Below, piece by piece: positions 1 through 64,000 of a DNA stretch of 64,000 bases (positions within the stretch are counted from its first letter, which is position 1; every line of letters begins with the position of its first letter). Source of the stretch: Candidatus Eiseniibacteriota bacterium (GTDB taxonomy: Bacteria > Eisenbacteria > RBG-16-71-46); assembly GCA_044222065.1 (NCBI GenBank), contig JBGAOA010000005.1, positions 1 to 64,000 on the forward strand, read 5' to 3'. Position numbers and translations under genes: made by a program. The notes under the pieces were generated by a model that saw only the letters and a list, made by a program, of their open reading frames with translations, had not been told where the DNA came from and ran no database searches.

Positions 1-2502
<2,502 letters not shown>

Positions 2503-2506
<4 letters not shown>

Positions 2507-2946
2507 CGGCGTTGGTCTTTCACGGGGATGTTCGTGGCGGACTCGGAGGCGACGGGCTTCAGGTGGATCTCGAGCATGCCGTCGCGATAGTGCGCGCGGA
2601 TCGAGTTCTCGTCGGCGGTCCAGGGCAGTTCGACGACGCGCTGGAAGCTGCCGAAGAAGATCTCGGCGAGGTGGTAGTGCGCGCCCTGGTGCTCGCGGGG
2701 TGCTGCGCGGTGACCGCGGATCTCGAGCGCGCGGCCCGAGAGCTTCACGCTCACGCGGTCGCGCGGCACGCCGGCGAGTTCGACGATGACGCGCGCGCCG
2801 TCGCGGGCGACGACCAGGTCCACCGCCGGCGCCCATGTGGACTCACCGAAGTGCGTCGCGGGCAGCCGCTGGTAGACGAGGCCGTGGAACAGCCGCTCGA
2901 CCTCGCGCTGGAGGTTGTGGAGCGGATCGTCGGTGGATCGGGACAT
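2503..2946 (-). CDS. Hsp20/alpha-crystallin small heat shock protein
   Basis: 147 aa with WAPAVD, ELAGV, EIFFGSFQRVVELP and AHYRDGMLEIHL; translationally coupled to lon. Confidence 0.93.
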
Positions 2947-3087
2947 GGAGAACTCCGTTCGGCCGGAAGGGCGCCCGGAGCCTAGCGCCGCGCGGGGCGC
3001 GGCTCAATCGCGGGGCGCGGGCGTGTCGGAGTGCGCGCGCGGCGACGGACGCGTGGGCGCTTCAGATGAGCGCGGGCGTCCGCCGAT

Positions 3088-3270
3088 TCAGTGCGACTGG
3101 GTCCAGTCGTGGACCTGCCGGACGACCGTGAGGCTCGCGCGGCGGCAGGTTTCGAGGAACGCGCCGGAGTTCGGCCACGAGTGCCGGCCGCACTCGCACG
3201 CGAGCTTGCCGCTCGGCAGTTCCTTCACTCGGCACGGCTTGCCGCCGTGGTCCTTGCAGTACGGGCACAT
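3088..3270 (-). CDS. Small Cys/His-rich protein (60 aa), putative zinc-binding
   Basis: ATG 3270 is preceded by an AAGGAGG Shine-Dalgarno. Sequence MCPYCKDH...C...CECGRH; GC3-biased codons. Confidence 0.7.
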   Translation of the reverse strand: MCPYCKDHGGKPCRVKELPSGKLACECGRHSWPNSGAFLETCRRASLTVVRQVHDWTQSH

Positions 3271-3342
3271 CGGGACGCCTCCTTCGGATCGCGAGCCGGG
3301 CCGCAATCTAGAGGATGGCCGCGCGCACCGGCAACCGGCGCC

Positions 3343-4056
3343 TCAGCGGTACGCGCGCGCGGGATCGGCCGCCGCGGGGGCGAGCACGCCGCCGAGCGGC
3401 GCGAGCGAGCCGTCGCCGCGGAAGCGCAGCCGCACGCGCCGCACGGCCGGTACGCTCCGCGCGGCGTTGTCGAGCACGGCGTCGCGCAGGCATTCGAGCT
3501 GCGCGCGGTAGTCGCGAAGCCGGAGCGCCACCGAGTCGTCGCCCAGCCGCGCGAGACGTCCCGCTTCCTCGGAGTCCCCGCGCCCGCGCGCCTCGGCCGC
3601 CCGCGCCGCCCACTGCGCGCGGATCGCGGTCGTGTCCTCGCGCACCTTCGCCGCGGGGTTCACGACGTCCACTTCGACCGCGAGCGTGTCCACGTAGAGC
3701 GCGCGGCCCGCGAGCGAGTCGGCGCGCGTCGCGCGCGGCAGCCGCTTCCAGCGCTCCATCGGCACGCGCACGATCGTCACGTTGATGCCGGATTCCCACG
3801 CCACGTTGCGCTGTCCGGTCTTCTCGCGCGCCGTCTCGCCCTCGCTCGCGACGTAGGCCGGATGGCTCGAGAACTCGACCTCGATGCCGGGTACCGCGCT
3901 GCCGAGCATGCAGCGCACGGTGTGGCGGCGGACGTGATACGCGCCCTCGTCGTTCTGGTACATCGGCATCGCGATTTCGAGCAGCGCCTCGCCGGTCGCG
4001 AACGCGGGCGCGGGGAGGAGCAGGGCGACGAGCGCGAGCGGAGCGGCGGTCTTCAT
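3343..4056 (-). CDS. Hypothetical exported protein
   Basis: ATG 4056 overlaps the GH1 stop (ATGA). Signal peptide MKTAAPLALVALLLPAPAFA. Confidence 0.7.
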   Translation of the reverse strand: MKTAAPLALVALLLPAPAFATGEALLEIAMPMYQNDEGAYHVRRHTVRCMLGSAVPGIEVEFSSHPAYVASEGETAREKTGQRNVAWESGINVTIVRVPMERWKRLPRATRADSLAGRALYVDTLAVEVDVVNPAAKVREDTTAIRAQWAARAAEARGRGDSEEAGRLARLGDDSVALRLRDYRAQLECLRDAVLDNAARSVPAVRRVRLRFRGDGSLAPLGGVLAPAAADPARAYR

Positions 4057-5375
4057 CGGAGTTCTCCCTTCGGATCGAGCAGCGCCTCGGGCAGCGCGTT
4101 CGCGCGCGCGATGCGCGCGAACACGTCGGCGCTGTGGCGCCGCTCGCGCGACGCCTGCGGGCGCGCCGGGTCCACGCCGTAGAGGCCGAAGCGGCCGTGC
4201 CAGCCGTCGGCCCATTCGAAGTTGTCGAGCAGCGACCAGTGCAGGTAGCCGAGCACGCGAACGCCGCTCGCGATCGCGCGGTGCATCGCCGCGACGAACC
4301 CGACGAGCGCGCGCGGGCGGATCGCGTCGTGCGCGTCGGCGACGCCGTTCTCGGTGACGAGCACGGGGCGGCCGGCGCGCGACGCGGCGGCGAGCGCGCG
4401 CTCGAAACCCTCCGGGTAGATCTCCCAGCCGAGGTCGTTCACCGGCGCGCCCGCGCGCGCGACGTGCGGCGTGGGCGCGAACGCGCGCACCATCCAGCGC
4501 GTGTAGTAGTTGAGCCCGAACCAGTCGAGCGCGCCGCGCAGCTCGGGCACCGTGCGCTTCACCGCCGTCGCGCCCGGGATCGACAGGTCGATCACGCCGT
4601 CCACCGTCGCGCGCTCGACCGCCTCGTTGAAGACCTTGCGCTCGAAGTGGGCCACGATCCGGTCGAGCGGATGCCACGGACGCGAGGCCTCGAGCTGGAC
4701 GTGGTGCTTCGCGAATCCGACGCGCGCGGGCGTCCCGTCGCCGTCGGCGTCCACGCGGTCGGCCTCGTGGATCGCGCGATAGGCGAGCGCGTGCGCCTCG
4801 AGCTGGTTCGCGATCACGGTGAGCGCGCGCGAGTCGTCCTTCACGCCCGGCGGCCAGACGCCCTCGGACCAGCCGCGGAACGCGAACACCTCGGGCTCGT
4901 TCACCGTGCACCACCAGTCCACCTCGCCGCCGAACTCGAGCGCGCACAGGCGCGCGAAGGCGACGAACGCCGCGATCGTGTCGCGGCTCTCCCAGCCGCC
5001 GTGGTCGGCGACCCAGAGCGGATTCGTGAAGTGGTGGAGCGTCACGATCGGCGTCAGGCCGTGGCGCTTCAGCGACGCGAACACGGCGTGGTAGTGCGCG
5101 AGTGCGGTCGCGTCCACGCGGCCGCGCTCGGGCTCGATGCGGCTCCACTCGATCGAGAGCCGGTGCGCGTTGTGGCCGTCGGCCGCGGCGAGCGCGAAGT
5201 CCTCGTCGAAGCGCTCGTAGTGCCGGCAGGCGTCGCCGCTCGCGACGCCGCCGCGGATCGCGCCGGGCCGCTGCTCGAAGCGCCACCAGTCGTTCGCGCG
5301 ATTGCCGCCCTCGACCTGGTGCGCGGACGTCGCGGCGCCCCACAGGAATCCGTCGGGGAACCGCCGGTCGCCCAC
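4053..5375 (-). CDS. Glycoside hydrolase family 1 (beta-glucosidase-like)
   Basis: FPDGFLWGAATSAHQVEG, acid/base TVNEP, nucleophile VTENG and WSLLDNFEW. GTG start at 5375 is inferred. Confidence 0.93.
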   Translation of the reverse strand: MGDRRFPDGFLWGAATSAHQVEGGNRANDWWRFEQRPGAIRGGVASGDACRHYERFDEDFALAAADGHNAHRLSIEWSRIEPERGRVDATALAHYHAVFASLKRHGLTPIVTLHHFTNPLWVADHGGWESRDTIAAFVAFARLCALEFGGEVDWWCTVNEPEVFAFRGWSEGVWPPGVKDDSRALTVIANQLEAHALAYRAIHEADRVDADGDGTPARVGFAKHHVQLEASRPWHPLDRIVAHFERKVFNEAVERATVDGVIDLSIPGATAVKRTVPELRGALDWFGLNYYTRWMVRAFAPTPHVARAGAPVNDLGWEIYPEGFERALAAASRAGRPVLVTENGVADAHDAIRPRALVGFVAAMHRAIASGVRVLGYLHWSLLDNFEWADGWHGRFGLYGVDPARPQASRERRHSADVFARIARANALPEALLDPKGELR

Positions 5376-5391
5376 GCCTTCGGGGCTCCGA

Positions 5392-5512
5392 GGTTCTGTC
5401 TGAGAAGCCCGATCGCCGCGTTGCTCGCTCGCTCCTCGCTGCGGAGCATCTTGCCGATGCGCCTCGCTCGTCGCTCGCTCGCGCCTTGCGCTCGGGCTTC
5501 TCAGACAGAACC
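5392..5512. mobile_element. MITE/REP-like palindromic element (121 bp) with perfect 21-bp terminal inverted repeats
   Basis: GGTTCTGTCTGAGAAGCCCGA (5392-5412) is the exact reverse complement of TCGGGCTTCTCAGACAGAACC (5492-5512). The interior is rich in CTCG/GCTC and is non-coding. Confidence 0.65.
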
Positions 5513-5827
5513 CAGCCGCTTCTCGAGTTCGGCCTCGATGATGCCGCGCAGCGACATCGCGGAGGGGAACCCGAGCGTCGTCATGGCGAGCATCGGCACG
5601 TGGCGGATCTCTTCGGCGCTCGCGCCGCACTCGAGGGCGCGGCGCACGTGCGCGCGCACGCCGCTCTCGATCTTCGCGCCGCCCGCGAACGCCATCTTCA
5701 CGAGTTCGGTCGTCTTGCGGTCGAGCGGGCCGGCTTCGCGCGTCGCGTCGCCGAGCGCCTCGTACGCGTTCACGATTTTCGGGTGCTGGGCGGCCAGCGC
5801 TTCGTAGAACCTGGAGGGTTTGCTCAT
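5501..5827 (-). CDS. Carboxymuconolactone decarboxylase (CMD/AhpD-like) family protein
   Basis: 108 aa with GPLDRKTTELVKMA, HVRRALECGASAEEI and TLGFP. SD AAGGAG lies upstream. Confidence 0.85.
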   Translation of the reverse strand: MSKPSRFYEALAAQHPKIVNAYEALGDATREAGPLDRKTTELVKMAFAGGAKIESGVRAHVRRALECGASAEEIRHVPMLAMTTLGFPSAMSLRGIIEAELEKRLGSV

Positions 5828-5877
5828 GCGTTCTCCTTCGCGGATGCGAGCCCGCGGCGAGACTATCATGCGTCCTC

Positions 5878-6780
5878 GTGAACGATCCGCATGCGAATCC
5901 GCCGCGCCGCGTCGCCGCGCCGCTCGCGTCCGCGTGGCGCGCGCACGTGCCCGCGGCGTGGTCCGACGCGTGGTGTCCGCGCGCGTTCGACCTCGGCGAC
6001 GGCGCGACCGAGGTCGTGGAAATCGGCGACGGTCCGCCGCTCGTGCTCGCGCCGCCCGTTCCGGGCTGGAAGGAGGCGTACGTCGCGCTCGCGCCGCGGC
6101 TCGCGCGTACGTTCCGCGTGATCACGTTCGACGCGCGCACCGACTTCGGCGGCGCGCCGTCGTGGGCGGCGCTCGAACGCGACCTCGCGCGCATCGCGGA
6201 CGCGCTCGCGCCCGGACGCTTCGTGCTGTTCGGCCACTCGCTCGGCGGCGCGCTCGCGCAGCGCTGGGCGCACGCGCACCCCGAACGCGTGCGCGGCCTC
6301 GTGCTGTCGTCCACGTTCGCGCGCGTCGCGGCGGGCGGCCCCGGCCGCGCGCGGCGCTATCTCGAGCAGCCCGCCGTGCTGCTCGCGCTGCGCGCGCTGC
6401 CGGAGCGCGCGGCGTTCGCGCTCGCGCGCCGGCTCGCGCGCTCGTCGCGCTGGGTGTTCGACCCCGCGTGCGACGACGCGGCGCTCGCGATCGTCGTGCG
6501 CGGCATCCGCGAGGCGAGCCCGTCGCGCGTCGCGCCGCAGCTCAGGCTCGCGCTCGCGCACGATGCGCGCGCGTGGCTGCCGGCGCTCGACCTGCCTGCG
6601 CTCGTCGTGGACGGCGAACGCGACACGCCGCTCGCCTGCCGCGGTTCGGACGAGATCGCGAGCCTGCTGCCGCGCGCGACGCGCGCGACCTCGCCCGGTG
6701 CGGGGCACCTCCACCCGCTGTCGGGCGCGGAGTGGCTCGCGGAGCGGATCGAGGCGTGGGGGCGGGCGCTTCCCGCCTAG
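5878..6780 (+). CDS. Alpha/beta-fold hydrolase
   Basis: Nucleophile elbow GHSLGG, GERD acid and GAGH His motif. Confidence 0.85.
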   Translation: MNDPHANPPRRVAAPLASAWRAHVPAAWSDAWCPRAFDLGDGATEVVEIGDGPPLVLAPPVPGWKEAYVALAPRLARTFRVITFDARTDFGGAPSWAALERDLARIADALAPGRFVLFGHSLGGALAQRWAHAHPERVRGLVLSSTFARVAAGGPGRARRYLEQPAVLLALRALPERAAFALARRLARSSRWVFDPACDDAALAIVVRGIREASPSRVAPQLRLALAHDARAWLPALDLPALVVDGERDTPLACRGSDEIASLLPRATRATSPGAGHLHPLSGAEWLAERIEAWGRALPA

Positions 6781-7796
6781 CGCTTCTTCCGGAACAGCGA
6801 GTAGGTCGCGAACAGGTCCTTCGCGAGGTCCATCGGGCGGTCGCCCTGATCCCAGCCGAGCGCGTGGCCCATCGCGCGTGCGGCGGGCGAGTCGTCGCGG
6901 TCGAACGCGACGACCTCGAACCCCGCGCGCTCCCAGAGCGCGCGATCGAACGGACAGCGCCCGTCGGCCCACGGGATGTACGGCTTGCCGGGCGGCGCGG
7001 GAGCGGGGCAGAGGTTGTAGATCATCACCCAGCCGCCGCGCTTCACCGTGCGCGCGAGCGTGCGCACGTACGCCTCGTCGTCCACGCCGAGATGCACGAG
7101 CATGCGCGGATTCACCTTCTCGGCGGGGTGGAGGTAGCCGTGCTTGAGCGTGTTCTTGGACAGGAACAGGTCGTATTCGCCGCCGACCTCTTCCACGAGC
7201 GGCGCGTTCGCGGGCCACTGGCCGTCGTGGAGCACGACGCGCCCGGCGAGCTTGCCGAAGCCCTCGACCGCGCCGGCCTCACCGTCGTAGAGCGCGCGCA
7301 GCAGCGGGTCCACCTCGATGCCGTGCACGTCGGCGCCGAGCTGCGCGAGCAGCTTCAGGTGTCCGATCGTGCCGTAGCCGAAGTCGGCGATGCGCTTCGC
7401 GTCCACGTCCTTGAGGCCGGCGCGCGCGAGCAGCTCCAGCGGGCGCGCGTACGCGAGCGGCGAACCGTAGCGGGTCGTGAAGTAGAAGGACTCACCGAGT
7501 GTGCGCGTGAGCGCGCGCGTCCGGGTTGTCTCTGGGAGCGTCGCGAACTCGGCCTCGGTCCAGTAGCGCGTCCGCGCCGAGTCCGAGTGGACGGTGCGCG
7601 GGGGGACGCTGTGCAGCAGCGAAGTCCCATCGACGAAGGCGCGTGCGAGCTTCGTCTGGAGGAGCGGCTGGAGCGCACGCGCCTCCGAGCGCAGTTCGGC
7701 GAGCGTCGTGCTGGTGTCGGTCGGGATGACGTGGGCGCGTGCGGGTGCGGCGAGCACGAGCGCGAGCAGGGCCGGCGCGGCGAGACGGACGTTCAT
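6777..7796 (-). CDS. Exported protein with a class I SAM-methyltransferase-like fold
   Basis: Signal peptide MNVRLAAPALLALVLAAPARA. Motif-I-like IADFGYGTIG, then VHGIEVD, YDLFLS and VKRGGWVMI. Confidence 0.65.
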   Translation of the reverse strand: MNVRLAAPALLALVLAAPARAHVIPTDTSTTLAELRSEARALQPLLQTKLARAFVDGTSLLHSVPPRTVHSDSARTRYWTEAEFATLPETTRTRALTRTLGESFYFTTRYGSPLAYARPLELLARAGLKDVDAKRIADFGYGTIGHLKLLAQLGADVHGIEVDPLLRALYDGEAGAVEGFGKLAGRVVLHDGQWPANAPLVEEVGGEYDLFLSKNTLKHGYLHPAEKVNPRMLVHLGVDDEAYVRTLARTVKRGGWVMIYNLCPAPAPPGKPYIPWADGRCPFDRALWERAGFEVVAFDRDDSPAARAMGHALGWDQGDRPMDLAKDLFATYSLFRKKR

Positions 7797-7892
7797 TCGC
7801 GGCACTCTAGCGTGCGCGCTATCGCGAGCGCGCGCGGCGCGCGACCGGCGCGGGGCAATCGGCGTTCGGCGCGGGCGCTGGCCCGCCGGGCG

Positions 7893-10553
7893 TCAGCGGA
7901 TCAGGACCGCGCGGCGTACGAGCGCGCGCGCGCCGTCCGCGAGCCGCACGACGTACACGCCGGGGGCGAGCGCGCCGCGCGAGGCGAGGGTCACGCGCTG
8001 TTCGCCGCCTGCGTCCGAGGTGACGCGCCGGGACTCGAGCCGGCGTCCCATGAGGTCGAGCAGTTCGAGGTTCGCCGTCGCGCCGCGCGCGAGCGAGAAC
8101 GCCACTTCGAGTTCGCCGACCGCGGGATTCCGAACCGCGCCGCGCAGCGCGAACGCGGGGTCGAGCGGCACGTCGAGCCACGTCTCGCCGAACGTCGCAC
8201 CGTCGAGCGCGAGGCGGTAGCCGACGCGCGCGCCGGGGGCGAGGCCCAGGTCGTCGAGGCGCACGCGATGGTCGCCGTCGGGATGGAGCGTGGCGAGCGC
8301 GTGCCACGCGCCCGCGTCGATGCGTCGCTCGACCGTGACGCTCGCCGCGTCGCTGCCGTCGAGCCGCCACTCGACGTGCGCAACGGTCGCGTCGCAATGC
8401 GCGTCCACGAGCGAGACGAGCGTCGGGGTGGGGAGGAACCACTCGAGCGACCACCAGTCGTCGAAGTAGCGGCTCGTATCGTCGTAGCCGCCGCACAGGA
8501 CGAGCCGGTCACGCGCCGCGTCGTGGACGAAGGGGAAGAGGTATCGGGCGTAGGGTGACTCGCCGGGAATGGCGACCTTCTCCCAGATCGCGGCGGCGCC
8601 GAAGGTGACACTCCAGAACGCGTTCGTCTGCAGCGCGGCGTCGTACCGCTCCTCGAGGACGACGAGGCGATGGCGCGAGCGGTCGTAGACGAGCGGCTGG
8701 GTCTTGTGGGTCAAGGGCGGGGCCCCGATCGTTGTGTAGCGCTCGATCCGCAACGTGTCCGCGCCGATCGTGAGCCGCAGCGCAGGGTCGGGCGTGTACG
8801 AGCACCACGCCACCGCGTGGTCGGCGTCGTCGCCAGGAAACAGGTCGAAGACGTCGCTGCCGTCGCTGTCGCCGACGAGCACGAGTTGGCGCCAGGCGAG
8901 TGCGGGCGACAACGACAGCTCCCACGCACCGGCCGCCGGGCCCCCCGAGGCGAAGCCGCCCATCAGGATCAGGCGATTTCGAGGTGCGTCGAGCAGGAGT
9001 CCTGGATAGCCCCGAGGCCCCGGTCCGCTTCCCGAGGGCGTGAGACGGGTCCAAGCGCAAGGATCGCCAAGCGTGAGCGACCAGAGTTCGTCGGAAACCT
9101 GTCCATCGGACCAACCGATCAGGACGAGTGCGCGATCGTTGGCCGGATCCTCGATCGCGGAGAACCCGTAGGTGCCGAGCGTCGGATGCGGCCCCGGCGC
9201 CGTGACGATCGTGTAGGGCGATGCGTTCGGGTCACCGAGCGGCCGCGCGAGAATCGTGTCCGCGGGTCCGGAGTAGAAGAACGTTCCGCCCAGCAAGAGG
9301 ACTCGGTCGCGCGCGGCATCGATCACCGCCTCGCCGCCCATGCGGGCGCCGGCCGCCTTCTGCGCGATCGAAGTCCACGCGCCCGTGCCGCCGAGCCCCA
9401 GCGCGTAGGTCCCGGACATCGCGGGCCCGACGTCCTGCCATCCGCCGTGAGCGACGATCCGGTCGTTGAGCGGATCGAGCGCCGCCGCGAAGTGATCCTC
9501 GAGCAGCATCGGCGAGGGCTCGGCGGGCGTCAGCGTGGCGATCGGGCCGCCGGACGCCGGCACCGAGATTACGGGCAGACCTTCCTTGCCGAGCACGACG
9601 TACGCGTCGCGTCCGCGATCGAAGAGGACGCGGGTCGCGGACGCCCACACCGAGGGATACAACTCCGCGATCAGCGTCCAAGGACCGCCCGCATCGGGGT
9701 CGTAGCCCCAGAGCGACAGATCGGACGCGACCACGAGCCGGCCCCGCGTGTCGTCGTAGGCGAGCGACGTGGGGGGCTCGTAGAACGGCGCCGCGGCGTT
9801 CGGGAGCTGCGTCCACGCGAGCGTCGAACCCAGATCGAGGCTCCACAACTCGCCGCTGCCCGTGAAGCGATGCCCGCGTGCGAGGAACAGCCGTTCGTGC
9901 AGGGCATCGAGCGCGACCACGCCGCTCGCGTAGTCGGTCCGCCCCGGGGCGCCCGACGTCGTCAGGGGCAGCCACACGGGGAAGCCCGAAAGGTCGAGGG
10001 CCCACACTTCCAGATGCGCGGCGGGGAAGGGAGTGTCCGCGACGTTCGCGACCGCGACGACGCGGTCGTGGACCGAGTCGTAGGCCGCGAACACGTTGAG
10101 CGTCGTCGGCGGCAGTTCGCCCGCGACGGCGAGCGGCGTCCAGCGCTCGACTCCGTCGAGCGAGAGCTGCCAAACGCTTCGAAGCGGCGTGTAGGCGCCG
10201 CCGACCGCGAGCATGCGGCCCCGGCGCGAGTCGTAGACGAGCGAGTGGAACGAGCGCGAAGGCGGCGACCATTCGCGCCACTGTCCGTCGGACGACGTCG
10301 CCGTGGCCTCGACGCCGCGCTCGGAGGCGGCCGACGCGCGCGAAGGCGCGCCGCGCTTCGCCCGCGACTCGCGGATCAGCGCGAGCACGTCGTCGATGCT
10401 CTTCGGCGAGCGCGCGAGCCACTCCTCGGGCGTGACGCCCCCGGGAAGGCCGGCCCTGGAGGCTGCGGCCGGCAACAGAATCCCGAGAGCGACGACGACC
10501 GCGACGACTCCTCGTCGGGTCCTTCCGAGCGGACAGGAGAGGGGGGGACTCAT
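7893..10553 (-). CDS. Exported Kelch-like beta-propeller protein with a C-terminal FlgD-Ig/T9SS-type sorting domain
   Basis: Signal peptide; repeated blades of the form YD..R.R....GG...W.L.L; C-terminus NPAVG..LELLDLMGRR..LAPGVYVVRL. Confidence 0.75.
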   Translation of the reverse strand: MSPPLSCPLGRTRRGVVAVVVALGILLPAAASRAGLPGGVTPEEWLARSPKSIDDVLALIRESRAKRGAPSRASAASERGVEATATSSDGQWREWSPPSRSFHSLVYDSRRGRMLAVGGAYTPLRSVWQLSLDGVERWTPLAVAGELPPTTLNVFAAYDSVHDRVVAVANVADTPFPAAHLEVWALDLSGFPVWLPLTTSGAPGRTDYASGVVALDALHERLFLARGHRFTGSGELWSLDLGSTLAWTQLPNAAAPFYEPPTSLAYDDTRGRLVVASDLSLWGYDPDAGGPWTLIAELYPSVWASATRVLFDRGRDAYVVLGKEGLPVISVPASGGPIATLTPAEPSPMLLEDHFAAALDPLNDRIVAHGGWQDVGPAMSGTYALGLGGTGAWTSIAQKAAGARMGGEAVIDAARDRVLLLGGTFFYSGPADTILARPLGDPNASPYTIVTAPGPHPTLGTYGFSAIEDPANDRALVLIGWSDGQVSDELWSLTLGDPCAWTRLTPSGSGPGPRGYPGLLLDAPRNRLILMGGFASGGPAAGAWELSLSPALAWRQLVLVGDSDGSDVFDLFPGDDADHAVAWCSYTPDPALRLTIGADTLRIERYTTIGAPPLTHKTQPLVYDRSRHRLVVLEERYDAALQTNAFWSVTFGAAAIWEKVAIPGESPYARYLFPFVHDAARDRLVLCGGYDDTSRYFDDWWSLEWFLPTPTLVSLVDAHCDATVAHVEWRLDGSDAASVTVERRIDAGAWHALATLHPDGDHRVRLDDLGLAPGARVGYRLALDGATFGETWLDVPLDPAFALRGAVRNPAVGELEVAFSLARGATANLELLDLMGRRLESRRVTSDAGGEQRVTLASRGALAPGVYVVRLADGARALVRRAVLIR

Positions 10554-10749
10554 TTGGAGAACGGCCAGCGCAAGAGGCGGGCCGCGCGCGCCGCGAGACG
10601 GCGAAACGGCTGCGCCCGCTCGGACTGCGCGCGCCGGGGCTCGACGGCACCGCGCGCGGATTCGAAGCGCGCGCCTCAGAACTGTCGGAATCCCCGACGG
10701 TCCGGCCCGGCTGCGGCATCGGGCGGACGCGTGCTAGCGTGCGAAGCCG

Positions 10750-12024
10750 ATGAACTCCGCCACACTGCGCGCCGCGCTCGCCGACCGATTCCGCGCGCTC
10801 CGCCACCGCAACTACCGGCTCTTCTGGCTCGGCCAGCTCGTGTCGCTCGTGGGCACCTGGATGCAGAGCGTCGCGCAGGGCTGGCTCATGCACCGGCTCA
10901 CCGACTCGCCGATGATGCTCGGGCTGCTCGGCTTCTCGCAGTTCCTGCCCGTCACCGTGTTCTCGCTGTGGGCCGGCGTCGTCGTGGACCGCGTGGACCG
11001 GCGGAAGCTCCTGATCCTCACGCAATCGCTCGCGCTGATTCAGGCCGCGACACTCGCCGTGCTCGCGACGCTGCACATCGTGCAGCCGTGGATGCTGCTC
11101 GTGCTCGCGCTCGGCTTCGGCACGATCAACGCATTCGACCTGCCGGCGCGCCAGTCGGTGCTGAGCGAACTGCTCGACTCGCGCGAGGACCTGTCGAACG
11201 CGATCGCGCTCAGCTCGGCGGCGTTCAATGCGGCGCGCGTCGTGGGGCCTGCGGTCGCGGGCGCGGTGCTCGTGTGGCTCGGCGAGTCCGGCTGCTTCTG
11301 GCTGAACGCGCTCTCGTACGTCGCGGTGATCGCTGGCCTCGTCGCGATCCGCCTGCCGCGGCGGAGCGAGCGCACGCCGGCCACGCTCGGGTCGCTGCGC
11401 GAAGGCGCGCGCTACGCCCTCGGCTCCCGGCCGCTGCTCCACCTGCTCGTGCTGATCGCCGTGTGCGGCGGGATCGGCTACCAGTACAGCACGCTGCTGC
11501 CGGTGTACGCGCGCACGATCTTCCATTCCGATTCGCGCACTTACGGGCTGCTCATGTCGTCGTTCGGCATCGGCTCGCTGTGCTCGGCGATCTGGATGAC
11601 GCGCCACCACGACCGCTGGGATCTGCGACGGAATCTGCTCACCGGCCTGCTGTTCGCGGGGCTCGGACAAGCGCTGTTCGCCTGGTCGCGCTGGCTCCCG
11701 CTCACGTTCGCGATGGGCTTCTTCTCGGGCCTCGGCCTCATCCTCTATACGGCGAGCACGAACACGCTCGTGCAGATGACGACCGCGGACCGCTTCCGCG
11801 GCCGCGTGATGAGCTTCTACACGTTCATGTTCGTCGGCACGGCGCCGTTCGGCGCGTTGCTCGCCGGCTCGATCGCGCAGCGTTTCGGCGCGCCGGCCGC
11901 GACCAGCGTGTGCGCGGTGCTGCTGCTCGGCGGCGCGTGGTGGGTCGCGCGGCGGCTGCGGTTCCTGCGCGCGGAAGAGGCGGCGAGCGCGGCGCGTGCG
12001 CCCATGACCGAGACGCTCGAGTGA
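10750..12024 (+). CDS. MFS transporter (H+ antiporter/DHA3-like)
   Basis: About 12 hydrophobic segments; ALRHRNYRLFWLGQLVSLVGTWMQ, GVVVDRVDRRK and FRGRVMS. Confidence 0.92.
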   Translation: MNSATLRAALADRFRALRHRNYRLFWLGQLVSLVGTWMQSVAQGWLMHRLTDSPMMLGLLGFSQFLPVTVFSLWAGVVVDRVDRRKLLILTQSLALIQAATLAVLATLHIVQPWMLLVLALGFGTINAFDLPARQSVLSELLDSREDLSNAIALSSAAFNAARVVGPAVAGAVLVWLGESGCFWLNALSYVAVIAGLVAIRLPRRSERTPATLGSLREGARYALGSRPLLHLLVLIAVCGGIGYQYSTLLPVYARTIFHSDSRTYGLLMSSFGIGSLCSAIWMTRHHDRWDLRRNLLTGLLFAGLGQALFAWSRWLPLTFAMGFFSGLGLILYTASTNTLVQMTTADRFRGRVMSFYTFMFVGTAPFGALLAGSIAQRFGAPAATSVCAVLLLGGAWWVARRLRFLRAEEAASAARAPMTETLE

Positions 12025-12107
12025 GGTCGCGGGCAACGCCGCGGGCCGCGGATGCATCGAAGCTCGAGTCGCGCGGAAGCGATCCGCGCTCGAGGCAGGA
12101 GGCGCTC

Positions 12108-12713
12108 GTGAACCGAATCGTCTTCGCGGCGGCGCTCGTCGCGGCCGCATCCGCGTCGCTGGCCGCGGGTCCGCCGCCGGGCTTCGTGCCCGTGAAGGAC
12201 CGGAAGCCCGCGGGCTGGGACGTGAGCCTCTGCCCCGACACTGCGACGACGCCGTACCTCGTCGTGAGAGGCCGCGTGCTCGGCGCGGGCGGGAAGCCGC
12301 TCGCGCGCGTGAACGTGTACGCGTATCACGCGGACGAGCAGGGTCTCTACGCGACGCCGGGCGAACCGTGGCGCGGACCGAAGTACGCGGCGGTGCTGCG
12401 CACGAACGCGAAGGGCGAGTACCGCATCCGCACGGTCGTGCCGGGGAAGTACGAGGGGCCGCCGCACGTCCACTTCGAGGTGTGGGGACCGAAGCTCGAG
12501 CGGCGCGCGCTGTGGGTGAACGTGGCGGCGGATTGGGACAGTTCGATCTTCCGCGGGCCCGCGGGCCCGGGCTTCACGCGCCGCACCGGCACGTCGGGCG
12601 GGCAGTTGCTCGCACTGCCCGATGCGCACCGCATCCTGCACGCGCAGTACGACCTGTTCGTCGAGCCCGCGATGCGCGTCCCGCCGGCGGCGAGCGGCGC
12701 CACCGGGCCGTGA
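12108..12713 (+). CDS. Exported intradiol ring-cleavage dioxygenase-like protein
   Basis: GTG 12108 follows an AGGAGG SD. Signal peptide, then VRGRV, YHADEQGLY, RTVVPGKY and HVHF (Tyr/Tyr/His/His iron-ligand pattern). Confidence 0.75.
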   Translation: MNRIVFAAALVAAASASLAAGPPPGFVPVKDRKPAGWDVSLCPDTATTPYLVVRGRVLGAGGKPLARVNVYAYHADEQGLYATPGEPWRGPKYAAVLRTNAKGEYRIRTVVPGKYEGPPHVHFEVWGPKLERRALWVNVAADWDSSIFRGPAGPGFTRRTGTSGGQLLALPDAHRILHAQYDLFVEPAMRVPPAASGATGP

Positions 12714-12716
12714 GCG

Positions 12717-13745
12717 TCATGCCCGCGCTTCGGCCGCTTCGCACGTGCGCAGGTCGTCGACCGGCGCGCGCGAGACGAGCGCGCTGAGGCCGGCGACGAG
12801 CAGCGCGCCGCGCGTGAGCTTCGGGCGCCTCGCGCCCCACGGGAACTCGGGATCGCGTGCGGCCTTCTCGACCGAACGCAGCGCCCACAGCGCGGGCAGC
12901 AGCACGAACAGCCGGTAGCGCGGCGCGCGTCGTGGCACGAGCTCGAGGTATTCGGGCACGCGCGCGAGCGCGCGGCGGGCGAGCGATTCGAGCCGTGACT
13001 CGATCGGCCGGATCTCGGGGCGCTCGCGGCCGACGAGGTCGGCGGGCGTGAGCGAGGCGGCGGCGAGCCAGTCGCCGGGCACGTAGCAGCGACCGCGGCG
13101 CACGTCGAGCGGCCAGTCGAGCAGGATGTTCGTGAGCTGCAGCGCCTCGCCGACGACCGGCGCGAGCTCGATCCGGCGCACCTCCTCGCGCAGCGTGCGC
13201 GCGCCGGCGCGCGCCGTGAAGAGCTTCGTCAGCATGACGCCGACGCAGCCCGCGACGATCCAGCAGTAGTCGCGCAGCTCGCCTTCGTCGTCGAGGTAGG
13301 CGACGGCGGGACCGCGCTCGGCGGCGCGCGCCGAGTACCGGCTCATGCCGCGCGCCATCGTCGTCACGCACTCACCGACGATCGCGCGGTCGCCCGGCTC
13401 CAGCGCGCGGTAGACGCGCCACACACGGTCGTAGTTGCGCACGAGCTCGAGATCCTCGCCCCGGGCCGGCAGCGCGCGCGCGCCGTCCACGAGCGCGCGC
13501 ATCGCGGCTTCGTCGCCGCCGATCGAGGCGATCAGGTGGTCGAAGCGCGCGCGCACCTCGTCGGGCGCGCCTTCCCACGAGTCCTCGAGCGCGTCGGACG
13601 TGCGGCACATCAGATAAGCGAGCCGGACGACGTCGCGGAACGATCCCGACAGCAGGCGGATGTTGATGGCGAAGGTGCGGGACACCTTCGGCAACGCATC
13701 GCGACAGTAAGCGAGGTCGGCGGCGCTCGATGCGGGCTCGAACAT
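12717..13745 (-). CDS. Squalene/phytoene synthase family protein
   Basis: LPKVSRTFA, YLMCRTSDALED, YCWIVAGCVG and LQLTNILLDWPLDVRRGRCYVP. Confidence 0.88.
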   Translation of the reverse strand: MFEPASSAADLAYCRDALPKVSRTFAINIRLLSGSFRDVVRLAYLMCRTSDALEDSWEGAPDEVRARFDHLIASIGGDEAAMRALVDGARALPARGEDLELVRNYDRVWRVYRALEPGDRAIVGECVTTMARGMSRYSARAAERGPAVAYLDDEGELRDYCWIVAGCVGVMLTKLFTARAGARTLREEVRRIELAPVVGEALQLTNILLDWPLDVRRGRCYVPGDWLAAASLTPADLVGRERPEIRPIESRLESLARRALARVPEYLELVPRRAPRYRLFVLLPALWALRSVEKAARDPEFPWGARRPKLTRGALLVAGLSALVSRAPVDDLRTCEAAEARA

Positions 13746-13898
13746 GGCGGCGGAGCCTAACACCCGCGATCCGCGGGCGGCTACGGCCGCGATTCGCGCG
13801 GCTTCCGGAGGGGCCGCGAGATTTCGCTTGCGGGCGCTGGGCGAGCATGGGATCTCAAGGGCCTCCCCGCGAAGGCCGATAACCCGGCGGAGATTCTC

Positions 13899-15743
13899 AT
13901 GCGCACACGCGTCCTCATCGGCCTCGCGGCACTCGCCGCGTTCTCGCTCGCCCTTCGTGCCGACGCCCATGCCGCGGGTTACCCGCGCATCGGCATCTAC
14001 GGCCAGATGGACGAGACGGGCTATCCGTTCGTCCACCCTGACACGACGGTGAACGACACCACGCTCGGCGAGCTCGCGCGCTTCGACATGGTGATCATCG
14101 ACATCACGCCGATCGTGCCGTACAAGCCCGGGATCGCGACCGAGCTGCGGCGCCGCAATCCGAACATCAAGCTGATCGGCTACTTCCTCGTCGGCGACAT
14201 CTGGGACGCGAACCGTCCCGACTCGGCGAACAACCGTCCCGCGATCTTCAACCACATGATCCGCGACATGGACGGCTACCTCTACAACCAGTCCGGCGGC
14301 TTCTACACGCCGGGGCGCGTGAACATCGCCAAGAAGGTGAACGGCCGCTACGTCGTGGCCGAGGCCGTGGCCGACTTCTTCGTGGACATGATCTGGGCGT
14401 CGGGCAGCTGGGACGGCCTGTTCCTCGACATCCTGTGCGAGGGCTTCGCGTGGACGAGCACGGCCGGCGAGCCGCTCGACTACGTGCGCGCGGGCTATTC
14501 CTCGCTCGCCGAGTTCGACCTCAACTACGGCGCCGCGGCCGACACGATCGGCGACCGCGTGCGGCGCCGCATCGGCCCGAATCCGATCCTGATCGGCAAC
14601 TGCGGCCAGTGCACGAACTACGAGTCGTTCAACGGCTACATGCGCGAGAACTTCCCGTTCCAGAACGGCGGAACGTGGTACTCGAACCTGTACGGCGATC
14701 CGGGCGGCTACCTCATCGACGACCAGCGCATGCGGCAGCCGGCCGTGAACTGGCTCCAGACCGTGCCGACCGGCGTGAACACGCCGCACAGCGCCGACAA
14801 CAACCGGCGCGTGCGCTTCGGGCTCGGCAGCGCGACGCTCGGCGAGGGCTACTCCTCGTTCAACACGGGCGACCGCCACTGGGAAGTGCAGAACTACCAC
14901 GCGTGGTGGTACGACGAGTACTGCGTGGACCTCACGACCGGCGCCGCGTCGCTCGACATGGCCCACAAGGGCTGGCTCGGCGAGGCGCTCGGTCCCGCGT
15001 ACCAGATGATCTGGGTCGGAACGAACCCGGACGCCGTCACGAATCCGGGCTTCGAATCCGACGTGACGAGCGGCTGGTCGTTCTACACCGCGATCGGCGC
15101 GACCCGGTCGCAGGACCCCACGACGTCGGCGGTCGGCACGTCCTCGCTGCGCGTCACGATTCCGACGTCGGCCCCGACCGAGTACTTCGTCACGGTCGGC
15201 TCGACCGGCACGATCCCGGTGTCCGCCGGCGGGACGTTCTCGGCGACGTTCTGGGCCAAGGCCTCGGCGCCGCGCCCGATCCGCCTCGTCGCCGCGACGA
15301 ATCCCGGCTCCGTCGCGTTCCGCGACGTGACGATCGACACGACGTGGCGCCAGTACCAGGTCGCGCTCGTCCCGGGCGCGTCGGCCAACGCCGGGCTCGC
15401 GTTCTACCTCGCGCAGGCGGCCGGCGACGTGTGGCTCGACGACGTGCACTTCCAGTCCGGCGCGACGACGATCTACCGGCGCGACTTCCAGAACGGCGCG
15501 GTGCTCGTGAACCCGTACGGCCAGTCGCTCACGGTGCCGCTCGGCCGCGAGTACCGGAAGATCCTCGGCACCGGCGATCCGTTCACGAACGACGGCTCGA
15601 CCGTGACGTCTGCGACGGTGAACGGCTCGGACGCGCTGTTCCTGATCGGCGAGGACTTCATGCCGCCCGCCGCCGTGCGCGACCTCGTGCCGTTGAATCC
15701 GCCCGCGGCCGCGACGCGCGCGCGGCCCTCCGACCGCCGCTAG
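13899..15743 (+). CDS. Exported putative glycoside hydrolase (TIM-barrel-like) with a CBM4/9-like module
   Basis: Signal peptide; NPNIKLIGY, WDGLFLD and WWYDEY; carbohydrate-binding-like module VTNPGFESD...VWLDDVHF. Confidence 0.65.
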   Translation: MRTRVLIGLAALAAFSLALRADAHAAGYPRIGIYGQMDETGYPFVHPDTTVNDTTLGELARFDMVIIDITPIVPYKPGIATELRRRNPNIKLIGYFLVGDIWDANRPDSANNRPAIFNHMIRDMDGYLYNQSGGFYTPGRVNIAKKVNGRYVVAEAVADFFVDMIWASGSWDGLFLDILCEGFAWTSTAGEPLDYVRAGYSSLAEFDLNYGAAADTIGDRVRRRIGPNPILIGNCGQCTNYESFNGYMRENFPFQNGGTWYSNLYGDPGGYLIDDQRMRQPAVNWLQTVPTGVNTPHSADNNRRVRFGLGSATLGEGYSSFNTGDRHWEVQNYHAWWYDEYCVDLTTGAASLDMAHKGWLGEALGPAYQMIWVGTNPDAVTNPGFESDVTSGWSFYTAIGATRSQDPTTSAVGTSSLRVTIPTSAPTEYFVTVGSTGTIPVSAGGTFSATFWAKASAPRPIRLVAATNPGSVAFRDVTIDTTWRQYQVALVPGASANAGLAFYLAQAAGDVWLDDVHFQSGATTIYRRDFQNGAVLVNPYGQSLTVPLGREYRKILGTGDPFTNDGSTVTSATVNGSDALFLIGEDFMPPAAVRDLVPLNPPAAATRARPSDRR

Positions 15744-15851
15744 CCGGCGGCGTCCTACCGCGGTCGTTGCGGCTCGCGCGGCGTTCGCCCGCGCGGTCGT
15801 CGGTGCGCCGGTCGCTGTGCTAGGTTCCCCGCCCATTCCGGCCCACCGCCC

Positions 15852-16775
15852 ATGCCCGCCTCGCCCTTTCGCAACGCGTTCCGACTCGGCGCCACGACCT
15901 CGGCGCTGATGTTCGGACTCATCGTCCTCGGTTCCGTGGTCCGCACCACGGGCTCGGGGCTCGCGTGTCCGGACTGGCCGCTCTGCCACGGGCAGCTCAT
16001 CCCGCCGCTCCAGTTCAACATCCTGGTCGAGTGGTTCCACCGCCTCGTCGCGCTGCTCGTCGGGCTGCTGCTGTTCGCGACCGTGGGCATCGTGCTCGCG
16101 CGCCCCGCCACGCGCGCCCGGCTCGGCGCGTTCGCGATCGCGGCGCTCGCGCTGTACTTCACGCAGGCGCTGCTCGGCGCGCTCACGGTGTGGAAGCTGC
16201 TGCACCCGACGGTCGTGAATGCGCACCTGGGCTGCGCGCTGCTGCTGTTCGCGACGCTGCTCACGCTCACGAACGTCGCGCGCGCCGAATCCGCGCTCGC
16301 ACGCACCGCGACGCGCCCCGCGGGGATGCTCGCGGCGTTCGCGGCCGTGACCGCGCTCGTGTACGGGCAGGCGCTCCTCGGCGGCGGCGTCAGCACGAAC
16401 TACGCGGCGCTCGCGTGCCCCGACTGGCCGACGTGCAACGGCCAGTGGTTCCCGCGACTCGACGGCGCGGTCGGCCTGCAGATGATCCATCGCTACGGCG
16501 CGTACGCCGTCACGCTCGCGATCGCGGCGCTCGCGATCCGCGCCCGCGCTTCGGCCGACGCGCGCGTGCGCGCGGGCGGCACGCTCGCCTTCGGACTCGT
16601 GCTCGCGCAGGTCGCTCTCGGCGTGCTCAACGTGTTCCTCGGCGTGCCGGTGTGGCTGTCGGCGCTCCATCTCGCGACGGCGACGGCGCTGTTCGCGCTG
16701 CTCGTCACGCTCACGACGCGCGTCGCGCTCGCGCCGGCCGGCGCGCGGATCGCGGGACCCGTGGCGGCCGCGTGA
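15852..16775 (+). CDS. ctaA: Heme A synthase (COX15/CtaA)
   Basis: GSGLACPDWPLCHG, EWFHR, second LACPDWPTCNG and conserved His residues; 8 TM segments. Confidence 0.93.
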   Translation: MPASPFRNAFRLGATTSALMFGLIVLGSVVRTTGSGLACPDWPLCHGQLIPPLQFNILVEWFHRLVALLVGLLLFATVGIVLARPATRARLGAFAIAALALYFTQALLGALTVWKLLHPTVVNAHLGCALLLFATLLTLTNVARAESALARTATRPAGMLAAFAAVTALVYGQALLGGGVSTNYAALACPDWPTCNGQWFPRLDGAVGLQMIHRYGAYAVTLAIAALAIRARASADARVRAGGTLAFGLVLAQVALGVLNVFLGVPVWLSALHLATATALFALLVTLTTRVALAPAGARIAGPVAAA

Positions 16776-17677
16776 GCACCGCGCTTCCGGTCGCATCCGT
16801 CCGCCGCTCGGCGCGCGCGTGGGTCGAGCTGACGAAGCCGCGCATCGCGCTGCTCGTCGTCATGACCGGCGTGCCGGCGCTGCTGCTCGCCGCCGGCGGC
16901 CTGCCGTCCGCGCGCGTGTTCTTCGGGACGCTCGCCGGCACCGTGCTCGCCGCGATGTCGGCGGCGTGCTTCAACATGTACTACGACCGCGACATCGACG
17001 CGCTCATGCGCCGCACCGCCGCGCGCCCGCTGCCCGCGGGCCTGCTGCCGCCGTCGGCGGCGATCGCGCTCGGCACGGCGCTCGGGTTCGCATCGCTCGT
17101 GACGCTGCTCGCGTGCACGAACGTGCTCGCCGCGGGAATCGCGCTCGCCTCGATCGTCTACTACGCCGTGATCTACACGGTGTGGCTCAAGCGCGTGACG
17201 CCGCAGAACATCGTGATCGGCGGCGGCGCCGGCGCTTCGGCGCCTCTCATCGCGTGGGCCGCGGTCACCGGTGGCGTGGGCCTGTCGGCCGTGCTGCTCG
17301 CCGGCATCGTGTTCCTGTGGACGCCGCCGCACTTCTGGGCGCTCGCGCTCTACCGCCGCGAAGACTACGCGCGCGCCCGCATCCCGATGCTGCCCGTGAC
17401 CCACGGCGAGCCCGAGACGCGGCGCCAGATCCTGCTCTACACGCTCGTGCTCGTGCCGGTGACGCTGGCGCTCTGGCCGCTCGGATTCGTGGGACCGATC
17501 TACGGCATACCGGCCGTGCTGCTCGGCGCGTGGTTCGTGCGCGGCGCGTGGACGCTCTACCGCAGCGGCTCGCACGCCGACGCGCGGCGGCTGTTCCTGT
17601 TCTCGATCCTCTATCTGTTCGCGCTCTACGTGCTGCTCACGGCGGACGCCGTCGTGCGCTACCTCCTGCGCCTCTAG
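16772..17677 (+). CDS. ctaB: Protoheme IX farnesyltransferase (heme O synthase)
   Basis: GTG overlaps the ctaA stop. LTKPRI, NMYYDRDIDALMRRTAARPLP, QNIVIGG and WTPPHFWALA. Confidence 0.95.
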   Translation: MSTALPVASVRRSARAWVELTKPRIALLVVMTGVPALLLAAGGLPSARVFFGTLAGTVLAAMSAACFNMYYDRDIDALMRRTAARPLPAGLLPPSAAIALGTALGFASLVTLLACTNVLAAGIALASIVYYAVIYTVWLKRVTPQNIVIGGGAGASAPLIAWAAVTGGVGLSAVLLAGIVFLWTPPHFWALALYRREDYARARIPMLPVTHGEPETRRQILLYTLVLVPVTLALWPLGFVGPIYGIPAVLLGAWFVRGAWTLYRSGSHADARRLFLFSILYLFALYVLLTADAVVRYLLRL

Positions 17678-17691
17678 CGGGCGCGCGCGCG

Positions 17692-19152
17692 ATGGAGGCT
17701 CCGGAGGGGCGGAAGCCGGGTCGCGACGCGCTCGCGCTCGGCGCGCTCTTCGCGCTCGCGGCGGCCGCGCGCGAGTTCGCGATCGGGCGCGAGAGCCTGT
17801 GGCTCGACGAGGCGTACACGGCGCGCATCGCCCGTCTGCCGTGGGACGCGATGCTGCGCGAGGCGTGGAGCGACGTGCACCCGCCGCTCTTCACGATCCT
17901 GCTGCACGTCTGGAGCGCGGCGTTCGGAGCGGGCGAGGGGGCGCTGCGCGGGTTGTCCGCGCTCGCGGGCGTGGCCGCAGTGGCGGCGACGGCGGGGCTC
18001 GCGCGCGAATCGTCCGGGCGCGCGGCGGAACGCTGGGCGGCGGCGTTCGCGGCGCTCGCGCCGTTCCAGGTCCAGTACGCGCAGGAAGCGCGGCCCTACG
18101 CGCTGCTCGCGGCGTTCACGATCGCCTCGGCGTGGGCGCTCGCCGTGTGGCGGCGCCGGGGCGGCGCAGGCTGGCTCGCCGCGTACGTGGCGTGCGGCGC
18201 CGGCGCGGCGTGGACGCACAACGCGTGGTGGTTCGCGTGGCCCGCGCTCGCGGCGTGGTCGCTCTTCGCGCCCGCGGGTACGCCGAAGCGGCGCGGCGCC
18301 GCGCTCGCCGCGCAGGCGGCCATCCTCGCCGCGAGCGCGCCGTGGCTGCTGTCGCTCGGATCCAAGATGGCGCACGTCGCGGCGTACCGCGTGCCGCCGG
18401 CGACGCCGGTGGCGCTCGCGAAGGCGCTGTGGGGCTGGGGCGGGTCGCTGCCCGCGGTGATCGGTCTCGCGCTGCTCGTCGCGCTCGCGCTGCTCGCGTT
18501 CCGGCGCGCCGATGCCGAGTCGCGCCGCGCGATGCTCCTGCCGGCTGGGATCGCGCTCTGCGGCGTGCTCGTGCCGTTCGTCTATTCGCTCGTGCGCCCG
18601 CCGCTGTTCGTGCCGCGCGCGCCGCTCGCTCCGGCGCTCGCCGTGCTCGCGCGCGCGGGCGCCGCCGCGGCGAGCGCCCGGCCGCGCGCGCTCGCGCTCG
18701 CCGCGGCGCTGCTGCTCGTCGCCGGCGGCGCCGTCCGGACCGCGCGCCTCGTGCCCGAGCGCAACAAGGAGCCGTGGCGCGAGGCCGTCCGCGACGTCGA
18801 GCGCGCCGCGAAGCCCGGCGATCTCGTGGTCGTGTGCGCCGGGTACTGCCTCACGAACGCGTGGGACTGGTACCGCACGCGCGACGATCTCGACCTGCTC
18901 GCGGTGCCGCGGGCAGGAGAGACGCTCGAAGCGGAAGAACGCGACGGATTGTCAGGCGCGCTCGCGCGGCACGCGCGATCGTGGCTCGTCCTGTCCCACG
19001 CGGGAACGAACGACACGCCAGTTCGTCAGATGTTCGAGTCGCGCGCCGGGGCGGTCTCGGACTCGCTCTACTGGTGTGAACCGATCGAGCTGACGGGCTA
19101 TCCGAGGTGGGTCGGGATCGAGGTGCTGCGCTTCGAGTCGCGCGCGCGCTGA
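17692..19152 (+). CDS. GT-C fold glycosyltransferase (ArnT/PMT-like)
   Basis: ESLWLDEAYT, DVHPPLF and YAQEARPYAL; many TM segments. Confidence 0.8.
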   Translation: MEAPEGRKPGRDALALGALFALAAAAREFAIGRESLWLDEAYTARIARLPWDAMLREAWSDVHPPLFTILLHVWSAAFGAGEGALRGLSALAGVAAVAATAGLARESSGRAAERWAAAFAALAPFQVQYAQEARPYALLAAFTIASAWALAVWRRRGGAGWLAAYVACGAGAAWTHNAWWFAWPALAAWSLFAPAGTPKRRGAALAAQAAILAASAPWLLSLGSKMAHVAAYRVPPATPVALAKALWGWGGSLPAVIGLALLVALALLAFRRADAESRRAMLLPAGIALCGVLVPFVYSLVRPPLFVPRAPLAPALAVLARAGAAAASARPRALALAAALLLVAGGAVRTARLVPERNKEPWREAVRDVERAAKPGDLVVVCAGYCLTNAWDWYRTRDDLDLLAVPRAGETLEAEERDGLSGALARHARSWLVLSHAGTNDTPVRQMFESRAGAVSDSLYWCEPIELTGYPRWVGIEVLRFESRAR

Positions 19153-19354
19153 GCCCCGATCCGGGCCCGCGGAATCGCCTCCGCGAATCCGGCGATTCGG
19201 TCTTGTGAGGCCCCGATCCATCGTGTATACACCGCAACTCGACTGCCGGCGACGGTCCCTCACCTGCACATCCGAGTGGCACCCGCCGCGGTTCGCAGGC
19301 TCCTCTTCTCGCTCACGGACTCCGGCCACGACCTCAATCCGTTCGGAGGCAGCT

Positions 19355-20002
19355 TTGTCTCGGAAGGCGAACCTCGTTCTGCTCGCGCTGGGTGCCTATG
19401 CGGCCTTCGCCGTCGGTTGCGCCCAGGCGCCACCCCCGGGACTCGCGCGCGGTGAGCAGATCTTCGACACCTGCGTGCCGTGCCACGGAGCCGGCGGCCT
19501 CGGCGATGCGTCCATCGGCGCCCCCGAGATCGCGGGGCTGCCGAAGTGGTACGTCGAGGCGCAGCTGACGAAGTTCAAGAACGGCATGCGCGGCGCGCAT
19601 CCGAGCGACCTCGAGGGCGCGCGCATGCGCCCGATGGCGCGCTCGCTCTACCGCGAGGGCGACATCGCCTCGGTCGCGGAATACGTCGCCACGCTCCAGC
19701 CGGTGAAGCCGCACGCGACGCTCGCGGACGGGAGCGCGGAGGCGGGAGCAATGCGCTTCACGACCGTGTGCATCACGTGCCATGGGCCGGATGCCGCGGG
19801 CAACGAGGCGCTCGGCGCGCCGCCGCTCAACCACCAGGCGGACTGGTACATGCTGCGCCAGCTCGGGAAGTTCAAGAACGGCATGCGCGGCGCGCACCCG
19901 GACGACGCCATGGGCGGGCAGATGGCGGCGATGTCGCAGACGCTCGAAGACAGCACGGCGATGCACGACGTGATCGCCTACATCCGCACGCTGCAGAAGT
20001 GA
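19355..20002 (+). CDS. Di-heme cytochrome c (c4/c553-like) lipoprotein
   Basis: TTG 19355 follows GGAGG. Lipobox-like AVGC; two CxxCH motifs (CVPCH, CITCH), each followed by a distal Met region. Confidence 0.88.
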   Translation: MSRKANLVLLALGAYAAFAVGCAQAPPPGLARGEQIFDTCVPCHGAGGLGDASIGAPEIAGLPKWYVEAQLTKFKNGMRGAHPSDLEGARMRPMARSLYREGDIASVAEYVATLQPVKPHATLADGSAEAGAMRFTTVCITCHGPDAAGNEALGAPPLNHQADWYMLRQLGKFKNGMRGAHPDDAMGGQMAAMSQTLEDSTAMHDVIAYIRTLQK

Positions 20003-20019
20003 CGCCGGGGGGACACGCG

Positions 20020-20142
20020 ATGGCCAAGGAAGAAGAGCGCGACGACAACTGGGGCGATTCGATCGCCCGCTACACGTTCATCCTGACCCTGCTCGGCGCG
20101 GTGCTGTTCGCGGGCGCCGTGTTCATCTTCATCCTGCCCTAG
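20020..20142 (+). CDS. 40-aa single-pass membrane protein in the cox operon
   Basis: MAKEEERDDNWGDSIARYTFILTLLGAVLFAGAVFIFILP; fills the gap between the cytochrome c gene and coxB. Confidence 0.65.
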   Translation: MAKEEERDDNWGDSIARYTFILTLLGAVLFAGAVFIFILP

Positions 20143-20166
20143 TCCCGACCGCCCGAGGCCTCCGCG

Positions 20167-20889
20167 ATGATCGACCTTCCCGGACTTTCGACGTACTCCG
20201 GCGACATTGATCGGCTCGTCCTGCTGATCTCGATCCTCGTCGGCGTGTGGTTCATCGCCGCCGAGGCGATGTTCTTCTGGCTGCTGTTCCGCTTCCGCGC
20301 CCGTCCCGGCGTGCCCGCGATGTACGTCACGGGCAAGGAGAAGCACCTCAAGCGCTGGATCAACATCCCGCACACGCTGATCCTCATCTGCGACGTCGTC
20401 ATCATCATCGCGGCCGTGCGCGTGTGGGTGAAGGTGAAGCAGACGATGCCGCCCGCCGACGAGACCGTTCGCGTGACCGGGCAGCAGTGGGTGTGGACGT
20501 TCGACCAGCCGGGGCCCGACGGGCAGCTCGACACCGCCGACGACATCGCGACGTCCGACACGCTCCACGTGCAGGTCGGGCAGACCGTGCACTTCCAGCT
20601 CGAGTCGAAGGACGTGCTCCACAGCTTCTTCGTGCCGGTGCTGCGCCTGAAGCAGGACATCGTCCCCGGGCGCACGATCAACGGCTGGTTCAAGGCCACT
20701 CAGCCCGGCACCCACGACATCCTGTGCGCGGAGATCTGCGGCATCGGCCACGGCATCATGGGCGGCACGATCGTCGTCGAGACTCCGGAGCAGCACGCGG
20801 AATGGATGCAGGCGCACGCGACGCTCGCGGACGCGTCCGCCCTCCTGAGCGATTCCACCGCCGTCTCGGACGGCGCCGGCTCGAACTGA
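20167..20889 (+). CDS. coxB: Cytochrome c oxidase subunit II
   Basis: GQQWVW, DVLHSF and CuA motif CAEICGIGHGIM. Confidence 0.95.
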   Translation: MIDLPGLSTYSGDIDRLVLLISILVGVWFIAAEAMFFWLLFRFRARPGVPAMYVTGKEKHLKRWINIPHTLILICDVVIIIAAVRVWVKVKQTMPPADETVRVTGQQWVWTFDQPGPDGQLDTADDIATSDTLHVQVGQTVHFQLESKDVLHSFFVPVLRLKQDIVPGRTINGWFKATQPGTHDILCAEICGIGHGIMGGTIVVETPEQHAEWMQAHATLADASALLSDSTAVSDGAGSN

Positions 20890-20900
20890 CGGGGAGCACG

Positions 20901-22607
20901 ATGGCCCATCACGCGCACGCCGAAGCCCACGATTCGGGACACGGCGCTCACCACCCGCAGTCGTTCTTCCACAAGTACCTGTGGTCCACCGACCACAAGA
21001 TCATCGCGTTCCAGTACCTCTTCACGGGCATGGCCATGGCGCTGATCGGCGGCTTCATGGCCTACGTGTTCCGCATGCAGCTCGCCTTCCCGGGGCAGCC
21101 GGTGCCGGGGTTCGGTCACGTTTCGCCGGGCGAGTACAACGCTCTCATCACGAACCACGGCAGCATCATGATCTTCTGGGTCGCGATGCCCGTGCTGATC
21201 GCGGCGTTCGGCAACTACCTGATCCCGTTGATGTGCGGCTGCGACGACATGGTGTTCCCGCGGATCAACCGCCTCAGCTACCAGATCTTCCTGCTGAGCG
21301 TGCTCGTGCTGATCGCCTCGCTCGTCGTGCAGGGCGGCGGCTTCGGCGGCGCGTGGACGGCGTATCCGCCGCTCTCGGCGGTCGCGAAGTACAACCTGAC
21401 GCCGCTCGGTTCGACGCTGTGGATCGTGGCGGTCGCGCTCGAGTTCGTCGCGTTCCTGCTCGGCGGCATCAACTTCATCACGACGGCGATGAACTCGCGC
21501 GCGCCCGGCATGAAGGCGTTCGACGTGCCGCTCGTCGTGTGGATGATCGTGATCGCGAGCCTGCTGTTCATGGCCTCGGTCGGCCCGCTCATCGCCGGCG
21601 CCGTGATGCTGCTGTTCGACCAGCACCTCGGGACCGCGTTCTACAACCCGGCGAAGGGCGGCGACCCGGTGCTGTGGCAGCACCTGTTCTGGTTCTTCGG
21701 CCATCCCGAGGTCTACGTCGTGCTGCTGCCCGCGATGGGCATCGTGGCCGAGATCATCACGGTGTTCGCGCGCAAGAAGATGTTCGCGTACAAGACCGTC
21801 GTCTACACGGTCATCGCGACCGGCGTGCTGAGCTTCTTCGTGTGGGCGCACCACCAGTTCGTCGCGGGCATCGATCCGCGCATGGCGAACGTGTTCACCG
21901 TGACGACGGTGCTGATCTCGATCCCGATCGCCGAGATGCTGTTCCTGTACATCGCGACGCTCTACGGCGGTTCGATCCGTTTCACGACGCCGATGCTGTG
22001 GGCGCTCGGGTTCATCGCCGAGTTCCTGATCGGCGGCGTCACCGGCATCTACCTGGGCGCGAGCGGCGCGGACATCTTCTTCCACGACACCTATTTCGTG
22101 GTCGCGCACTTCCACTACACGTTCTTCCCGATCGCGATCATCGGCGTGTTCGCGGGGCTCACGTTCTGGTTCCCGAAGATGTTCGGCAAGATGATGAACG
22201 AGACGCTCGGCAAGATTCACTTCTGGGGCACGATCATCCCGTTCAACTTCATCTTCATCCCGATGTTCATGCTCGGGCTCAAGGGCGAACACCGCCGCAT
22301 CTACGACTACTCGCACTTCCCCGAGCTGGCGACGCCCGAGATGCAGATGCTGCGCATCGTCGCGACCGTCTCGCTCGTCGTGATGCTGCTGTTCCAGTTC
22401 GTCTTCCTGATCAACCTCGTGTGGAGCCTCGCGCGCGGGCGCAAGGCCGAGAAGAACCCGTGGAAGGCGAACACGCTCGAGTGGACGGCCGAATCGCCGC
22501 CGCCGCACGGCAACTGGAGCGAACTGCCCGAGTGTCACCGCGGGCCCTACGAGTACAGCGTGCCGGGTCGCCCGACCGACTTCTGGCCCCAGAACGAGAA
22601 AGCCTGA
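20901..22607 (+). CDS. coxA: Cytochrome c oxidase subunit I (type A1)
   Basis: STDHK, WFFGHPEVY, VWAHH, HDTYFVVAHFH and RRIYDY. Confidence 0.97.
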   Translation: MAHHAHAEAHDSGHGAHHPQSFFHKYLWSTDHKIIAFQYLFTGMAMALIGGFMAYVFRMQLAFPGQPVPGFGHVSPGEYNALITNHGSIMIFWVAMPVLIAAFGNYLIPLMCGCDDMVFPRINRLSYQIFLLSVLVLIASLVVQGGGFGGAWTAYPPLSAVAKYNLTPLGSTLWIVAVALEFVAFLLGGINFITTAMNSRAPGMKAFDVPLVVWMIVIASLLFMASVGPLIAGAVMLLFDQHLGTAFYNPAKGGDPVLWQHLFWFFGHPEVYVVLLPAMGIVAEIITVFARKKMFAYKTVVYTVIATGVLSFFVWAHHQFVAGIDPRMANVFTVTTVLISIPIAEMLFLYIATLYGGSIRFTTPMLWALGFIAEFLIGGVTGIYLGASGADIFFHDTYFVVAHFHYTFFPIAIIGVFAGLTFWFPKMFGKMMNETLGKIHFWGTIIPFNFIFIPMFMLGLKGEHRRIYDYSHFPELATPEMQMLRIVATVSLVVMLLFQFVFLINLVWSLARGRKAEKNPWKANTLEWTAESPPPHGNWSELPECHRGPYEYSVPGRPTDFWPQNEKA

Positions 22608-22618
22608 GGACCGCCGCG

Positions 22619-23194
22619 ATGAGCGCGAAGACGATCGCCGTCACCCGCAGCGCGATGGGCATCCCTACCGGCCGGCTGGCCGTGTGGTGGGTGCTCGTCT
22701 CCGAAATCGTGATCTTCGGAGGCGTGCTCGTCTCCTACATCATGAACCGGCTCGGCCACGCGGACTGGGCCGACCAGGCCTCGCACACGAACATGTGGCT
22801 CGGCGCGTTCAACACGCTCGTGCTGCTCAGCTCGAGCCTGTCGGCGGTGCTCGCGCACCAGGCGGCCGAGCAGGGCAACGGCCCGAAGGCGGCGCGGCTG
22901 CTCACGTTCACGATCCTCGGCGGCCTCGTGTTCCTGATCGTGAAGTCGTTCGAGTGGACGCACGAGATCCGCGAGGGCTTCACGATCCAGTCCGGCGGCT
23001 TCTGGTCGTACTACTACACGGCCGCGGGCCTGCACGCGTTCCACGTCATCGCCGGCATGGCGATCATGGCGTGGGTCGCGACGACGGCGGCGAAGAACCA
23101 GGAGCTGCACCGCGTCGAGAACGTCGGGATCTACTGGCACTTCGTCGACATCGTCTGGATCTTCCTGTTCCCGCTGCTGTACATCGCCAAGTAG
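22619..23194 (+). CDS. coxC: Cytochrome c oxidase subunit III-like
   Basis: SEIVIFGG, NTLVLLSSS, GLHAFHV and YWHFVDIVWIFLFPLLY. Confidence 0.92.
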   Translation: MSAKTIAVTRSAMGIPTGRLAVWWVLVSEIVIFGGVLVSYIMNRLGHADWADQASHTNMWLGAFNTLVLLSSSLSAVLAHQAAEQGNGPKAARLLTFTILGGLVFLIVKSFEWTHEIREGFTIQSGGFWSYYYTAAGLHAFHVIAGMAIMAWVATTAAKNQELHRVENVGIYWHFVDIVWIFLFPLLYIAK

Positions 23195-23204
23195 GGGAGA
23201 GCGC

Positions 23205-23591
23205 ATGTCCTCGAACGCGCACGGAGCCGCTCACGGGGCCGCCCACGGCCACCACCGCAACTACGTGAAGATCTGGGCCATCCTCGTCGGCCTGCTCGTC
23301 GTGAGCGTCGTGGGGCCGATGACGGGCATCCGCGTCGTCATGCTGATCACGGCGTTCGGCATCGCGCTCGTGAAGGCGTACATGGTGGCGAAGAACTTCA
23401 TGCACCTCGACGTCGAGAAGCCGATCGTGCACTGGGCGCTCGCGATCGCGCTCGCGTTCATGGTGATGCTGTTCGCGGGCCTGTCGCCCGACGTGATGAA
23501 GCACGAGGGCACGAACTGGAAGAAGGAATACGTCGCCTCGCCCGCTCCCGGCGCGCACCACTCGGAAGGGGAGGCGTCCCACGGGCATTGA
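23205..23591 (+). CDS. Cytochrome c oxidase subunit IV
   Basis: His-rich N-terminus, YVKIW and KAYMVAKNFMHL; 3 TM segments. Confidence 0.85.
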   Translation: MSSNAHGAAHGAAHGHHRNYVKIWAILVGLLVVSVVGPMTGIRVVMLITAFGIALVKAYMVAKNFMHLDVEKPIVHWALAIALAFMVMLFAGLSPDVMKHEGTNWKKEYVASPAPGAHHSEGEASHGH

Positions 23592-23640
23592 GCGGGCGCG
23601 CACGCCGCGACGGAACTTCGTCGATCACGGCGTCTTCGGC

Positions 23641-24159
23641 ATGGCCATCTTCGTGTTCACGGAGGTCATGCTGTTCGCGGCGTTCATCAGCGCGTTCGCG
23701 ATCGTCCAGAACGCGGCGCTACCGGGGATGTGGCCGCCACCGGGGCAGCCGCGGCTGCCGTTCGAGCGCACCGCCTTCAACACCGTCGCGCTGCTCGTGA
23801 GCGGCGTGCTGCTGTTCGTCGGGCACCGCGCGGCGCGCTCGAAGGGCGTGGCCGCGGCCGAGCGATGGCTGATCGGGGCGATCGTGCTCGGCGCGTTCTT
23901 CGTGTTCGCGCAGGGCGCCGAGTGGGCGGCGCTGCTCGGGCAGGGGATGACGCTCACCTCGAGCCAGGTCGGTTCGTTCTTCTACCTGATCGTGGGCGCC
24001 CACGCGCTGCACGCGGTCGCGGCGATCCTCGCGCTCGTCGTGTGCTGGGTGCGCCTGCGAGCGGGCCGGCTCACGAGTTCGGTGTTCGGCACCGTCCAGC
24101 TGTTCTGGTACTTCGTCGTGCTGATGTGGCCGTTCCTCTACCTGGTGGTGTACCGGTGA
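23641..24159 (+). CDS. Second cytochrome c oxidase subunit III-like protein (the true start may be upstream, at 23581)
   Basis: TEVMLFAAFISA, NTVALLVSG, GAHALHA and FWYFVV. Confidence 0.85.
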   Translation: MAIFVFTEVMLFAAFISAFAIVQNAALPGMWPPPGQPRLPFERTAFNTVALLVSGVLLFVGHRAARSKGVAAAERWLIGAIVLGAFFVFAQGAEWAALLGQGMTLTSSQVGSFFYLIVGAHALHAVAAILALVVCWVRLRAGRLTSSVFGTVQLFWYFVVLMWPFLYLVVYR

Positions 24160-24425
24160 GGCGGCTCGTGGCGATCGCCGCCGGGGTGCTGCTGCCGGCC
24201 GCGTGCGAGGCGTGCGCGGTGTGCGGCGCGGGTGGAGACCGCAACCGGCTCGCGTTCTTCTGGACGACGGTCTTCCTGTCGCTGCTGCCGCTCGGAATGC
24301 TCGCGGGCGGCGCCGTCTTCCTGTGGCGGGCGATGCGCCGCCGCGAACCGGAGCGTCGCGTGGAATCGGCCGTTCGAGCCGACGGCCCGACGTCGTCGTA
24401 CGCGCCGGCGCCCGGGCCGCGCTGA
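24156..24425 (+). CDS. Small CxxC membrane protein at the end of the cox operon
   Basis: GTG overlaps the preceding stop. Signal-like N-terminus, ACAVCG and one TM segment. Confidence 0.65.
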   Translation: MRRLVAIAAGVLLPAACEACAVCGAGGDRNRLAFFWTTVFLSLLPLGMLAGGAVFLWRAMRRREPERRVESAVRADGPTSSYAPAPGPR

Positions 24426-24446
24426 CCGGCGGGTCACGCACCGACG

Positions 24447-24486
24447 AAAAAGGATCGAGCCCCGGAGGCCTGCGCCTCCGGGGCTC
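24447..24486 (-). terminator. Intrinsic terminator downstream of the tRNA, between convergent units
   Basis: 13-bp stem GAGCCCCGGAGGC/GCCTCCGGGGCTC, with a T-run on the minus strand (AAAAA at 24447-24451). Confidence 0.75.
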
Positions 24487-24492
24487 CCTGTT

Positions 24493-24569
<77 letters not shown>

Positions 24570-24581
24570 GCAACGGCGCGC

Positions 24582-24610
24582 AACTTAGCGATCGAGCGAG
24601 GGGAAGTCAA
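24582..24610 (-). promoter_or_regulatory. Sigma70-type promoter of tRNA-fMet
   Basis: TTGACT-N17-TAAGTT, followed by a GC-rich discriminator (GCGCGCC). Confidence 0.7.
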
Positions 24611-24759
24611 ACCGCGCGCCACGAGTTGAGGGCCGTCCAGCGCGCTCGGAACGGTTGCGCCACCTCCGGGCGCTGGCTATTCTGCGCCCCTTCGACCGGG
24701 AATCTTCGGCTCACCCGCAGGCCGCACGCGCCGCGGGACGTCACGGGGGTGGAGGCAGA

Positions 24760-25530
24760 GTGATTCGCAATCGGCTACACGCGCTGGCCCTGCTCGTCGC
24801 GGGCCTCGTCGCCGGGACCGCCGGTCAGGCGTTCGGCGCCGCCGACGTCCACAAGTTCAACCTCGTGATCTCGGCGAATCCGATGCAGATCGAGGGCGGC
24901 GACTTCACGAAGAACCTGGACTGGCTGAACGACAACGTCCTCGAGCCGCGCGGCCTCAAGGGCTTCGATCGCATCACGTACAACTGGTACTTCGAAGCGC
25001 AGATGCGCTACTTCGTGCGCCAGAACGTCGCGCTGAACGTCGGCGTCGGCCAGATGCGCAACAACACGAAGCGCGAGTACCTGCCGGCGCTCCGCCAGGA
25101 CATCCAGCTGCGCTTCGAGACGTTCGCGGTCCCGGTGCACGCGGGCGCGGCCTACTACTTCACGCCGTACAACCAGGGCGACTTCCAGGCGCGCGCCTAC
25201 GTGGGCGGCGGTCTGCTCGCGAACGTGCAGAGCCGGATCCTCTACCAGCAGTTCGAGTCGAACACCGACACGACGACGTCGCTCGGTGGCTCGCGGCTCA
25301 CGGTCGCGCGCCGCAACGCGCCCGGCTTCTACGGCGAGATGGGCGTGCACATGTTCTTCGCATCGCGCTTCTCGGTGATCCTCGGCGCGATCTACCGCAG
25401 CGCGAAGGCCGACGACCTCCGCGACCGCGACACCGGCGAGCCGGTGCTCAACCTGTTCGACGGCAAGCCCGCGTCGGTGGACCTGTCGGGAATCGGCGCG
25501 CGCCTCGGAGTGGCGATAGGCCTTCCGTAG
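24760..25530 (+). CDS. Exported protein, probable outer-membrane beta-barrel
   Basis: GTG follows GGAGG. Signal peptide and alternating amphipathic strands (YFEAQMRYF, VHAGAAYYF, GARLGVAIGL). Confidence 0.7.
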   Translation: MIRNRLHALALLVAGLVAGTAGQAFGAADVHKFNLVISANPMQIEGGDFTKNLDWLNDNVLEPRGLKGFDRITYNWYFEAQMRYFVRQNVALNVGVGQMRNNTKREYLPALRQDIQLRFETFAVPVHAGAAYYFTPYNQGDFQARAYVGGGLLANVQSRILYQQFESNTDTTTSLGGSRLTVARRNAPGFYGEMGVHMFFASRFSVILGAIYRSAKADDLRDRDTGEPVLNLFDGKPASVDLSGIGARLGVAIGLP

Positions 25531-25541
25531 CGCGCGGGACG

Positions 25542-25582
25542 CGCGAACGCCCCGTCCGGGAAGCCCGGGCGGGGCGTTCGCG
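25542..25582. terminator. Hairpin between convergent genes (probable bidirectional terminator)
   Basis: CGCGAACGCCCCGTCCGGG-AAG-CCCGGGCGGGGCGTTCGCG. Confidence 0.65.
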
Positions 25583-25597
25583 TTTCGGCGACCGCAT

Positions 25598-25960
25598 TCA
25601 GCGCGCGAGCGTGTCGGAGGCGGGCGCCTGGATGCGGTAGACGATCTCGCCCTTGCGGGCCATGCCGTCGCGCTCGCGCAGCACGCGCTCGGCGCGCAGG
25701 CGGCGCAAATCGGGATCGTCGCGCTCGGCCTCGAGCTTCGAAATCTGGGTGCGCGCCTCGGCCAGCGCGCGCTTCGACTGTGCGCTCTCGCGCGAGAGGC
25801 GCCAGATGCGCCACAGGCTGTGGTCGGAGACGAACCCGACCCAGACGCCCCAGACGCCGAGCAGCAGCCAGAGCAGCGGGAGCCGCCTGCGAAGCGGGTC
25901 GGGACCGGGGCCGAAACGCGAGCCCCGATGACGCTCGAGGCGACGTACGAAGTCGCTCAT
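25598..25960 (-). CDS. ftsB: Septum formation initiator (FtsB/DivIC family)
   Basis: One TM segment, a coiled coil and ERVLRERDGMARKGEIVY; lies directly downstream of eno, the conserved synteny. Confidence 0.82.
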   Translation of the reverse strand: MSDFVRRLERHRGSRFGPGPDPLRRRLPLLWLLLGVWGVWVGFVSDHSLWRIWRLSRESAQSKRALAEARTQISKLEAERDDPDLRRLRAERVLRERDGMARKGEIVYRIQAPASDTLAR

Positions 25961-26090
25961 GGCATCCGTGCCTTTCGCGAGGGGCCGCGCGCGCTCGCGC
26001 GGTGAGCGGCGGCCGGGTGAAGCGATCCGGTGGCCGCGCGAGGCGGCCACCGGTCCGATCGATCGTGCGGGCATCCTGCCCGCGCGCACT

Positions 26091-28143
<2,053 letters not shown>

Positions 28144-28147
<4 letters not shown>

Positions 28148-28764
28148 ACTGCGTTCATCGAGACCGGATCCACGACTATCTGGACGGACTGCTCGGCGCC
28201 GAGGAGGAGGCCGAGTTCCGGGCCCACCTCTCCGAGTGCGAGGACTGTCCCCTGGAACTCGTCGCCCTGGAGCGCGTGTTTGCCGAGGTCGAGCGCGCTC
28301 CGATGTTCGATCCTGGCGAGGCCTTCACCGAACGAGTGCTCGACGACGTGGTTCCCGCACGGCTTCGCCGGCGCTGGATCGCGGCGTTCGGCTGGAGCTA
28401 CGCCGCTGCGCTGATTCCCTGCATCGCGGTCGGCGGACTCGTGGCGTTCCACCCCGGCATCCGGGCGTTCGCCGCCGCGCTCCTCGAGACGCTGTCGCGC
28501 GGCGCGCTGCAGAACTTCGTCCTGGGGATCAACGGTCTCGGGTACCTCGCGCTGCGATTCGCCCAGGCGTTCGCGTTCGCCCAGGGCGCCTTCGACCGGC
28601 TCTCGCCGCTCGTTCGCGCCGTGCAATCCCTGCTTTCGATTCCGACGGTCGCACTCACGCTCGCGATCGCCGTCGCTTCGTGCGCCGTGCTCTTGCGCTG
28701 GATGCGCGCGCGCGACCAACGCATCCGTGGGGAGGTCCCGCATGTCGGCATCTTCGCGTTCTAG
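28144..28764 (+). CDS. Zinc-finger (ZAS/zf-HC2) membrane anti-sigma factor
   Basis: ATGA overlap with the sigma gene; YLDG, HLSECEDC (HxxxCxxC) and TM segments. Confidence 0.85.
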
Positions 28765-29881
28765 CGCAACCGAGCGGCTCCGCCGCGCGGCGCGGTCCCG
28801 GGGGCTCGCACTACTCGCCGTGCTCGCGTTCGCGGGCGGCTTCGCCTTCGACGCCTTCGCCGCGACGCCGCGCGCCGCGCGACGGATCACGGTGGGCCCT
28901 TCGGGTGTCTCGATCGAAGAAGACGGGGCGCTCGACTCGCTCGCGGTGGACTCGTCCTCGAGCCCCGGCGGATTCAGCACTCGAATCGGAGACAAGCACG
29001 TCGGCATCGTCGTGGACGCGGACGAGTCGGACATCGTCCGGCTCTTCAGCGACGTCGAAATCGCGCCGGGCGAGCACGTGGACGGCGACGTCGTCGCCGT
29101 CGTGGGATCCGTGCGCGTCGAGGGCGAGGTCACGGGCAACGTGGTCGCGGTCGGCGGATCGGTCGAGCTGCTCTCCGGCGCGCGCGTGCACGGAGACGCC
29201 GTCGCGGTCGGCGGCGGGCTGCGCCACGACGAAGGCGCGGTCGTGAACGGCGAGAGCGTATCCGTGGGCATCCTGCCGATCGGACTCGGCATTCCTGCCT
29301 TCACGTCCATGATCCTCACCGTCGTGGTCGGCTGGCTGCTGTCGGTGGGGATGGGAATCCTCCTCGCGTGGCTGTTCCCGGAGCGGTTGCGGGTCATCGG
29401 CCGCATGGCGTCGCGACGCACCGGCGCTTCGTTCTGGCTCGGACTGGTCTCGATGCCGCTCGCGGCGGTCGCCTGTTTCCTCCTGCTCGTGACGGTGATC
29501 GGCATTCCGATCGCGCTCGTGCTGCCGTTCGCCTACGGCGTCGCCGTGTGGGCGGGCACGATCTCGGCGACGTACGTGCTCGGCTGCAAGATCCTGCGCC
29601 GCGCCGTGGGCGAAGGCGGGCTGCTCGGACCCGTGATCGCGGGCTCTTCGTTCATCGCGCTGTTCTTCGTGGCCGCCGCGATCACCTCGCAGCCGCCGGG
29701 GTTCGCGCGGACGATCGCGCTCTTCCTGCTCGCGTTCGGCGGACTGCTCGCCTTCGCGCTGTCGTGGATCGGGACGGGCGCCCTGCTGCTCTCGCGCTTC
29801 GGCTCGGCGTCGCGACCGGCGGCGGAGCCAGTCGCGCCCGCGGCGTTCGGCGCCGGCACGGCGGTCCCGCTCGGATCCTGA
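28742..29881 (+). CDS. Membrane protein with beta-helical (bactofilin/polymer-forming-like) repeats
   Basis: Repeats of V.GDVVAVGG, followed by about 5 TM segments; third gene of the ECF operon. Confidence 0.72.
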   Translation: MSASSRSSATERLRRAARSRGLALLAVLAFAGGFAFDAFAATPRAARRITVGPSGVSIEEDGALDSLAVDSSSSPGGFSTRIGDKHVGIVVDADESDIVRLFSDVEIAPGEHVDGDVVAVVGSVRVEGEVTGNVVAVGGSVELLSGARVHGDAVAVGGGLRHDEGAVVNGESVSVGILPIGLGIPAFTSMILTVVVGWLLSVGMGILLAWLFPERLRVIGRMASRRTGASFWLGLVSMPLAAVACFLLLVTVIGIPIALVLPFAYGVAVWAGTISATYVLGCKILRRAVGEGGLLGPVIAGSSFIALFFVAAAITSQPPGFARTIALFLLAFGGLLAFALSWIGTGALLLSRFGSASRPAAEPVAPAAFGAGTAVPLGS

Positions 29882-30118
29882 GTCCGTTCGCGCCGCCGGC
29901 GCTGGGGGAGGCCTCCCAGGGTCGGCGGCGCGGTGGGGAATCCCGCCCAGCATGAGCGCCCAAGGCGCCCCGCGTAGCTTCGGCGGGCTCCGTGATGCCA
30001 CGGCCGCCACGCCCCGAAGCGCTTGTCGCAAAACGATCTGGGAAGGGCGGGGCGCACGAGCGTCCCGCGAGCTTCGAGCGCATTGCGGTTGGCATGTTTG
30101 TGGCCCTCCGTTCCGGGC

Positions 30119-31126
30119 ATGGGATCGCTCGTTCGACTCGCTCGCCGTGCCTCGGCCATCGCCGCCGTTCTCGCCCTGATCGCCGTCACGCCAATCGCCG
30201 CCAACGAACTCGGGGCCTCGTCGCCGAGCGCCGGGTTCACCCTTCACGACGCGGACGAGACGCTGCGCGACTACTGCGCGCTCGACGACCAGGGCCGACT
30301 CTGGCTCACGCTTCCGGGCGGCACGCGCTGGGAACTCGTGACCTCGACCGCCGATCCCGCGGTCGCGAACCCCGGCGATGGCGCGTTCCATCCCTTCGAC
30401 CCCGCCGAGGTGCGCGCCGCGCTCGATGAGATCCGGTGTCCGCTCGACGGCGTGGACGCCGAGATCTTCCTGCTGCCGTTCCCCCGTCGTGCGGGCCTCG
30501 AATCCGCGGCGGGCCCGGGGCTGATCCTGCTTTCGCCCGGCGTCGCTGCGATCGCGCGCGAACACCAGCACGCCCAGCTCGCTCACGAACTCGGCCACGT
30601 CTACCAGTACCGGCACCTACCCGACGGGGACGCGAACGGCTGGCAACGCTACCGCGCGCTGAGGGGCATCACGGACGAATCGCAGTACGGCGCCACGAGT
30701 GTTCACGCCAACCGTCCGCACGAGATCTTCGCCGAGGACTTCCGCGCGCTCTTCGGTGGAGCGCTCGCGAACTACTCCGGAACGATCGAGAACGGAGAGC
30801 TCGTGCCCCCGGCGCTCGTGCCCGGTCTCGATCGCTTCCTGATCGGACTCTCCGAGCGCGAGTTCATCGCCGCGCTGTCGGCGTGGCCGTCGCCCTCGAG
30901 CGGCCCGGTCCGATTCTCGATTCCGCGCGAGACCGACGCGCCGCTCGATCTCTTCGACGCGAGCGGTCGGCGGATCGCGACGCTCGAAGGGCGCCGCTCG
31001 GCGGCGGGATCGCTGTGGTCTTGGAGCGGCGCGTCCGACGACGGGCGACTCGTGCACTCGGGCGTCGTGTTCGCACGCGTGCGCGAGACCCACGGAGAGA
31101 CGCTTCGGCTCGTCGTCGCGCGCTGA
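30119..31126 (+). CDS. Exported zinc metallopeptidase-like protein with a C-terminal FlgD-Ig/T9SS-type domain
   Basis: Signal peptide; AHELGH plus downstream HEIFAEDF; C-terminus LFDASGRRIATL..W.G..SGVVFARV. Confidence 0.68.
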   Translation: MGSLVRLARRASAIAAVLALIAVTPIAANELGASSPSAGFTLHDADETLRDYCALDDQGRLWLTLPGGTRWELVTSTADPAVANPGDGAFHPFDPAEVRAALDEIRCPLDGVDAEIFLLPFPRRAGLESAAGPGLILLSPGVAAIAREHQHAQLAHELGHVYQYRHLPDGDANGWQRYRALRGITDESQYGATSVHANRPHEIFAEDFRALFGGALANYSGTIENGELVPPALVPGLDRFLIGLSEREFIAALSAWPSPSSGPVRFSIPRETDAPLDLFDASGRRIATLEGRRSAAGSLWSWSGASDDGRLVHSGVVFARVRETHGETLRLVVAR

Positions 31127-31244
31127 GTCGCCCCGCACCGCGGCCGAGAAAGTCCTTGGAGTGCGCGTCGCGCGTCCCTAGAATTCCGCTCCCCCCCGGC
31201 TCCGCGCACACCACCCGTCCCCCGCATCAAGGAAGATCGAGCTC

Positions 31245-33170
31245 ATGGACGCGCTGGCGCAGACGCGACGGCCTCGGATCGTCGTATTTCCCCTTCATTC
31301 CCTGCTCTTCGGGCTGCTGAGTCTCGCCGCCCTCGGAGCACCGCCCCCCGTGATCGCGGCTCCGCCGGGGGCCCCACAGAAGGTCGGAGGGCCGCTCCCT
31401 TCCGAGCCCGTGCCGATCAGCCGGCCGCTCGCCGTGAGCGTGAGCGATCCGGACGGGGACAGCCTCACGGTGCGCTTCTTCGGACGCTCCGTCGCAGGCA
31501 CGCCACCTTCGGACTTCACGCTGATCGGGCTGCCCGACACGCAGTTCTACACGGCCGCCATGTACGGCGCCTCTCCGGGCATGTTGTACGCGCAGACGTC
31601 TTGGACGGTCGCGCAGCGCGTGGCGCGCAACATCCGCTACGCGGTACAGCTCGGGGATTGCGTCGAGCACGGCGAGAACGCCGGGAACCCGATCGAGTGG
31701 GCGCGCGCGGACACCGCATTCCGGATGTTCGAGAATCCGGCATCGGCGGCGCGCGTGGACGGATTGCCCTACGGCATGTGCGTCGGGAATCACGACCAGC
31801 TCGGCAACTACAACGGTCGCTGGGTGTCGTACGAGCGCTGGTTCGGCGCGCCACGATTCGCGGGTCGGGATTACTACGGCGGGCACTGGGGCGCCGCGAG
31901 CGCCAACTGGTTCGAGCTGTTCGACGCGAGCGGCTGCGAGTTCATCGTGATCGGCCTCGACTTCGCCGAGACGCCGAATCCCCCAGTGCTCCACTGGGCG
32001 GACAGCCTGCTCAAGGCGTACCCGAGCCGCCTCGGCATCGTCGCGAGCCACTACCTGCTCGAGGTGCCGACGCGTCCGGACACGGTGCCGGCGTTCTCGG
32101 CGCTCGGGGCGGCGGCCTACGACTCGCTCAAGGACAATCCGAACCTGCGGCTGTTGCTCGCGGCGCACCTGCTCTCCGAGGCGCGCCGCTCGGACGTGTA
32201 CGCCGGACGCACCGTGCATTCGCTGCTCTCGAACTACCAGGGTCGTCCGAACGGCGGGGACGGGCGCCTGCGCATCCTCGAGTTCTCGCCCGCGCGCGGG
32301 CAGCTTCGCGTGCGGACCTACTCGCCCTGGACGAACTCGTTCGAGACCGACGCGGATTCGAGCAGCCAGTTCACCCTGCCGTTCGACTTCGGCACTACGA
32401 CCGCGTTCGAGCAGATCGGAAGCGTGCGCGTCGCGTCGAATTCGCAGACCGGGATCTCGTGGCCGGCCCGGCGCCCCGAGTCGAACTACGAGTGGTACGT
32501 CACGGCGGACGACGGTCAGTCGCGCATCACGAGCGCGACCTGGAATCTCGTGACCGCCGAAGTCACGCCGCCCGTCGTGCACCTGCTGTCGCCGAACGGC
32601 GGCGGGGTGGTCGAGTCGGGCGGGTCGATGGAAGTGCGCTGGACCGCGACGGACAACGTGGGCGTCACGAGCGTGAACCTCCAGTACTCGAAGACCGGCG
32701 CGGGCGGCCCGTGGCTGCCGCTCGCCTCGAACGTCGCGAACACCGGCGCGCTGATCGTCACGGCGCCCTCCGTCGCCACCGCGAACGCCTTCGTCCGCGT
32801 GCTCGCGCGCGATGCCGCGATGAACACGGCGATCGACGCGAGCGACCAGCCGTTCACCCTGCACGCCCAGGTGGACGCGGGGACGCGGTCCGCGCTCGAG
32901 TGGTCGCTCGGACCGGCGACACCCAATCCGGCGCGCGACGCGGTGCGCTTCGACTACGCGCTCGCCGAACCCGGCGGCGCCGAGATCGAGGTGTTCGATC
33001 CCCTGGGACGACGCGTCGCGGTGCTCGCAACCGGCGTGCGGACGCCCGGTCGCTATTCGGCGCGCTGGGATGGCGCGTCCGGCGGCGGACGTGCGCGGCC
33101 GGGGCTCTACGTCGTGCGATTGCGCGCCGGCGGCCGCGAACTCACGCGGCGATTCGTCTGGCTGCCGTGA
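31245..33170 (+). CDS. Exported calcineurin-like metallophosphoesterase with Ig-like and FlgD-Ig/T9SS-type domains
   Basis: LPDTQFY, LGDCV, GNHD and SHYLL; SPNGG Ig domain; PNPAR..FDPLGRRV..WDG..PGLYVVRL. Confidence 0.82.
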   Translation: MDALAQTRRPRIVVFPLHSLLFGLLSLAALGAPPPVIAAPPGAPQKVGGPLPSEPVPISRPLAVSVSDPDGDSLTVRFFGRSVAGTPPSDFTLIGLPDTQFYTAAMYGASPGMLYAQTSWTVAQRVARNIRYAVQLGDCVEHGENAGNPIEWARADTAFRMFENPASAARVDGLPYGMCVGNHDQLGNYNGRWVSYERWFGAPRFAGRDYYGGHWGAASANWFELFDASGCEFIVIGLDFAETPNPPVLHWADSLLKAYPSRLGIVASHYLLEVPTRPDTVPAFSALGAAAYDSLKDNPNLRLLLAAHLLSEARRSDVYAGRTVHSLLSNYQGRPNGGDGRLRILEFSPARGQLRVRTYSPWTNSFETDADSSSQFTLPFDFGTTTAFEQIGSVRVASNSQTGISWPARRPESNYEWYVTADDGQSRITSATWNLVTAEVTPPVVHLLSPNGGGVVESGGSMEVRWTATDNVGVTSVNLQYSKTGAGGPWLPLASNVANTGALIVTAPSVATANAFVRVLARDAAMNTAIDASDQPFTLHAQVDAGTRSALEWSLGPATPNPARDAVRFDYALAEPGGAEIEVFDPLGRRVAVLATGVRTPGRYSARWDGASGGGRARPGLYVVRLRAGGRELTRRFVWLP

Positions 33171-33179
33171 AGCGGCGCG

Positions 33180-33851
33180 TCACTCGATCCCGTCGTCGAA
33201 CTCGACGGACAGCGCCCGGGCTCGCTGGTCGCCGAAGCCGGCGAAGTTGCGCACGGCGTCGAACATGGATCGCGGCAGCTCCGTGATCGCGCCGAAGCCC
33301 TCGCCGCGCTGGGTGTCCACCTCACCCGAAAGCCAGCCCTCGAGCTGCTCCACGTCCTCGACGCTGAGCGGCTGCACGGTGGCGTACACGGCGACGTAGT
33401 AGCGGCCGCCGCTCTGCAGCCGCGTCGCGGGCGAGAACTGCATCGCGATCGGACGGGAGAGTTCGCTCCGAAGCGAATCGAGCGAACCCACCAGCGCGAT
33501 CGGGCTGCCGCGACGCTGCACGCGATAGACGCGCGCCCACGCGTCGAACTGCACGCGGAACTGGCCGTCGGTCGAGGCCTCGAGCTTGTCGAACCAGGCC
33601 GTGCGCTTGCGCCAGAGTTCCGCGCGCAGTTGGACGCGCGCGGGCATCCCGCGCGAGAGACTCTCCTCGACGCGCGGAGAAAAGAGGTCGCTCATCCGCG
33701 CTTCGACCCACAGCGACTCGCCGACGCGCCGGACGCGGGGCTCGGACAGCTCGAGCGCGCCGAGCGGCCCCGCGACGCACGTCACGACGAGCGTCGCGAC
33801 GAGCAGGACGAGGGTCCGCGCGGGACCGGATTCGGGGAGCGGGGAGCGCAT
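33180..33851 (-). CDS. Exported DUF4390-like protein
   Basis: Signal segment; SPRVEESLSRGMP, ELWRKRTAWFD and FDAWARVYRV; lies downstream of an NtrY/NtrX-like pair. Confidence 0.65.
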   Translation of the reverse strand: MRSPLPESGPARTLVLLVATLVVTCVAGPLGALELSEPRVRRVGESLWVEARMSDLFSPRVEESLSRGMPARVQLRAELWRKRTAWFDKLEASTDGQFRVQFDAWARVYRVQRRGSPIALVGSLDSLRSELSRPIAMQFSPATRLQSGGRYYVAVYATVQPLSVEDVEQLEGWLSGEVDTQRGEGFGAITELPRSMFDAVRNFAGFGDQRARALSVEFDDGIE

Positions 33852-33854
33852 CGG

Positions 33855-35031
33855 TCAGAAGGGTCGCTGGAGCCTCAACGAGACGAGGAAGTCGCCGTCG
33901 GACGAGCGCTCGACGTCCCAGCGCGCATCGGAGTTGTTCCAGGCGCGGCCGACGTCGACGAACGCGAGCAGCTCGATTCCCGGATCGGAGGATCGGCCGA
34001 CGTACGGCCACAGGCTCAGCGCGTACTCCGCCTGGGCGAGCGCGAGCTGGTTTCCGCGGAACTCGGAGAAGGCGTGCGCGCGCAGGCCGTCCACGCCGCC
34101 CGCGACGAATTCTCGCTGGCGTGGCAGCGTGCCCGATCCGTTCGTGCCGGCGACGGCGCGCACCGAGAACGTCGTCGCGGGCGACAGCCGGAACACCGTG
34201 CGGAGATCGGCCAGCGCTCGCGTGTAGTCGAAGTCGCCGCCGAGGCCCGCGCCGCCGCGCTCGAACTCGATCCAGTGGTAGACGCCGGCGCGCGTGCCGC
34301 GGGTCCGGTGAACGAGCCGCTCGAGCCGCAGCTGGAACGCCCGGATGCGACCGTCGTCCACCGCCGGGTTCTCGCGCAGGGTCCGCCCCGCGTTCGTCCA
34401 GGATCGCGTGCCGCGCCGCAGTTCCAGGCTGCGGTAGTCGTCCGAGCGCACGTGCACGCTGACGGTCGAGAAGTCGGGCACGCGCCACGACAGGTAGGCG
34501 CCGAGGCCTTCGCGCTCGAAGTAGTCGCGCCAGTCCTGGCGCCCGAACAGCATCGCGAGCGTGTTCTCGAAGTCCTCGGTCTGCTGCAGGTCGAGATGAT
34601 CGGTGCGACGGACGAAGCTCGCGCCCACGGCGATGCGTCCCGGCGGGCGCAGCGGCTGTTCGATCTGGAATCCATAGAGCGTGCGCTCGCGGCCGAACGA
34701 GTATTCGAGTCGCCCGCCGACGCGCGGATACATCGAGCGCGTGATCTGCCACTGATGGCCGACGCCGAGTCGGAGCTGGTCCACTCGGTTGTAGTCGAGC
34801 AGCAGGTCTTCGTTGTGACGCCCGCGATCCTCGGAGCTCGCCGGCGCCGAGACTGTCGCCGCCGGTGGGCGTGAAGCGGAGGATCGCGCTCGTCGAATCC
34901 GATTGCGCGCGAGCCGGTGCGAAGGAGAAGGCGAGCGCCAAAACCAGCGCGAGCGGTGCGAGCAGCAGGCGGGCGTTCGGCGCACGGAGCGCCGGAGTCG
35001 CGGCGGGACGGGCCTGGGACCGGTCGTTCAC
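33855..35031 (-). pseudogene. BamA/TamA-like outer-membrane beta-barrel gene split by a frameshift
   Basis: The signal peptide (GTG 35031, LLLAPLALVLALAFSFAPARA) and the barrel body (DYNRVDQ, GGVDGLRAH, FVDVGRAW, terminal F) are in different frames, switching near 34830-34860. Confidence 0.55.
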
Positions 35032-35190
35032 GGGATCACCTCGGGGGGACGGAGCGTCTTTCGCGGGGAGCGTCCGCAAGCTCCGTTCCAGATACGCGAC
35101 GACGACGCGGCGCGGTTTCACGAAGTCCGAACGCGGGGCTCGCCCGGGAGCACTGTGGCGCGCACGCCACGCTCATGGCTCGCTCGCGCC

Positions 35191-36537
35191 TCAATGCCGG
35201 CGAATTCCGTACTTGCGCATCTTGCGGTGCAGGTTCGTCCGATCGATGCCGAGCCCCGCGGCGGCCTGCGTGACGTTCCAGTTCGCGCTCTCGAGCGCGC
35301 GGCGGATGGCGTCGGCCTCGCGACGGCCGATCTCGCCGCGCAACCCCACGCCGTCCGACTCCCCGGCGTCGTCCACGAGCCACGGCTCGAGGTCCACGTC
35401 GCGGAGCGTATCCCCTTCGACGAGGATCGCGGCGCGCTCCATCAGGTTTCGCAGTTCGCGCACGTTGCCCGGCCACGAGTAGGCCGTGAGAGCCTCGACG
35501 GCCTCGGGCGAAAGCGACTGCGGCGCGCGGCCCTCGGCGGCGGCGAAGCGCGCGAGGAAGTGCGCGGCGAGGAGCGGTATGTCCGTCCGTCGCTCACGCA
35601 GCGGAGGAACGACGAGCGGGAGCACGTTTAGCCGGTAGTAGAGGTCCTGCCGGAAGTCGCCGGCTTCGACCGCCCCGGGCAGGTCCTTGTTCGTTGCCGC
35701 GATCACGCGGACGTCGGCGCGCCCGGTCCGCGTGCCGCCGACACGCTCCACTTCTCCGGTCTCGATCGCACGCAGCAGCTTCGCCTGCGCTTCGAGCGAC
35801 AGGTCGCCGATCTCGTCGAGGAACAACGTGCCGCCGTCGGCGAGCTCGAGCCGTCCCTTCTTGCTCTGCATCGCGCCCGTGAACGCGCCCTTCTCGTATC
35901 CGAACAGCTCGCTCTCGACGAGGTCGCGCGGAATCGCGGCGCAATTGAGCTTCACGAACGGGCCCGAGGCGCGCTTGGAGAGTGCGTGGATCGCCTCGGC
36001 GACGAGTTCCTTGCCCGCCCCGTTTTCGCCCGTGATGAGCACGCGGCCCTGCGACGGCGCAACGCGGCGGATGCTCTCGACGAGCGCCTGCAGCGCCGGG
36101 CTGCGGCCGAGGAGTCCCGCGAGCGCGTCGTCGGTCACTTTCGGCTCCGGGGCGTTCGCGACGCCGGCGCGGCGGAGCCGGCCGAGCCGCGTGCACTCCG
36201 CGAGTGCGGCGAGCAGGCGTTCGGGATCCACGGGCTTCGAGATGAAGTCGAACGCGCCGAGCTGCCCCGCCTGGAACGCGTTGTCGAGCGTCGTCTCGCC
36301 GCTCACCATGAGCACGGCCGCCTGCGGCGCGGCATCGCGCAGCCGTCGGAGAACCTCGAGGCCCGACGGGCCGGGCATGCGGATGTCGAGCAGGATCACC
36401 TCCGGTGCGGCCTCGTCCGCCACTTTGAGCGCCTGCTCGCCGTCCGCTGCCTCGCGAACGGAATGGCCCTCGTCCGCGAGCACGCCGCGCAGCATCTTCC
36501 GGATCGCGGGATCGTCGTCCACCACGAGCACGTCCAT
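35191..36537 (-). CDS. Sigma54-dependent response regulator (NtrC/NtrX family)
   Basis: Receiver domain VLVVDDD..LLDIRMP, then GENGAGKE, ESELFGYEKGAFTGA, WPGNVREL and a Fis-type HTH. Confidence 0.93.
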   Translation of the reverse strand: MDVLVVDDDPAIRKMLRGVLADEGHSVREAADGEQALKVADEAAPEVILLDIRMPGPSGLEVLRRLRDAAPQAAVLMVSGETTLDNAFQAGQLGAFDFISKPVDPERLLAALAECTRLGRLRRAGVANAPEPKVTDDALAGLLGRSPALQALVESIRRVAPSQGRVLITGENGAGKELVAEAIHALSKRASGPFVKLNCAAIPRDLVESELFGYEKGAFTGAMQSKKGRLELADGGTLFLDEIGDLSLEAQAKLLRAIETGEVERVGGTRTGRADVRVIAATNKDLPGAVEAGDFRQDLYYRLNVLPLVVPPLRERRTDIPLLAAHFLARFAAAEGRAPQSLSPEAVEALTAYSWPGNVRELRNLMERAAILVEGDTLRDVDLEPWLVDDAGESDGVGLRGEIGRREADAIRRALESANWNVTQAAAGLGIDRTNLHRKMRKYGIRRH

Positions 36538-36551
36538 GCGGTTCCTCTCGT

Positions 36552-38081
36552 TCAGCCGCGCTGCGACTCGCCGTCGCCCGCGGAAAGGAGCGGCACGACG
36601 AGGCGCGCGCGCGCGCCTCCGCCGCTGCGATTCTCCAGCGTCACCTCGCCGCCGTGCCGGTTCGCGATGTCGCGCACGAGCGGAAGTCCGAGTCCGCTGC
36701 CGCGGCGCTTCGTGCTGACGTACGCCTCGAACAGCCGTTCGGCGGAACCTTCGGGCAATCCGGGCCCGCGGTCGAGCACTTCGACGGCGGCGCGCCGTCC
36801 CTCGGCGCGCGCGACGATCTCGATCTCGCCGCCCTCGGGGCTGGCCTCGCAGGCGTTGAGCGTCAGATTGTGCAGCGCCCGCGACAGCAGCATCGGATCG
36901 CCGCGCACCGGGAGCGCCGTGTCGGCCGCCACCGAGACCTTCACCGCGTGCCCGTCGTGGAGCGCCGCCACCCGGCGAGTGACCTCGGCGAGGTCCACGG
37001 TCTCGAAGCGCGGCTCGGGCAGCCGCGCGTACTGCGCGAACTGCTCCGCGAGCCGCGACAGGTGTTCGATCTCGTCCACGATCGCCTCGAGGCTCTCGCG
37101 CACCGCGACGCGCTCCGACTCGGGCACGGCATCGAGCCGGCGCTGCAGCCGGTGGAGCGAGAGCCGCATCGGCGTGAGCGGGTTCTTGATCTCGTGCGCC
37201 AGGTGGCGCGCGACTTCCCGCCACGCGGCTTCGCGTTCGGCCTGCTGCAACGACGCGCGCGCGCTCTCGAGGCTCGCCGTCATCTGGTTGAACGCGCCTC
37301 CGAGCGTACGCAACTCGCGCGCGCCGCGCGGCTGCACGCGCACCGCGAGGTCGCCGCCGGCGACGCGCGCGATCGCCGCGGACAGTTCTCCGAGCGGGCG
37401 CGACATGCCGCTCGCGAGCGTGCGTGCGAGCGCCAGCGAGACGATGCCGAGCGACACGACGAGCGCGCCGACGAGAAGCCACACGTAGCGACGCTGAAGC
37501 GGAACGAGCACGCCGAGCTGCCGGTAGCGATTGACGCCTTCGCCCACCGCGTCGAGCTTGCCGAAGTACTCCGGCTCGACCCAGAGGCCGGTCACGATCG
37601 CCCGCTCGGGGCCGAGGGGACTCGCCGCCGCGAGCGCGCCCGCGCCCGACTGGAGTTCGACGCCGTGAGTCAGTCCCGCGGGAAGGTCCGAACCGAGGTC
37701 GATCGCGTCCTCGGGTGCGTCCGGAACGGCCGCGAAGTGCTCGATTCGCACCCAGCGTCCCTCGCGCAGCTCGTAGAGCTGAACGAAGCTCAGGCCCGAC
37801 GCGCGCAGCTCGGCGCGCAATCCCGCTCGTTCGGCGTCCGAGAGCGTCCGTCCGGGCCAGCGCTCGGCCCACGACTCCGCGTGCGACAGCGCGATCGCGA
37901 GCAGCCGCCCGTGGTCGCCGCGGGCGACGTCGAGCGCGGATTCGAGCGCGCTCTGCACGCCCGGGCGGTACCAGCGCTGCGCCGATCGGTCGAGCTGCTG
38001 CAGCGTGAACGCGGTGAACAGTGCGATCGGAACCAGCGCGACCGCGAACAGCGCGAGCACCAGCCGCGAGCGGAGCGTCAC
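36552..38081 (-). CDS. HAMP sensor histidine kinase (NtrY-like)
   Basis: Two TM segments and a HAMP domain; AWREVARHLAHEIKNPLTP, DRGPG and GSGLGL. Confidence 0.92.
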   Translation of the reverse strand: MTLRSRLVLALFAVALVPIALFTAFTLQQLDRSAQRWYRPGVQSALESALDVARGDHGRLLAIALSHAESWAERWPGRTLSDAERAGLRAELRASGLSFVQLYELREGRWVRIEHFAAVPDAPEDAIDLGSDLPAGLTHGVELQSGAGALAAASPLGPERAIVTGLWVEPEYFGKLDAVGEGVNRYRQLGVLVPLQRRYVWLLVGALVVSLGIVSLALARTLASGMSRPLGELSAAIARVAGGDLAVRVQPRGARELRTLGGAFNQMTASLESARASLQQAEREAAWREVARHLAHEIKNPLTPMRLSLHRLQRRLDAVPESERVAVRESLEAIVDEIEHLSRLAEQFAQYARLPEPRFETVDLAEVTRRVAALHDGHAVKVSVAADTALPVRGDPMLLSRALHNLTLNACEASPEGGEIEIVARAEGRRAAVEVLDRGPGLPEGSAERLFEAYVSTKRRGSGLGLPLVRDIANRHGGEVTLENRSGGGARARLVVPLLSAGDGESQRG

Positions 38082-38100
38082 GTCCGTCGGATCGGGTCCA

Positions 38101-39174
38101 TCAGGCCCCCGGTCCCAGTCCTCCGAGCTGACCGCACGCCGCCCAGATCTCGCCGCCCATCGTCTGGCGAACGGTCACCGCGGGCGCCTGCGGGTAGAGC
38201 CGGTGCGCGAACGCCTCGACCGCCTCGGGTGTCGGTCGCTGGTAGGGAAGCCCGGGCACCGGGTTGTACGGGATCAGGTTGATCTTGCTCGGCAGCGCGC
38301 GCGCCATCGCGGCGAGCCGGTCCGCGTCTTCGGGGCCGTCGTTCACGCCGCCGAGCAGCGTGTACTCGAGCGTCACGCGGCGCCCCGTTCGCTGGCCGTA
38401 GCGTTTCGCCGCGGCGAGCAATTCCGCGATCGGCCAGCGCTTGTTGATCGGCACGAGCTCGTCGCGCAACGCGTCGGTCGTCGCGTGCAGCGAGATCGCG
38501 AGTCCCACCGGCAGTCCCGCGTCCGCCAGCTCTTCCATCTGAGGCACGAGTCCGCTCGTCGAGACCGTGATGCGGCGAGCGCCGAGGTTGAGTCCCTCGT
38601 CGTCGTGGAGGATGCGAATGGACTCGACCACGTTGCGCGTGTTCGCGAGCGGCTCTCCCATGCCCATGAAGACGATGTTGAATCGGTCCGCTTCCTCGCC
38701 GGCGCGCTCGGCCATGGTGAGGATCTGGGCGATGATTTCCTCGGGCCACAGGTTGCGCTTGAGGCCCATCAATCCCGTCGCGCAGAACGAGCACTTGAGC
38801 GCGCAACCCACCTGGCTCGAGACGCAGAACGTGAGGCCACGATCGGTGCGCATCGAGACGCACTCGACGAGGGAACCGTCCGAAAGTTCGAGCACGAACT
38901 TCACGGTCGCGCCGTCCGGGGTCGCGCGCGCCGTCTCGATGCGCGGCAGCGCGAGGTCGAGGATCGAGTGGAAGTCTCGCCGGAGAGCCGCCGGGAGATT
39001 CGTCATGCTCGCGGGATCGCGATGACGCTTGCGATAGACCCACGAGAACAACTGGGCGGCGCGATAGCCCGGAAAACCGCGCTGCCCGAGGTGTTCGGCG
39101 AGGGCGGCGCGAGAGAGGCCGAAGAAGTTCGGCGCACGCCCGGATGGGCTGGCGGAAGGGCTCGCGTGGGTCAT
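38101..39174 (-). CDS. rlmN: 23S rRNA m2A2503 methyltransferase RlmN
   Basis: CVSSQVGCALKCSFCATG, FMGMGEP, NLIPYN and AACGQL. Confidence 0.96.
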   Translation of the reverse strand: MTHASPSASPSGRAPNFFGLSRAALAEHLGQRGFPGYRAAQLFSWVYRKRHRDPASMTNLPAALRRDFHSILDLALPRIETARATPDGATVKFVLELSDGSLVECVSMRTDRGLTFCVSSQVGCALKCSFCATGLMGLKRNLWPEEIIAQILTMAERAGEEADRFNIVFMGMGEPLANTRNVVESIRILHDDEGLNLGARRITVSTSGLVPQMEELADAGLPVGLAISLHATTDALRDELVPINKRWPIAELLAAAKRYGQRTGRRVTLEYTLLGGVNDGPEDADRLAAMARALPSKINLIPYNPVPGLPYQRPTPEAVEAFAHRLYPQAPAVTVRQTMGGEIWAACGQLGGLGPGA

Positions 39175-39259
39175 AGGGGCTCGGGTCTCGGCCGCGCGAA
39201 AGCTAACAGAGCAAATTTGTTGCGGTCAACGCGCGCATGATGATATGCATCGCCGTGCA

Positions 39260-39874
39260 ATGAACTCGAAAGCGCTGGATCGTCGTGCCCGGCTGGCGTG
39301 CGTGCTCGAGGCGTCGCGATTCAACATCGTCTCGCGACTCTCGGCGACTCGGGGACTTTCCGTGAGCGCGCTCGCGCGCGAGATCGGCCTTTCGCAGTCC
39401 TGCACCACTCGACATCTCCAGGTGCTTCAGCGCCACGGACTCGTCCGTGGTCGACGGGTCGGCAAGGAAGTCCGCTTCGAACTCGTCGGTGATCGCCCCG
39501 AGGTCGCACTGCTCGCGAGCTGGTTCGACGTCGAGGGGGACGTGCCGGGACCTGGCGATGCGGAACAGCGGACTGTCCGCGTGAACCCGCGCGGGCGCAC
39601 GCCGACCCGTTCGTCCAACTCGCGCCGCGCGGGTGCCGAGGCCAGCCCGCGATCGAGCGCGGCGCTGGCGCGCGACGGGTCCCGCGACGATAATGCCGCG
39701 CTTCCGCCGGACACCCGCAGCGATGCCGAAGGCCAGACTCGTGTTCGTTCGGAGCCCGGGGATCCCGAGGGAGTCGAGTCCGCGAACTCGGAGCCCGCGG
39801 GACTCGGAGCGCCCACCTCGGAAGGCTCCGCTTCGCACCGCCGTTCCGACGACATCGAGGATTTCCTCCTGTGA
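39260..39874 (+). CDS. ArsR/SmtB-family HTH regulator with a long disordered C-terminal tail
   Basis: SRFNIV..LSVSALAREIGLSQSCTTRHLQVLQRHGLV..RVGKEVRF. The start may be 39245 instead. Confidence 0.75.
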   Translation: MNSKALDRRARLACVLEASRFNIVSRLSATRGLSVSALAREIGLSQSCTTRHLQVLQRHGLVRGRRVGKEVRFELVGDRPEVALLASWFDVEGDVPGPGDAEQRTVRVNPRGRTPTRSSNSRRAGAEASPRSSAALARDGSRDDNAALPPDTRSDAEGQTRVRSEPGDPEGVESANSEPAGLGAPTSEGSASHRRSDDIEDFLL

Positions 39875-40863
39875 GTGCCGCCAGACCTATGCGTGTTGGT
39901 GCAATTGATCTCGGATCGAACTCGATCCGACTCCTGGTCGCCGACGTCACTCCCGGTGCCGATGGCGTGCTCGCGCTCGAAACGGTGGCCCGAGCGGGTG
40001 AGCCGTGCCGACTCGCCCGAGGCCTCGACCGTACCGGGCGCATCGACGAGGCCGCCGGGGAGCGGGCCGCCGTACTCGCGGTGGAGTTCCTGCGCCGGGC
40101 GCGATCGCTCGGTGCGCGACACGTCGTCTTCGGAGCCACGGCTGCGCTGCGGTCCAGCGACAACGGCGCCGAAATCGCACGCCTGCTCGAGGCGCGGTGC
40201 GGCATTCCGGTCCGGATTCTCAGCGGTGAGGACGAAGCGCGGCTGGTCTACCGCGCGGTTGTGTCGCGGCTCGATGCGCCGGTTCGCCGCTCGCCATGCG
40301 TCGTTTTCGACATCGGCGGTGGCAGCACAGAGGTTGTCAGCGGGCTCGGTGCGGAGCCGGGGCGCTGGGCGAGCCTGCCCATCGGCGCAGTGAACTTGAC
40401 CGAGAAGTTCCTGCACTCCGACCCGGCCCATTCGCAGGAGATCGCCGATCTCGAGGCGGCCGTGGATTCCCAAATCATGCATTGGTGTGCATACATGCCG
40501 CCGACGACGCCCGTGCTCGCCGGGGTCGGCGGCACCGTCACCTTGCTGGCCGGACTGGATCGCGGGCTTTCGAGCCACGAGCCCAATCTTCTCGAGGGCC
40601 ACCGAATCCCGATTGCGCGACTGGAGTCCTGGGTGTCGGAACTGGTTGCGGCCCCCCACGGCGTTCGGCTCTCGATGCCGCTGATGGGGGAGGGACGGGC
40701 GGACATCGTCGTGGCGGGGGCGCTGGTCGTTCGTGCGCTCGCGCGCCGATTTCCCTCCGAGGCCCTCGTTTGTTCGACTCAGGGACTCCGATATGCGCTC
40801 GCGCGAGTGGCGGCGGAGGAAGCGATCGCGAGCGACCCCGGGGATCTCGAACAAAGTCGTTGA
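39871..40863 (+). CDS. ppx: Ppx/GppA exopolyphosphatase family protein
   Basis: AIDLGSNSIRLLV, ATAALR, ILSGEDEA, DIGGGSTE, GRADIVVAG and GLR. Confidence 0.9.
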   Translation: MSAARPMRVGAIDLGSNSIRLLVADVTPGADGVLALETVARAGEPCRLARGLDRTGRIDEAAGERAAVLAVEFLRRARSLGARHVVFGATAALRSSDNGAEIARLLEARCGIPVRILSGEDEARLVYRAVVSRLDAPVRRSPCVVFDIGGGSTEVVSGLGAEPGRWASLPIGAVNLTEKFLHSDPAHSQEIADLEAAVDSQIMHWCAYMPPTTPVLAGVGGTVTLLAGLDRGLSSHEPNLLEGHRIPIARLESWVSELVAAPHGVRLSMPLMGEGRADIVVAGALVVRALARRFPSEALVCSTQGLRYALARVAAEEAIASDPGDLEQSR

Positions 40864-40999
40864 CCCTCTCCTCGAGCCGGGCGGATACTTCGGGCGGCAA
40901 AGCAGGCCACAACCCCTCTTTTCCAGTGCGGCCACGGGTGCTGTCCCGACGGCCGTTTCGTGTATCCGTCGTTCAATGCCAGTGAAGGAGCAGTTCCGA

Positions 41000-41317
41000 A
41001 TGCAGAGGTTGCGCAGCCAGCTCCTGATCGCACTGGTCCTCGCGGTCCTCAGCATTCCGACCGTGACCGGGATCGCGCACGCTCGAAAGAGGGTTCTTTC
41101 GGACGGCGGCGCGTCTACGTCACTGCCGGGAAGACAGTCCGGTGCGTTCTCGGGTGAACCGGACGGTCACACGGCCCCGCCGCAGAGCACTGCGCCGCGG
41201 CTGGGTGCTGGAGTCGCGGGTGGCGAAACGCAGCTGATGGTCGGCTCGAAGAGCCTCGGTCAGTGGTTTCGCTGGGCCGGCACGGTTTGGAAGGTGAGGT
41301 ACCTGGCGCGTCACTAG
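41000..41317 (+). CDS. Small secreted protein (105 aa), candidate signalling-peptide precursor
   Basis: ATG 41000 follows an AAGGAG SD. Signal peptide MQRLRSQLLIALVLAVLSIPTVTGIAHA, a Gly/Ser/Pro-rich middle with SGEPDG, and a Trp-rich amphipathic C-terminus. Confidence 0.68.
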   Translation: MQRLRSQLLIALVLAVLSIPTVTGIAHARKRVLSDGGASTSLPGRQSGAFSGEPDGHTAPPQSTAPRLGAGVAGGETQLMVGSKSLGQWFRWAGTVWKVRYLARH

Positions 41318-41422
41318 TGGTGCAACTCGATCGCGCCACCGCGCCAGTCTGTTCGCCAGACCACTCGGAACGAACCGCCGAGTGGTCCAACCGGGTTCGT
41401 AGCACAACGAGGGTTCGTCACA

Positions 41423-44400
41423 GTGCAGAGAGCGATCCCCCCCGATCTTTCTCGTGCTGACTCGCTCGCGCCGAATTCCGTTCGGCAGCACGAAGCGATC
41501 GGTGATCTGCATCTGGCCGCCGACCAATTCGCCGGCGCCGTGGAGGCCTACTCCGCGGCCCTCGCCGAACTGGGCGGCGAGCCGCGTTCGGAACGCGGCC
41601 GCCTGCTGCTCCGGCTCGCCGACGCTTCGATTCGCCGTTCCGACCTCGATCTGGCGCTGACCGCGCTCAACGAGGCTCGGGGCATCGCGCGTCAGTCGGG
41701 CGACCTCGCCCTGTCCGCACGCGCTTCCGCGTTCTTCGTGATGGTGCACCTCGAGCGCGGCAACTATCGACGAGCGCGCCGCTACGGCCTGTTCGCCTAT
41801 CGCGTGCTGCGTGGCTCCGACGATCACCGGACCGTCGGCCACGTCGAACTGCACCTCGGCGTGTGCGCCGAGATGCTCGGACGCCGGCCCGAGGCGATCG
41901 AGTGGCTGCAGAACGCCGCAGCGACCTTCCGGCGCATCGACGACGTCGAAGGTCTGGTTTGCGCGCTGAACGAACTCGGCATCGTCTACAAGAACATGCG
42001 CGAATGGCGTGAGGCGACTCGCTTCCTCGAACAGGCGCTGCGCCTCGACGAGCGCGCCGGGCTGTACGAGCGCATGCGGACGCACAATCAGAACCTCGGC
42101 CTGATTCGCTACCGTCTCGGCCAGTGGGATCTCGCGGAGGAGAACTTCCGTCAGTCGTTGCGCATCGCGCGCGAGACCGGGCACCAGGTTGGCGAAGCGA
42201 TCGCGCTCCTCGCCTTCGGCATGCTGTACCGCCGCCGCCGCCAGCTCGGGCGCGCCGCGGAGCACTACCGTTCGGCGCTCGAGATCGCGGCGCCGCTCGG
42301 CGCGTGGCGCGAGGTCGCGCTCGCGCGCGAGTTCCTCGCCGAGATCGAACTCGACCGCGGCAATGGCGCGGGTGCCATGGCGCTCCTAGAGCCCGCGCTC
42401 GAGGACGCGAACGCGCGTGCGCCGGAAGGCGACATGGCGATGGAACTGTCCATTCGCGTCGGCATGGCGCATCTCGCGAGCGGCCGCGCGGAGCCCGCGC
42501 AGCGTTACCTGCTGGCCGGCCTCGCACTGGCCGAGCAGCTCGGTGATCGCATCGAGTCCGCGATCGCTGAGCGCGCGCTCGGACGGCTCGAGGCGACGCG
42601 CGGCAACGCCGCCGCCTTCGAGACGCGCATTCGTTCGGCCGCCTCGTGCTTCGAGCAACTCGGTGAGACCTACGAACTCGCGCTCACGCTTGCGACCTGG
42701 GCCGAGGGCGCGTTCCTGCTGCCGACGAGCACACGCCTCAAGCTGCTGCTCGAACCGGTCGGCGACGCGGCCCGACGCGCGGCGACGCTGTTCCGCCAGC
42801 TCGGCATCCCATCGCTCGCCGCCGAGTGCTACCTGAACCTTTCGCGGCTCGAGTCCGAACGCGAACACTTCGATTTCGCGCTCGGTCTGCTGGAGCAGGC
42901 CGAGTCGTGGCTCGCAGAATCCGAGGATCCCGACGTCGCGGAGCGCGCGGAAGCGCTGCGGCGCGATCTCGAGCGCCAGTACGTCGCAGTCTCGCTCTCG
43001 ACCTGCAACGAATTCCGTGCGCTCGAAGACGCGAACCGGCTGTTCCGCGAGACCGCGGACATGGATGGTCTGCTGAACCAGGCGGTGCGGCTCGCCGTCG
43101 AACACGCCGGCGGTGACCGCGGATTCGTCGCGTTCACGAACGGCGGCGCGCGGCTCGACGTCGTCGCGCAGCACGGACTCGGACGCGAACGTGCGCGCCG
43201 CATCCTGCGCGTGCTCGAACAAGTCGGCGGCAGCCGGCTCGCTGAGAACGGTCCTCTGTTCTCGAGCCGAGTCACTGCCGATCCGCGGTTCTCGGTCTCG
43301 GTCGTGGACGCGCTCGATGGCGTCGGCTCGCTCGTCTGCGTCCCGCTCAACTTCCCATCGCAGTCGGTAGGACTCGTCTACGTGGATCGGCTCAACGACA
43401 GCCTGCTCGGCGCCTTCAAGCAGCGCGAGCTCAACCTGCTCGCCGTGCTCGCGAACAGCGCCGCGGTGGCGATCGTCGAAGCGCAGCGTTCACGCCTGCT
43501 CGAAGAGAATCGGCAGTTGCGTGATCGCCTCAAGCCGAGCCCCGGCATGGAGCGGGTGGTCTCTCAGTCCCGTGAGATCCAGAGCATCCTGCAGCTGCTG
43601 CAGAAGGTGAGCGACAGCCCGGCCACGGTGCTCTTCATGGGCGAGACTGGGACCGGCAAGGGGCTGCTCGCGCAGGTCGTGCACGAGAGCTCGGCGCGGC
43701 GCGACCGCCCCTTCATCCAGGTCAATTGCGCGGCGATCCCCGAGCACCTGCTCGAGAGCGAGCTGTTCGGCTACGTGCAGGGCGCCTTCACCGGCGCGAT
43801 GCGCGACAAGACCGGGCTTTTCGAGGAGGCCGAAGGCGGGACGTTGTTCCTCGATGAGATCGAGAAGATTCCCGAGACCGTGCAGGCCAAGCTTCTCCAC
43901 GTGCTGGATCGCAGCGAGATTCGCCCCGTCGGAGCGGCGCGCAGTCGACGCGTGGACACGCGAGTGATCTGCGCGACGGGATGCGATCTCCGCGATCGGA
44001 TCCGGGAGCGCCGGTTCCTCGAGGACCTGTACTACCGGCTGAACGACATCACGGTGCGCGTGCCTCCGCTTCGCGAACGCCGCGAGGACATCCCGCTCCT
44101 CGCGCAGTACTTCCTCACGAGCTTCTCGCGCCAGATGGATCGTTCGATTGCGGGCTTCTCCGCGCCCGTGATGCAGGCGCTGCTCGAGCACACGTGGCCC
44201 GGCAACGTGCGTGAGCTCGAGAAAACCGTGAAGCGCATGGTGGTGCTCGCGGATGACGGCGCGACGCTGGACGTGGATCTTCTTCCGCCCGACCTCCGGG
44301 AGAGCACGCGGCCGGCGAGCACGGAGCTTCGGGTGGTGAGCCGCACGCTCAAGTCGAACGTCGTGAATCTCGAGCGGCAGCTGATCGCCGAGGCGCTCGA

Positions 44401-44509
44401 AAGAACCCGCTGGAACAAGACGCGGGCCGCGCGTGAACTCGGGCTCAGCTATCCGACCCTGCTCGCCAAGATCCGGAGCTTCCAACTCGAGCGGCAGCGC
44501 GGCGGCTGA
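41423..44509 (+). CDS. TPR-GAF-AAA+ sigma54 enhancer-binding protein
   Basis: About 500 aa of TPR-like helices, then a GAF domain (SLVCVPL..VGLVYVDR..LANSAAVAI), GETGTGKG, ESELFGYVQGAFTGA, WPGNVREL and a C-terminal HTH. Confidence 0.92.
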   Translation: MQRAIPPDLSRADSLAPNSVRQHEAIGDLHLAADQFAGAVEAYSAALAELGGEPRSERGRLLLRLADASIRRSDLDLALTALNEARGIARQSGDLALSARASAFFVMVHLERGNYRRARRYGLFAYRVLRGSDDHRTVGHVELHLGVCAEMLGRRPEAIEWLQNAAATFRRIDDVEGLVCALNELGIVYKNMREWREATRFLEQALRLDERAGLYERMRTHNQNLGLIRYRLGQWDLAEENFRQSLRIARETGHQVGEAIALLAFGMLYRRRRQLGRAAEHYRSALEIAAPLGAWREVALAREFLAEIELDRGNGAGAMALLEPALEDANARAPEGDMAMELSIRVGMAHLASGRAEPAQRYLLAGLALAEQLGDRIESAIAERALGRLEATRGNAAAFETRIRSAASCFEQLGETYELALTLATWAEGAFLLPTSTRLKLLLEPVGDAARRAATLFRQLGIPSLAAECYLNLSRLESEREHFDFALGLLEQAESWLAESEDPDVAERAEALRRDLERQYVAVSLSTCNEFRALEDANRLFRETADMDGLLNQAVRLAVEHAGGDRGFVAFTNGGARLDVVAQHGLGRERARRILRVLEQVGGSRLAENGPLFSSRVTADPRFSVSVVDALDGVGSLVCVPLNFPSQSVGLVYVDRLNDSLLGAFKQRELNLLAVLANSAAVAIVEAQRSRLLEENRQLRDRLKPSPGMERVVSQSREIQSILQLLQKVSDSPATVLFMGETGTGKGLLAQVVHESSARRDRPFIQVNCAAIPEHLLESELFGYVQGAFTGAMRDKTGLFEEAEGGTLFLDEIEKIPETVQAKLLHVLDRSEIRPVGAARSRRVDTRVICATGCDLRDRIRERRFLEDLYYRLNDITVRVPPLRERREDIPLLAQYFLTSFSRQMDRSIAGFSAPVMQALLEHTWPGNVRELEKTVKRMVVLADDGATLDVDLLPPDLRESTRPASTELRVVSRTLKSNVVNLERQLIAEALERTRWNKTRAARELGLSYPTLLAKIRSFQLERQRGG

Positions 44510-44554
44510 CAAACAACTGAAGTCTCCGACTAGCAAGTCGCTTAATAGAAATCC

Positions 44555-44589
44555 CGAAGCCCCGCAGTCACTTAGGCTGCGGGGCTTCG
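44555..44589 (+). terminator. Strong hairpin after the activator gene
   Basis: CGAAGCCCCGCAGTC-ACTTA-GGCTGCGGGGCTTCG; it has no clear U-tract. Confidence 0.5.
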
Positions 44590-44718
44590 TCATGAAAGCG
44601 GCTTGAGGATTTCCGGTGCTTTCGTGGCTCGGAATCCTGCGCTTGTTGGATTTCGCCCATTCCAGTTAATAATTGATTAGCAAGCATTTAGGACATATTT
44701 GTGCGACGTCGCCGTTCA

Positions 44719-44734
44719 TGGCACGACGAGTGCC
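44719..44734 (+). promoter_or_regulatory. Sigma54 -24/-12 promoter (P1)
   Basis: TGGCACGACGAGTGCC, with GG(44720-21)-N10-GC(44732-33); preceded by an AT-rich tract. Confidence 0.75.
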
Positions 44735-44744
44735 TATACGTGTG

Positions 44745-45080
44745 CCTCGGAGGGGGGGGACCTCCACAAAATCCAGCAGAGCACCGCTGGAACACGATCT
44801 AGGCTAGCCGGCTCTGTAGGGCTCGGTCGAGGGTACGAGCCCCGTCATCCGACAACGTATCGAACCCTACGTCCGGCTAGCTTGGAGTGAATTCAACGGT
44901 CCGGGAAGTGGCGGGCCTGGGTGAATCGACGAAGTTCGGTCCCGGTTATCTTCGCGCGATCCCCGCTCTGCGGCTTCCCGGCTTTTCTTGCAGTCGAGAC
45001 ACCGGCTTCACGCGATACAGGCCAGCACTGGGGGATGTCCAGGCTTGTGTCTGCGACCGAGGCCGGTGTCTCACTTCTTG
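44745..45080 (+). ncRNA. Candidate structured non-coding RNA with three tandem long hairpins
   Basis: Starts at the predicted +1 of P1. Hairpins at 44798-44886, 44901-44981 and 44996-45072 contain G-U pairs that form only on the + strand. No credible ORF. Confidence 0.55.
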
Positions 45081-45229
45081 GGCCCCGGCGGCTCCCCGAC
45101 CGTGCACTGTGGCGCCCCTTGCACACCTGCGTCGCCGGCGCTGCGCGGCACCCCCTGAATCGCGGCGCAAACCGCTCAAAGCGGCCCATTTTCACTGATC
45201 TTTCCCGGCCCCGAGCCCCCGCATCTCGC

Positions 45230-45245
45230 TGGCACGTGGGTTGCC
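45230..45245 (+). promoter_or_regulatory. Sigma54 -24/-12 promoter (P2)
   Basis: TGGCACGTGGGTTGCC matches TGGCACG-N4-TTGC; it lies about 37 nt upstream of ATG 45282. Confidence 0.82.
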
Positions 45246-45281
45246 CTCCAAGCGATCGTCCATTTCACGCGAGGAGGACCC

Positions 45282-46115
45282 ATGAAAGCTCCAGTCCTGC
45301 TGATCGTCGCCGCCGCGCTGCTCGCGGGCTGTGATGACGATCATGTCTCGGCCCCCCGCGACGTCACCCCTCCGGCCGCGCCGCGGGGCGTCTACAGCGT
45401 GACCGGCGATCAGTCCGTGCGGGTCTCGTGGCTCGCGAACACCGAAATCGATGTGGCTGGCTATCGGATCTACCAGGGTCCTTGCGCCACCGGTCCTTCG
45501 TGCCCCTACGACCTCGTCGGCTCGACCACCGCCACGACCTACACCGTCACCGGACTTGCGAACGGCAGCACCCGCTACTTCGCGGTTGCGGCGTTCGACC
45601 GCGCGGGAAATGAGAGTCCGCTGTCCTACGAAGACGTCTTCGACACGCCGCGCCCTGCCGGATTCGGCGCGACGCTGGGTGATGCGGTGGACGAGCCTGC
45701 GATCAGCGGCTGGGACTTCTCCGCCGCCTCGCGCCGGGCGTGGGACCACGCGGAGACCGACGTGTACTTCAGCTACTCCGGCGGCGTCTTCCGAATGATC
45801 GCGCCCTTCACGGATACGGACATCCAGGACGCGGGATATGCGGCGAGCCTCGATGCCGTGGACTTCGCTCCCACGAGCGGCTGGTCGCCGACGGGTACGG
45901 TCGAACTGATCCCCGGACACAACTACATCGTGTGGACGTACGACGACCATTACGCCAAGTTCCGCGTCACCGCGCTCGGGCCGTCGCCCGCCCGCGTGAC
46001 GTTCGACTGGGCCTACCAGACCGCCACGAGCAACCGTGAGCTTCGGGCGCGGCGCGCACCTCACGAGGGTCCGCGCGTGCGTCGCGAGCTCGCGCAGCTC
46101 ACGGGCATCCAATGA
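45282..46115 (+). CDS. Lipoprotein with a fibronectin type III domain and a second (HmuY-like?) beta domain
   Basis: SD GAGGAGG and lipobox LLAGC. FN3 signature PPAAP..VSW..AGYRIY..GL.NG..YFAV.AFD..GNES; C-terminal HYAKFRVT..VTFDWAYQ. Confidence 0.78.
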   Translation: MKAPVLLIVAAALLAGCDDDHVSAPRDVTPPAAPRGVYSVTGDQSVRVSWLANTEIDVAGYRIYQGPCATGPSCPYDLVGSTTATTYTVTGLANGSTRYFAVAAFDRAGNESPLSYEDVFDTPRPAGFGATLGDAVDEPAISGWDFSAASRRAWDHAETDVYFSYSGGVFRMIAPFTDTDIQDAGYAASLDAVDFAPTSGWSPTGTVELIPGHNYIVWTYDDHYAKFRVTALGPSPARVTFDWAYQTATSNRELRARRAPHEGPRVRRELAQLTGIQ

Positions 46116-46291
46116 ACCGGGCGCTCCGCCCCGCCGCGGACGCGACGCGGCCCACGGGCACTGAAGGAACCACCGGGCGCGGCACGACTGCCCGCCGCGC
46201 CGGACGCTCCAACCCGCGGGAACTCCGCGGGTCGGTGCAAGGTAGATTGGGCGGTCCGTCCGCGAGGCTCGACCTCGCGAGGAGGCATGCC

Positions 46292-47701
46292 ATGAATCGC
46301 ACCGTCGTGCTGACCGCGCTCGGCCTCGCCCTCGCGGCCGCCGCCGCGGCTCCGGCCGGGGCGCGTGGCCTCGGCGTCGAGGTCTGGACCGACCGCGGCA
46401 ACGACGCCGTCTACCAGCCGGGGGAGCGCTTGCAGGTGAAAGCGCGCACCTCGGATGACGCCTACCTGCTCGTCTACGAAATCGATGCCGAGGGCGAGAT
46501 CCACGTGCTCTTCCCGTTCCGAGGACACCGCGACATGGTCCCGGGACACACGACGCTGCGCGTGCCCTCCGACGACGACGACGTGGACCTCGTCGTTCAG
46601 GAGCCGGTCGGTGAGTCGTTCCTCGTGGCGATCGCTTCGGAGAACGGTTTCCGCGACCTGCCGTGGTACCTGCGTCCGTACGACCCGGTCGGCGAGGCCA
46701 ATGGCTTCGTCGGGCAGACCGAAGACGAAGAAGGTGTCACGAGCGACGGTCGCATCGTGGGCGACCCGTTCGTCGCGATGGAGCGCATCCGGCGTCGCGT
46801 GCTGCTCGATCCGGACGATCGCTCGTCCTTCGCGACCGACTACACCACGTACTTCGTGCACAACCAGGTCCGATACCCGCGCTATCTCTGCTACGACTGC
46901 CACCGGCCCGGCCGATGGGAGTGGTGGGACGGGTTCGACCCCTATTACACGAGCTGCTCCGTGTTCGACTTTCGGGTGAACTGGTCTTGGGCGTGGGGGC
47001 CGAGCTACTGGTTCGGCCGAGTTCCGTACTTCGTGTACGTCTATCGCCCCAGCTGCCCGCCGCGCTATCAGCACTGGGCGGGTTCGGGCACCTGGTACTC
47101 CTCGTGGGACGGCTGGCGCCATTGGAACGACTTGTGGGGCACGGGCACGCTCCGGCGCTACAAGTCCGCACCGCCGACGGCCTACGTTCCGCCGACCAAG
47201 TTCCGCACCTCCGAGCGGCTGGGTCCCGCGCGCCAGTTGCCTCCGGGCTTCGTTCAGGACAGTCCGTCTCGCCGGTCGTTCGACCGTGCGCTGCCCCCCC
47301 GTGGCGGTGTGGCGCGCCGCGACGATCGGCAGGAATCCAGCGGGGAGCCGCGTCGCGAACGCGCCGCGGATCGCGGCTGGGGACGCATCTTCGATCGCAC
47401 CGAGGTCCGCCGCACGCCGGCCGCTCGCGCGCCGCAGGACGAGGGTTCGTCTCGTCCCGCGCCGTCGACCGACTACGGCCGGGGACGCGAGCGCGATTCG
47501 GGTGATTCGCGGCCGGCGCCGTCGTACAATCCGCCGCCTCAGAAGCAAGAGCCGCGGCACGAGCCCGCACGCGAGCCGGCGCGCGAGCCCGCGCGCGAAC
47601 AGCGCCACGAGCGGGCGCCCGATCCGCAGCCGCAAAAGGCATCGCCGCCACCCCCGCCGCCCAAGTCCGATGGCGGAGGCGGGCGAGGAGGCAAGAGATA
47701 A
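46292..47701 (+). CDS. Exported DUF4384-like protein with a CxxCH motif, a Trp/Tyr-rich segment and a disordered tail
   Basis: SD GGAGG and a signal peptide; VEVWTDRG..VYQPGE..YLLVYEIDAEGEIHVLFP; CYDCH; EPAR repeats. Confidence 0.72.
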   Translation: MNRTVVLTALGLALAAAAAAPAGARGLGVEVWTDRGNDAVYQPGERLQVKARTSDDAYLLVYEIDAEGEIHVLFPFRGHRDMVPGHTTLRVPSDDDDVDLVVQEPVGESFLVAIASENGFRDLPWYLRPYDPVGEANGFVGQTEDEEGVTSDGRIVGDPFVAMERIRRRVLLDPDDRSSFATDYTTYFVHNQVRYPRYLCYDCHRPGRWEWWDGFDPYYTSCSVFDFRVNWSWAWGPSYWFGRVPYFVYVYRPSCPPRYQHWAGSGTWYSSWDGWRHWNDLWGTGTLRRYKSAPPTAYVPPTKFRTSERLGPARQLPPGFVQDSPSRRSFDRALPPRGGVARRDDRQESSGEPRRERAADRGWGRIFDRTEVRRTPAARAPQDEGSSRPAPSTDYGRGRERDSGDSRPAPSYNPPPQKQEPRHEPAREPAREPAREQRHERAPDPQPQKASPPPPPPKSDGGGGRGGKR

Positions 47702-47775
47702 TCGTTCGAAGCGCGTGATGCGCGCGGGCGGCGCCGGAGGACCCGGCGCCGTTCCGTCATTCCGATCGAGGGTGC

Positions 47776-48693
47776 ATGAACGTCCGAAACGTCGCGCTGT
47801 TCGCATCACTCACCCTCGTCGCGCTCGCGGGCGTCGCGTCCGCTGGCACGCCGGGGTTCGCCTTCCTCGAGACGCCGAGCGGCGCCCGCGCGTCCGCGAC
47901 CGGCGGCGCAGGCGTGACGCTCGCCGAAGGCGCCGAGGCCGCGTTCTGGAATCCCGCCGCGCTCGATCGCGCGGAACGCCTCGAGATCGCGGGAAGTCAC
48001 TTCGAGATGTATCAGGCGCTGCGTCACGAGGACTTCGTGGTCGCGGGTCCGGCGTTCGGCGGCGGGATCGCGGCGTCGTTCCGCGCGCTCTATTCCGAGC
48101 CGATCGAGGAGCGTGACGATCTCGGCAACCTCGTCGGCACGTTCGGAGCGCACGACCTCGAGTTCGCGCTCGGCTACGGGGCGCGCGTCGCGAACGAGGT
48201 GCGCGTCGGACTCACCGGCGCGCTCGTACGCGAGCGCATCGCGGACAAGGCCGCGCAGACCTGGGCCGTGCACACCGGTCTCTCTTGGGACCCGGCACGC
48301 TGGCCGGGGCTGCGCCTCGCGGTCGCGGGGCAGAACCTCGGCCCGGCCGGCGCGTTCGCGCTCGATGGCGTGCGTGGCGAGGACGTCGCGCTACCGGCGG
48401 CCCTGCAGGGTGGAGCCTCGTACGCGCGCACCGTCGCGACGAGCTGGACGCTGCGCGGGGCGCTCGAAACCCGGCTCACGCGCGGCCGAACGGGGATCGG
48501 CATCGTCGGCGCCGAGCTCTCGAATCCCGCGGGGCTCGCGGCGCGCGCCGGCGTGCGGCTGAACGACGACGTTTCGTCGCTCGCGTTCGGCGTCGGCTAC
48601 CGCGTGTCGTCGCTGCGCCTCGACTACGCCTACGTTCCTTCGCGACTCGACCTCGAGGACACGCACCGGCTGTCCTTCGCCGCACACTTCTGA
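47776..48693 (+). CDS. PorV/PorQ-like (FadL-fold) outer-membrane protein
   Basis: Signal peptide, FLETPSGARASATGGA, FWNPAAL and LDYAY..DTHRLSFAAHF. Confidence 0.8.
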   Translation: MNVRNVALFASLTLVALAGVASAGTPGFAFLETPSGARASATGGAGVTLAEGAEAAFWNPAALDRAERLEIAGSHFEMYQALRHEDFVVAGPAFGGGIAASFRALYSEPIEERDDLGNLVGTFGAHDLEFALGYGARVANEVRVGLTGALVRERIADKAAQTWAVHTGLSWDPARWPGLRLAVAGQNLGPAGAFALDGVRGEDVALPAALQGGASYARTVATSWTLRGALETRLTRGRTGIGIVGAELSNPAGLAARAGVRLNDDVSSLAFGVGYRVSSLRLDYAYVPSRLDLEDTHRLSFAAHF

Positions 48694-48702
48694 GGCCGTG
48701 CC

Positions 48703-49461
48703 TCACGCGCTCGCGCGATCGCGGTCTCCGTCCCGGGGCCAGCGCTCGAGCCTGAGTCCCGCAGGATCGAACACGACGTAGCTGAAGTGGCGGATCCAGT
48801 CTCCGAGCACGAAGAAGTCCCGGCCGCTTTCGCGCCGTTCATAGGCGTGGTGGAAGTGCCCAATCAGCACTGCGTCGTACCCCGCCTCGAAGCGCGGCTT
48901 CGCGACCACGTTCCACAGCTGATCGCCGTCGAGGGCGCGCTCGTCGCGCGATCCCCGCGACCAGCGCGACACGAGGGAGGCGAGCGGGAAGCCGATGTCC
49001 GGATGCAGCAGGCCGTAGGCCCCGATGCTCCACGGGTGCCGGATCACGCGACGCAGCACTTTGTAGCCGAGGTCGCCGCGCACGAGTCCGTCCCCGTGAT
49101 GGATCCACAGCCTGCGACCGTGGCGCTCGATCGTCAGGGCCCCGTCACGAGTGACGATTCCGAGTTCCTCGCTCAGGAACCGGCCCAACCAAAAGTCGTG
49201 GTTGCCGTTCAAATACGTGATCCGAATCCCTGCCTCCCGCAGCTGCCGCAGGCGCGACAACGTGCCGAAGTGCTGACGCGGGATCGCAGAGCGGTACTCG
49301 AACCAGAAGTCGAACAGGTCGCCGACGATCACCAGCTCGTCGGCGCGTCCCGGGAGGGAGGCGAGAAACGCGTGCAGCCTCGCAGAGCGCTCGGATTCGA
49401 CGTTCCGAGACGCAGCGCCGAGGTGCGCATCGGACAAGAAGTACAGCGCGCCGCCGGACAT
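48703..49461 (-). CDS. lpxH: UDP-2,3-diacylglucosamine diphosphatase (LpxH-like)
   Basis: FLSDAHLG, GDLFDFW, GNHDFW, HGDG, GHFH and LGDW. Confidence 0.85.
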   Translation of the reverse strand: MSGGALYFLSDAHLGAASRNVESERSARLHAFLASLPGRADELVIVGDLFDFWFEYRSAIPRQHFGTLSRLRQLREAGIRITYLNGNHDFWLGRFLSEELGIVTRDGALTIERHGRRLWIHHGDGLVRGDLGYKVLRRVIRHPWSIGAYGLLHPDIGFPLASLVSRWSRGSRDERALDGDQLWNVVAKPRFEAGYDAVLIGHFHHAYERRESGRDFFVLGDWIRHFSYVVFDPAGLRLERWPRDGDRDRASA

Positions 49462-49705
49462 GGGCGCGCAGTGTAGCAACCGGGGCTCGCGCGCCCCAAC
49501 GCCGGGCGCGGTGTCCGGAGGTCCGAGCGCGGTCGGCAGCGCTTCGGTCCGCTCGCGCAGGATGTTTTTGCGGCTCTGTGACAGCCCGCGGACTCCCGCC
49601 GCTAACCTCGTCGCACTTCTTCGCCGATCGTTCACGGGCGGCCCGTCTTCGCCGCCGCATCGTCCTCGGACGCCACGTCGTCCGAAACCGGAGGTAAGTC
49701 ACTCC

Positions 49706-51205
49706 ATGTTCGGTCATCGAGAGCCCGTCACCCGTCCTCGCTCGTACTATGCCGGCGCCTTCGCGCTGCTGATCGTCGGCGTCGTCGTGGGTCTCGGCCT
49801 CAGCGCCGGTCTGCGCCTGCAGCCCCAGCCCCAGGCCCAGCTCCAGCTCGCGGCCTCGTCGTCCGCCCTCGCCGGCGGACCCACGAGCAGCCCGTTCGTC
49901 GCGGTCGTGGACCGGGCGCTTCCGGCGGTCGTGTTCATCGAGACCCGGAAGCGCGTCGGCAGCTCGTCGGACGATCCGCAGGACGACTTCTTCCGCCGCT
50001 TCTTCAACGACTCGCCGCGGCGCCAGCAGGTTCGTCCCTCGTCCGGCTCGGGCTTCATCATCGACAAGGACGGCCGCATCCTCACGAACAACCACGTCGT
50101 GCGCGACGCGGAAGAGATCACGGTCACGCTGAACGACAAGCGCGAGTTCAAGGCGAAGGTGATCGGCACCGATCCCGAGACCGACGTCGCGGTGATCAAG
50201 GTCGAGGGCGACAACCTGCCCGTGCTGCCGCTCGGCGACTCCGACCGCCTGCGGGTCGGCGACTGGGCGATCGCGATGGGCAATCCGCTCGGCGAACTGC
50301 GCGGCTCGGTGACGGTCGGCATCGTGAGCGCTCAGGGCCGCACGAACCTGAACATCTACGGCGGCACTCCGAGCTTCCAGGACTTCATCCAGACCGACGC
50401 GTCCATCAACTTCGGAAACTCCGGCGGCCCGCTCGTCAACATCAGCGGCGAGGCGATCGGCATCAATACCGCGATCAACACGAGCGGGCAGGGCATCGGC
50501 TTCGCGATCCCGATCAACCTCGCGCGCCACGTCGCGGAGCAGATCATCGCCCACGGCGAAGTGAAGCGCGCGTGGATCGGAGTGCAGCTCGCCGAGCTCA
50601 CTCCCGAGATCGCCGACGGCTTCGGCATCAAGGGCAACCAGGGCGTCGTGATCTCCGAGGTGCTCAAGAACGAGCCGGCCGAGCGCGCCGGCCTGCACCG
50701 CGGGGACGTGATCGTCGAGCTGAACGGGCAGCCCGTCACCGAGCTGCAGAAGTTCCGCCTCAAGGTCGCCGATACTCCGGTGGGCTCCAAGATCAACCTC
50801 GTCGTGCTGCGGGACGGCAGGCGCGTTCCGATCACCGTCACGCTCTCGCCGCGACCGACCGACCAGGCGTCGCTGCGCGGCGGCCGCGGCGACGGCGGCG
50901 ACGACGCTCCCGACAGCGAGCGCCTCGCCGGCCTGCGCGTCCGCAGCCTCAACGACAGCGAGCGGAGCAACGCCGACCTCAAGAGCGGCGTCATGGTGAC
51001 GGACGTGAGCGAAGGCAGCTCGGGCGAAGAGGCCGGTCTGCAGGCGAACGACATCGTCGAAGAGGTGAACGGCAAGGCGGTCAGCACGCCGGCCGAGTTC
51101 TCGCAGGCGTTCAGCGAGGCGAAAAAGGCGAACAAGCGGCACGCCGTGCTGCTCGTGCGCCGCGGCGACGTGACGAACTTCGTGCCCGTGAAGCTCGGGG
51201 AGTAG
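49706..51205 (+). CDS. degP: DegP/HtrA serine endoprotease with two PDZ domains
   Basis: SGSGFII, TNNHVV, TDVAVIK and IQTDASINFGNSGGPL. Confidence 0.93.
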   Translation: MFGHREPVTRPRSYYAGAFALLIVGVVVGLGLSAGLRLQPQPQAQLQLAASSSALAGGPTSSPFVAVVDRALPAVVFIETRKRVGSSSDDPQDDFFRRFFNDSPRRQQVRPSSGSGFIIDKDGRILTNNHVVRDAEEITVTLNDKREFKAKVIGTDPETDVAVIKVEGDNLPVLPLGDSDRLRVGDWAIAMGNPLGELRGSVTVGIVSAQGRTNLNIYGGTPSFQDFIQTDASINFGNSGGPLVNISGEAIGINTAINTSGQGIGFAIPINLARHVAEQIIAHGEVKRAWIGVQLAELTPEIADGFGIKGNQGVVISEVLKNEPAERAGLHRGDVIVELNGQPVTELQKFRLKVADTPVGSKINLVVLRDGRRVPITVTLSPRPTDQASLRGGRGDGGDDAPDSERLAGLRVRSLNDSERSNADLKSGVMVTDVSEGSSGEEAGLQANDIVEEVNGKAVSTPAEFSQAFSEAKKANKRHAVLLVRRGDVTNFVPVKLGE

Positions 51206-51305
51206 CGGAGGAGACGCCGATTCGGGCAATCTCCGGCATGCGGCAGTCGAGGGAGGCGGCAGGATGCCGCCTCCCGTCGCACCGGACACAGGGAGGTGAT
51301 CACGC

Positions 51306-52538
51306 ATGAGCGCGACTCGCGCTATCGCACTCGCGCTGGCCGTCGCGGCCGGCGCGGCGCGCGCCGCCGCCGCGGACACGACCTGGCCGAGCGAACCGAC
51401 CGTGATGTCGGTGCGCTCGTGGACCTCGCCGCTCAACTCGCGCGTCGTGCTCGACTTCAGCGTCCCGGCCACGCCGGTCATGCCGGACTCGGGCGTCTCG
51501 CGTTCGCTGGTCGTCACGATTCCGGGAGCGCCGTTCGCGATCGGGGACTCGGTCGCGACGCGACTCGCGCCGAGGGACGGCGCCGTGGACTCCGTCCGCC
51601 TCGAGCGCGTGCCCGAGGGCCTGCGGCTCACCGCGTGGTTCGCCGACAGCGTGCGCTTCCGCGCGTTCACGCTACCGCCCGAGCAGGACAAGCCGTTCCG
51701 CATCGTGCTCGACGTCGAGCGTCCGGGTGCTGCGGCGGAGGAAGCGCAGCGCCTCGCCGCGCTCGCCGCACAGAAGCGCCGCGAGCGCCTGCGCATCGTC
51801 ACGATCGACGCCGGGCACGGCGGCGAGGACACCGGAGCCAAGGCGACGCGTCCCTACCGGGGCGTCTACGAGAAGAACATCACGCTCGCGGTCGCCCGCG
51901 CGCTCGCGGCCGAGCTGAACCAAATTCCGGGCGTGCGCGCGGTGCTGACGCGTGACGGCGACTACTTCATCCCGCTGCGCGAGCGCTACCGCATCGCCGA
52001 GCGCATGAAGGCCGACCTGTTCCTGAGCATCCACTGCAACTCGTCGCGCCGCCGTGGCTCGGGCAGCGGCACCGAGGTGTACTTCCTGTCCATGAAGGGC
52101 GCGAACGACCAGGCCGACGCCGACCTCGCCGACCTCGAAAACGCGGCCGACATGATCGGCGGCGTGCCGACGCAGGCCGAGGACGACGTCGTGAACATCC
52201 TCTACGACGTGAAGCGCAGCGACGCGCTGCAGCGCAGCCAGCTGCTCGCCGAGTCGGTGCTCGAGCACCTCGGGGCGGAGCGGAAGCTCGAAGTGCGCGG
52301 CGTGAAGCAGGCCGGCTTCGCCGTGCTCAAGTCGGTCGAGTTCCCGTCCGTGCTCGTCGAGACCGCGTTCATCAACAACCCGGTCGAGGTGAAGCTCCTG
52401 AAGGATCCGGCGTTCCAGAAGAAGCTGGCGAAGCAGATCTCGGTGGGGGTGAAGACCTACTTCGAGCGCGCCGGCATTCCGCTCGGAACCTCGAGCGTCG
52501 CTTCCCCGGACGCCGGCGCGACCGCCTCGTCGCGCTGA
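51306..52538 (+). CDS. N-acetylmuramoyl-L-alanine amidase (Amidase_3) with AMIN-like N-terminal domains
   Basis: IDAGHGGED, EKNITL, LSIHCN and SVLVETAFINN. Confidence 0.92.
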   Translation: MSATRAIALALAVAAGAARAAAADTTWPSEPTVMSVRSWTSPLNSRVVLDFSVPATPVMPDSGVSRSLVVTIPGAPFAIGDSVATRLAPRDGAVDSVRLERVPEGLRLTAWFADSVRFRAFTLPPEQDKPFRIVLDVERPGAAAEEAQRLAALAAQKRRERLRIVTIDAGHGGEDTGAKATRPYRGVYEKNITLAVARALAAELNQIPGVRAVLTRDGDYFIPLRERYRIAERMKADLFLSIHCNSSRRRGSGSGTEVYFLSMKGANDQADADLADLENAADMIGGVPTQAEDDVVNILYDVKRSDALQRSQLLAESVLEHLGAERKLEVRGVKQAGFAVLKSVEFPSVLVETAFINNPVEVKLLKDPAFQKKLAKQISVGVKTYFERAGIPLGTSSVASPDAGATASSR

Positions 52539-52587
52539 GCCGCGCCGGAGTCCCGCGCCGGCCTCGCGCGCGGGAACTCGCGGGCGC

Positions 52588-55500
52588 CTAGCGCCGGTCG
52601 GCTTCGGTCTCGGCGCGGCCCTCGCGCCGGATGCGGCCGTCTTCGCGCACGTCGAGCGGGGCGCCGTCCTTCGTCTTCGCGGTGACGTACTGCTCGAGCG
52701 CGCCGCGGATCACGAAGCCGGTGTCGACGACGTTGCGTCCCTTCGCGAGCGTCGCGTAGTTGTCGCCGCCCGTGGCCATGAAGTTGTTGGCCGCGACCTT
52801 GTAGGTCTTCGCGGGATCGAGCGGCGAGCCGTCGGCGAGCGTGAGCTCGATCAGGCGCTGCATCTCGGGACGGCCGACGTCGAAGCGGAACCGCAGCCCG
52901 CTCACCTGCGTGACGCGGCCGTAGCGCAGGCCCTCCTCGAGCGTCGCGCGCAGCTCGGCGCCCGTCAGCTCGAGCGTCACGATCGTGTTGTCGAACGGCA
53001 TGATCTCGTAGATCGAGCCGCGCGTGATCTCGCCCGCGGGCAGGTCGGCCCGCAGTCCGCCCGGGTTCTGCAGCGCGACGTCCACGCCCGAGGCGGCGCG
53101 CATCGCGTCGGTGACGAGATCGCCGACCGCCGACTCGCCGCCGCGGTTGCGGCCGAGCGCCCGCGCGTTCGTGCCGATGCGCCGGCCGGCGACGTCCCGC
53201 ACGTGCGAGTTCCAGCGCGCGACGCGCTCGGTCCACGCGCTGTCCACCGCGACCTCGTCGCTCCACGTCTGCTGCAGGCGCGCACGGCGCTCGGCGACGG
53301 CGCCGGTCGCCCCGTCCACCACGAGGTCGAGCACCGCGACGAACTGGCCGTGCGAGCCGGCGATCATCACCGGCACGCCGTTCACCTCGTCGAGCACCTG
53401 GTTGTGGCTGTGTCCGCCGAACCACGCCGTCACGCCCGGGACGCCGCGCGCGAGCCGCACGAGGTCGCCGCTGCGCGCGCGCCGAAGCGAGTCGTTCTCG
53501 GCCGGCACGTGGCCGACGCCGAAGACGAGCTTCGAGCGGTCCACCCGGCGCAGCTTCGTGACCGCCTTGAGCGCCGCGAGCGAGTCGTCCTCGAAGCGCA
53601 GGTGGCGGACGTACGCCGGCAGCGTCACGGTCGGCGTGTAGCGGTAGCACAGGCCGACGACGCCGACCGGCAGGCCGCGGCGCACGAACGCCGTGTCGGC
53701 CCGCACCCACTTTGGCCGGCGGTTCGTCTTGCGCTCGATCATGTTCGCGCCGAGCGCAGCGAAGCGCATCGCGCGCACGCGCGTCTCGAGCGTGTCGGCG
53801 GTCCAGTCGAATTCGTGGTTGCCGATCGCGAACGCCTGGTAGCCGAGCGCGTTCATCTGCTCCACCACGGGCACGCCGAACTGCAGGTTCGAGATCATCG
53901 TGCCCTGGAAGCAGTCGCCGCCGTCGAGAAGGATCGTGCCCTCGGGATTCTCGGCGCGCAGCTTCTCGACGTGGGCGGCGAGCACGGCCGAGCCGCCGGC
54001 CGAACGGCCGCTCCGCCGGTCCGGCGCTCCGGGCAGGATCGCGCCGTGGAAGTCGGTCGTCTCGAGCACGCGCAGCTGCGGCCAGCGCGCGTTCGCGACG
54101 ATCGCGAGCGCTTCGGCGCGCGTGAGCTCGCGGCGCGAGTAGGCTTCGGGCTCGGCCGCGCCGGGCGCGCGGCGGAGTCCCGTGAGCAGCGAGCGCCGGA
54201 ACGACGCGCGATCGGCGGCGCGGGCGACCGAGAGGCCGGCCTTCGCCGCGGACATCGCCGCCCAGTCGAGCGCCTGCGGCAGCGTCGCCGGCGCGTGCGG
54301 CCGGAACGACTCCGCTTCGGCGCCGCGGCCGAGCGCACCGCGACGCAGCAGGCCGTCGAGCCAGGGCGCGAGCGAATCCGGGACGTCCGTGAACGCGCTC
54401 GAGCGGCGCTGCTCGCGCCAGCCCCACGCCCGCGCGAGCCAGTACGCGACCTCGCCGCGCAGCGCCGGCGCGGCGGGATCGAGGCGCACCGTCTCGGCCG
54501 CGTCGAGCGAACCGCGCCGCACGAGCAGGTCGACGTAGGGACGCTCGGGCACGAGCGCGTGCTCGGGGACGATCCGCCAGTTCGCGTCGTACTCGGCGTT
54601 GATCGTGCGCCGGGCCCGCACCCACTCGACGAGCAGGTCGTGCACCTGCCACGCGCTCTTGCCGACGCGCGGTGCGGCGGCGATCGCATCGTATCCGCCC
54701 GCGCCGTTCGCGCGGTAACTGTTCACGACCACGCGCAGCCGGGCGTCGTCGGCGAGCGGCGCGCCGCCGCGCGACAGCCCCACGACGCGGCGGCCCGCAG
54801 GCTGCGTCAGGTCGAGCCGGTACTCCACGCCTTCGGCGAGGTCGAAGTTGTAGCCCGGGCGGCCGGGCTCGGCGAGCGGACGCGCGTGCTCGAACGTGTA
54901 CGTCTGGAAGTACTCCGCGGCGTGCTCGAGCGCGCGCTTCAGCTCGGCCCCGGTCAGCTCCACGACGACGAGCGTGTTGTCGTACGGATAGAGGCGGTAC
55001 AGGTCGCGGCGGCGGATCGGCCCGCGGGCGAGGCTCGCGCCCGGGTCGGGCAGCGCGGCGAGCGACACTTCGGCTTCGGTCTGCCAGCGCTGCACGCGGT
55101 GGATGAGGTCGAGCACGGGGCCGTCGGCGAAGCGGCCGTTCGGCGAGCCGATCGTTTCGCTCGCCTCACCGACGACCTCGCCGAGGCTCGCGCGCGCCGC
55201 GTCGTGGTAGGGCGCCGCGAGCGCGACGATCGCGCTGTCGTCCGGCACCGAGTCGGTGATCGCGAGCACGCGCGCGAAGGCGGCGACCTGCCACGGCGCG
55301 CCGGCCGCCTCGCGCGTCAGCGTGAAGTCGATGCGGCCGAGCTGCTCGCCCCACTTGCCGGCCTGCGTCACGACCGCACGGCCGGCCCGCAGCGCGGGCA
55401 CGACCGTGTGCGTGTGCCCCGCGATCACCGCGTCCACGCCCGGCACCTCGTTCGCGAGCCGCCACGCCCAGTTCTCGTTCGGCGTGTCGCCGCCGCGCTC

Positions 55501-56250
55501 GCGACCGTTCGCCGACTCGCGCTCGAGTCCCGTGTGCGCGAGCAGCACGACGACGTCGCAGCGGCCTTCGGCGCGCAGCCGGGCCGCTTCGGCCGTGGCC
55601 GCCTCGAGCGGCGATCGGAACGCGAGCCCGCGCACGAGCCCCGCGTCCTCGAACACCGGTACGGCCGGCGTGCACACCCCGACGATGCCGACGCGCACGC
55701 CGCCAAGGTCCCGCACGAACGACGGCGCGTACGGAGCGCGCCCGCCCGCGGAGTCGGCGACGTTCGCCGCGAGCCACGGGAAGCTCGCCTCGCGACGCGT
55801 GCGCTCGCGCTCGTCCGGGAGCAGGTCGAATTCGTGGTTGCCGACCGCCATCGCGTCGTAGCCGATGCGGTTCATCGCCGCGATCATCGGGTCCGGACGC
55901 GTCCGCGGCGCGGCGCGGTAAACGGTCTCGAGCGGGCCGCCGGTGAGCGCGTCGCCGTTGTCGAGCAGGAGCACCGGGCGGCCCTCGGCCCGCGCGCGTC
56001 CGACGAGCGTCGAGATCTTCGCGAGACCGCGCGCCGCCGGCCGGTCGTTCAGGTAGTCGAACGACGTGAGCGCCCCGTGCAGATCCGTGGTGTGCAGGAC
56101 CGTGAAGCGGAACTCCTCCGCGTTCGCCGGCGCAACGAGGCCCGGCGCGAGCGCGAGCGCCAGCCACGCCGCGTGCACGAAAGCAACGAGCGCGGCGGCG
56201 AGGTGCGAGCGGCGGCGCGCGTCGGCCGTGGGAGTGGGGGCGGAAGTCAT
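52588..56250 (-). CDS. Exported tandem 2',3'-cyclic phosphodiesterase/5'-nucleotidase with an SLH-like linker
   Basis: Two metallophosphoesterase plus 5'-nucleotidase-C units (TTDLHG/DNGD/GNHEFD and TTDFHG/DGGD/GNHEFD). Confidence 0.88.
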   Translation of the reverse strand: MTSAPTPTADARRRSHLAAALVAFVHAAWLALALAPGLVAPANAEEFRFTVLHTTDLHGALTSFDYLNDRPAARGLAKISTLVGRARAEGRPVLLLDNGDALTGGPLETVYRAAPRTRPDPMIAAMNRIGYDAMAVGNHEFDLLPDERERTRREASFPWLAANVADSAGGRAPYAPSFVRDLGGVRVGIVGVCTPAVPVFEDAGLVRGLAFRSPLEAATAEAARLRAEGRCDVVVLLAHTGLERESANGRERGGDTPNENWAWRLANEVPGVDAVIAGHTHTVVPALRAGRAVVTQAGKWGEQLGRIDFTLTREAAGAPWQVAAFARVLAITDSVPDDSAIVALAAPYHDAARASLGEVVGEASETIGSPNGRFADGPVLDLIHRVQRWQTEAEVSLAALPDPGASLARGPIRRRDLYRLYPYDNTLVVVELTGAELKRALEHAAEYFQTYTFEHARPLAEPGRPGYNFDLAEGVEYRLDLTQPAGRRVVGLSRGGAPLADDARLRVVVNSYRANGAGGYDAIAAAPRVGKSAWQVHDLLVEWVRARRTINAEYDANWRIVPEHALVPERPYVDLLVRRGSLDAAETVRLDPAAPALRGEVAYWLARAWGWREQRRSSAFTDVPDSLAPWLDGLLRRGALGRGAEAESFRPHAPATLPQALDWAAMSAAKAGLSVARAADRASFRRSLLTGLRRAPGAAEPEAYSRRELTRAEALAIVANARWPQLRVLETTDFHGAILPGAPDRRSGRSAGGSAVLAAHVEKLRAENPEGTILLDGGDCFQGTMISNLQFGVPVVEQMNALGYQAFAIGNHEFDWTADTLETRVRAMRFAALGANMIERKTNRRPKWVRADTAFVRRGLPVGVVGLCYRYTPTVTLPAYVRHLRFEDDSLAALKAVTKLRRVDRSKLVFGVGHVPAENDSLRRARSGDLVRLARGVPGVTAWFGGHSHNQVLDEVNGVPVMIAGSHGQFVAVLDLVVDGATGAVAERRARLQQTWSDEVAVDSAWTERVARWNSHVRDVAGRRIGTNARALGRNRGGESAVGDLVTDAMRAASGVDVALQNPGGLRADLPAGEITRGSIYEIMPFDNTIVTLELTGAELRATLEEGLRYGRVTQVSGLRFRFDVGRPEMQRLIELTLADGSPLDPAKTYKVAANNFMATGGDNYATLAKGRNVVDTGFVIRGALEQYVTAKTKDGAPLDVREDGRIRREGRAETEADRR

Positions 56251-56369
56251 GGGCGCGCGACGCTAGCACCCGCTCGAAACGAGGGTCAACGACGGCACCG
56301 TGCGGCGCCGCGGCCGTCGTGCGCGGGCTTGCGGGCGCCGCACGCGCCTTCCTATAGTGCGCGCCGCCC

Positions 56370-57155
56370 ATGAGCGAGAACCCGATCTGCCCCGACTGCG
56401 GCGCACCGAATCCTCCGGACGCCCGCGCCTGCGAACACTGCAACTTTCCGCTCACGCACGCCGACGCGGCGCCTTCGGCCGCGAACGCGGCGCCGGAGCC
56501 GCCGCCGGCGGGCCCGAAGCCCGCGACGCCGGCCGAGGAGCCGCCGATCGTCGTCCGCCGGCCGCTGCGCCGCCGTCCGCCGCGCCCCGCCGCTTCTCAG
56601 CAGGCGATGTCGCTCTGGCTCTTCGTCGGCGGGTTCGTCGTGCTGCTGCTGATCGGCGTGGCGATCCAGTCGCGTCATCAGGTGGAGTCGCCGACGGTCC
56701 CCGGAGCGAGCGAGGAGCAGATGAAGCGGGCCGCGATGATCCGCGCCGAGATCGCGAAGGACTCGGCGAACGTGGACGCGCGCATCGCGATGGGCGACCT
56801 GCTGTACGACACCGCGAACTGGGGCGAGGCGATCATCCATTACCGCGCGGGCATCGCGCGCGATTCCTCGCGGGCCACGGCGATCGTGGATCTCGGCGTG
56901 TGCTACTACAACCTCGGCCACACGACCGAAGCCGAGAACCTGTTCCAGCTCGCGCTGAAGCGCGACCCGCATCAGCCCGTCGCGTGGTTCAATCTCGGCA
57001 TCGTCGCCGAGCGCCGCGAGCAGCCGGCGAAGGCGGTCGAGTACTACCGCCAGGCGCTCGCGAACGATCCACCGGACGGCATGCGCCCGGCGCTCGAGCA
57101 GGCGATCGCACGCGTCGGCGGCGGCGCTCCGGCACCCGCCCCGTCCGGACGCTGA
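56370..57155 (+). CDS. Zinc-ribbon, TM and TPR membrane protein
   Basis: CPDCG..ACEHC, a Pro-rich linker, one TM segment and TPR helices. Confidence 0.78.
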   Translation: MSENPICPDCGAPNPPDARACEHCNFPLTHADAAPSAANAAPEPPPAGPKPATPAEEPPIVVRRPLRRRPPRPAASQQAMSLWLFVGGFVVLLLIGVAIQSRHQVESPTVPGASEEQMKRAAMIRAEIAKDSANVDARIAMGDLLYDTANWGEAIIHYRAGIARDSSRATAIVDLGVCYYNLGHTTEAENLFQLALKRDPHQPVAWFNLGIVAERREQPAKAVEYYRQALANDPPDGMRPALEQAIARVGGGAPAPAPSGR

Positions 57156-57162
57156 CGCCCGC

Positions 57163-57816
57163 TCAGACGGGCGGGGCGAGCCCCATCGCGCGCAACGCCG
57201 CGGCCGTCGCGGGGCCGATACGATGCGGCTCGAGCGCGACGCGCGCGGCCCAGCGCACGAGGTCCCGCGGCACGTCGAGGTCGTCGAGCGGCTCGAGCCT
57301 CGCGACGCGGAGCCCGCGGCGCGCAGCGATCGCCAGCGTCGCCTCGAACACCGAAGGCGTGCTCCACGCGATGCCTTCGAACAGCGCGGGCTCGGGCCGG
57401 GCGAGCGCGACGAGCGCGTAGCCGCCGTCGCTCGAGGGCGCGAACGCCGCGTCGTGCGTGTCGAGCGCGTCGAACGCCCGCTCGATCGCCGGTGCGCCGA
57501 GCGCGGGGGCGTCCGTGCCGACGATCGCGGCGCGGGCGCCGTTCTCGGTGAGCCGCGCGAACGCGTTCGCGAGGCGCGCGCCGAGGTCGGCGCCGTGCTG
57601 CAGCCGCGCTTCGAACCCGGGCGTGACCGCCTGGTCGACCGGCGCGTCCCACCACACCGAGCGCTCGTCCACGCGCGCGACGCGCGCGGCGCTCAACGCA
57701 TCGTCGAGCAGCGCGGCGTAGAGGTCGCGCGCGAGCGCCGCCGGAAGCGCGGGCGAGAGCCGCGTCTTCACCGCGCCCGCGACCGGGCGCTTCGCGAACA
57801 ATCCGAGTCGGCGCAT
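57163..57816 (-). CDS. DUF2064/TIGR04282-like glycosyltransferase-fold protein
   Basis: FAKRP..G.VKTRL, QHGADLGARL, GTDAP, DGGYAL, WST and DLDVPRDL. Confidence 0.85.
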   Translation of the reverse strand: MRRLGLFAKRPVAGAVKTRLSPALPAALARDLYAALLDDALSAARVARVDERSVWWDAPVDQAVTPGFEARLQHGADLGARLANAFARLTENGARAAIVGTDAPALGAPAIERAFDALDTHDAAFAPSSDGGYALVALARPEPALFEGIAWSTPSVFEATLAIAARRGLRVARLEPLDDLDVPRDLVRWAARVALEPHRIGPATAAALRAMGLAPPV

Positions 57817-58036
57817 CGCGGGCACGCTACGTTGCCGCTCGCGCGCCCGGCAAGGCGCTCCGTGCTCCCGGCGGAAGCGTTTTCCGGGCGCGCGTTCCGC
57901 CTCGCGGGCGCGGAGGCGTGTCGTCGTCGCACGCGCGCCGTTCGCGGTTGACACCCGTTTCGCCCGCTGCCTAACCTGCCGCGTTCCGCCGTCCTCGCGC
58001 GCCCGTCGCGCCCTCTCCATCCGCACGAGTCCGCAC

Positions 58037-59461
58037 ATGAGCGACACCTCGCACTTCTCGTTGATCGTCGTGGGCACGGGCCCGGGCGGCTACGTGGCCG
58101 CGATCCGCGCCGCGCAGCTCGGGCTCAAGACCGCCGTCGTCGAGAAGGACGAACTCGGCGGCACGTGCCTCAACTGGGGCTGCATTCCGACCAAGGCGTG
58201 GGTCGTGACCGCCCATCTCTACGAGCAGATCCGGCGCGCGAAGGAGTTCGGGATCGAGGTCGGAGAGCCGAAGATCCACTGGCCCACGCTCGTCGAACGC
58301 AAGAACAAGGTCGTCAAGCAGCTCACGGGCGGCGTGAAGACGCTGCTGTCGGGCCGCGGCGTCGAGATCGTGCGCGGCACGGCGAAGCTGACGAGCGCGA
58401 ACCGCATGGACGTCGCGCTGGCCGGCGGCGGCACGCGCGAGCTCAGCGCCGATCACCTGCTGCTCGCGACCGGGGCGGAGGCGACGATGCCGCCCGGATT
58501 CGCGCTCGACGGCGAGCGCGTCATCACGAGCAAGGAGGCGCTCGACCTGACTAAGCAGCCGAAGAGCGTCGCGATCCTCGGTGGCGGCGTCGTGGGCTGC
58601 GAGTTCGCGTGCTTCTTCGCCGCGATCGGGACGCAGGTGACGCTCATCGAGATGCTGCCGCGCCTCGTGCCGAACGAGGACGACGAGGTCGCCGACGCGC
58701 TCGCGCGCGAGATGAAGAAGCAGAAGGTCGCGCTCCACCTCGGCACGAAGGTCGAGGACCTGAAGAAAAACGCGGACGGCACCGTCACGCTCACGATGTC
58801 CGGCGGCGCGACCGTGTCGGCCGAGACCGTGCTCGTCGCGACCGGGCGCCGACCGTTCGCGACGGGCCTCGGGCTCGAGGCCGCGGGAATCGCGCGGGGC
58901 GATCGCGGAAAGATCGTCGTGAACGACCGCCTGCAGACGTCGGCGAAGAACGTGTACGCGATCGGCGACGTCACCGACATCCAGCAGCTCGCGCACTTCG
59001 CGAGCGCGCAGGGCAAGGCCGCGGTCGAGATCATCGCGGGTCATCCGGCGCAGACGAACTGGCGGGCCGTGCCGGCCGCGACGTTCACGAACCCCGAGAT
59101 CGCGAGCGTCGGCCTCACGGAACGCGAAGCGAAGGAGCAGGGACGCACGGTCAAGGTCGGACGCTTCCCGTTCCGGGCGCACGGCCGCAACATCGCCGAC
59201 GGCGAGACGACCGGCTTCGTGAAGCTCGTCGCGGACGCCGGAACGGACCAGGTTCTGGGCGCGCACCTCTTCGGCGCGCGCGCGAGCGAACTCGTGCACG
59301 AGTGCTCGCTCGCGATCGCCGCCGATCTCAACGCGCACGATCTCGCCCAGGCGATCCACGCGCATCCGACGCTCACCGAGACGATCGGCGAAGCGGCCGA
59401 GGACGTGGACGGCCTCGCGGTGCACCTTCTGCGGCAGGAGGCGCGGACCGCGGCGCGCTGA
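58037..59461 (+). CDS. lpdA: Dihydrolipoamide dehydrogenase
   Basis: GTGPGGYVAAIRAAQLG, GGTCLNWGCIPTK and HAHPTLTE. Confidence 0.96.
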   Translation: MSDTSHFSLIVVGTGPGGYVAAIRAAQLGLKTAVVEKDELGGTCLNWGCIPTKAWVVTAHLYEQIRRAKEFGIEVGEPKIHWPTLVERKNKVVKQLTGGVKTLLSGRGVEIVRGTAKLTSANRMDVALAGGGTRELSADHLLLATGAEATMPPGFALDGERVITSKEALDLTKQPKSVAILGGGVVGCEFACFFAAIGTQVTLIEMLPRLVPNEDDEVADALAREMKKQKVALHLGTKVEDLKKNADGTVTLTMSGGATVSAETVLVATGRRPFATGLGLEAAGIARGDRGKIVVNDRLQTSAKNVYAIGDVTDIQQLAHFASAQGKAAVEIIAGHPAQTNWRAVPAATFTNPEIASVGLTEREAKEQGRTVKVGRFPFRAHGRNIADGETTGFVKLVADAGTDQVLGAHLFGARASELVHECSLAIAADLNAHDLAQAIHAHPTLTETIGEAAEDVDGLAVHLLRQEARTAAR

Positions 59462-59559
59462 CGGGCGCCGGCCGTGCGCCGGGCCCCGCGACCGCGATCC
59501 GCACTCTCGATGCCGCCGCTCGTCCGGACTCACGCCGCAGGGCGCGGAGCGCGCGCGTG

Positions 59560-60324
59560 ATGACGTCCACGCTGCGACTCGCGGTCGCGTCGGCGAGCGA
59601 CGTCGGACGAAAGCGCGCCCAGAACGAAGACCGCGTGCTCGTCGCGGTTCCCGACGATGCCGCCGATCGCGCACGGCACGGCGTGCTGTTGCTCGTCTGC
59701 GACGGCATGGGCGGCGCGCGCGCCGGCGAGGTGGCGAGCGCGCTGGCCGCCGAGACGATCGAGCGCGAGTGGAGCGCCGCGCCCGGCGCCGACCGCGCCG
59801 CCGAACTCGTGGCGGCGGTCGAACGCGCGAACGCGGCCGTTCACGAGGAGAGCCTGCGCGACTCCGAACTCGGCGGCATGGGCACGACCTGCACGGCGCT
59901 CGCCGTCGTGGGTCGCGAGGTGTTCGTCGCCCACGTCGGCGACAGCCGCGCCTACCTGCTGCGCGGCGGCCGGCTCGTCGCGCTCACGTCGGACCACTCG
60001 CTCGTCGCCCAGCTCGTTCGCGACGGCCTCCTCACCGCGGACCAGGCGCGCACGGACCCGCGCCGCAACGTCGTGACGCGCAGCGTCGGCGTCTCGGCCA
60101 ACGTGGACGTCGACGGCGGGCGCGCGCCCCTCGATCTCGAGCCGGGGGACACGCTCCTCGTGTGCTCCGACGGACTGCACGGCGTCGTCGAGGAGCCGGA
60201 CCTCGCGCGGCTCGCGGCGGGCCCGGACCTGGACGCCGCGTGCCGCGCGGCGATCGCGCTCGCGAACGAGCGCGGCGGACCGGACAACATCTCGATCGCG
60301 CTCGCGCGCCTCGAGCCGCTCTGA
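59560..60324 (+). CDS. PP2C-family Ser/Thr protein phosphatase (Stp1/PrpC-like)
   Basis: SDVGRKRAQNED, CDGMGG, HVGDSRAY, CSDGL and GGPDNIS. Confidence 0.92.
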   Translation: MTSTLRLAVASASDVGRKRAQNEDRVLVAVPDDAADRARHGVLLLVCDGMGGARAGEVASALAAETIEREWSAAPGADRAAELVAAVERANAAVHEESLRDSELGGMGTTCTALAVVGREVFVAHVGDSRAYLLRGGRLVALTSDHSLVAQLVRDGLLTADQARTDPRRNVVTRSVGVSANVDVDGGRAPLDLEPGDTLLVCSDGLHGVVEEPDLARLAAGPDLDAACRAAIALANERGGPDNISIALARLEPL

Positions 60325-60332
60325 CGCACGCA

Positions 60333-60379
60333 CGCGAAAACGGCCGGTGCGGATCCGATCCGCACCGGCCGTCTTCGCG
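60333..60379. terminator. Long hairpin between convergent genes
   Basis: CGCGAAAACGGCCGGTGCGGATC-C-GATCCGCACCGGCCGTCTTCGCG; there is a T-run on the minus strand. Confidence 0.7.
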
Positions 60380-60387
60380 AGCCCCGC

Positions 60388-61740
60388 TCAGCGAGCGCGG
60401 CGTTCCGTGGGGTCCTGCGCCGGCGGTTCGCCCGTGCTCACGAGCGTGGTCCGGTCGGGCATCAGCGCCGCGCCGACGTCGAGCGCGCCGCTGCCGAGCT
60501 TGCCGACCTCGGCGGGCGGCACCCACACGAGCGTCCGCGTCGTCGCCTCGATGCGGGTCTGCACGTTCCCCGCGTTCCACGTGGGATGCACGGCGAGCAG
60601 GAGCGCCGCGGTGCCCGCGACGAACGGCGTGGACATCGAGGTGCCGCTCCAGAGCCGCCAGGCGCCGCCCGGGTACGCGCTGCGGATGCCGACGCCCGGT
60701 GCGCACAGGTCGAGGTGGCTGCCGTACGAGGTGAAGTCGGCGGGGCGCGGCTTGGCGTGCGTGGCGCCGATCGCGATCGCGTGACTGCTGCTCGCCGGGA
60801 ACTCCGTCGGGTTGTCGGCGCCCCAGTTGCCGGCCGAACACACGACGACGATGCCGCGCGCCTCGGCTTCCTCGAGCAGCAGCTGGATCGCGTCGCTGCG
60901 GCGCAGCATGCCGAGGCTCAGGTTGATCACGCGCGCCCCGTGGTCCATCGCCCAGCGGACGCCTCGGGCGACGTTCGAGATGTCGCCACGCCCGTTCGCG
61001 TCGAGCACGCGCACCGGCAGGATCGTCGCGCGCGGCGCCGTGAGCTGCACGATGCCCGCGACGTGCGTGCCGTGCCCGTAGGCCTCGTTGAGCTGCCCGT
61101 CGCCGTCGCTGTCCACGTTGCTCGTCTCGTCGGCCGCGTTCGCATCGCCGCCCACGAAGTCCCAGCCCGCGGTGACGTGGCCGTAGAGCGCGGGATGCGA
61201 GGCGTCCACGCCGGTGTCGATGATCGCGACCCGGATGCCGTTCCCGTCGCTGACCTCGTGCGCGAGCGCGAGCTGCAGCGAATCGGCCGCCGGCTGCTCC
61301 GTGTAGGTCTGCATCGAGCCGAGTCCGTCGTCCGACGCGTAGCTCTCCTGCCGCGACTCGGCGGTCTCGATCAACGAGTTGCGCTCGGCGCTCAGGACGC
61401 GCGGGTCGGTCCACATCGCCGCGCACAACTGCTCGCACGTCTCGCCGGGCGGCGGCAGGATGCGCGCGTAGCCGTCGCCGCTCCACATCAGCGTGGCGTC
61501 GTAGTCGTAGCAGACCTCGTGCGCGTTGGCGCCCGGCGCGAGCGTCACGACGGCGTCCTCGAGATCGTCGGCGCTGTTCGTGCGCCCCGTCACCGAGGCG
61601 CGCGCGGGCGCCGCCTCGCGAGGGAGGACGGGGGTCGTCGGCAGCGAGCGTCCGCACGAGGCGAGCGTCGCGGCGAGCGCGACGATCGCGATCAGGAGCG
61701 GACGGGAGCCACGGGAACCGAATCTGGGCGCAACGTTCAT
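60388..61740 (-). CDS. S8 subtilisin-like serine peptidase, lipoprotein
   Basis: Lipobox LASC; catalytic triad motifs IIDTG, HGTHVAG and SGTSMS, plus SAGN. Confidence 0.92.
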   Translation of the reverse strand: MNVAPRFGSRGSRPLLIAIVALAATLASCGRSLPTTPVLPREAAPARASVTGRTNSADDLEDAVVTLAPGANAHEVCYDYDATLMWSGDGYARILPPPGETCEQLCAAMWTDPRVLSAERNSLIETAESRQESYASDDGLGSMQTYTEQPAADSLQLALAHEVSDGNGIRVAIIDTGVDASHPALYGHVTAGWDFVGGDANAADETSNVDSDGDGQLNEAYGHGTHVAGIVQLTAPRATILPVRVLDANGRGDISNVARGVRWAMDHGARVINLSLGMLRRSDAIQLLLEEAEARGIVVVCSAGNWGADNPTEFPASSSHAIAIGATHAKPRPADFTSYGSHLDLCAPGVGIRSAYPGGAWRLWSGTSMSTPFVAGTAALLLAVHPTWNAGNVQTRIEATTRTLVWVPPAEVGKLGSGALDVGAALMPDRTTLVSTGEPPAQDPTERRAR

Positions 61741-61840
61741 GTGGCGGACTCCGAATCGAGACGAGGCATGAGCTGGGAGAGTTTAGAGCCGGTGAAGTCG
61801 CCGGTGCTTCACAAAACTTTCGGGCGATTTGGCCCGTGGA

Positions 61841-64000
61841 TCATGGCTCGGGTCCCGGTTCAGCGGGGCTATACGCGCCGAGAACCCCCGGTCCGCCGAG
61901 CGCGACGAAGCCGGCCCAGTCGAGCGGATGCTCGCCGGCGCCGGATGCCTCCGCCTGAACCCGGGCGAGTCCCTGGGCCGGGGATCGGCCGGCGCGAAGC
62001 TGCCCGTACAACCCGGCCATGAGGCGGCCCGCCGCGGCGTCCTCGACGTCCCACTGCGCCGCGACCACGGCCCCTGCCCCCGAGAGCAGAAGCGTGCGGG
62101 CGAGTCCGAACCACTCCTCGCCCGGCCGCACGAGCGCGCGCGCCGTCTGGCAGGCCGAGAGCGTGATCCAGCGCGCGCTCCAGACGACGGAGCCCAGCTC
62201 GGCCGCGGGCAGCCAGCGATCGGCGAGCCGCAGCCCCGACAGCTGCGGGGCGGCGGCCTCGTAGGCGCCGTGTCCGGCGAAGTGGATCCACTCGGCCGCG
62301 GGGCCGAGTTCGAGGAACCGGCCGGCCGTCGCGTCCGCGCCTTCGAGTCGGCGCGCGGCGGGGAAGAGCCGCTGCAGCGCCTGCACCTCCTCGCGCACCG
62401 CGGGCAGGTCGGCGTCCGCGCCGGCCACGATGAGCGGCGCCGCCGTCGGCCGGGTCGCCCGCTTCGGCGCGAGTCCGAGCCGCAGCCCGGGAACGATCGC
62501 GAGCGTCGAGGCCGCGGCGAGCGGACGCCCGTCGGGAAGCGGCAGCGCCGCCCACGGAACTCGTGCGAGCGCGGCCGTCGGCGCGATGCAGAGTGCTTCC
62601 GGCGCGCGCCCCGCGAGCGCCGGCCACAGCACGAGCGCGGCGAGCCGTTCGAGGTCGTCGCGCGTCGCGCGATCGGCCGCGCGCGCGTCGCGTTCGAGGT
62701 GCGCGGCGCTGCGCAACGAGAAGAGCAGGTCGTGCACCGCGCGCTGGAGGCGCGCCTCCGAGACGAGGCCGCGCATGGCGGCGAAGCCGCGCGCGTCGGC
62801 GCGGATCGCGGCGAGCCCTCCGTCGGCGACGAGGTAGTCGAGCAGCACGGTTTCGCCCGGGAGCGCGCGGCGGATGGCCGACGCCGTGACGCGCTCGGGG
62901 AGCCGACGCGCGAGCGCGCGCTCGAGGTTCGCGGGCAGCGCGGCCGGGGCTTCGGCCGTCTCGGCGCGAGTTCCGCGCGAACGATCGCGCACCGCGCGCG
63001 AGGCCGCCCATTCGCGCACGCGTCGCTCGAGCGCACGGCCCGGAGCGAGGCGGGCGCGGGAAGCGAGCAGCGAACGGCCGCGCCCCGCCTCGAGCGCTTC
63101 GATCGCCGCCTCGACGCGGCCTTCGCCGAGCTCGAGCGCCGCGAGCGCGCGGTGGGGCCAGCCCCACTCGCCCCAGAACGAGGCGCGCCAGTGTTCGTCG
63201 AGGATGCGGGCGGCGAGCCGCTCGGACTCGCGCGCCGCGAGCACGAGCGCGCGCCGCGCGCGCACGTCGCCGCGCGCCGGGCGAGCGCCGCGCGCGCCGA
63301 GCGCGAGGTGCAGCGCCCGCGGCGAGGGCCGCGTGCCGAGCCGGCGATCGAGACGGCGCACGGTCTCGGCCGCGCCGCGAACGTCGCCGGCCGCGAGCCG
63401 CGAGCGGGCGAGCAGCGCGAGCGCCGCGGCCTCGCGCTCGCGGGCGGACGCGCTGCGGAAATGGAGCGCCGCCGCGCGCAGCAGCGCCGCGGCCGCGAGC
63501 GGCTGGCGCGCCGCGTCCCACACGGTCGCGAGTCCGACGAGCGCTTCGCCCGTCCACACCGCGTTGCCCTCGGCGTGGAACGCCTCGATCGCGCGCTCGA
63601 GCCGGCGCGCCGCGGCGGCGGGACGGCCGACGCGATGCTCGGCGAGCGCTGCGAACACTTCGGCCTTCGCCAGTTCGTAGCGCAGCCCGAGGGATTCGCA
63701 GCGACGGATCGCCTCGGCCGCTTCGTCGAGCGTCTCCTCGTGCGCGCCGAGCCGCACGAAGATCTCGGCGCGGTCGAGCCGCGCGAGCGCCGCGAGCGAC
63801 GGGTAGCCGCGCGCCTCGGCGTCTTCGCCCGTGCGCTCGAGCGCCTCGAGCGCGCGCTCCGGGCGCTGTTCGAGGAACTCGAGGTAGGCGAGGTTGTAGG
63901 ACGCGCGCAGCGCGTCGAGCGGGCGCTTCGCGCGCTCCGCCTCGGCGCTCGCCCGCTCGTAGTGCGTGCGGGCCTCGGCACAGCGTCCGAGCAGCGCGAG
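61841..64000 (-). CDS. TPR and CHAT (caspase-like) domain protein; the 5' end lies outside the window
   Basis: The frame is open to the window edge. TPR-like helices; CHAT dyad motifs IHFAGHG and LSACQT, plus AQWDVED and HPLDWAGF. Confidence 0.88.
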   Translation of the reverse strand, partial: LALLGRCAEARTHYERASAEAERAKRPLDALRASYNLAYLEFLEQRPERALEALERTGEDAEARGYPSLAALARLDRAEIFVRLGAHEETLDEAAEAIRRCESLGLRYELAKAEVFAALAEHRVGRPAAAARRLERAIEAFHAEGNAVWTGEALVGLATVWDAARQPLAAAALLRAAALHFRSASAREREAAALALLARSRLAAGDVRGAAETVRRLDRRLGTRPSPRALHLALGARGARPARGDVRARRALVLAARESERLAARILDEHWRASFWGEWGWPHRALAALELGEGRVEAAIEALEAGRGRSLLASRARLAPGRALERRVREWAASRAVRDRSRGTRAETAEAPAALPANLERALARRLPERVTASAIRRALPGETVLLDYLVADGGLAAIRADARGFAAMRGLVSEARLQRAVHDLLFSLRSAAHLERDARAADRATRDDLERLAALVLWPALAGRAPEALCIAPTAALARVPWAALPLPDGRPLAAASTLAIVPGLRLGLAPKRATRPTAAPLIVAGADADLPAVREEVQALQRLFPAARRLEGADATAGRFLELGPAAEWIHFAGHGAYEAAAPQLSGLRLADRWLPAAELGSVVWSARWITLSACQTARALVRPGEEWFGLARTLLLSGAGAVVAAQWDVEDAAAGRLMAGLYGQLRAGRSPAQGLARVQAEASGAGEHPLDWAGFVALGGPGVLGAYSPAEPGPEP

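Follow-up and report, generated by a model that had tools for sequence, protein, structure and literature searches.

We put at about one in two the probability that the Eisenbacterial locus described here, found in a 64-kb stretch of DNA (the window), is a conserved signalling cassette in which a peptide-gated TPR sigma-54 activator (activator A) switches on a structured RNA (RNA-A) that would pair with another RNA (RNA-B), encoded by a second cassette elsewhere in the genome. In the openly available literature, no such system is listed among the best-ranked 25 of 81 Eisenbacteria papers, and the one paper that joins Eisenbacteria with sigma-54 is unrelated. All stranded features given below lie on the plus strand.

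The order of small protein, activator, -24/-12 boxes and downstream operon is kept across Eisenbacteria. We examined 123 TPR-activator loci, of which 117 extend far enough upstream, and in every one of these a signal-peptide-like ORF was picked; a single pick (L149) was wrong, so that 116/117 stand. The motif G[EDN]P[DE] is present in the upstream ORF of 101/117 loci and a relaxed form of it in 114/117. In this genome, each of the three TPR activators comes directly after an ORF that encodes a signal peptide and a G[ED]PD core, and the background search for the motif returned just three ORFs (4/226 signal-peptide-like small-ORF starts), all of them before TPR activators. In homologous loci the activator keeps its linkage to the small ORF, to the RNA and to both promoters, the opposite of the lost linkage that the initial annotation had named as telling against its proposal of a peptide-responsive circuit. 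Activator A finds matches at E 1e-115 or better in 36/36 same-family genomes, and its relatives are mostly labelled Eisenbacteria; beyond the phylum, a metagenome scan with a distant activator (own script) gave four weak loci, none with a motif-bearing small ORF.

The small exported protein (41000..41317) consists of a signal peptide, a low-complexity linker and a basic, W/L/R-rich C-terminal tail; the ORF and hydrophobic N-terminus of the 105-aa secreted protein first noticed upstream of the activator are both upheld (Kyte-Doolittle 19-residue maximum 2.44). Its G-E-P-D core occupies residues 52-55 inside the linker, and in an alignment of 51 sequences G52 and D55 are invariant and P54 is kept in at least 90%. 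Small proteins of type A carry the core G[ED]PD, followed two places on by Pro in 11/52, and those of the paralogous type B carry GDPD in 39/39, with that Pro in 38/39; the median distance from core to C-terminus is 53 residues in A and 59 in B. Searches of Pfam and NCBIfam found no family for this protein, and Atlas feature and family searches gave no usable match. The protein is a candidate signal precursor, with export predicted from its sequence.

Activator A (41423..44509; 1028 aa) is composed, by Pfam, of TPR, GAF, Sigma54_activat, AAA lid and HTH_8 domains with an intact GAFTGA, as the initial annotation had described it; Walker A and Walker B are intact as well and there is no membrane helix, and the same Pfam search found no Response_reg (receiver) domain. 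With the Sigma54_activat domain and its GAFTGA, the Walker motifs, the HTH and an RpoN in the genome, it has the make-up of a sigma-54 enhancer-binding protein. Its TPR region was modelled at a pLDDT of 91.8, and the folds nearest to this model belong to TPR proteins that bind peptides: LGN (Z 28.6, rmsd 3.4, 312 aligned), Rap (Z 25.8, rmsd 5.5, 346 aligned) and NprR (Z 23.8, rmsd 4.8, 352 aligned). These fold matches are generic, the eukaryotic LGN ranking above Rap and NprR; in a sequence-profile search RapF stands at rank 60 (E 8e-9). The first helix of each repeat lines the groove in TPR proteins, and 17 of the 32 polar positions conserved in type A fall on that helix. Groove residues common to A and B are R151, N183, N184, K190, N224, R296, E303, E341 and R345; the activator of the window deviates from its family at two groove positions, with M151 for R and E184 for N.

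This raises the question of whether the small protein is the ligand of the activator at all. It could be a co-regulated output or a membrane-tethered accessory, with the activator responding to a different cue by way of its GAF or TPR domain; the cassette would then be a conventional pairing of activator and sRNA, comparable to PxrR-Pxr or CbrB-CrcZ. TPR folds do bind many partners, the ligand role of the small protein is one that we infer, the GAF domain of type A could take a small molecule, and the basic and hydrophobic tail is barely more amphipathic than its shuffles (68/114), as might suit an accessory. However, across the whole class the small ORF lies ahead of activators whether or not they have a GAF domain, only a four-residue core is kept, differing by paralog, and the common groove residues match the common core; an accessory role is accordingly held to be unlikely. 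In the peptide-gated reading, the TPR groove would recognise the G[ED]PD-containing segment of the small protein as its cognate ligand. As in RRNPP systems, this segment would most likely be excised once the protein is exported and then taken up again through a peptide ABC importer; the genome encodes four family-5 solute-binding proteins. A mid-protein core speaks against the peptide model in that it needs two cuts and passage through the inner membrane.

The nearest parallel is given by the RRNPPA pairs of Firmicutes, for which the available portion of PMC9765709 lists Rap-Phr, NprR-NprX, PlcR-PapR and AimR-AimP and places most RRNPP pheromones at the precursor C-terminus. As in those pairs, a small Sec-type precursor gene adjoins the gene of a cytoplasmic TPR regulator, the TPR superhelix is of similar fold and peptide ABC binding proteins are present in the genome. 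Unlike the Firmicutes hosts, Eisenbacteria form a two-membrane phylum; the output of activator A is a sigma-54 AAA+ domain with a C-terminal HTH, and the precursor is about 105 aa long with its conserved core mid-protein and putative binding.

A sigma-70-type promoter (40860..40889; TTGACC-N18-GATACT) precedes the small-protein gene; it is the sole sigma-70-like match in 39000-50000, both of its boxes are conserved in 39 aligned leaders, and contigs from RNA runs start downstream of it at 40907 and 40914, which lends it weak support. It would co-express the small protein, predicted to be Sec-exported, with the cytoplasmic TPR-GAF activator. The leader hairpin that had been placed at the head of the locus does fold in silico (-44.2 kcal/mol); as a regulatory RNA element it was rejected, since the -10 box of this conserved promoter shares bases with its 5' arm and the hexamer of its 3' arm is present in 1/39 leaders.

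Downstream of the activator gene, the sigma-54 pattern TGGCAC-N6-TGC matches the window only at P1 (44719..44733) and P2 (45230..45244), against 0.47 matches expected; as 6/100 shuffles reach two matches, the window alone is weak evidence, and it is through homologous loci that both proposed promoters are confirmed as conserved boxes. P1 occurs together with the 5' hairpin of RNA-A in 37/40 of these loci, the box being recognisable by eye in the remaining three, and P2 in 36/36 loci that hold the fn3 gene. The P1 box and 5' hairpin recur, at an almost constant distance from each other, in 11 families of the phylum, a figure that measures spread and not frequency, as the pattern fixed the G-run length and missed most genomes of family f1 (30/206 matched). 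Upstream of P1 lies a palindromic putative activating site (44530..44548, unstranded; consensus CTATCAA-N5-TTGATAG), which in 29/35 family loci has its best match between -188 and -193 and which is the top-scoring site in the genome for a profile that includes the site itself. It is separated from P1 by an AT-rich spacer (44600..44718, unstranded), the tract already noted from the letters: 44600-44699 has a GC content of 45%, compared with 55-83% for every other 100-base bin between 39000 and 50000. The spacer holds weakly conserved CAA..TT motifs and is possibly a DNA-bending (IHF-type) region. From the conservation of these sites, activator A would bind the -190 palindrome and drive P1.

P2 is preceded by a different conserved element (45108..45133; TGT-N-GC-N8-CACA...), found in 23/33 family loci and unique at high score in the genome; within -250 to -40 of P2 there is no match to the P1 element. 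Since the two upstream elements differ, activator A probably drives only RNA-A, and the P2 element is, by sequence, a putative site of another activator. The initial annotation had the activator control both an ncRNA and a surface operon: the first half agrees with P1 and its conserved palindrome, whereas the second is weakened by the P2 element. A single activator for both promoters is unsupported by the differing elements, although action from 700 bp away is conceivable.

The operon itself is composed as first read. It encodes an FN3-domain lipoprotein (45282..46115; PF00041, with the lipobox LLAGC in its sequence), an exported 469-aa DUF4384 protein (46292..47701; PF14326), which is the CxxCH protein of the earlier description and carries a CxDCH motif and a disordered tail, and a PorV/PorQ-family outer-membrane protein (47776..48693; NF033709, 111.4 bits for a cut-off of 90). 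The fn3 gene lies downstream of the activator in 34/34 loci of sufficient length and the CxDCH motif is conserved in 31 listed loci; the genome also holds a SprA match. This FN3/DUF4384/PorV operon would be sigma-54-dependent, probably under another activator.

Between P1 and P2 lies RNA-A (44749..45080, predicted ends, about 330 nt), made of a short, G-rich hairpin at its 5' end (44749-44765), a small hairpin that varies and the three long hairpins that had been seen there (44798-44885, 44901-44981 and 44996-45072; z -2.7, 0/100 shuffles). Of its 78 consensus pairs, 27 show double changes in at least two of 35 sequences, a covariation that argues for a multi-hairpin regulatory RNA. Its expression is weakly supported by RNA-run contigs, 100% identical within 44752-45065 in 4/4 RNA runs; being assembled contigs, these give neither RNA ends nor levels, and stretches of the window that lack contig cover in the RNA runs were given no weight. 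Conservation thus points to a sigma-54 promoter for a non-coding RNA beside the activator gene. At Rfam, RNA-A has no gathering-score match and RNA-B no real match; the sole Pxr match, of 20.6 bits for a cut-off of 80, lies upstream of P1.

Such an arrangement has precedents. In CbrB-CrcZ, a sigma-54 activator gene lies upstream of a sigma-54-transcribed multi-stem RNA. The same holds for PxrR-Pxr of Myxococcus xanthus, as far as the available part of PMC10217877 goes, and LuxO-Qrr likewise combines a sigma-54 activator with RNA, Qrr repressing luxO in the portion of PMC9732341 at hand, to be compared with the own-leader complementarity described below. Unlike activator A, which is without a receiver, the activators of all three systems are phosphorylated response regulators under the control of a kinase; unlike Qrr, Pxr and CrcZ, RNA-A is a long RNA matching no Rfam family, in a genome (94% complete) in which Hfq was not found.

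The loops of RNA-A raise a different possibility, that both RNAs are CsrA/Rsm-type protein sponges acting through GGGGA loops and repeated CCCGGUC, in which case the complementarity between them would stem not from RNA-RNA pairing but from one DNA or protein site present in both in opposite orientations. The hairpin-3 loop (CACUGGGGGAUG; 45026..45037) is kept in the family and in several distant members of the class, and may be a seed for mRNA pairing or a site for a protein. Its last bases are GGA, enclosed by an ACA/UGU stem, which resembles the Csr consensus; CCCGGUC recurs in loops of both RNA-A and RNA-B, and CsrA is present in 55/61 genomes. Against this, RNA-A has only two GGA-ending loops, searches detected no CsrA in G050, G052 and G056 (94, 86 and 98% complete), all of which have the G-rich 5' hairpin, and the changes in the RNA-B site of one genome, G012, preserve G-U pairs. 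Eisenbacterial CsrAs are moreover mostly predicted to be non-functional on the standard target, according to the available part of PMC13443453. A protein sponge is thus very improbable.

The pairing proposed in the preferred reading involves the tip of RNA-A hairpin 1 (44831..44844), which is perfectly complementary over 14 nt to a site in RNA-B (G000:C64:50763-50776). The paralogous cassettes and the complementarity of their RNAs lie outside the 64-kb window and were missed by the initial annotation. By hand count, 58 genomes had both sites read: 47 keep a perfect core, three share a matched insertion in both RNAs and eight are weakened, in each case in the RNA-B site with the RNA-A tip unchanged. 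The three with the insertion (G008, G031, G012) form one clade (support 100) and represent a single event; in G012, the RNA-B site is no longer an exact complement and its changes retain G-U pairs, which is what RNA pairing predicts. When the cost of opening the two sites is included, pairing has a net energy under -5 kcal/mol in 27/32 genomes and of -15.5 kcal/mol in this one. In family f3, RNA-B is without the site and the RNA-A tip varies freely. Against the pairing, the RNA-B site can also pair internally, and the duplex is absent from a nested co-fold of the full RNAs, a method that cannot model loop-loop pairing. In the cell, pairing at the hairpin-1 tip would let the two circuits titrate each other in the manner of an sRNA sponge. 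By comparison, QrrX sponges Qrr1-4 in Vibrio cholerae (available part of PMC9732341); there too the sRNAs that a signalling circuit produces are bound by another regulatory RNA through base pairing, here judged by complementarity. On the same partial source, QrrX needs Hfq and a LysR-type activator, whereas RNA-A and RNA-B come from paralogous peptide-TPR-sigma-54 cassettes and their complementary sites are two hairpin tips.

Each RNA is also complementary over at least 8 nt to the leader of its own operon (A 26/38, B 33/39), and to that of the other cassette in only 1/35 and 1/36; matched leader/RNA changes occur for B in f3 and in G004. The 5' end of RNA-A would thus pair with its own-operon leader in most relatives, presumably as feedback. 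In the window this complementarity is degenerate, the leader keeping only 6 nt of it and, together with the groove changes, this suggests that the window copy of the cassette may be atypical.

As to other targets, 5' regions of mRNAs showed no enrichment for sites of CCCGGUC (63 vs 58 expected) or of the hairpin-1 tip (1 vs 2.3 expected). The hexamer TCCCCC is a separate case, at the centre of an explanation in which the cassette monitors export: on Sec overload, unexported precursor would bind the TPR domain in the cytoplasm, making re-import unnecessary, and the activator would make RNA-A, whose GGGGGA loops would pair with UCCCCC before exported-protein genes and retune the secretion load. 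When the -50 to -15 regions of signal-peptide genes are compared with those of other genes with matched leaders, TCCCCC ranks first among 556 hexamers (19/172 vs 5/303, p 1.3e-5); the mean over shuffles is 10 and 0/200 reach 19, and ACCCCC and GCCCCC are unenriched. The complement of the hairpin-3 loop is thereby enriched ahead of genes for exported proteins, in this genome only. The 18 TCCCCC genes scanned include six with a FlgD-type C-terminal domain (five over the cut-off), two subtilases and one TonB-dependent receptor. However, the gene starts came from a crude caller of our own, a genome-wide pattern count does not separate TCCCCC from ACCCCC, and the sites in orthologs of three targets (1/27, 1/29 and 1/4) belong each time to this genome alone; before the three operon genes they are likewise not kept in orthologs (2/35, 0/32, 0/20). 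Several paralogs with distinct cores per genome also fit separate signals better than a single export gauge, which leaves export monitoring rather improbable.

A broader version of the peptide-gated reading, possible but doubtful, is that Eisenbacteria run a multi-channel network in which each channel combines a peptide built round a G[DE]PD core with a sigma-54 activator gated through its TPR domain and a long RNA with several seeds. Channels A and B would oppose each other through Hfq-independent loop-loop pairing of their RNAs, and the cell would in this way compare two peptide signals through RNA and adjust its exported-protein output to the result. Such a peptide network might, with the same doubt, be of a kind undescribed in two-membrane bacteria. 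The claims are cheap to test, as the candidate ligands are short with paralog-specific cores and the -190 activating site is defined; the natural matched insertion offers a ready specificity control for A-B pairing. If true, cytoplasmic peptide sensing would extend beyond Firmicutes, a TPR-bound peptide would be a new type of input for sigma-54 activators, and the RNA outputs of two paralogous signalling cassettes would neutralise each other.

The regulatory cassette built around activator A, the TPR-GAF sigma-54 activator (41423-44509), is real, phylum-wide and uncatalogued; we put the probability that its conserved linkage and its RNA gene are real at about 0.9. The genes, AT-rich tract, two sigma-54 boxes and three long hairpins of the initial annotation all lie where it placed them in the window, which is the opening 64 kb of contig C7 in genome G000. 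Some match to activator A was found in 61/61 genomes searched, and one at E 1e-115 or better in 36/36 sampled same-family genomes; its close relatives sit in records mostly labelled Candidatus Eisenbacteria. Among 45 homologous loci examined, promoter P1 (44719) with its 5' hairpin is kept in 37 of the 40 with enough downstream DNA (the box being visible by eye in the other three), promoter P2 (45230) is kept in all 36 that have the fn3 gene, and fn3, DUF4384 and PorV are all downstream in 25/25 loci of sufficient length. The P1 box with 5' hairpin is present across 11 families of the phylum. The leader hairpin also claimed was not upheld: a conserved sigma-70 promoter overlaps it, and relatives do not preserve its 3' arm. 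No publication on this cassette was found among the openly available papers searched. The DNA 5' of the cassette (35191-40863) encodes an NtrX-like response regulator, an NtrY-like kinase, rlmN (minus strand), an ArsR-type regulator and ppx, the last two holding this position in most homologous loci examined; a tRNA gene (Rfam RF00005) lies at 24496-24569 on the minus strand.

The proposal that one activator controls both the RNA and the surface operon is supported in its first half and weakened in its second. In 29 of 35 family loci, a palindrome with the consensus CTATCAA-N5-TTGATAG sits at positions -188 to -193 relative to P1, its copy at 44530-44548 being the best site in the window's genome (G000), from which we infer that activator A drives P1. 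At P2, in contrast, 23 of 33 loci show a third, different upstream element, with nothing nearby that matches the P1 site; P2 probably answers to another activator, and control of the surface operon by activator A is unlikely. The genome contains 23 GAFTGA-like loops, and the paralogous cassette B carries two copies of a distinct palindrome. Activator A may have a second target: the second-best match to the P1 palindrome (G000:C89:152950, score 16.8) is followed 245 bases 3' by a sigma-54 box (G000:C89:152723, minus strand) and then a functionally uncharacterized 254-aa ORF. Beyond the stop codon of activator A there is a GC-rich hairpin (44553-44592) that has no U run; relatives keep only its central ACTTAG.

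The P1-P2 interval, aligned from 37 sequences, consists of invariant blocks between indel-rich stretches. The consensus fold of RNA-A (44749-45080) from 35 family sequences, omitting genome G027, whose copy is without the hairpin-3 loop, contains 78 pairs, of which 27 show changes on both sides in at least two sequences and 20 never change; hairpin 2 is missing from it because of its variability. In four RNA runs, each from a different study, contigs match the window exactly over 44760-45035, 44758-45044, 44752-45065 and 44777-45033, all within predicted RNA-A. This hints only weakly at a discrete transcript; the loose contig end at 44752 is presumably sequencing adapter. Neither RNA-A nor RNA-B, the conserved non-coding region of ~410 nt that follows the sigma-54 box of cassette B (38 loci aligned), matched an Rfam family. 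Four other paralogous activators (L124, L130, L131 and L133, in G051, G037, G039 and G041) also have sigma-54 boxes downstream, together with hairpin RNAs that look unrelated and carry G-rich loops; these may represent further RNA families.

RNA-B has a 20-nt core, present in 69 of 89 family genomes; this single-stranded-looking block (G000:C64:50891-50910) is almost invariant there and in family f3. Within it is a CCCGGUC core that is also seen in loops of RNA-A and RNA-B and whose complement shows no enrichment in 5' regions. The second hairpin of RNA-B has a conserved loop, GCACCUCCAUC, which we take to resemble the anti-Shine-Dalgarno tail of 16S rRNA; three genes carry its complement at -6 to -14, versus 0.8 expected. 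Genome G011 has RNA-B twice, the additional copy (G011:C6:891314) adjoining a duplicate of activator B that is broken.

RNA-B also contains a 14-nt perfect complement to the tip of RNA-A hairpin 1. A 13-mer of this site occurs twice in the G000 genome, once opposite-strand to RNA-A and once in RNA-B, against a chance expectation of 3.7e-6 per 450 nt, or ~1e-3 allowing any RNA-A position. A perfect core of at least 11 nt is found in 58/70 family RNA-B copies; in a hand count of 58 genomes with both sites read, 47 have the perfect core, three a one-base insertion shared by both RNAs (G008, G031 and G012, the last pairing through two G-U pairs) and eight an interrupted, weak or lost site. As these three genomes form one clade, the matched insertion is one event; the five weakened cases included in the tree branch outside the main 26-row clade. 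Family f3 has a short RNA-B without the site, and there the RNA-A tip varies. With the cost of opening both sites included, the pairing energy lies below -5 kcal/mol in 27 of 32 genomes, and two give an unfavourable value. Against pairing, the RNA-B site has an internal partner, a nested co-fold of both RNAs formed no duplex, and the RNA-A tip is unchanged where the RNA-B site drifted. On balance the two RNAs probably pair in the cell; the fixed tip suggests that RNA-A may have another partner and that RNA-B may act as a decoy.

Complementarity of at least 8 nt between the RNA 5' end and its own cassette's leader is found for 26/38 RNA-A and 33/39 RNA-B copies, versus 1/35 and 1/36 for the other cassette's leader; in the window's RNA-A it is just 6 nt. 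The complement of the GGGGGA loops is the most enriched hexamer 5' of signal-peptide genes in G000 (26/554 versus 13/1740; 19/172 versus 5/303 with matched leaders). It is absent from orthologs of three tested G000 targets, so control of a secretion regulon by the RNA loops is a lead only. A CsrA gene, located in G000 at C121:9151-9309 (L202), was detected in 55 of the 61 genomes queried; a Csr-sponge role for the RNAs is possible but weak (PMC13443453).

On the input side, the TPR region of activator A is predicted to form a superhelix (pLDDT 91.8). Among solved structures its closest matches are peptide-binding TPR proteins, with LGN at the top and Rap and NprR lower; similarity of a modelled fold indicates a shared architecture and says nothing of function. 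In activators A and B alike, the first helix of the TPR repeats bears a cluster of conserved Asn, Arg, Lys and Glu residues; the window's copy, on a long branch of the tree, has M151 and E184 at two of these positions. Activator B of G000 (G000:C64:47844-50245, L262) is split by a frameshift just 3' of the GAFTGA loop, either an assembly error or a broken copy; relatives have a single open frame of ~800-850 aa. In cassette C (G000:C9:31800-34729, minus strand, L263), the small protein overlaps the start of the TPR activator, and GC content is lower across the codons for that activator's first 400 residues than in the rest of the gene; no sigma-54 box or RNA lies downstream.

Homologs of the small exported protein (41000-41317) are too divergent for tblastn, which matched in 4 of 45 loci. 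Wherever upstream DNA is available, the activator is preceded by an ORF of ~105 aa whose product combines a signal peptide with a G[ED]PD core and a basic tail rich in W, L and R. A class-wide survey of 123 loci of all paralog types, 117 with enough upstream DNA, picked a small signal-peptide ORF in 117/117 (one wrongly, L149), with a G[EDN]P[DE] core in 101. Since the picker favours motif-bearing ORFs, the genome-wide count in G000 serves as control: the core occurs in 4 of 226 signal-peptide-like small-ORF starts, equal to three ORFs, each directly 5' of a TPR sigma-54 activator (A in the window, B on C64, C on C9). The core differs by paralog, type B having GDPDxP (GDPD in 39/39, Pro in 38/39) and type A G[ED]PD, with the extra Pro in only 11/52.

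The cassette belongs to none of the known systems that it resembles. It is like an RRNPPA pair on its input side but differs in host group and in a core placed mid-protein (PMC9765709); on its output side it resembles PxrR-Pxr (PMC10217877) or LuxO-Qrr (PMC9732341), although its activator is without a receiver domain and its RNA without an Rfam family; and its RNA-RNA link resembles QrrX (PMC9732341), although no Hfq was found here. In our judgement, the small protein is probably the TPR ligand by some route, and the odds that it acts as such through export followed by re-import are nearly even.

What the first reader, a model, noticed from the sequence alone, without database searches (positions are those of the whole stretch)
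44745..45080. Sigma54-driven candidate ncRNA with three tandem 75-90-nt hairpins
H1: TCTAGGCTAGCCGG (44798-44811) pairs with CCGGCTAGCTTGGA (44873-44886), and GTAGGGCTCGGT pairs with ATCGAACCCTAC. H2: CCGGGAAGT (44901-44909) pairs with GCTTCCCGG (44973-44981), with inner ATCG/CGAT and CGAAG/CTTCG stems. H3: GAGACACCGGCTTC (44996-45009) pairs with GAGGCCGGTGTCTC (45059-45072), and CGCGATACAGGCC pairs with GGCTTGTGTCTGCG. Most imperfections are G-U pairs on the + strand, which argues for RNA-level structure on the strand that P1 would transcribe. H2 and H3 are each followed by TTCTTG. The hairpins share shape but not sequence, like an array of processable dsRNA units. Two small hairpins precede them (44749-44765 and 44772-44791). 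Function is unknown.
Basis: partly seen in the sequence, partly recalled or inferred. Interest (0 to 1): 0.82.

Follow-up and report, generated by a model that had tools for sequence, protein, structure and literature searches.

The report
Sigma-54 feedback RNA of Eisenbacteria
An undescribed folded RNA of about 335 bases, found across an uncultured bacterial phylum, sits behind its likely activator gene and appears to base-pair with the start of that activator's own message, which would make a feedback loop.

Summary
The hairpins are real and belong to a conserved non-coding RNA gene (about 44745-45080) of Candidatus Eisenbacteria. The stems covary, no reading frame is conserved, and it is single-copy. 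RNA-library contigs from 4 studies cover it. Promoter plus 5' hairpin occur in 164 of 206 phylum genomes, directly behind a TPR-GAF sigma-54 activator in 100 of 101 testable loci. Rfam and four paper searches found nothing. Best reading: the G-rich 5' hairpin loop pairs with a C-rich site near the activator's start codon, giving negative feedback. That site is synonymously frozen in the window's order. In distant families with changed hairpins it changes to match (cognate 6.9 vs permuted 5.7 bp, p=0.0002). Four families show no site of 7 bp or more, and pairing and direction are untested. 'Processable array' is unproven: modules are separable, but the TTCTTG tail is not conserved. This scan reported the same RNA before on other genomes (three notes).

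The parts
44719..44733 (+). Sigma-54 -24/-12 promoter P1 of the RNA; predicted +1 about 44745
   Evidence: Motif at 44719. The -12 to 5' hairpin spacing is 13-15 nt in 131 of 131 loci although the pattern allowed 10-18. The sigma-54 consensus and +1 rule are recalled.
44745..45080 (+). The ncRNA gene, about 335 nt (relatives 255-943 nt, median 343, n=75)
   Evidence: RNA-library contigs with 0 other letters span 44753-45063 in 4 runs of 4 studies.
44749..44765 (+). 5' hairpin GGAGG / G-rich loop / CCUCC; proposed seed for the activator mRNA
   Evidence: Present in 17 of 18 families, 10 by exact pattern and 7 as variants. Loop G's and A predicted unpaired. Complement near the activator start.
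44772..44791 (+). Small variable hairpin, not conserved in sequence or length
44798..44886 (+). H1: long stem capped by a branched top with a conserved GGG-UACGAG-CCC hairpin; partner unknown
   Evidence: Outer stem plus inner hairpin 98.8% paired, 5 of 17 pairs with both-side changes, 0 of 500 shuffles. Variable inner stem: cognate arms -12.4 vs swapped -8.4 kcal/mol, 0 of 10000 permutations.
44901..44981 (+). H2: sequence-variable stem whose apical loop often carries CCCGGY (here 44940-44947), complementary to the activator leader at 41390-41396
   Evidence: Co-presence with the leader motif is not significant (p=0.15).
44996..45072 (+). H3: covarying stem with an invariant GGGGGAUG loop segment (loop 45028-45035), last module before a U-rich tail; separable from the rest in some lineages
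   Evidence: 16 of 23 pairs with both-side changes, 0 of 500 shuffles. Core found in distant families.
45108..45146 (.). Conserved block after the RNA; read as a DNA upstream activator site for P2, not RNA (inference)
   Evidence: Found in 46 of 61 loci, 119-179 bp upstream of P2, while the H3-to-P2 distance in those loci varies 181-340 bp.
45230..45244 (+). Second sigma-54 promoter P2 for the Fn3 lipoprotein gene
   Evidence: RNA contigs of 3 of 4 runs begin at 45269-45276.
41423..44509 (+). TPR-GAF-AAA+-HTH sigma-54 activator; inferred driver of P1 and proposed target of the RNA
   Evidence: Pfam; below every named NCBIfam cut-off shown; directly upstream in 100 of 101 testable loci.
41435..41443 (+). 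Proposed target: A-U-C7 at activator codons 5-7, with six C's in a predicted hairpin loop
   Evidence: C6-7 run in 38 of 38 order-level orthologs; Pro-Pro as CCC-CCC in 33 of 38 vs 48 of 2640 genome-wide. Unpaired probability 0.99.
41359..41417 (+). Structured activator leader: covarying hairpin whose loop (41371-41376) pairs with 41412-41417 at the Shine-Dalgarno; ACCGGGU linker at 41390-41396
   Evidence: Hairpin covaries. Pseudoknot: 5 of 6 pairs with both-side changes, 0 of 500 shuffles.
45282..46115 (+). Downstream Fn3-domain lipoprotein gene
   Evidence: Pfam fn3; downstream in 89 of 96 testable loci.

Best explanation
It is a standalone sigma-54-dependent regulatory RNA, with no Hfq found in the genome, wired as a feedback loop on its own activator. 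Shown: a conserved, covarying, non-coding structured RNA gene with a sigma-54 motif at fixed spacing, directly behind a TPR-GAF sigma-54 activator. Also shown: a C-rich complement of the 5' hairpin loop near the activator's start codon that is synonymously frozen in this order and follows hairpin sequence changes in distant families. Inferred: the activator fires P1. The RNA's exposed G-rich loop makes a loop-loop contact with the C-rich site (here codons 5-7, possibly helped by the H2 loop pairing at -33 to -27) and blocks ribosome loading, so activator synthesis is damped (negative feedback). Repression is preferred because in several families the site lies on the Shine-Dalgarno-to-start spacer. 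H1 and H3 are conserved beyond what this target explains and probably bind other RNAs or a protein (unknown).
For: Real RNA. Distribution and synteny. Target in own order: C6-7 run in 38 of 38, CCC-CCC 33 of 38 vs 48 of 2640 genome-wide and 2 of 45 elsewhere in the same genes; two orthologs keep the run with Thr instead of Ile. The target C's lie in a predicted loop, duplex -19.5 kcal/mol. A complement of 7 bp or more in the activator start region: f1 33/33, f3 6/6, f16 6/9, f6 1/1, f5 1/1, f2 1/3, against 1.3-1.4% of 1200 own start regions. Lineages with altered hairpins: cognate seed ties or wins in 9 of 14 loci; group mean 6.88 vs 5.65 bp permuted, p=0.0002 over 8 groups; the six newly fetched families combine to p=6e-4. 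All 4 loci with the extra-A loop have UUCCCCC. In f11 an invariant loop CACCGGC faces G(C/U)CGG in the SD-AUG spacer in 11 of 11, vs 80 of 3356 own genes. Precedent: Qrr sRNAs repress luxO (PMC3262071 passages); sRNAs can repress within a five-codon window (PMC9486967 passages).
Against: No site of 7 bp or more in f11 (0/11; 6 bp in 6/11), f10 (0/7), f15 (0/4) or f18 (0/2). f17 is not significant and f13 matches only with a G-U pair. With whole-hairpin and H3-loop seeds the activator ranks only 243rd and 1439th of 3303 own start regions by duplex energy, though it is in the top 0.6% of 700 with the loop-plus-3'-arm seed. H2-loop/leader co-presence is not significant: 22 of 33 concordant, p=0.15. 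The C run can also pair in cis with the activator's own Shine-Dalgarno, which could explain its conservation in f1 without the RNA. Start codons for distant loci were picked by hand, seeds are partly nested, and families are related. No pairing, direction or activator-promoter link was measured.
Confidence: 0.6

Rival explanations
1. Same pairing, opposite sign: the RNA activates the activator by pulling the C run off the Shine-Dalgarno (anti-antisense, positive feedback).
For: The consensus fold of 33 f1 leaders pairs the Shine-Dalgarno with the C run, and the leader has a covarying loop-to-SD pseudoknot, so translation looks structure-gated.
Against: In f5, f6, f9, f16 (extra-A lineage) and f11 the complementary site is the SD-start spacer itself, where pairing would occlude the ribosome. 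The SD:C-run helix does not covary. The window's own leader folds with the C's in a loop.
Confidence: 0.1
2. A precursor cut (for example by RNase III) into separate small RNAs H1, H2, H3 with different jobs. It is compatible with the best explanation.
For: Families carry different module sets. H2 is nearly absent in some. A protein-coding gene lies between the 5' modules and H3 in L030 and in f10/f18. H1 and H3 have long sequence-conserved basal stems. RNase III is present.
Against: Single RNA-library contigs run from H1 through H2 into H3 in 4 of 4 runs, so joined molecules exist if these are transcripts. The TTCTTG tail is not conserved. Contigs cannot show ends.
Confidence: 0.3
3. A protein sponge, most plausibly for CsrA, via GGA-containing loops (H3 resembles the CsrA SELEX hairpin).
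For: CsrA is found in 55 of 61 relatives and FliW is not found in the own genome. Both exposed loops end in GGA. H3 closes with A/GCA...GGAUGU, like RUACARGGAUGU (PMC7652899 passage).
Against: Only 2 of 6 GGA are exposed and there is no ANGGA, vs 22 GGA in CsrB. H3 is kept in f4, f6 and f10, where CsrA was not found (86-98% complete genomes). CsrA is present in a genome that lacks the RNA beside its Fn3 gene. It does not explain complementary changes in the activator mRNA.
Confidence: 0.1
4. A cis-acting leader or attenuator for the downstream lipoprotein operon.
For: The Fn3 gene is downstream in 89 of 96 loci. H3 ends in a U-rich tail in 42 of 66.
Against: The downstream gene has its own sigma-54 promoter and upstream site. 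In f10/f18 the 5' modules precede a different gene. No ligand-switch-like alternative fold was sought or seen.
Confidence: 0.06
5. DNA-level repeat or chance folding in a 72% GC genome.
For: High GC favours stable folds.
Against: Single copy, z -5, G-U-rich covarying stems favouring one strand, RNA contigs.
Confidence: 0.02

Closest known systems
Qrr sRNAs with LuxO (Vibrio)
   Same: An sRNA driven by a regulator represses that regulator's mRNA by base pairing in a negative feedback loop (PMC3262071 passages). LuxO is a sigma-54 activator (NCBIfam description).
   Different: Qrr need Hfq; Hfq was not found here (94% complete). This RNA is much longer (Qrr size recalled), modular, single-copy, and uses a G-rich hairpin loop. 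No Rfam match. The activator is a one-component TPR-GAF protein scoring 248 vs the LuxO cut-off of 800.
Pxr (Myxococcus and relatives, RF01812)
   Same: An sRNA gene just downstream of a sigma-54 activator, with its own sigma-54 promoter, a multi-stem-loop fold and a functional first loop; processed long and short forms (PMC5568312 passages; PMC5684412 part 1 of 4).
   Different: Pxr is 108 nt, its first loop is C-rich (read from the antisense primer and probe) where this one is G-rich, and its activator is a response regulator. The Pxr model does not hit the RNA; a 20.6-bit hit (gathering 80, E 0.38) falls on the hairpin at 44500-44596 outside it.
CrcZ/CrcY with CbrB (Pseudomonadaceae)
   Same: A regulatory RNA in its own transcription unit right after a sigma-54 activator, with a sigma-N promoter and conserved synteny (PMC8871633 passages).
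   Different: CrcZ sequesters Hfq/Crc. Here Hfq was not found, the A-rich AANAANAA motif (recalled) is absent in 72 of 75 RNAs, and this RNA is 17.6% A.
CsrB/RsmY/RsmZ family
   Same: GGA exposed in hairpin loops; the host encodes CsrA.
   Different: Only two exposed GGA, no ANGGA, and distribution does not follow CsrA.

Membership tests
Any Rfam family | Score at or above a family's gathering threshold | tested here: not met
   Whole window: only one tRNA. E-value scan of 44500-45300: 3 weak hits, none on 44745-45080. 6 distant loci: 0.
Qrr | Hfq-dependent pairing | tested here: not met
   PF17209 not found in own genome, 94% complete.
Qrr | Pairs with and represses its own sigma-54 activator's mRNA | tested here: inconclusive
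   Conserved and co-changing complementarity; pairing and sign not measurable here.
Pxr | Downstream of a sigma-54 activator with own sigma-54 promoter | tested here: met
Pxr | Match to RF01812; C-rich first loop; about 108 nt | tested here: not met
Pxr | Processing into long and short forms | not testable with these tools
   Only contigs were available.
CrcZ/CrcY | Downstream of a sigma-54 activator, sigma-54 promoter | tested here: met
CrcZ/CrcY | A-rich Hfq-binding repeats and an Hfq host | tested here: not met
   (motif recalled; not in the passages read).
CsrB/RsmY/RsmZ | Many exposed (A)NGGA sites | tested here: not met
   0 ANGGA, 2 of 6 GGA exposed; CsrB has 22 GGA.
CsrB/RsmY/RsmZ | Host encodes CsrA | tested here: met
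6S RNA / Y RNA | Being the genome's 6S; a Ro60/TROVE partner | tested here: not met
   6S lies on contig C26; TROVE not found.
Dispersed repeat (REP-like) | Many genomic copies | tested here: not met
   blastn best non-self hit 22 nt, E 0.063; H3 model finds one place in own genome.

The most novel reading that the evidence does not exclude
The locus is the core of an undescribed peptide-sensing circuit of the whole phylum. A secreted pre-peptide with a conserved G(E/D)PD-type core, encoded just upstream, is sensed by the TPR-GAF sigma-54 activator. The activator turns on a modular RNA cassette whose 5' hairpin shuts the activator off by chaperone-free loop-loop pairing. The other modules are exchangeable, can flank protein genes, and are released as separate regulators.
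Probability: 0.2. Interest if true: 0.82.

Novelty: new variant of a known kind. Interest (0 to 1): 0.62.

Why it matters
It would be a phylum-wide regulatory RNA family for an uncultured lineage, with a named, testable target. Most new RNA motifs have no target; here sequence changes in the RNA's loop are mirrored in the activator mRNA across families, and a two-plasmid reporter with compensatory mutations can test this. It would extend the sigma-54 activator / sRNA feedback design known from Vibrio to a lineage where Hfq was not found. Its changing module content makes it a natural case for studying how sRNA genes gain and lose domains.

Tried and rejected
tRNA/T-loop mimicry: the H1 top resembles a tRNA T-arm (weak blastn hit), but the loop varies freely in f3, so rejected. 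Protein coding: module distances fall evenly over the three frames (23/26/26 and 24/34/27). H3 loop pairing with H1's CCCC(R)GUC: no compensatory change seen by eye, and H3 persists in families where no H1 was recognised. General anti-Shine-Dalgarno action: GGAGG is followed by UCCC in only 12 of 823 own start regions, among a generally pyrimidine-rich set. C-rich words are enriched near starts, so further targets are not excluded. A long trans target for H3: none stood out among 1164 seed sites. 16S rRNA as H3 target: the relevant part was not found in the own assembly and a recalled pattern found nothing in 5 genomes; untested. The block at 45108-45146 was first taken as a fourth RNA domain and rejected because it tracks P2. 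Phage carriage: 0 exact matches to the H3 core in viral contigs. Uncovered stretches (44448-44690 and 45096-45257 in all 4 runs; most of the activator gene) are not used as evidence: the runs are unstranded contigs chosen for holding this stretch, and no DNA run was laid. The gene inserted between modules in f10 was searched in the own genome with only a 115-aa piece, no hit; inconclusive. IHF-like sites (recalled consensus, 2 mismatches allowed) in 45 of 83 spacers were not controlled and are not claimed. My working notes said 11 of 18 families and that f14 lacks the locus; the calls give 10 of 18 by exact pattern and 2 of 5 checked f14 genomes with the RNA.

Full report
Observation. H1 has 12 WC + 2 G-U of 14 outer pairs, H2 8 + 1 of 9, H3 13 + 1 of 14, and TTCTTG follows H2 and H3 at 44985 and 45075. 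The + strand folds at z -5.02 and the - strand at -3.89. The region lies between a TPR-GAF-AAA+-HTH sigma-54 activator (41423-44509) and an Fn3 lipoprotein gene (45282-46115), with sigma-54 motifs at 44719 and 45230 (consensus recalled). It is single-copy in the genome. Rfam has nothing on it at gathering or E-value level, nor on 6 distant loci.

Distribution. The spacer has DNA matches in 36 of 36 same-family genomes. Of 80 titled rows, 56 name Eisenbacteria, 18 are unnamed bacteria and 6 name other phyla. Those 6 carry the same RNA types behind the same activator, so I read them as mislabelled; one unnamed row (L060) is a chance match in a gene. The window is therefore inferred to be Eisenbacteria. 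Because the scan was cut, occurrence outside the phylum is not excluded. Across the phylum the pattern hits 164 of 206 genomes and 10 of 18 families, once per genome bar one, with 0 control matches. In the 8 negative families I looked beside the Fn3 gene. Variant promoters or hairpins were present in f7, f8, f9, f12, f13 and f17, and in 2 of 5 checked f14 genomes; f4 showed only the H3 core. The activator is directly upstream in 100 of 101 testable loci and the Fn3 gene downstream in 89 of 96. The -12 element sits 13-15 nt before the hairpin in 131 of 131 loci, so the hairpin is the 5' end of the predicted transcript.

It is an RNA. H3: 16 of 23 pairs show both-side changes, 92.4% of cells pair, 0 of 500 shuffles reach this, and slid controls give 30-40% (66 distinct sequences). 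H1 outer stem and inner hairpin: 5 of 17 pairs, 98.8% paired. The variable inner H1 stem pairs better with its own partner arm than with swapped arms (-12.4 vs -8.4 kcal/mol, 81 arm pairs, 0 of 10000 permutations). Related genomes inflate such controls. The + strand folds better in 21 of 22 sampled relatives. Module spacings show no frame preference. Fourteen RNA runs hold 0.28-0.39 of the words of a 1-kb query; I laid 4, from 4 studies. Each has one contig with no other letters: 44757-45054, 44753-45034, 44761-45036 and 44761-45063. In two the letters before the start look like sequencing adapter (recalled). In 3 of 4 runs a second contig begins at 45269-45276, just after P2. These are unstranded contigs and no DNA run was laid, so they show presence in RNA libraries and that the modules are joined, not strand, level or exact ends.

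Anatomy. The 5' hairpin is nearly universal. H1, H2 and H3 are the module set of this order (85 of 132 non-redundant loci carry H1); other families carry one to three different or diverged modules. The H3 core is found in f1, f3, f4, f5, f6, f7, f9, f10, f16 and f18. In f10, f18 and locus L030 a protein gene lies between the 5' modules and H3, so H3 is separable. TTCTTG is not conserved (7 of 66 after H3), a U-rich tail is (42 of 66). A conserved block at 45108-45146 stays 119-179 bp from P2 in 46 of 61 loci while its distance from H3 varies; I read it as P2's upstream activator site.

Target. An earlier scan note (e1-3678191) suggested pairing with the activator's mRNA start, and I tested it. 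In 38 of 38 order-level orthologs (L188 and L204 left out) a C6-7 run sits at nt +14 to +21. Its Pro-Pro is CCC-CCC in 33 of 38, against 48 of 2640 genome-wide and 2 of 45 elsewhere in the same genes, and two orthologs keep the run with a different preceding residue. In the window's leader six of these C's are in a predicted loop and pair with the 5' loop at -19.5 kcal/mol. A Watson-Crick complement of 7 bp or more within -25 to +70 occurs in f1 33/33, f3 6/6, f16 6/9, f6 1/1, f5 1/1 and f2 1/3. It is absent in f11 0/11, f10 0/7, f15 0/4 and f18 0/2; the background is 1.3-1.4% (truncated L188, L229, L247, L261 left out; distant start codons chosen by hand). I then fetched families whose hairpin sequence differs. 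The activator region held the matching complement in f12 (9 bp WC), f9 (8), f8 (7) and f7 (6 and 6, not significant alone), and UUCCCCC in all 4 extra-A loci. f13 matched only with a G-U pair and f17 not at all. Over 14 loci in 8 groups the cognate mean was 6.88 bp vs 5.65 permuted, p=0.0002; four of the 14 (window, L231, L232, L238) had been seen before. The six newly fetched families alone combine to p=6e-4. Left out of that test: L298 and L305 (no hairpin identified), L299, L300, L303, L304, L306, L307, L309 (start not in the locus) and L308 (no activator). In f11 a different invariant loop faces the SD-AUG spacer in 11 of 11 (background 80 of 3356). In this window the H2 loop complements 41390-41396, a 7-mer found at that position in 2 of 3314 own genes, but its co-presence with the H2 motif is not significant (22 of 33, p=0.15).

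Against. By raw duplex energy the activator ranked 243rd and 1439th of 3303 start regions with the first seeds tried. The f1 leader is itself structured: a covarying hairpin, a covarying loop-to-SD pseudoknot (5 of 6 pairs, 0 of 500 shuffles) and a possible SD:C-run helix. So a cis explanation of the C run, or an activating mechanism, remains open. H1 and H3 conservation is not explained by this target, and no other target stood out.

Mechanism. Most likely (0.6) the activator drives P1 and the RNA represses activator translation through loop-loop pairing at or near the ribosome site. The activator-P1 link, the pairing and its sign are all inferred. Protein partners: Hfq, FliW and TROVE were not found in the 94%-complete genome; 6S, CsrA and RNase III were. 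A CsrA sponge fits poorly: 2 exposed GGA and no ANGGA, and H3 persists where CsrA was not found.

Comparison. The layout is that of Pxr (PMC5568312, passages; PMC5684412, part 1 of 4) and CrcZ (PMC8871633, passages). The proposed logic is that of Qrr on luxO (PMC3262071, passages). CsrA site features are from PMC7652899 (passages) and the five-codon window from PMC9486967 (passages). It fails membership of all of these. Four paper searches (listings only) found no description; five motif strings gave 0 papers. The library lacks most subscription papers and I read no supplements, where large motif catalogues could list it. Three earlier scan notes describe this RNA on other genomes; they are not independent evidence. 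One genome used, G038, is unpublished: it supplies L040 (one row in each of the H1 and H3 alignments) and L199 (1 of 6 f3 and 1 of 38 order-level activator starts); no conclusion depends on it.

Verdict. A real, undescribed, nearly phylum-wide sigma-54 RNA family with a specific and testable feedback target. New variant of a known kind; interest 0.62.

Noticed in passing
window 40976-41317 (+): Small ORF just upstream of the activator: signal-peptide-like start, a G(E/D)PD-type core and a hydrophobic, often W-rich tail. A similar ORF was printed for all 26 loci examined across 10 families, most with the core; no NCBIfam hit. Possible peptide-signal precursor for the TPR domain.
   Followed up: partly
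window 41359-41417 (+): The activator leader has a covarying hairpin and loop-to-SD pseudoknot: an undescribed cis-regulatory element. Its SD-adjacent word GAGGGUUCG resembles the H1 top GAGGGUACG.
   Followed up: partly
window 44555-44589: Strong hairpin after the activator stop codon without a U tract; source of three weak Rfam hits. Probably ends the activator transcript.
   Followed up: no
G000:C121:9151-13600: csrA is followed by an ORF that looks like FlgM (by eye), a PAS kinase-like gene, sigma-54 response regulators and a MinD/FlhG-like ATPase, with no fliW found. CsrA scores are nearly identical across the order; its antagonist is unknown.
   Followed up: partly
L030 (between H2 and H3): A gene for a small secreted Cys-rich protein is inserted inside the RNA locus.
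   Followed up: no
L269, L272 (f18, f10): About 1.7-1.9 kb with a probable AAA ATPase gene separates the 5' modules from H3, leaving H3 in a 3' UTR position.
   Followed up: partly
L043 about 3845 (- strand count) and L044 about 3918: A 12-of-13 complement of the H3 loop about 1.35 kb downstream on the sense strand in two f3 genomes; possible H3 target.
   Followed up: no
L211-L214, L221, L222: Paralogous TPR-GAF activators, several also preceded by ORFs with hydrophobic tails; none of the 6 showed a C run at the start codon.
   Followed up: partly
window 46292-48693: DUF4384 protein and a PorV/PorQ-family gene follow the Fn3 lipoprotein: an envelope/secretion-type operon under P2.
   Followed up: no
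L058, L077, L086, L093, L096, L115: Records titled with other phyla carry Eisenbacteria-type RNA and flanking genes; likely mislabelled or misbinned.
   Followed up: partly
L276, L278, L308 (f14): No activator was found in the 1.5-2.8 kb upstream of the Fn3 gene in 3 of 5 f14 genomes checked, suggesting loss or relocation of the module.
   Followed up: partly
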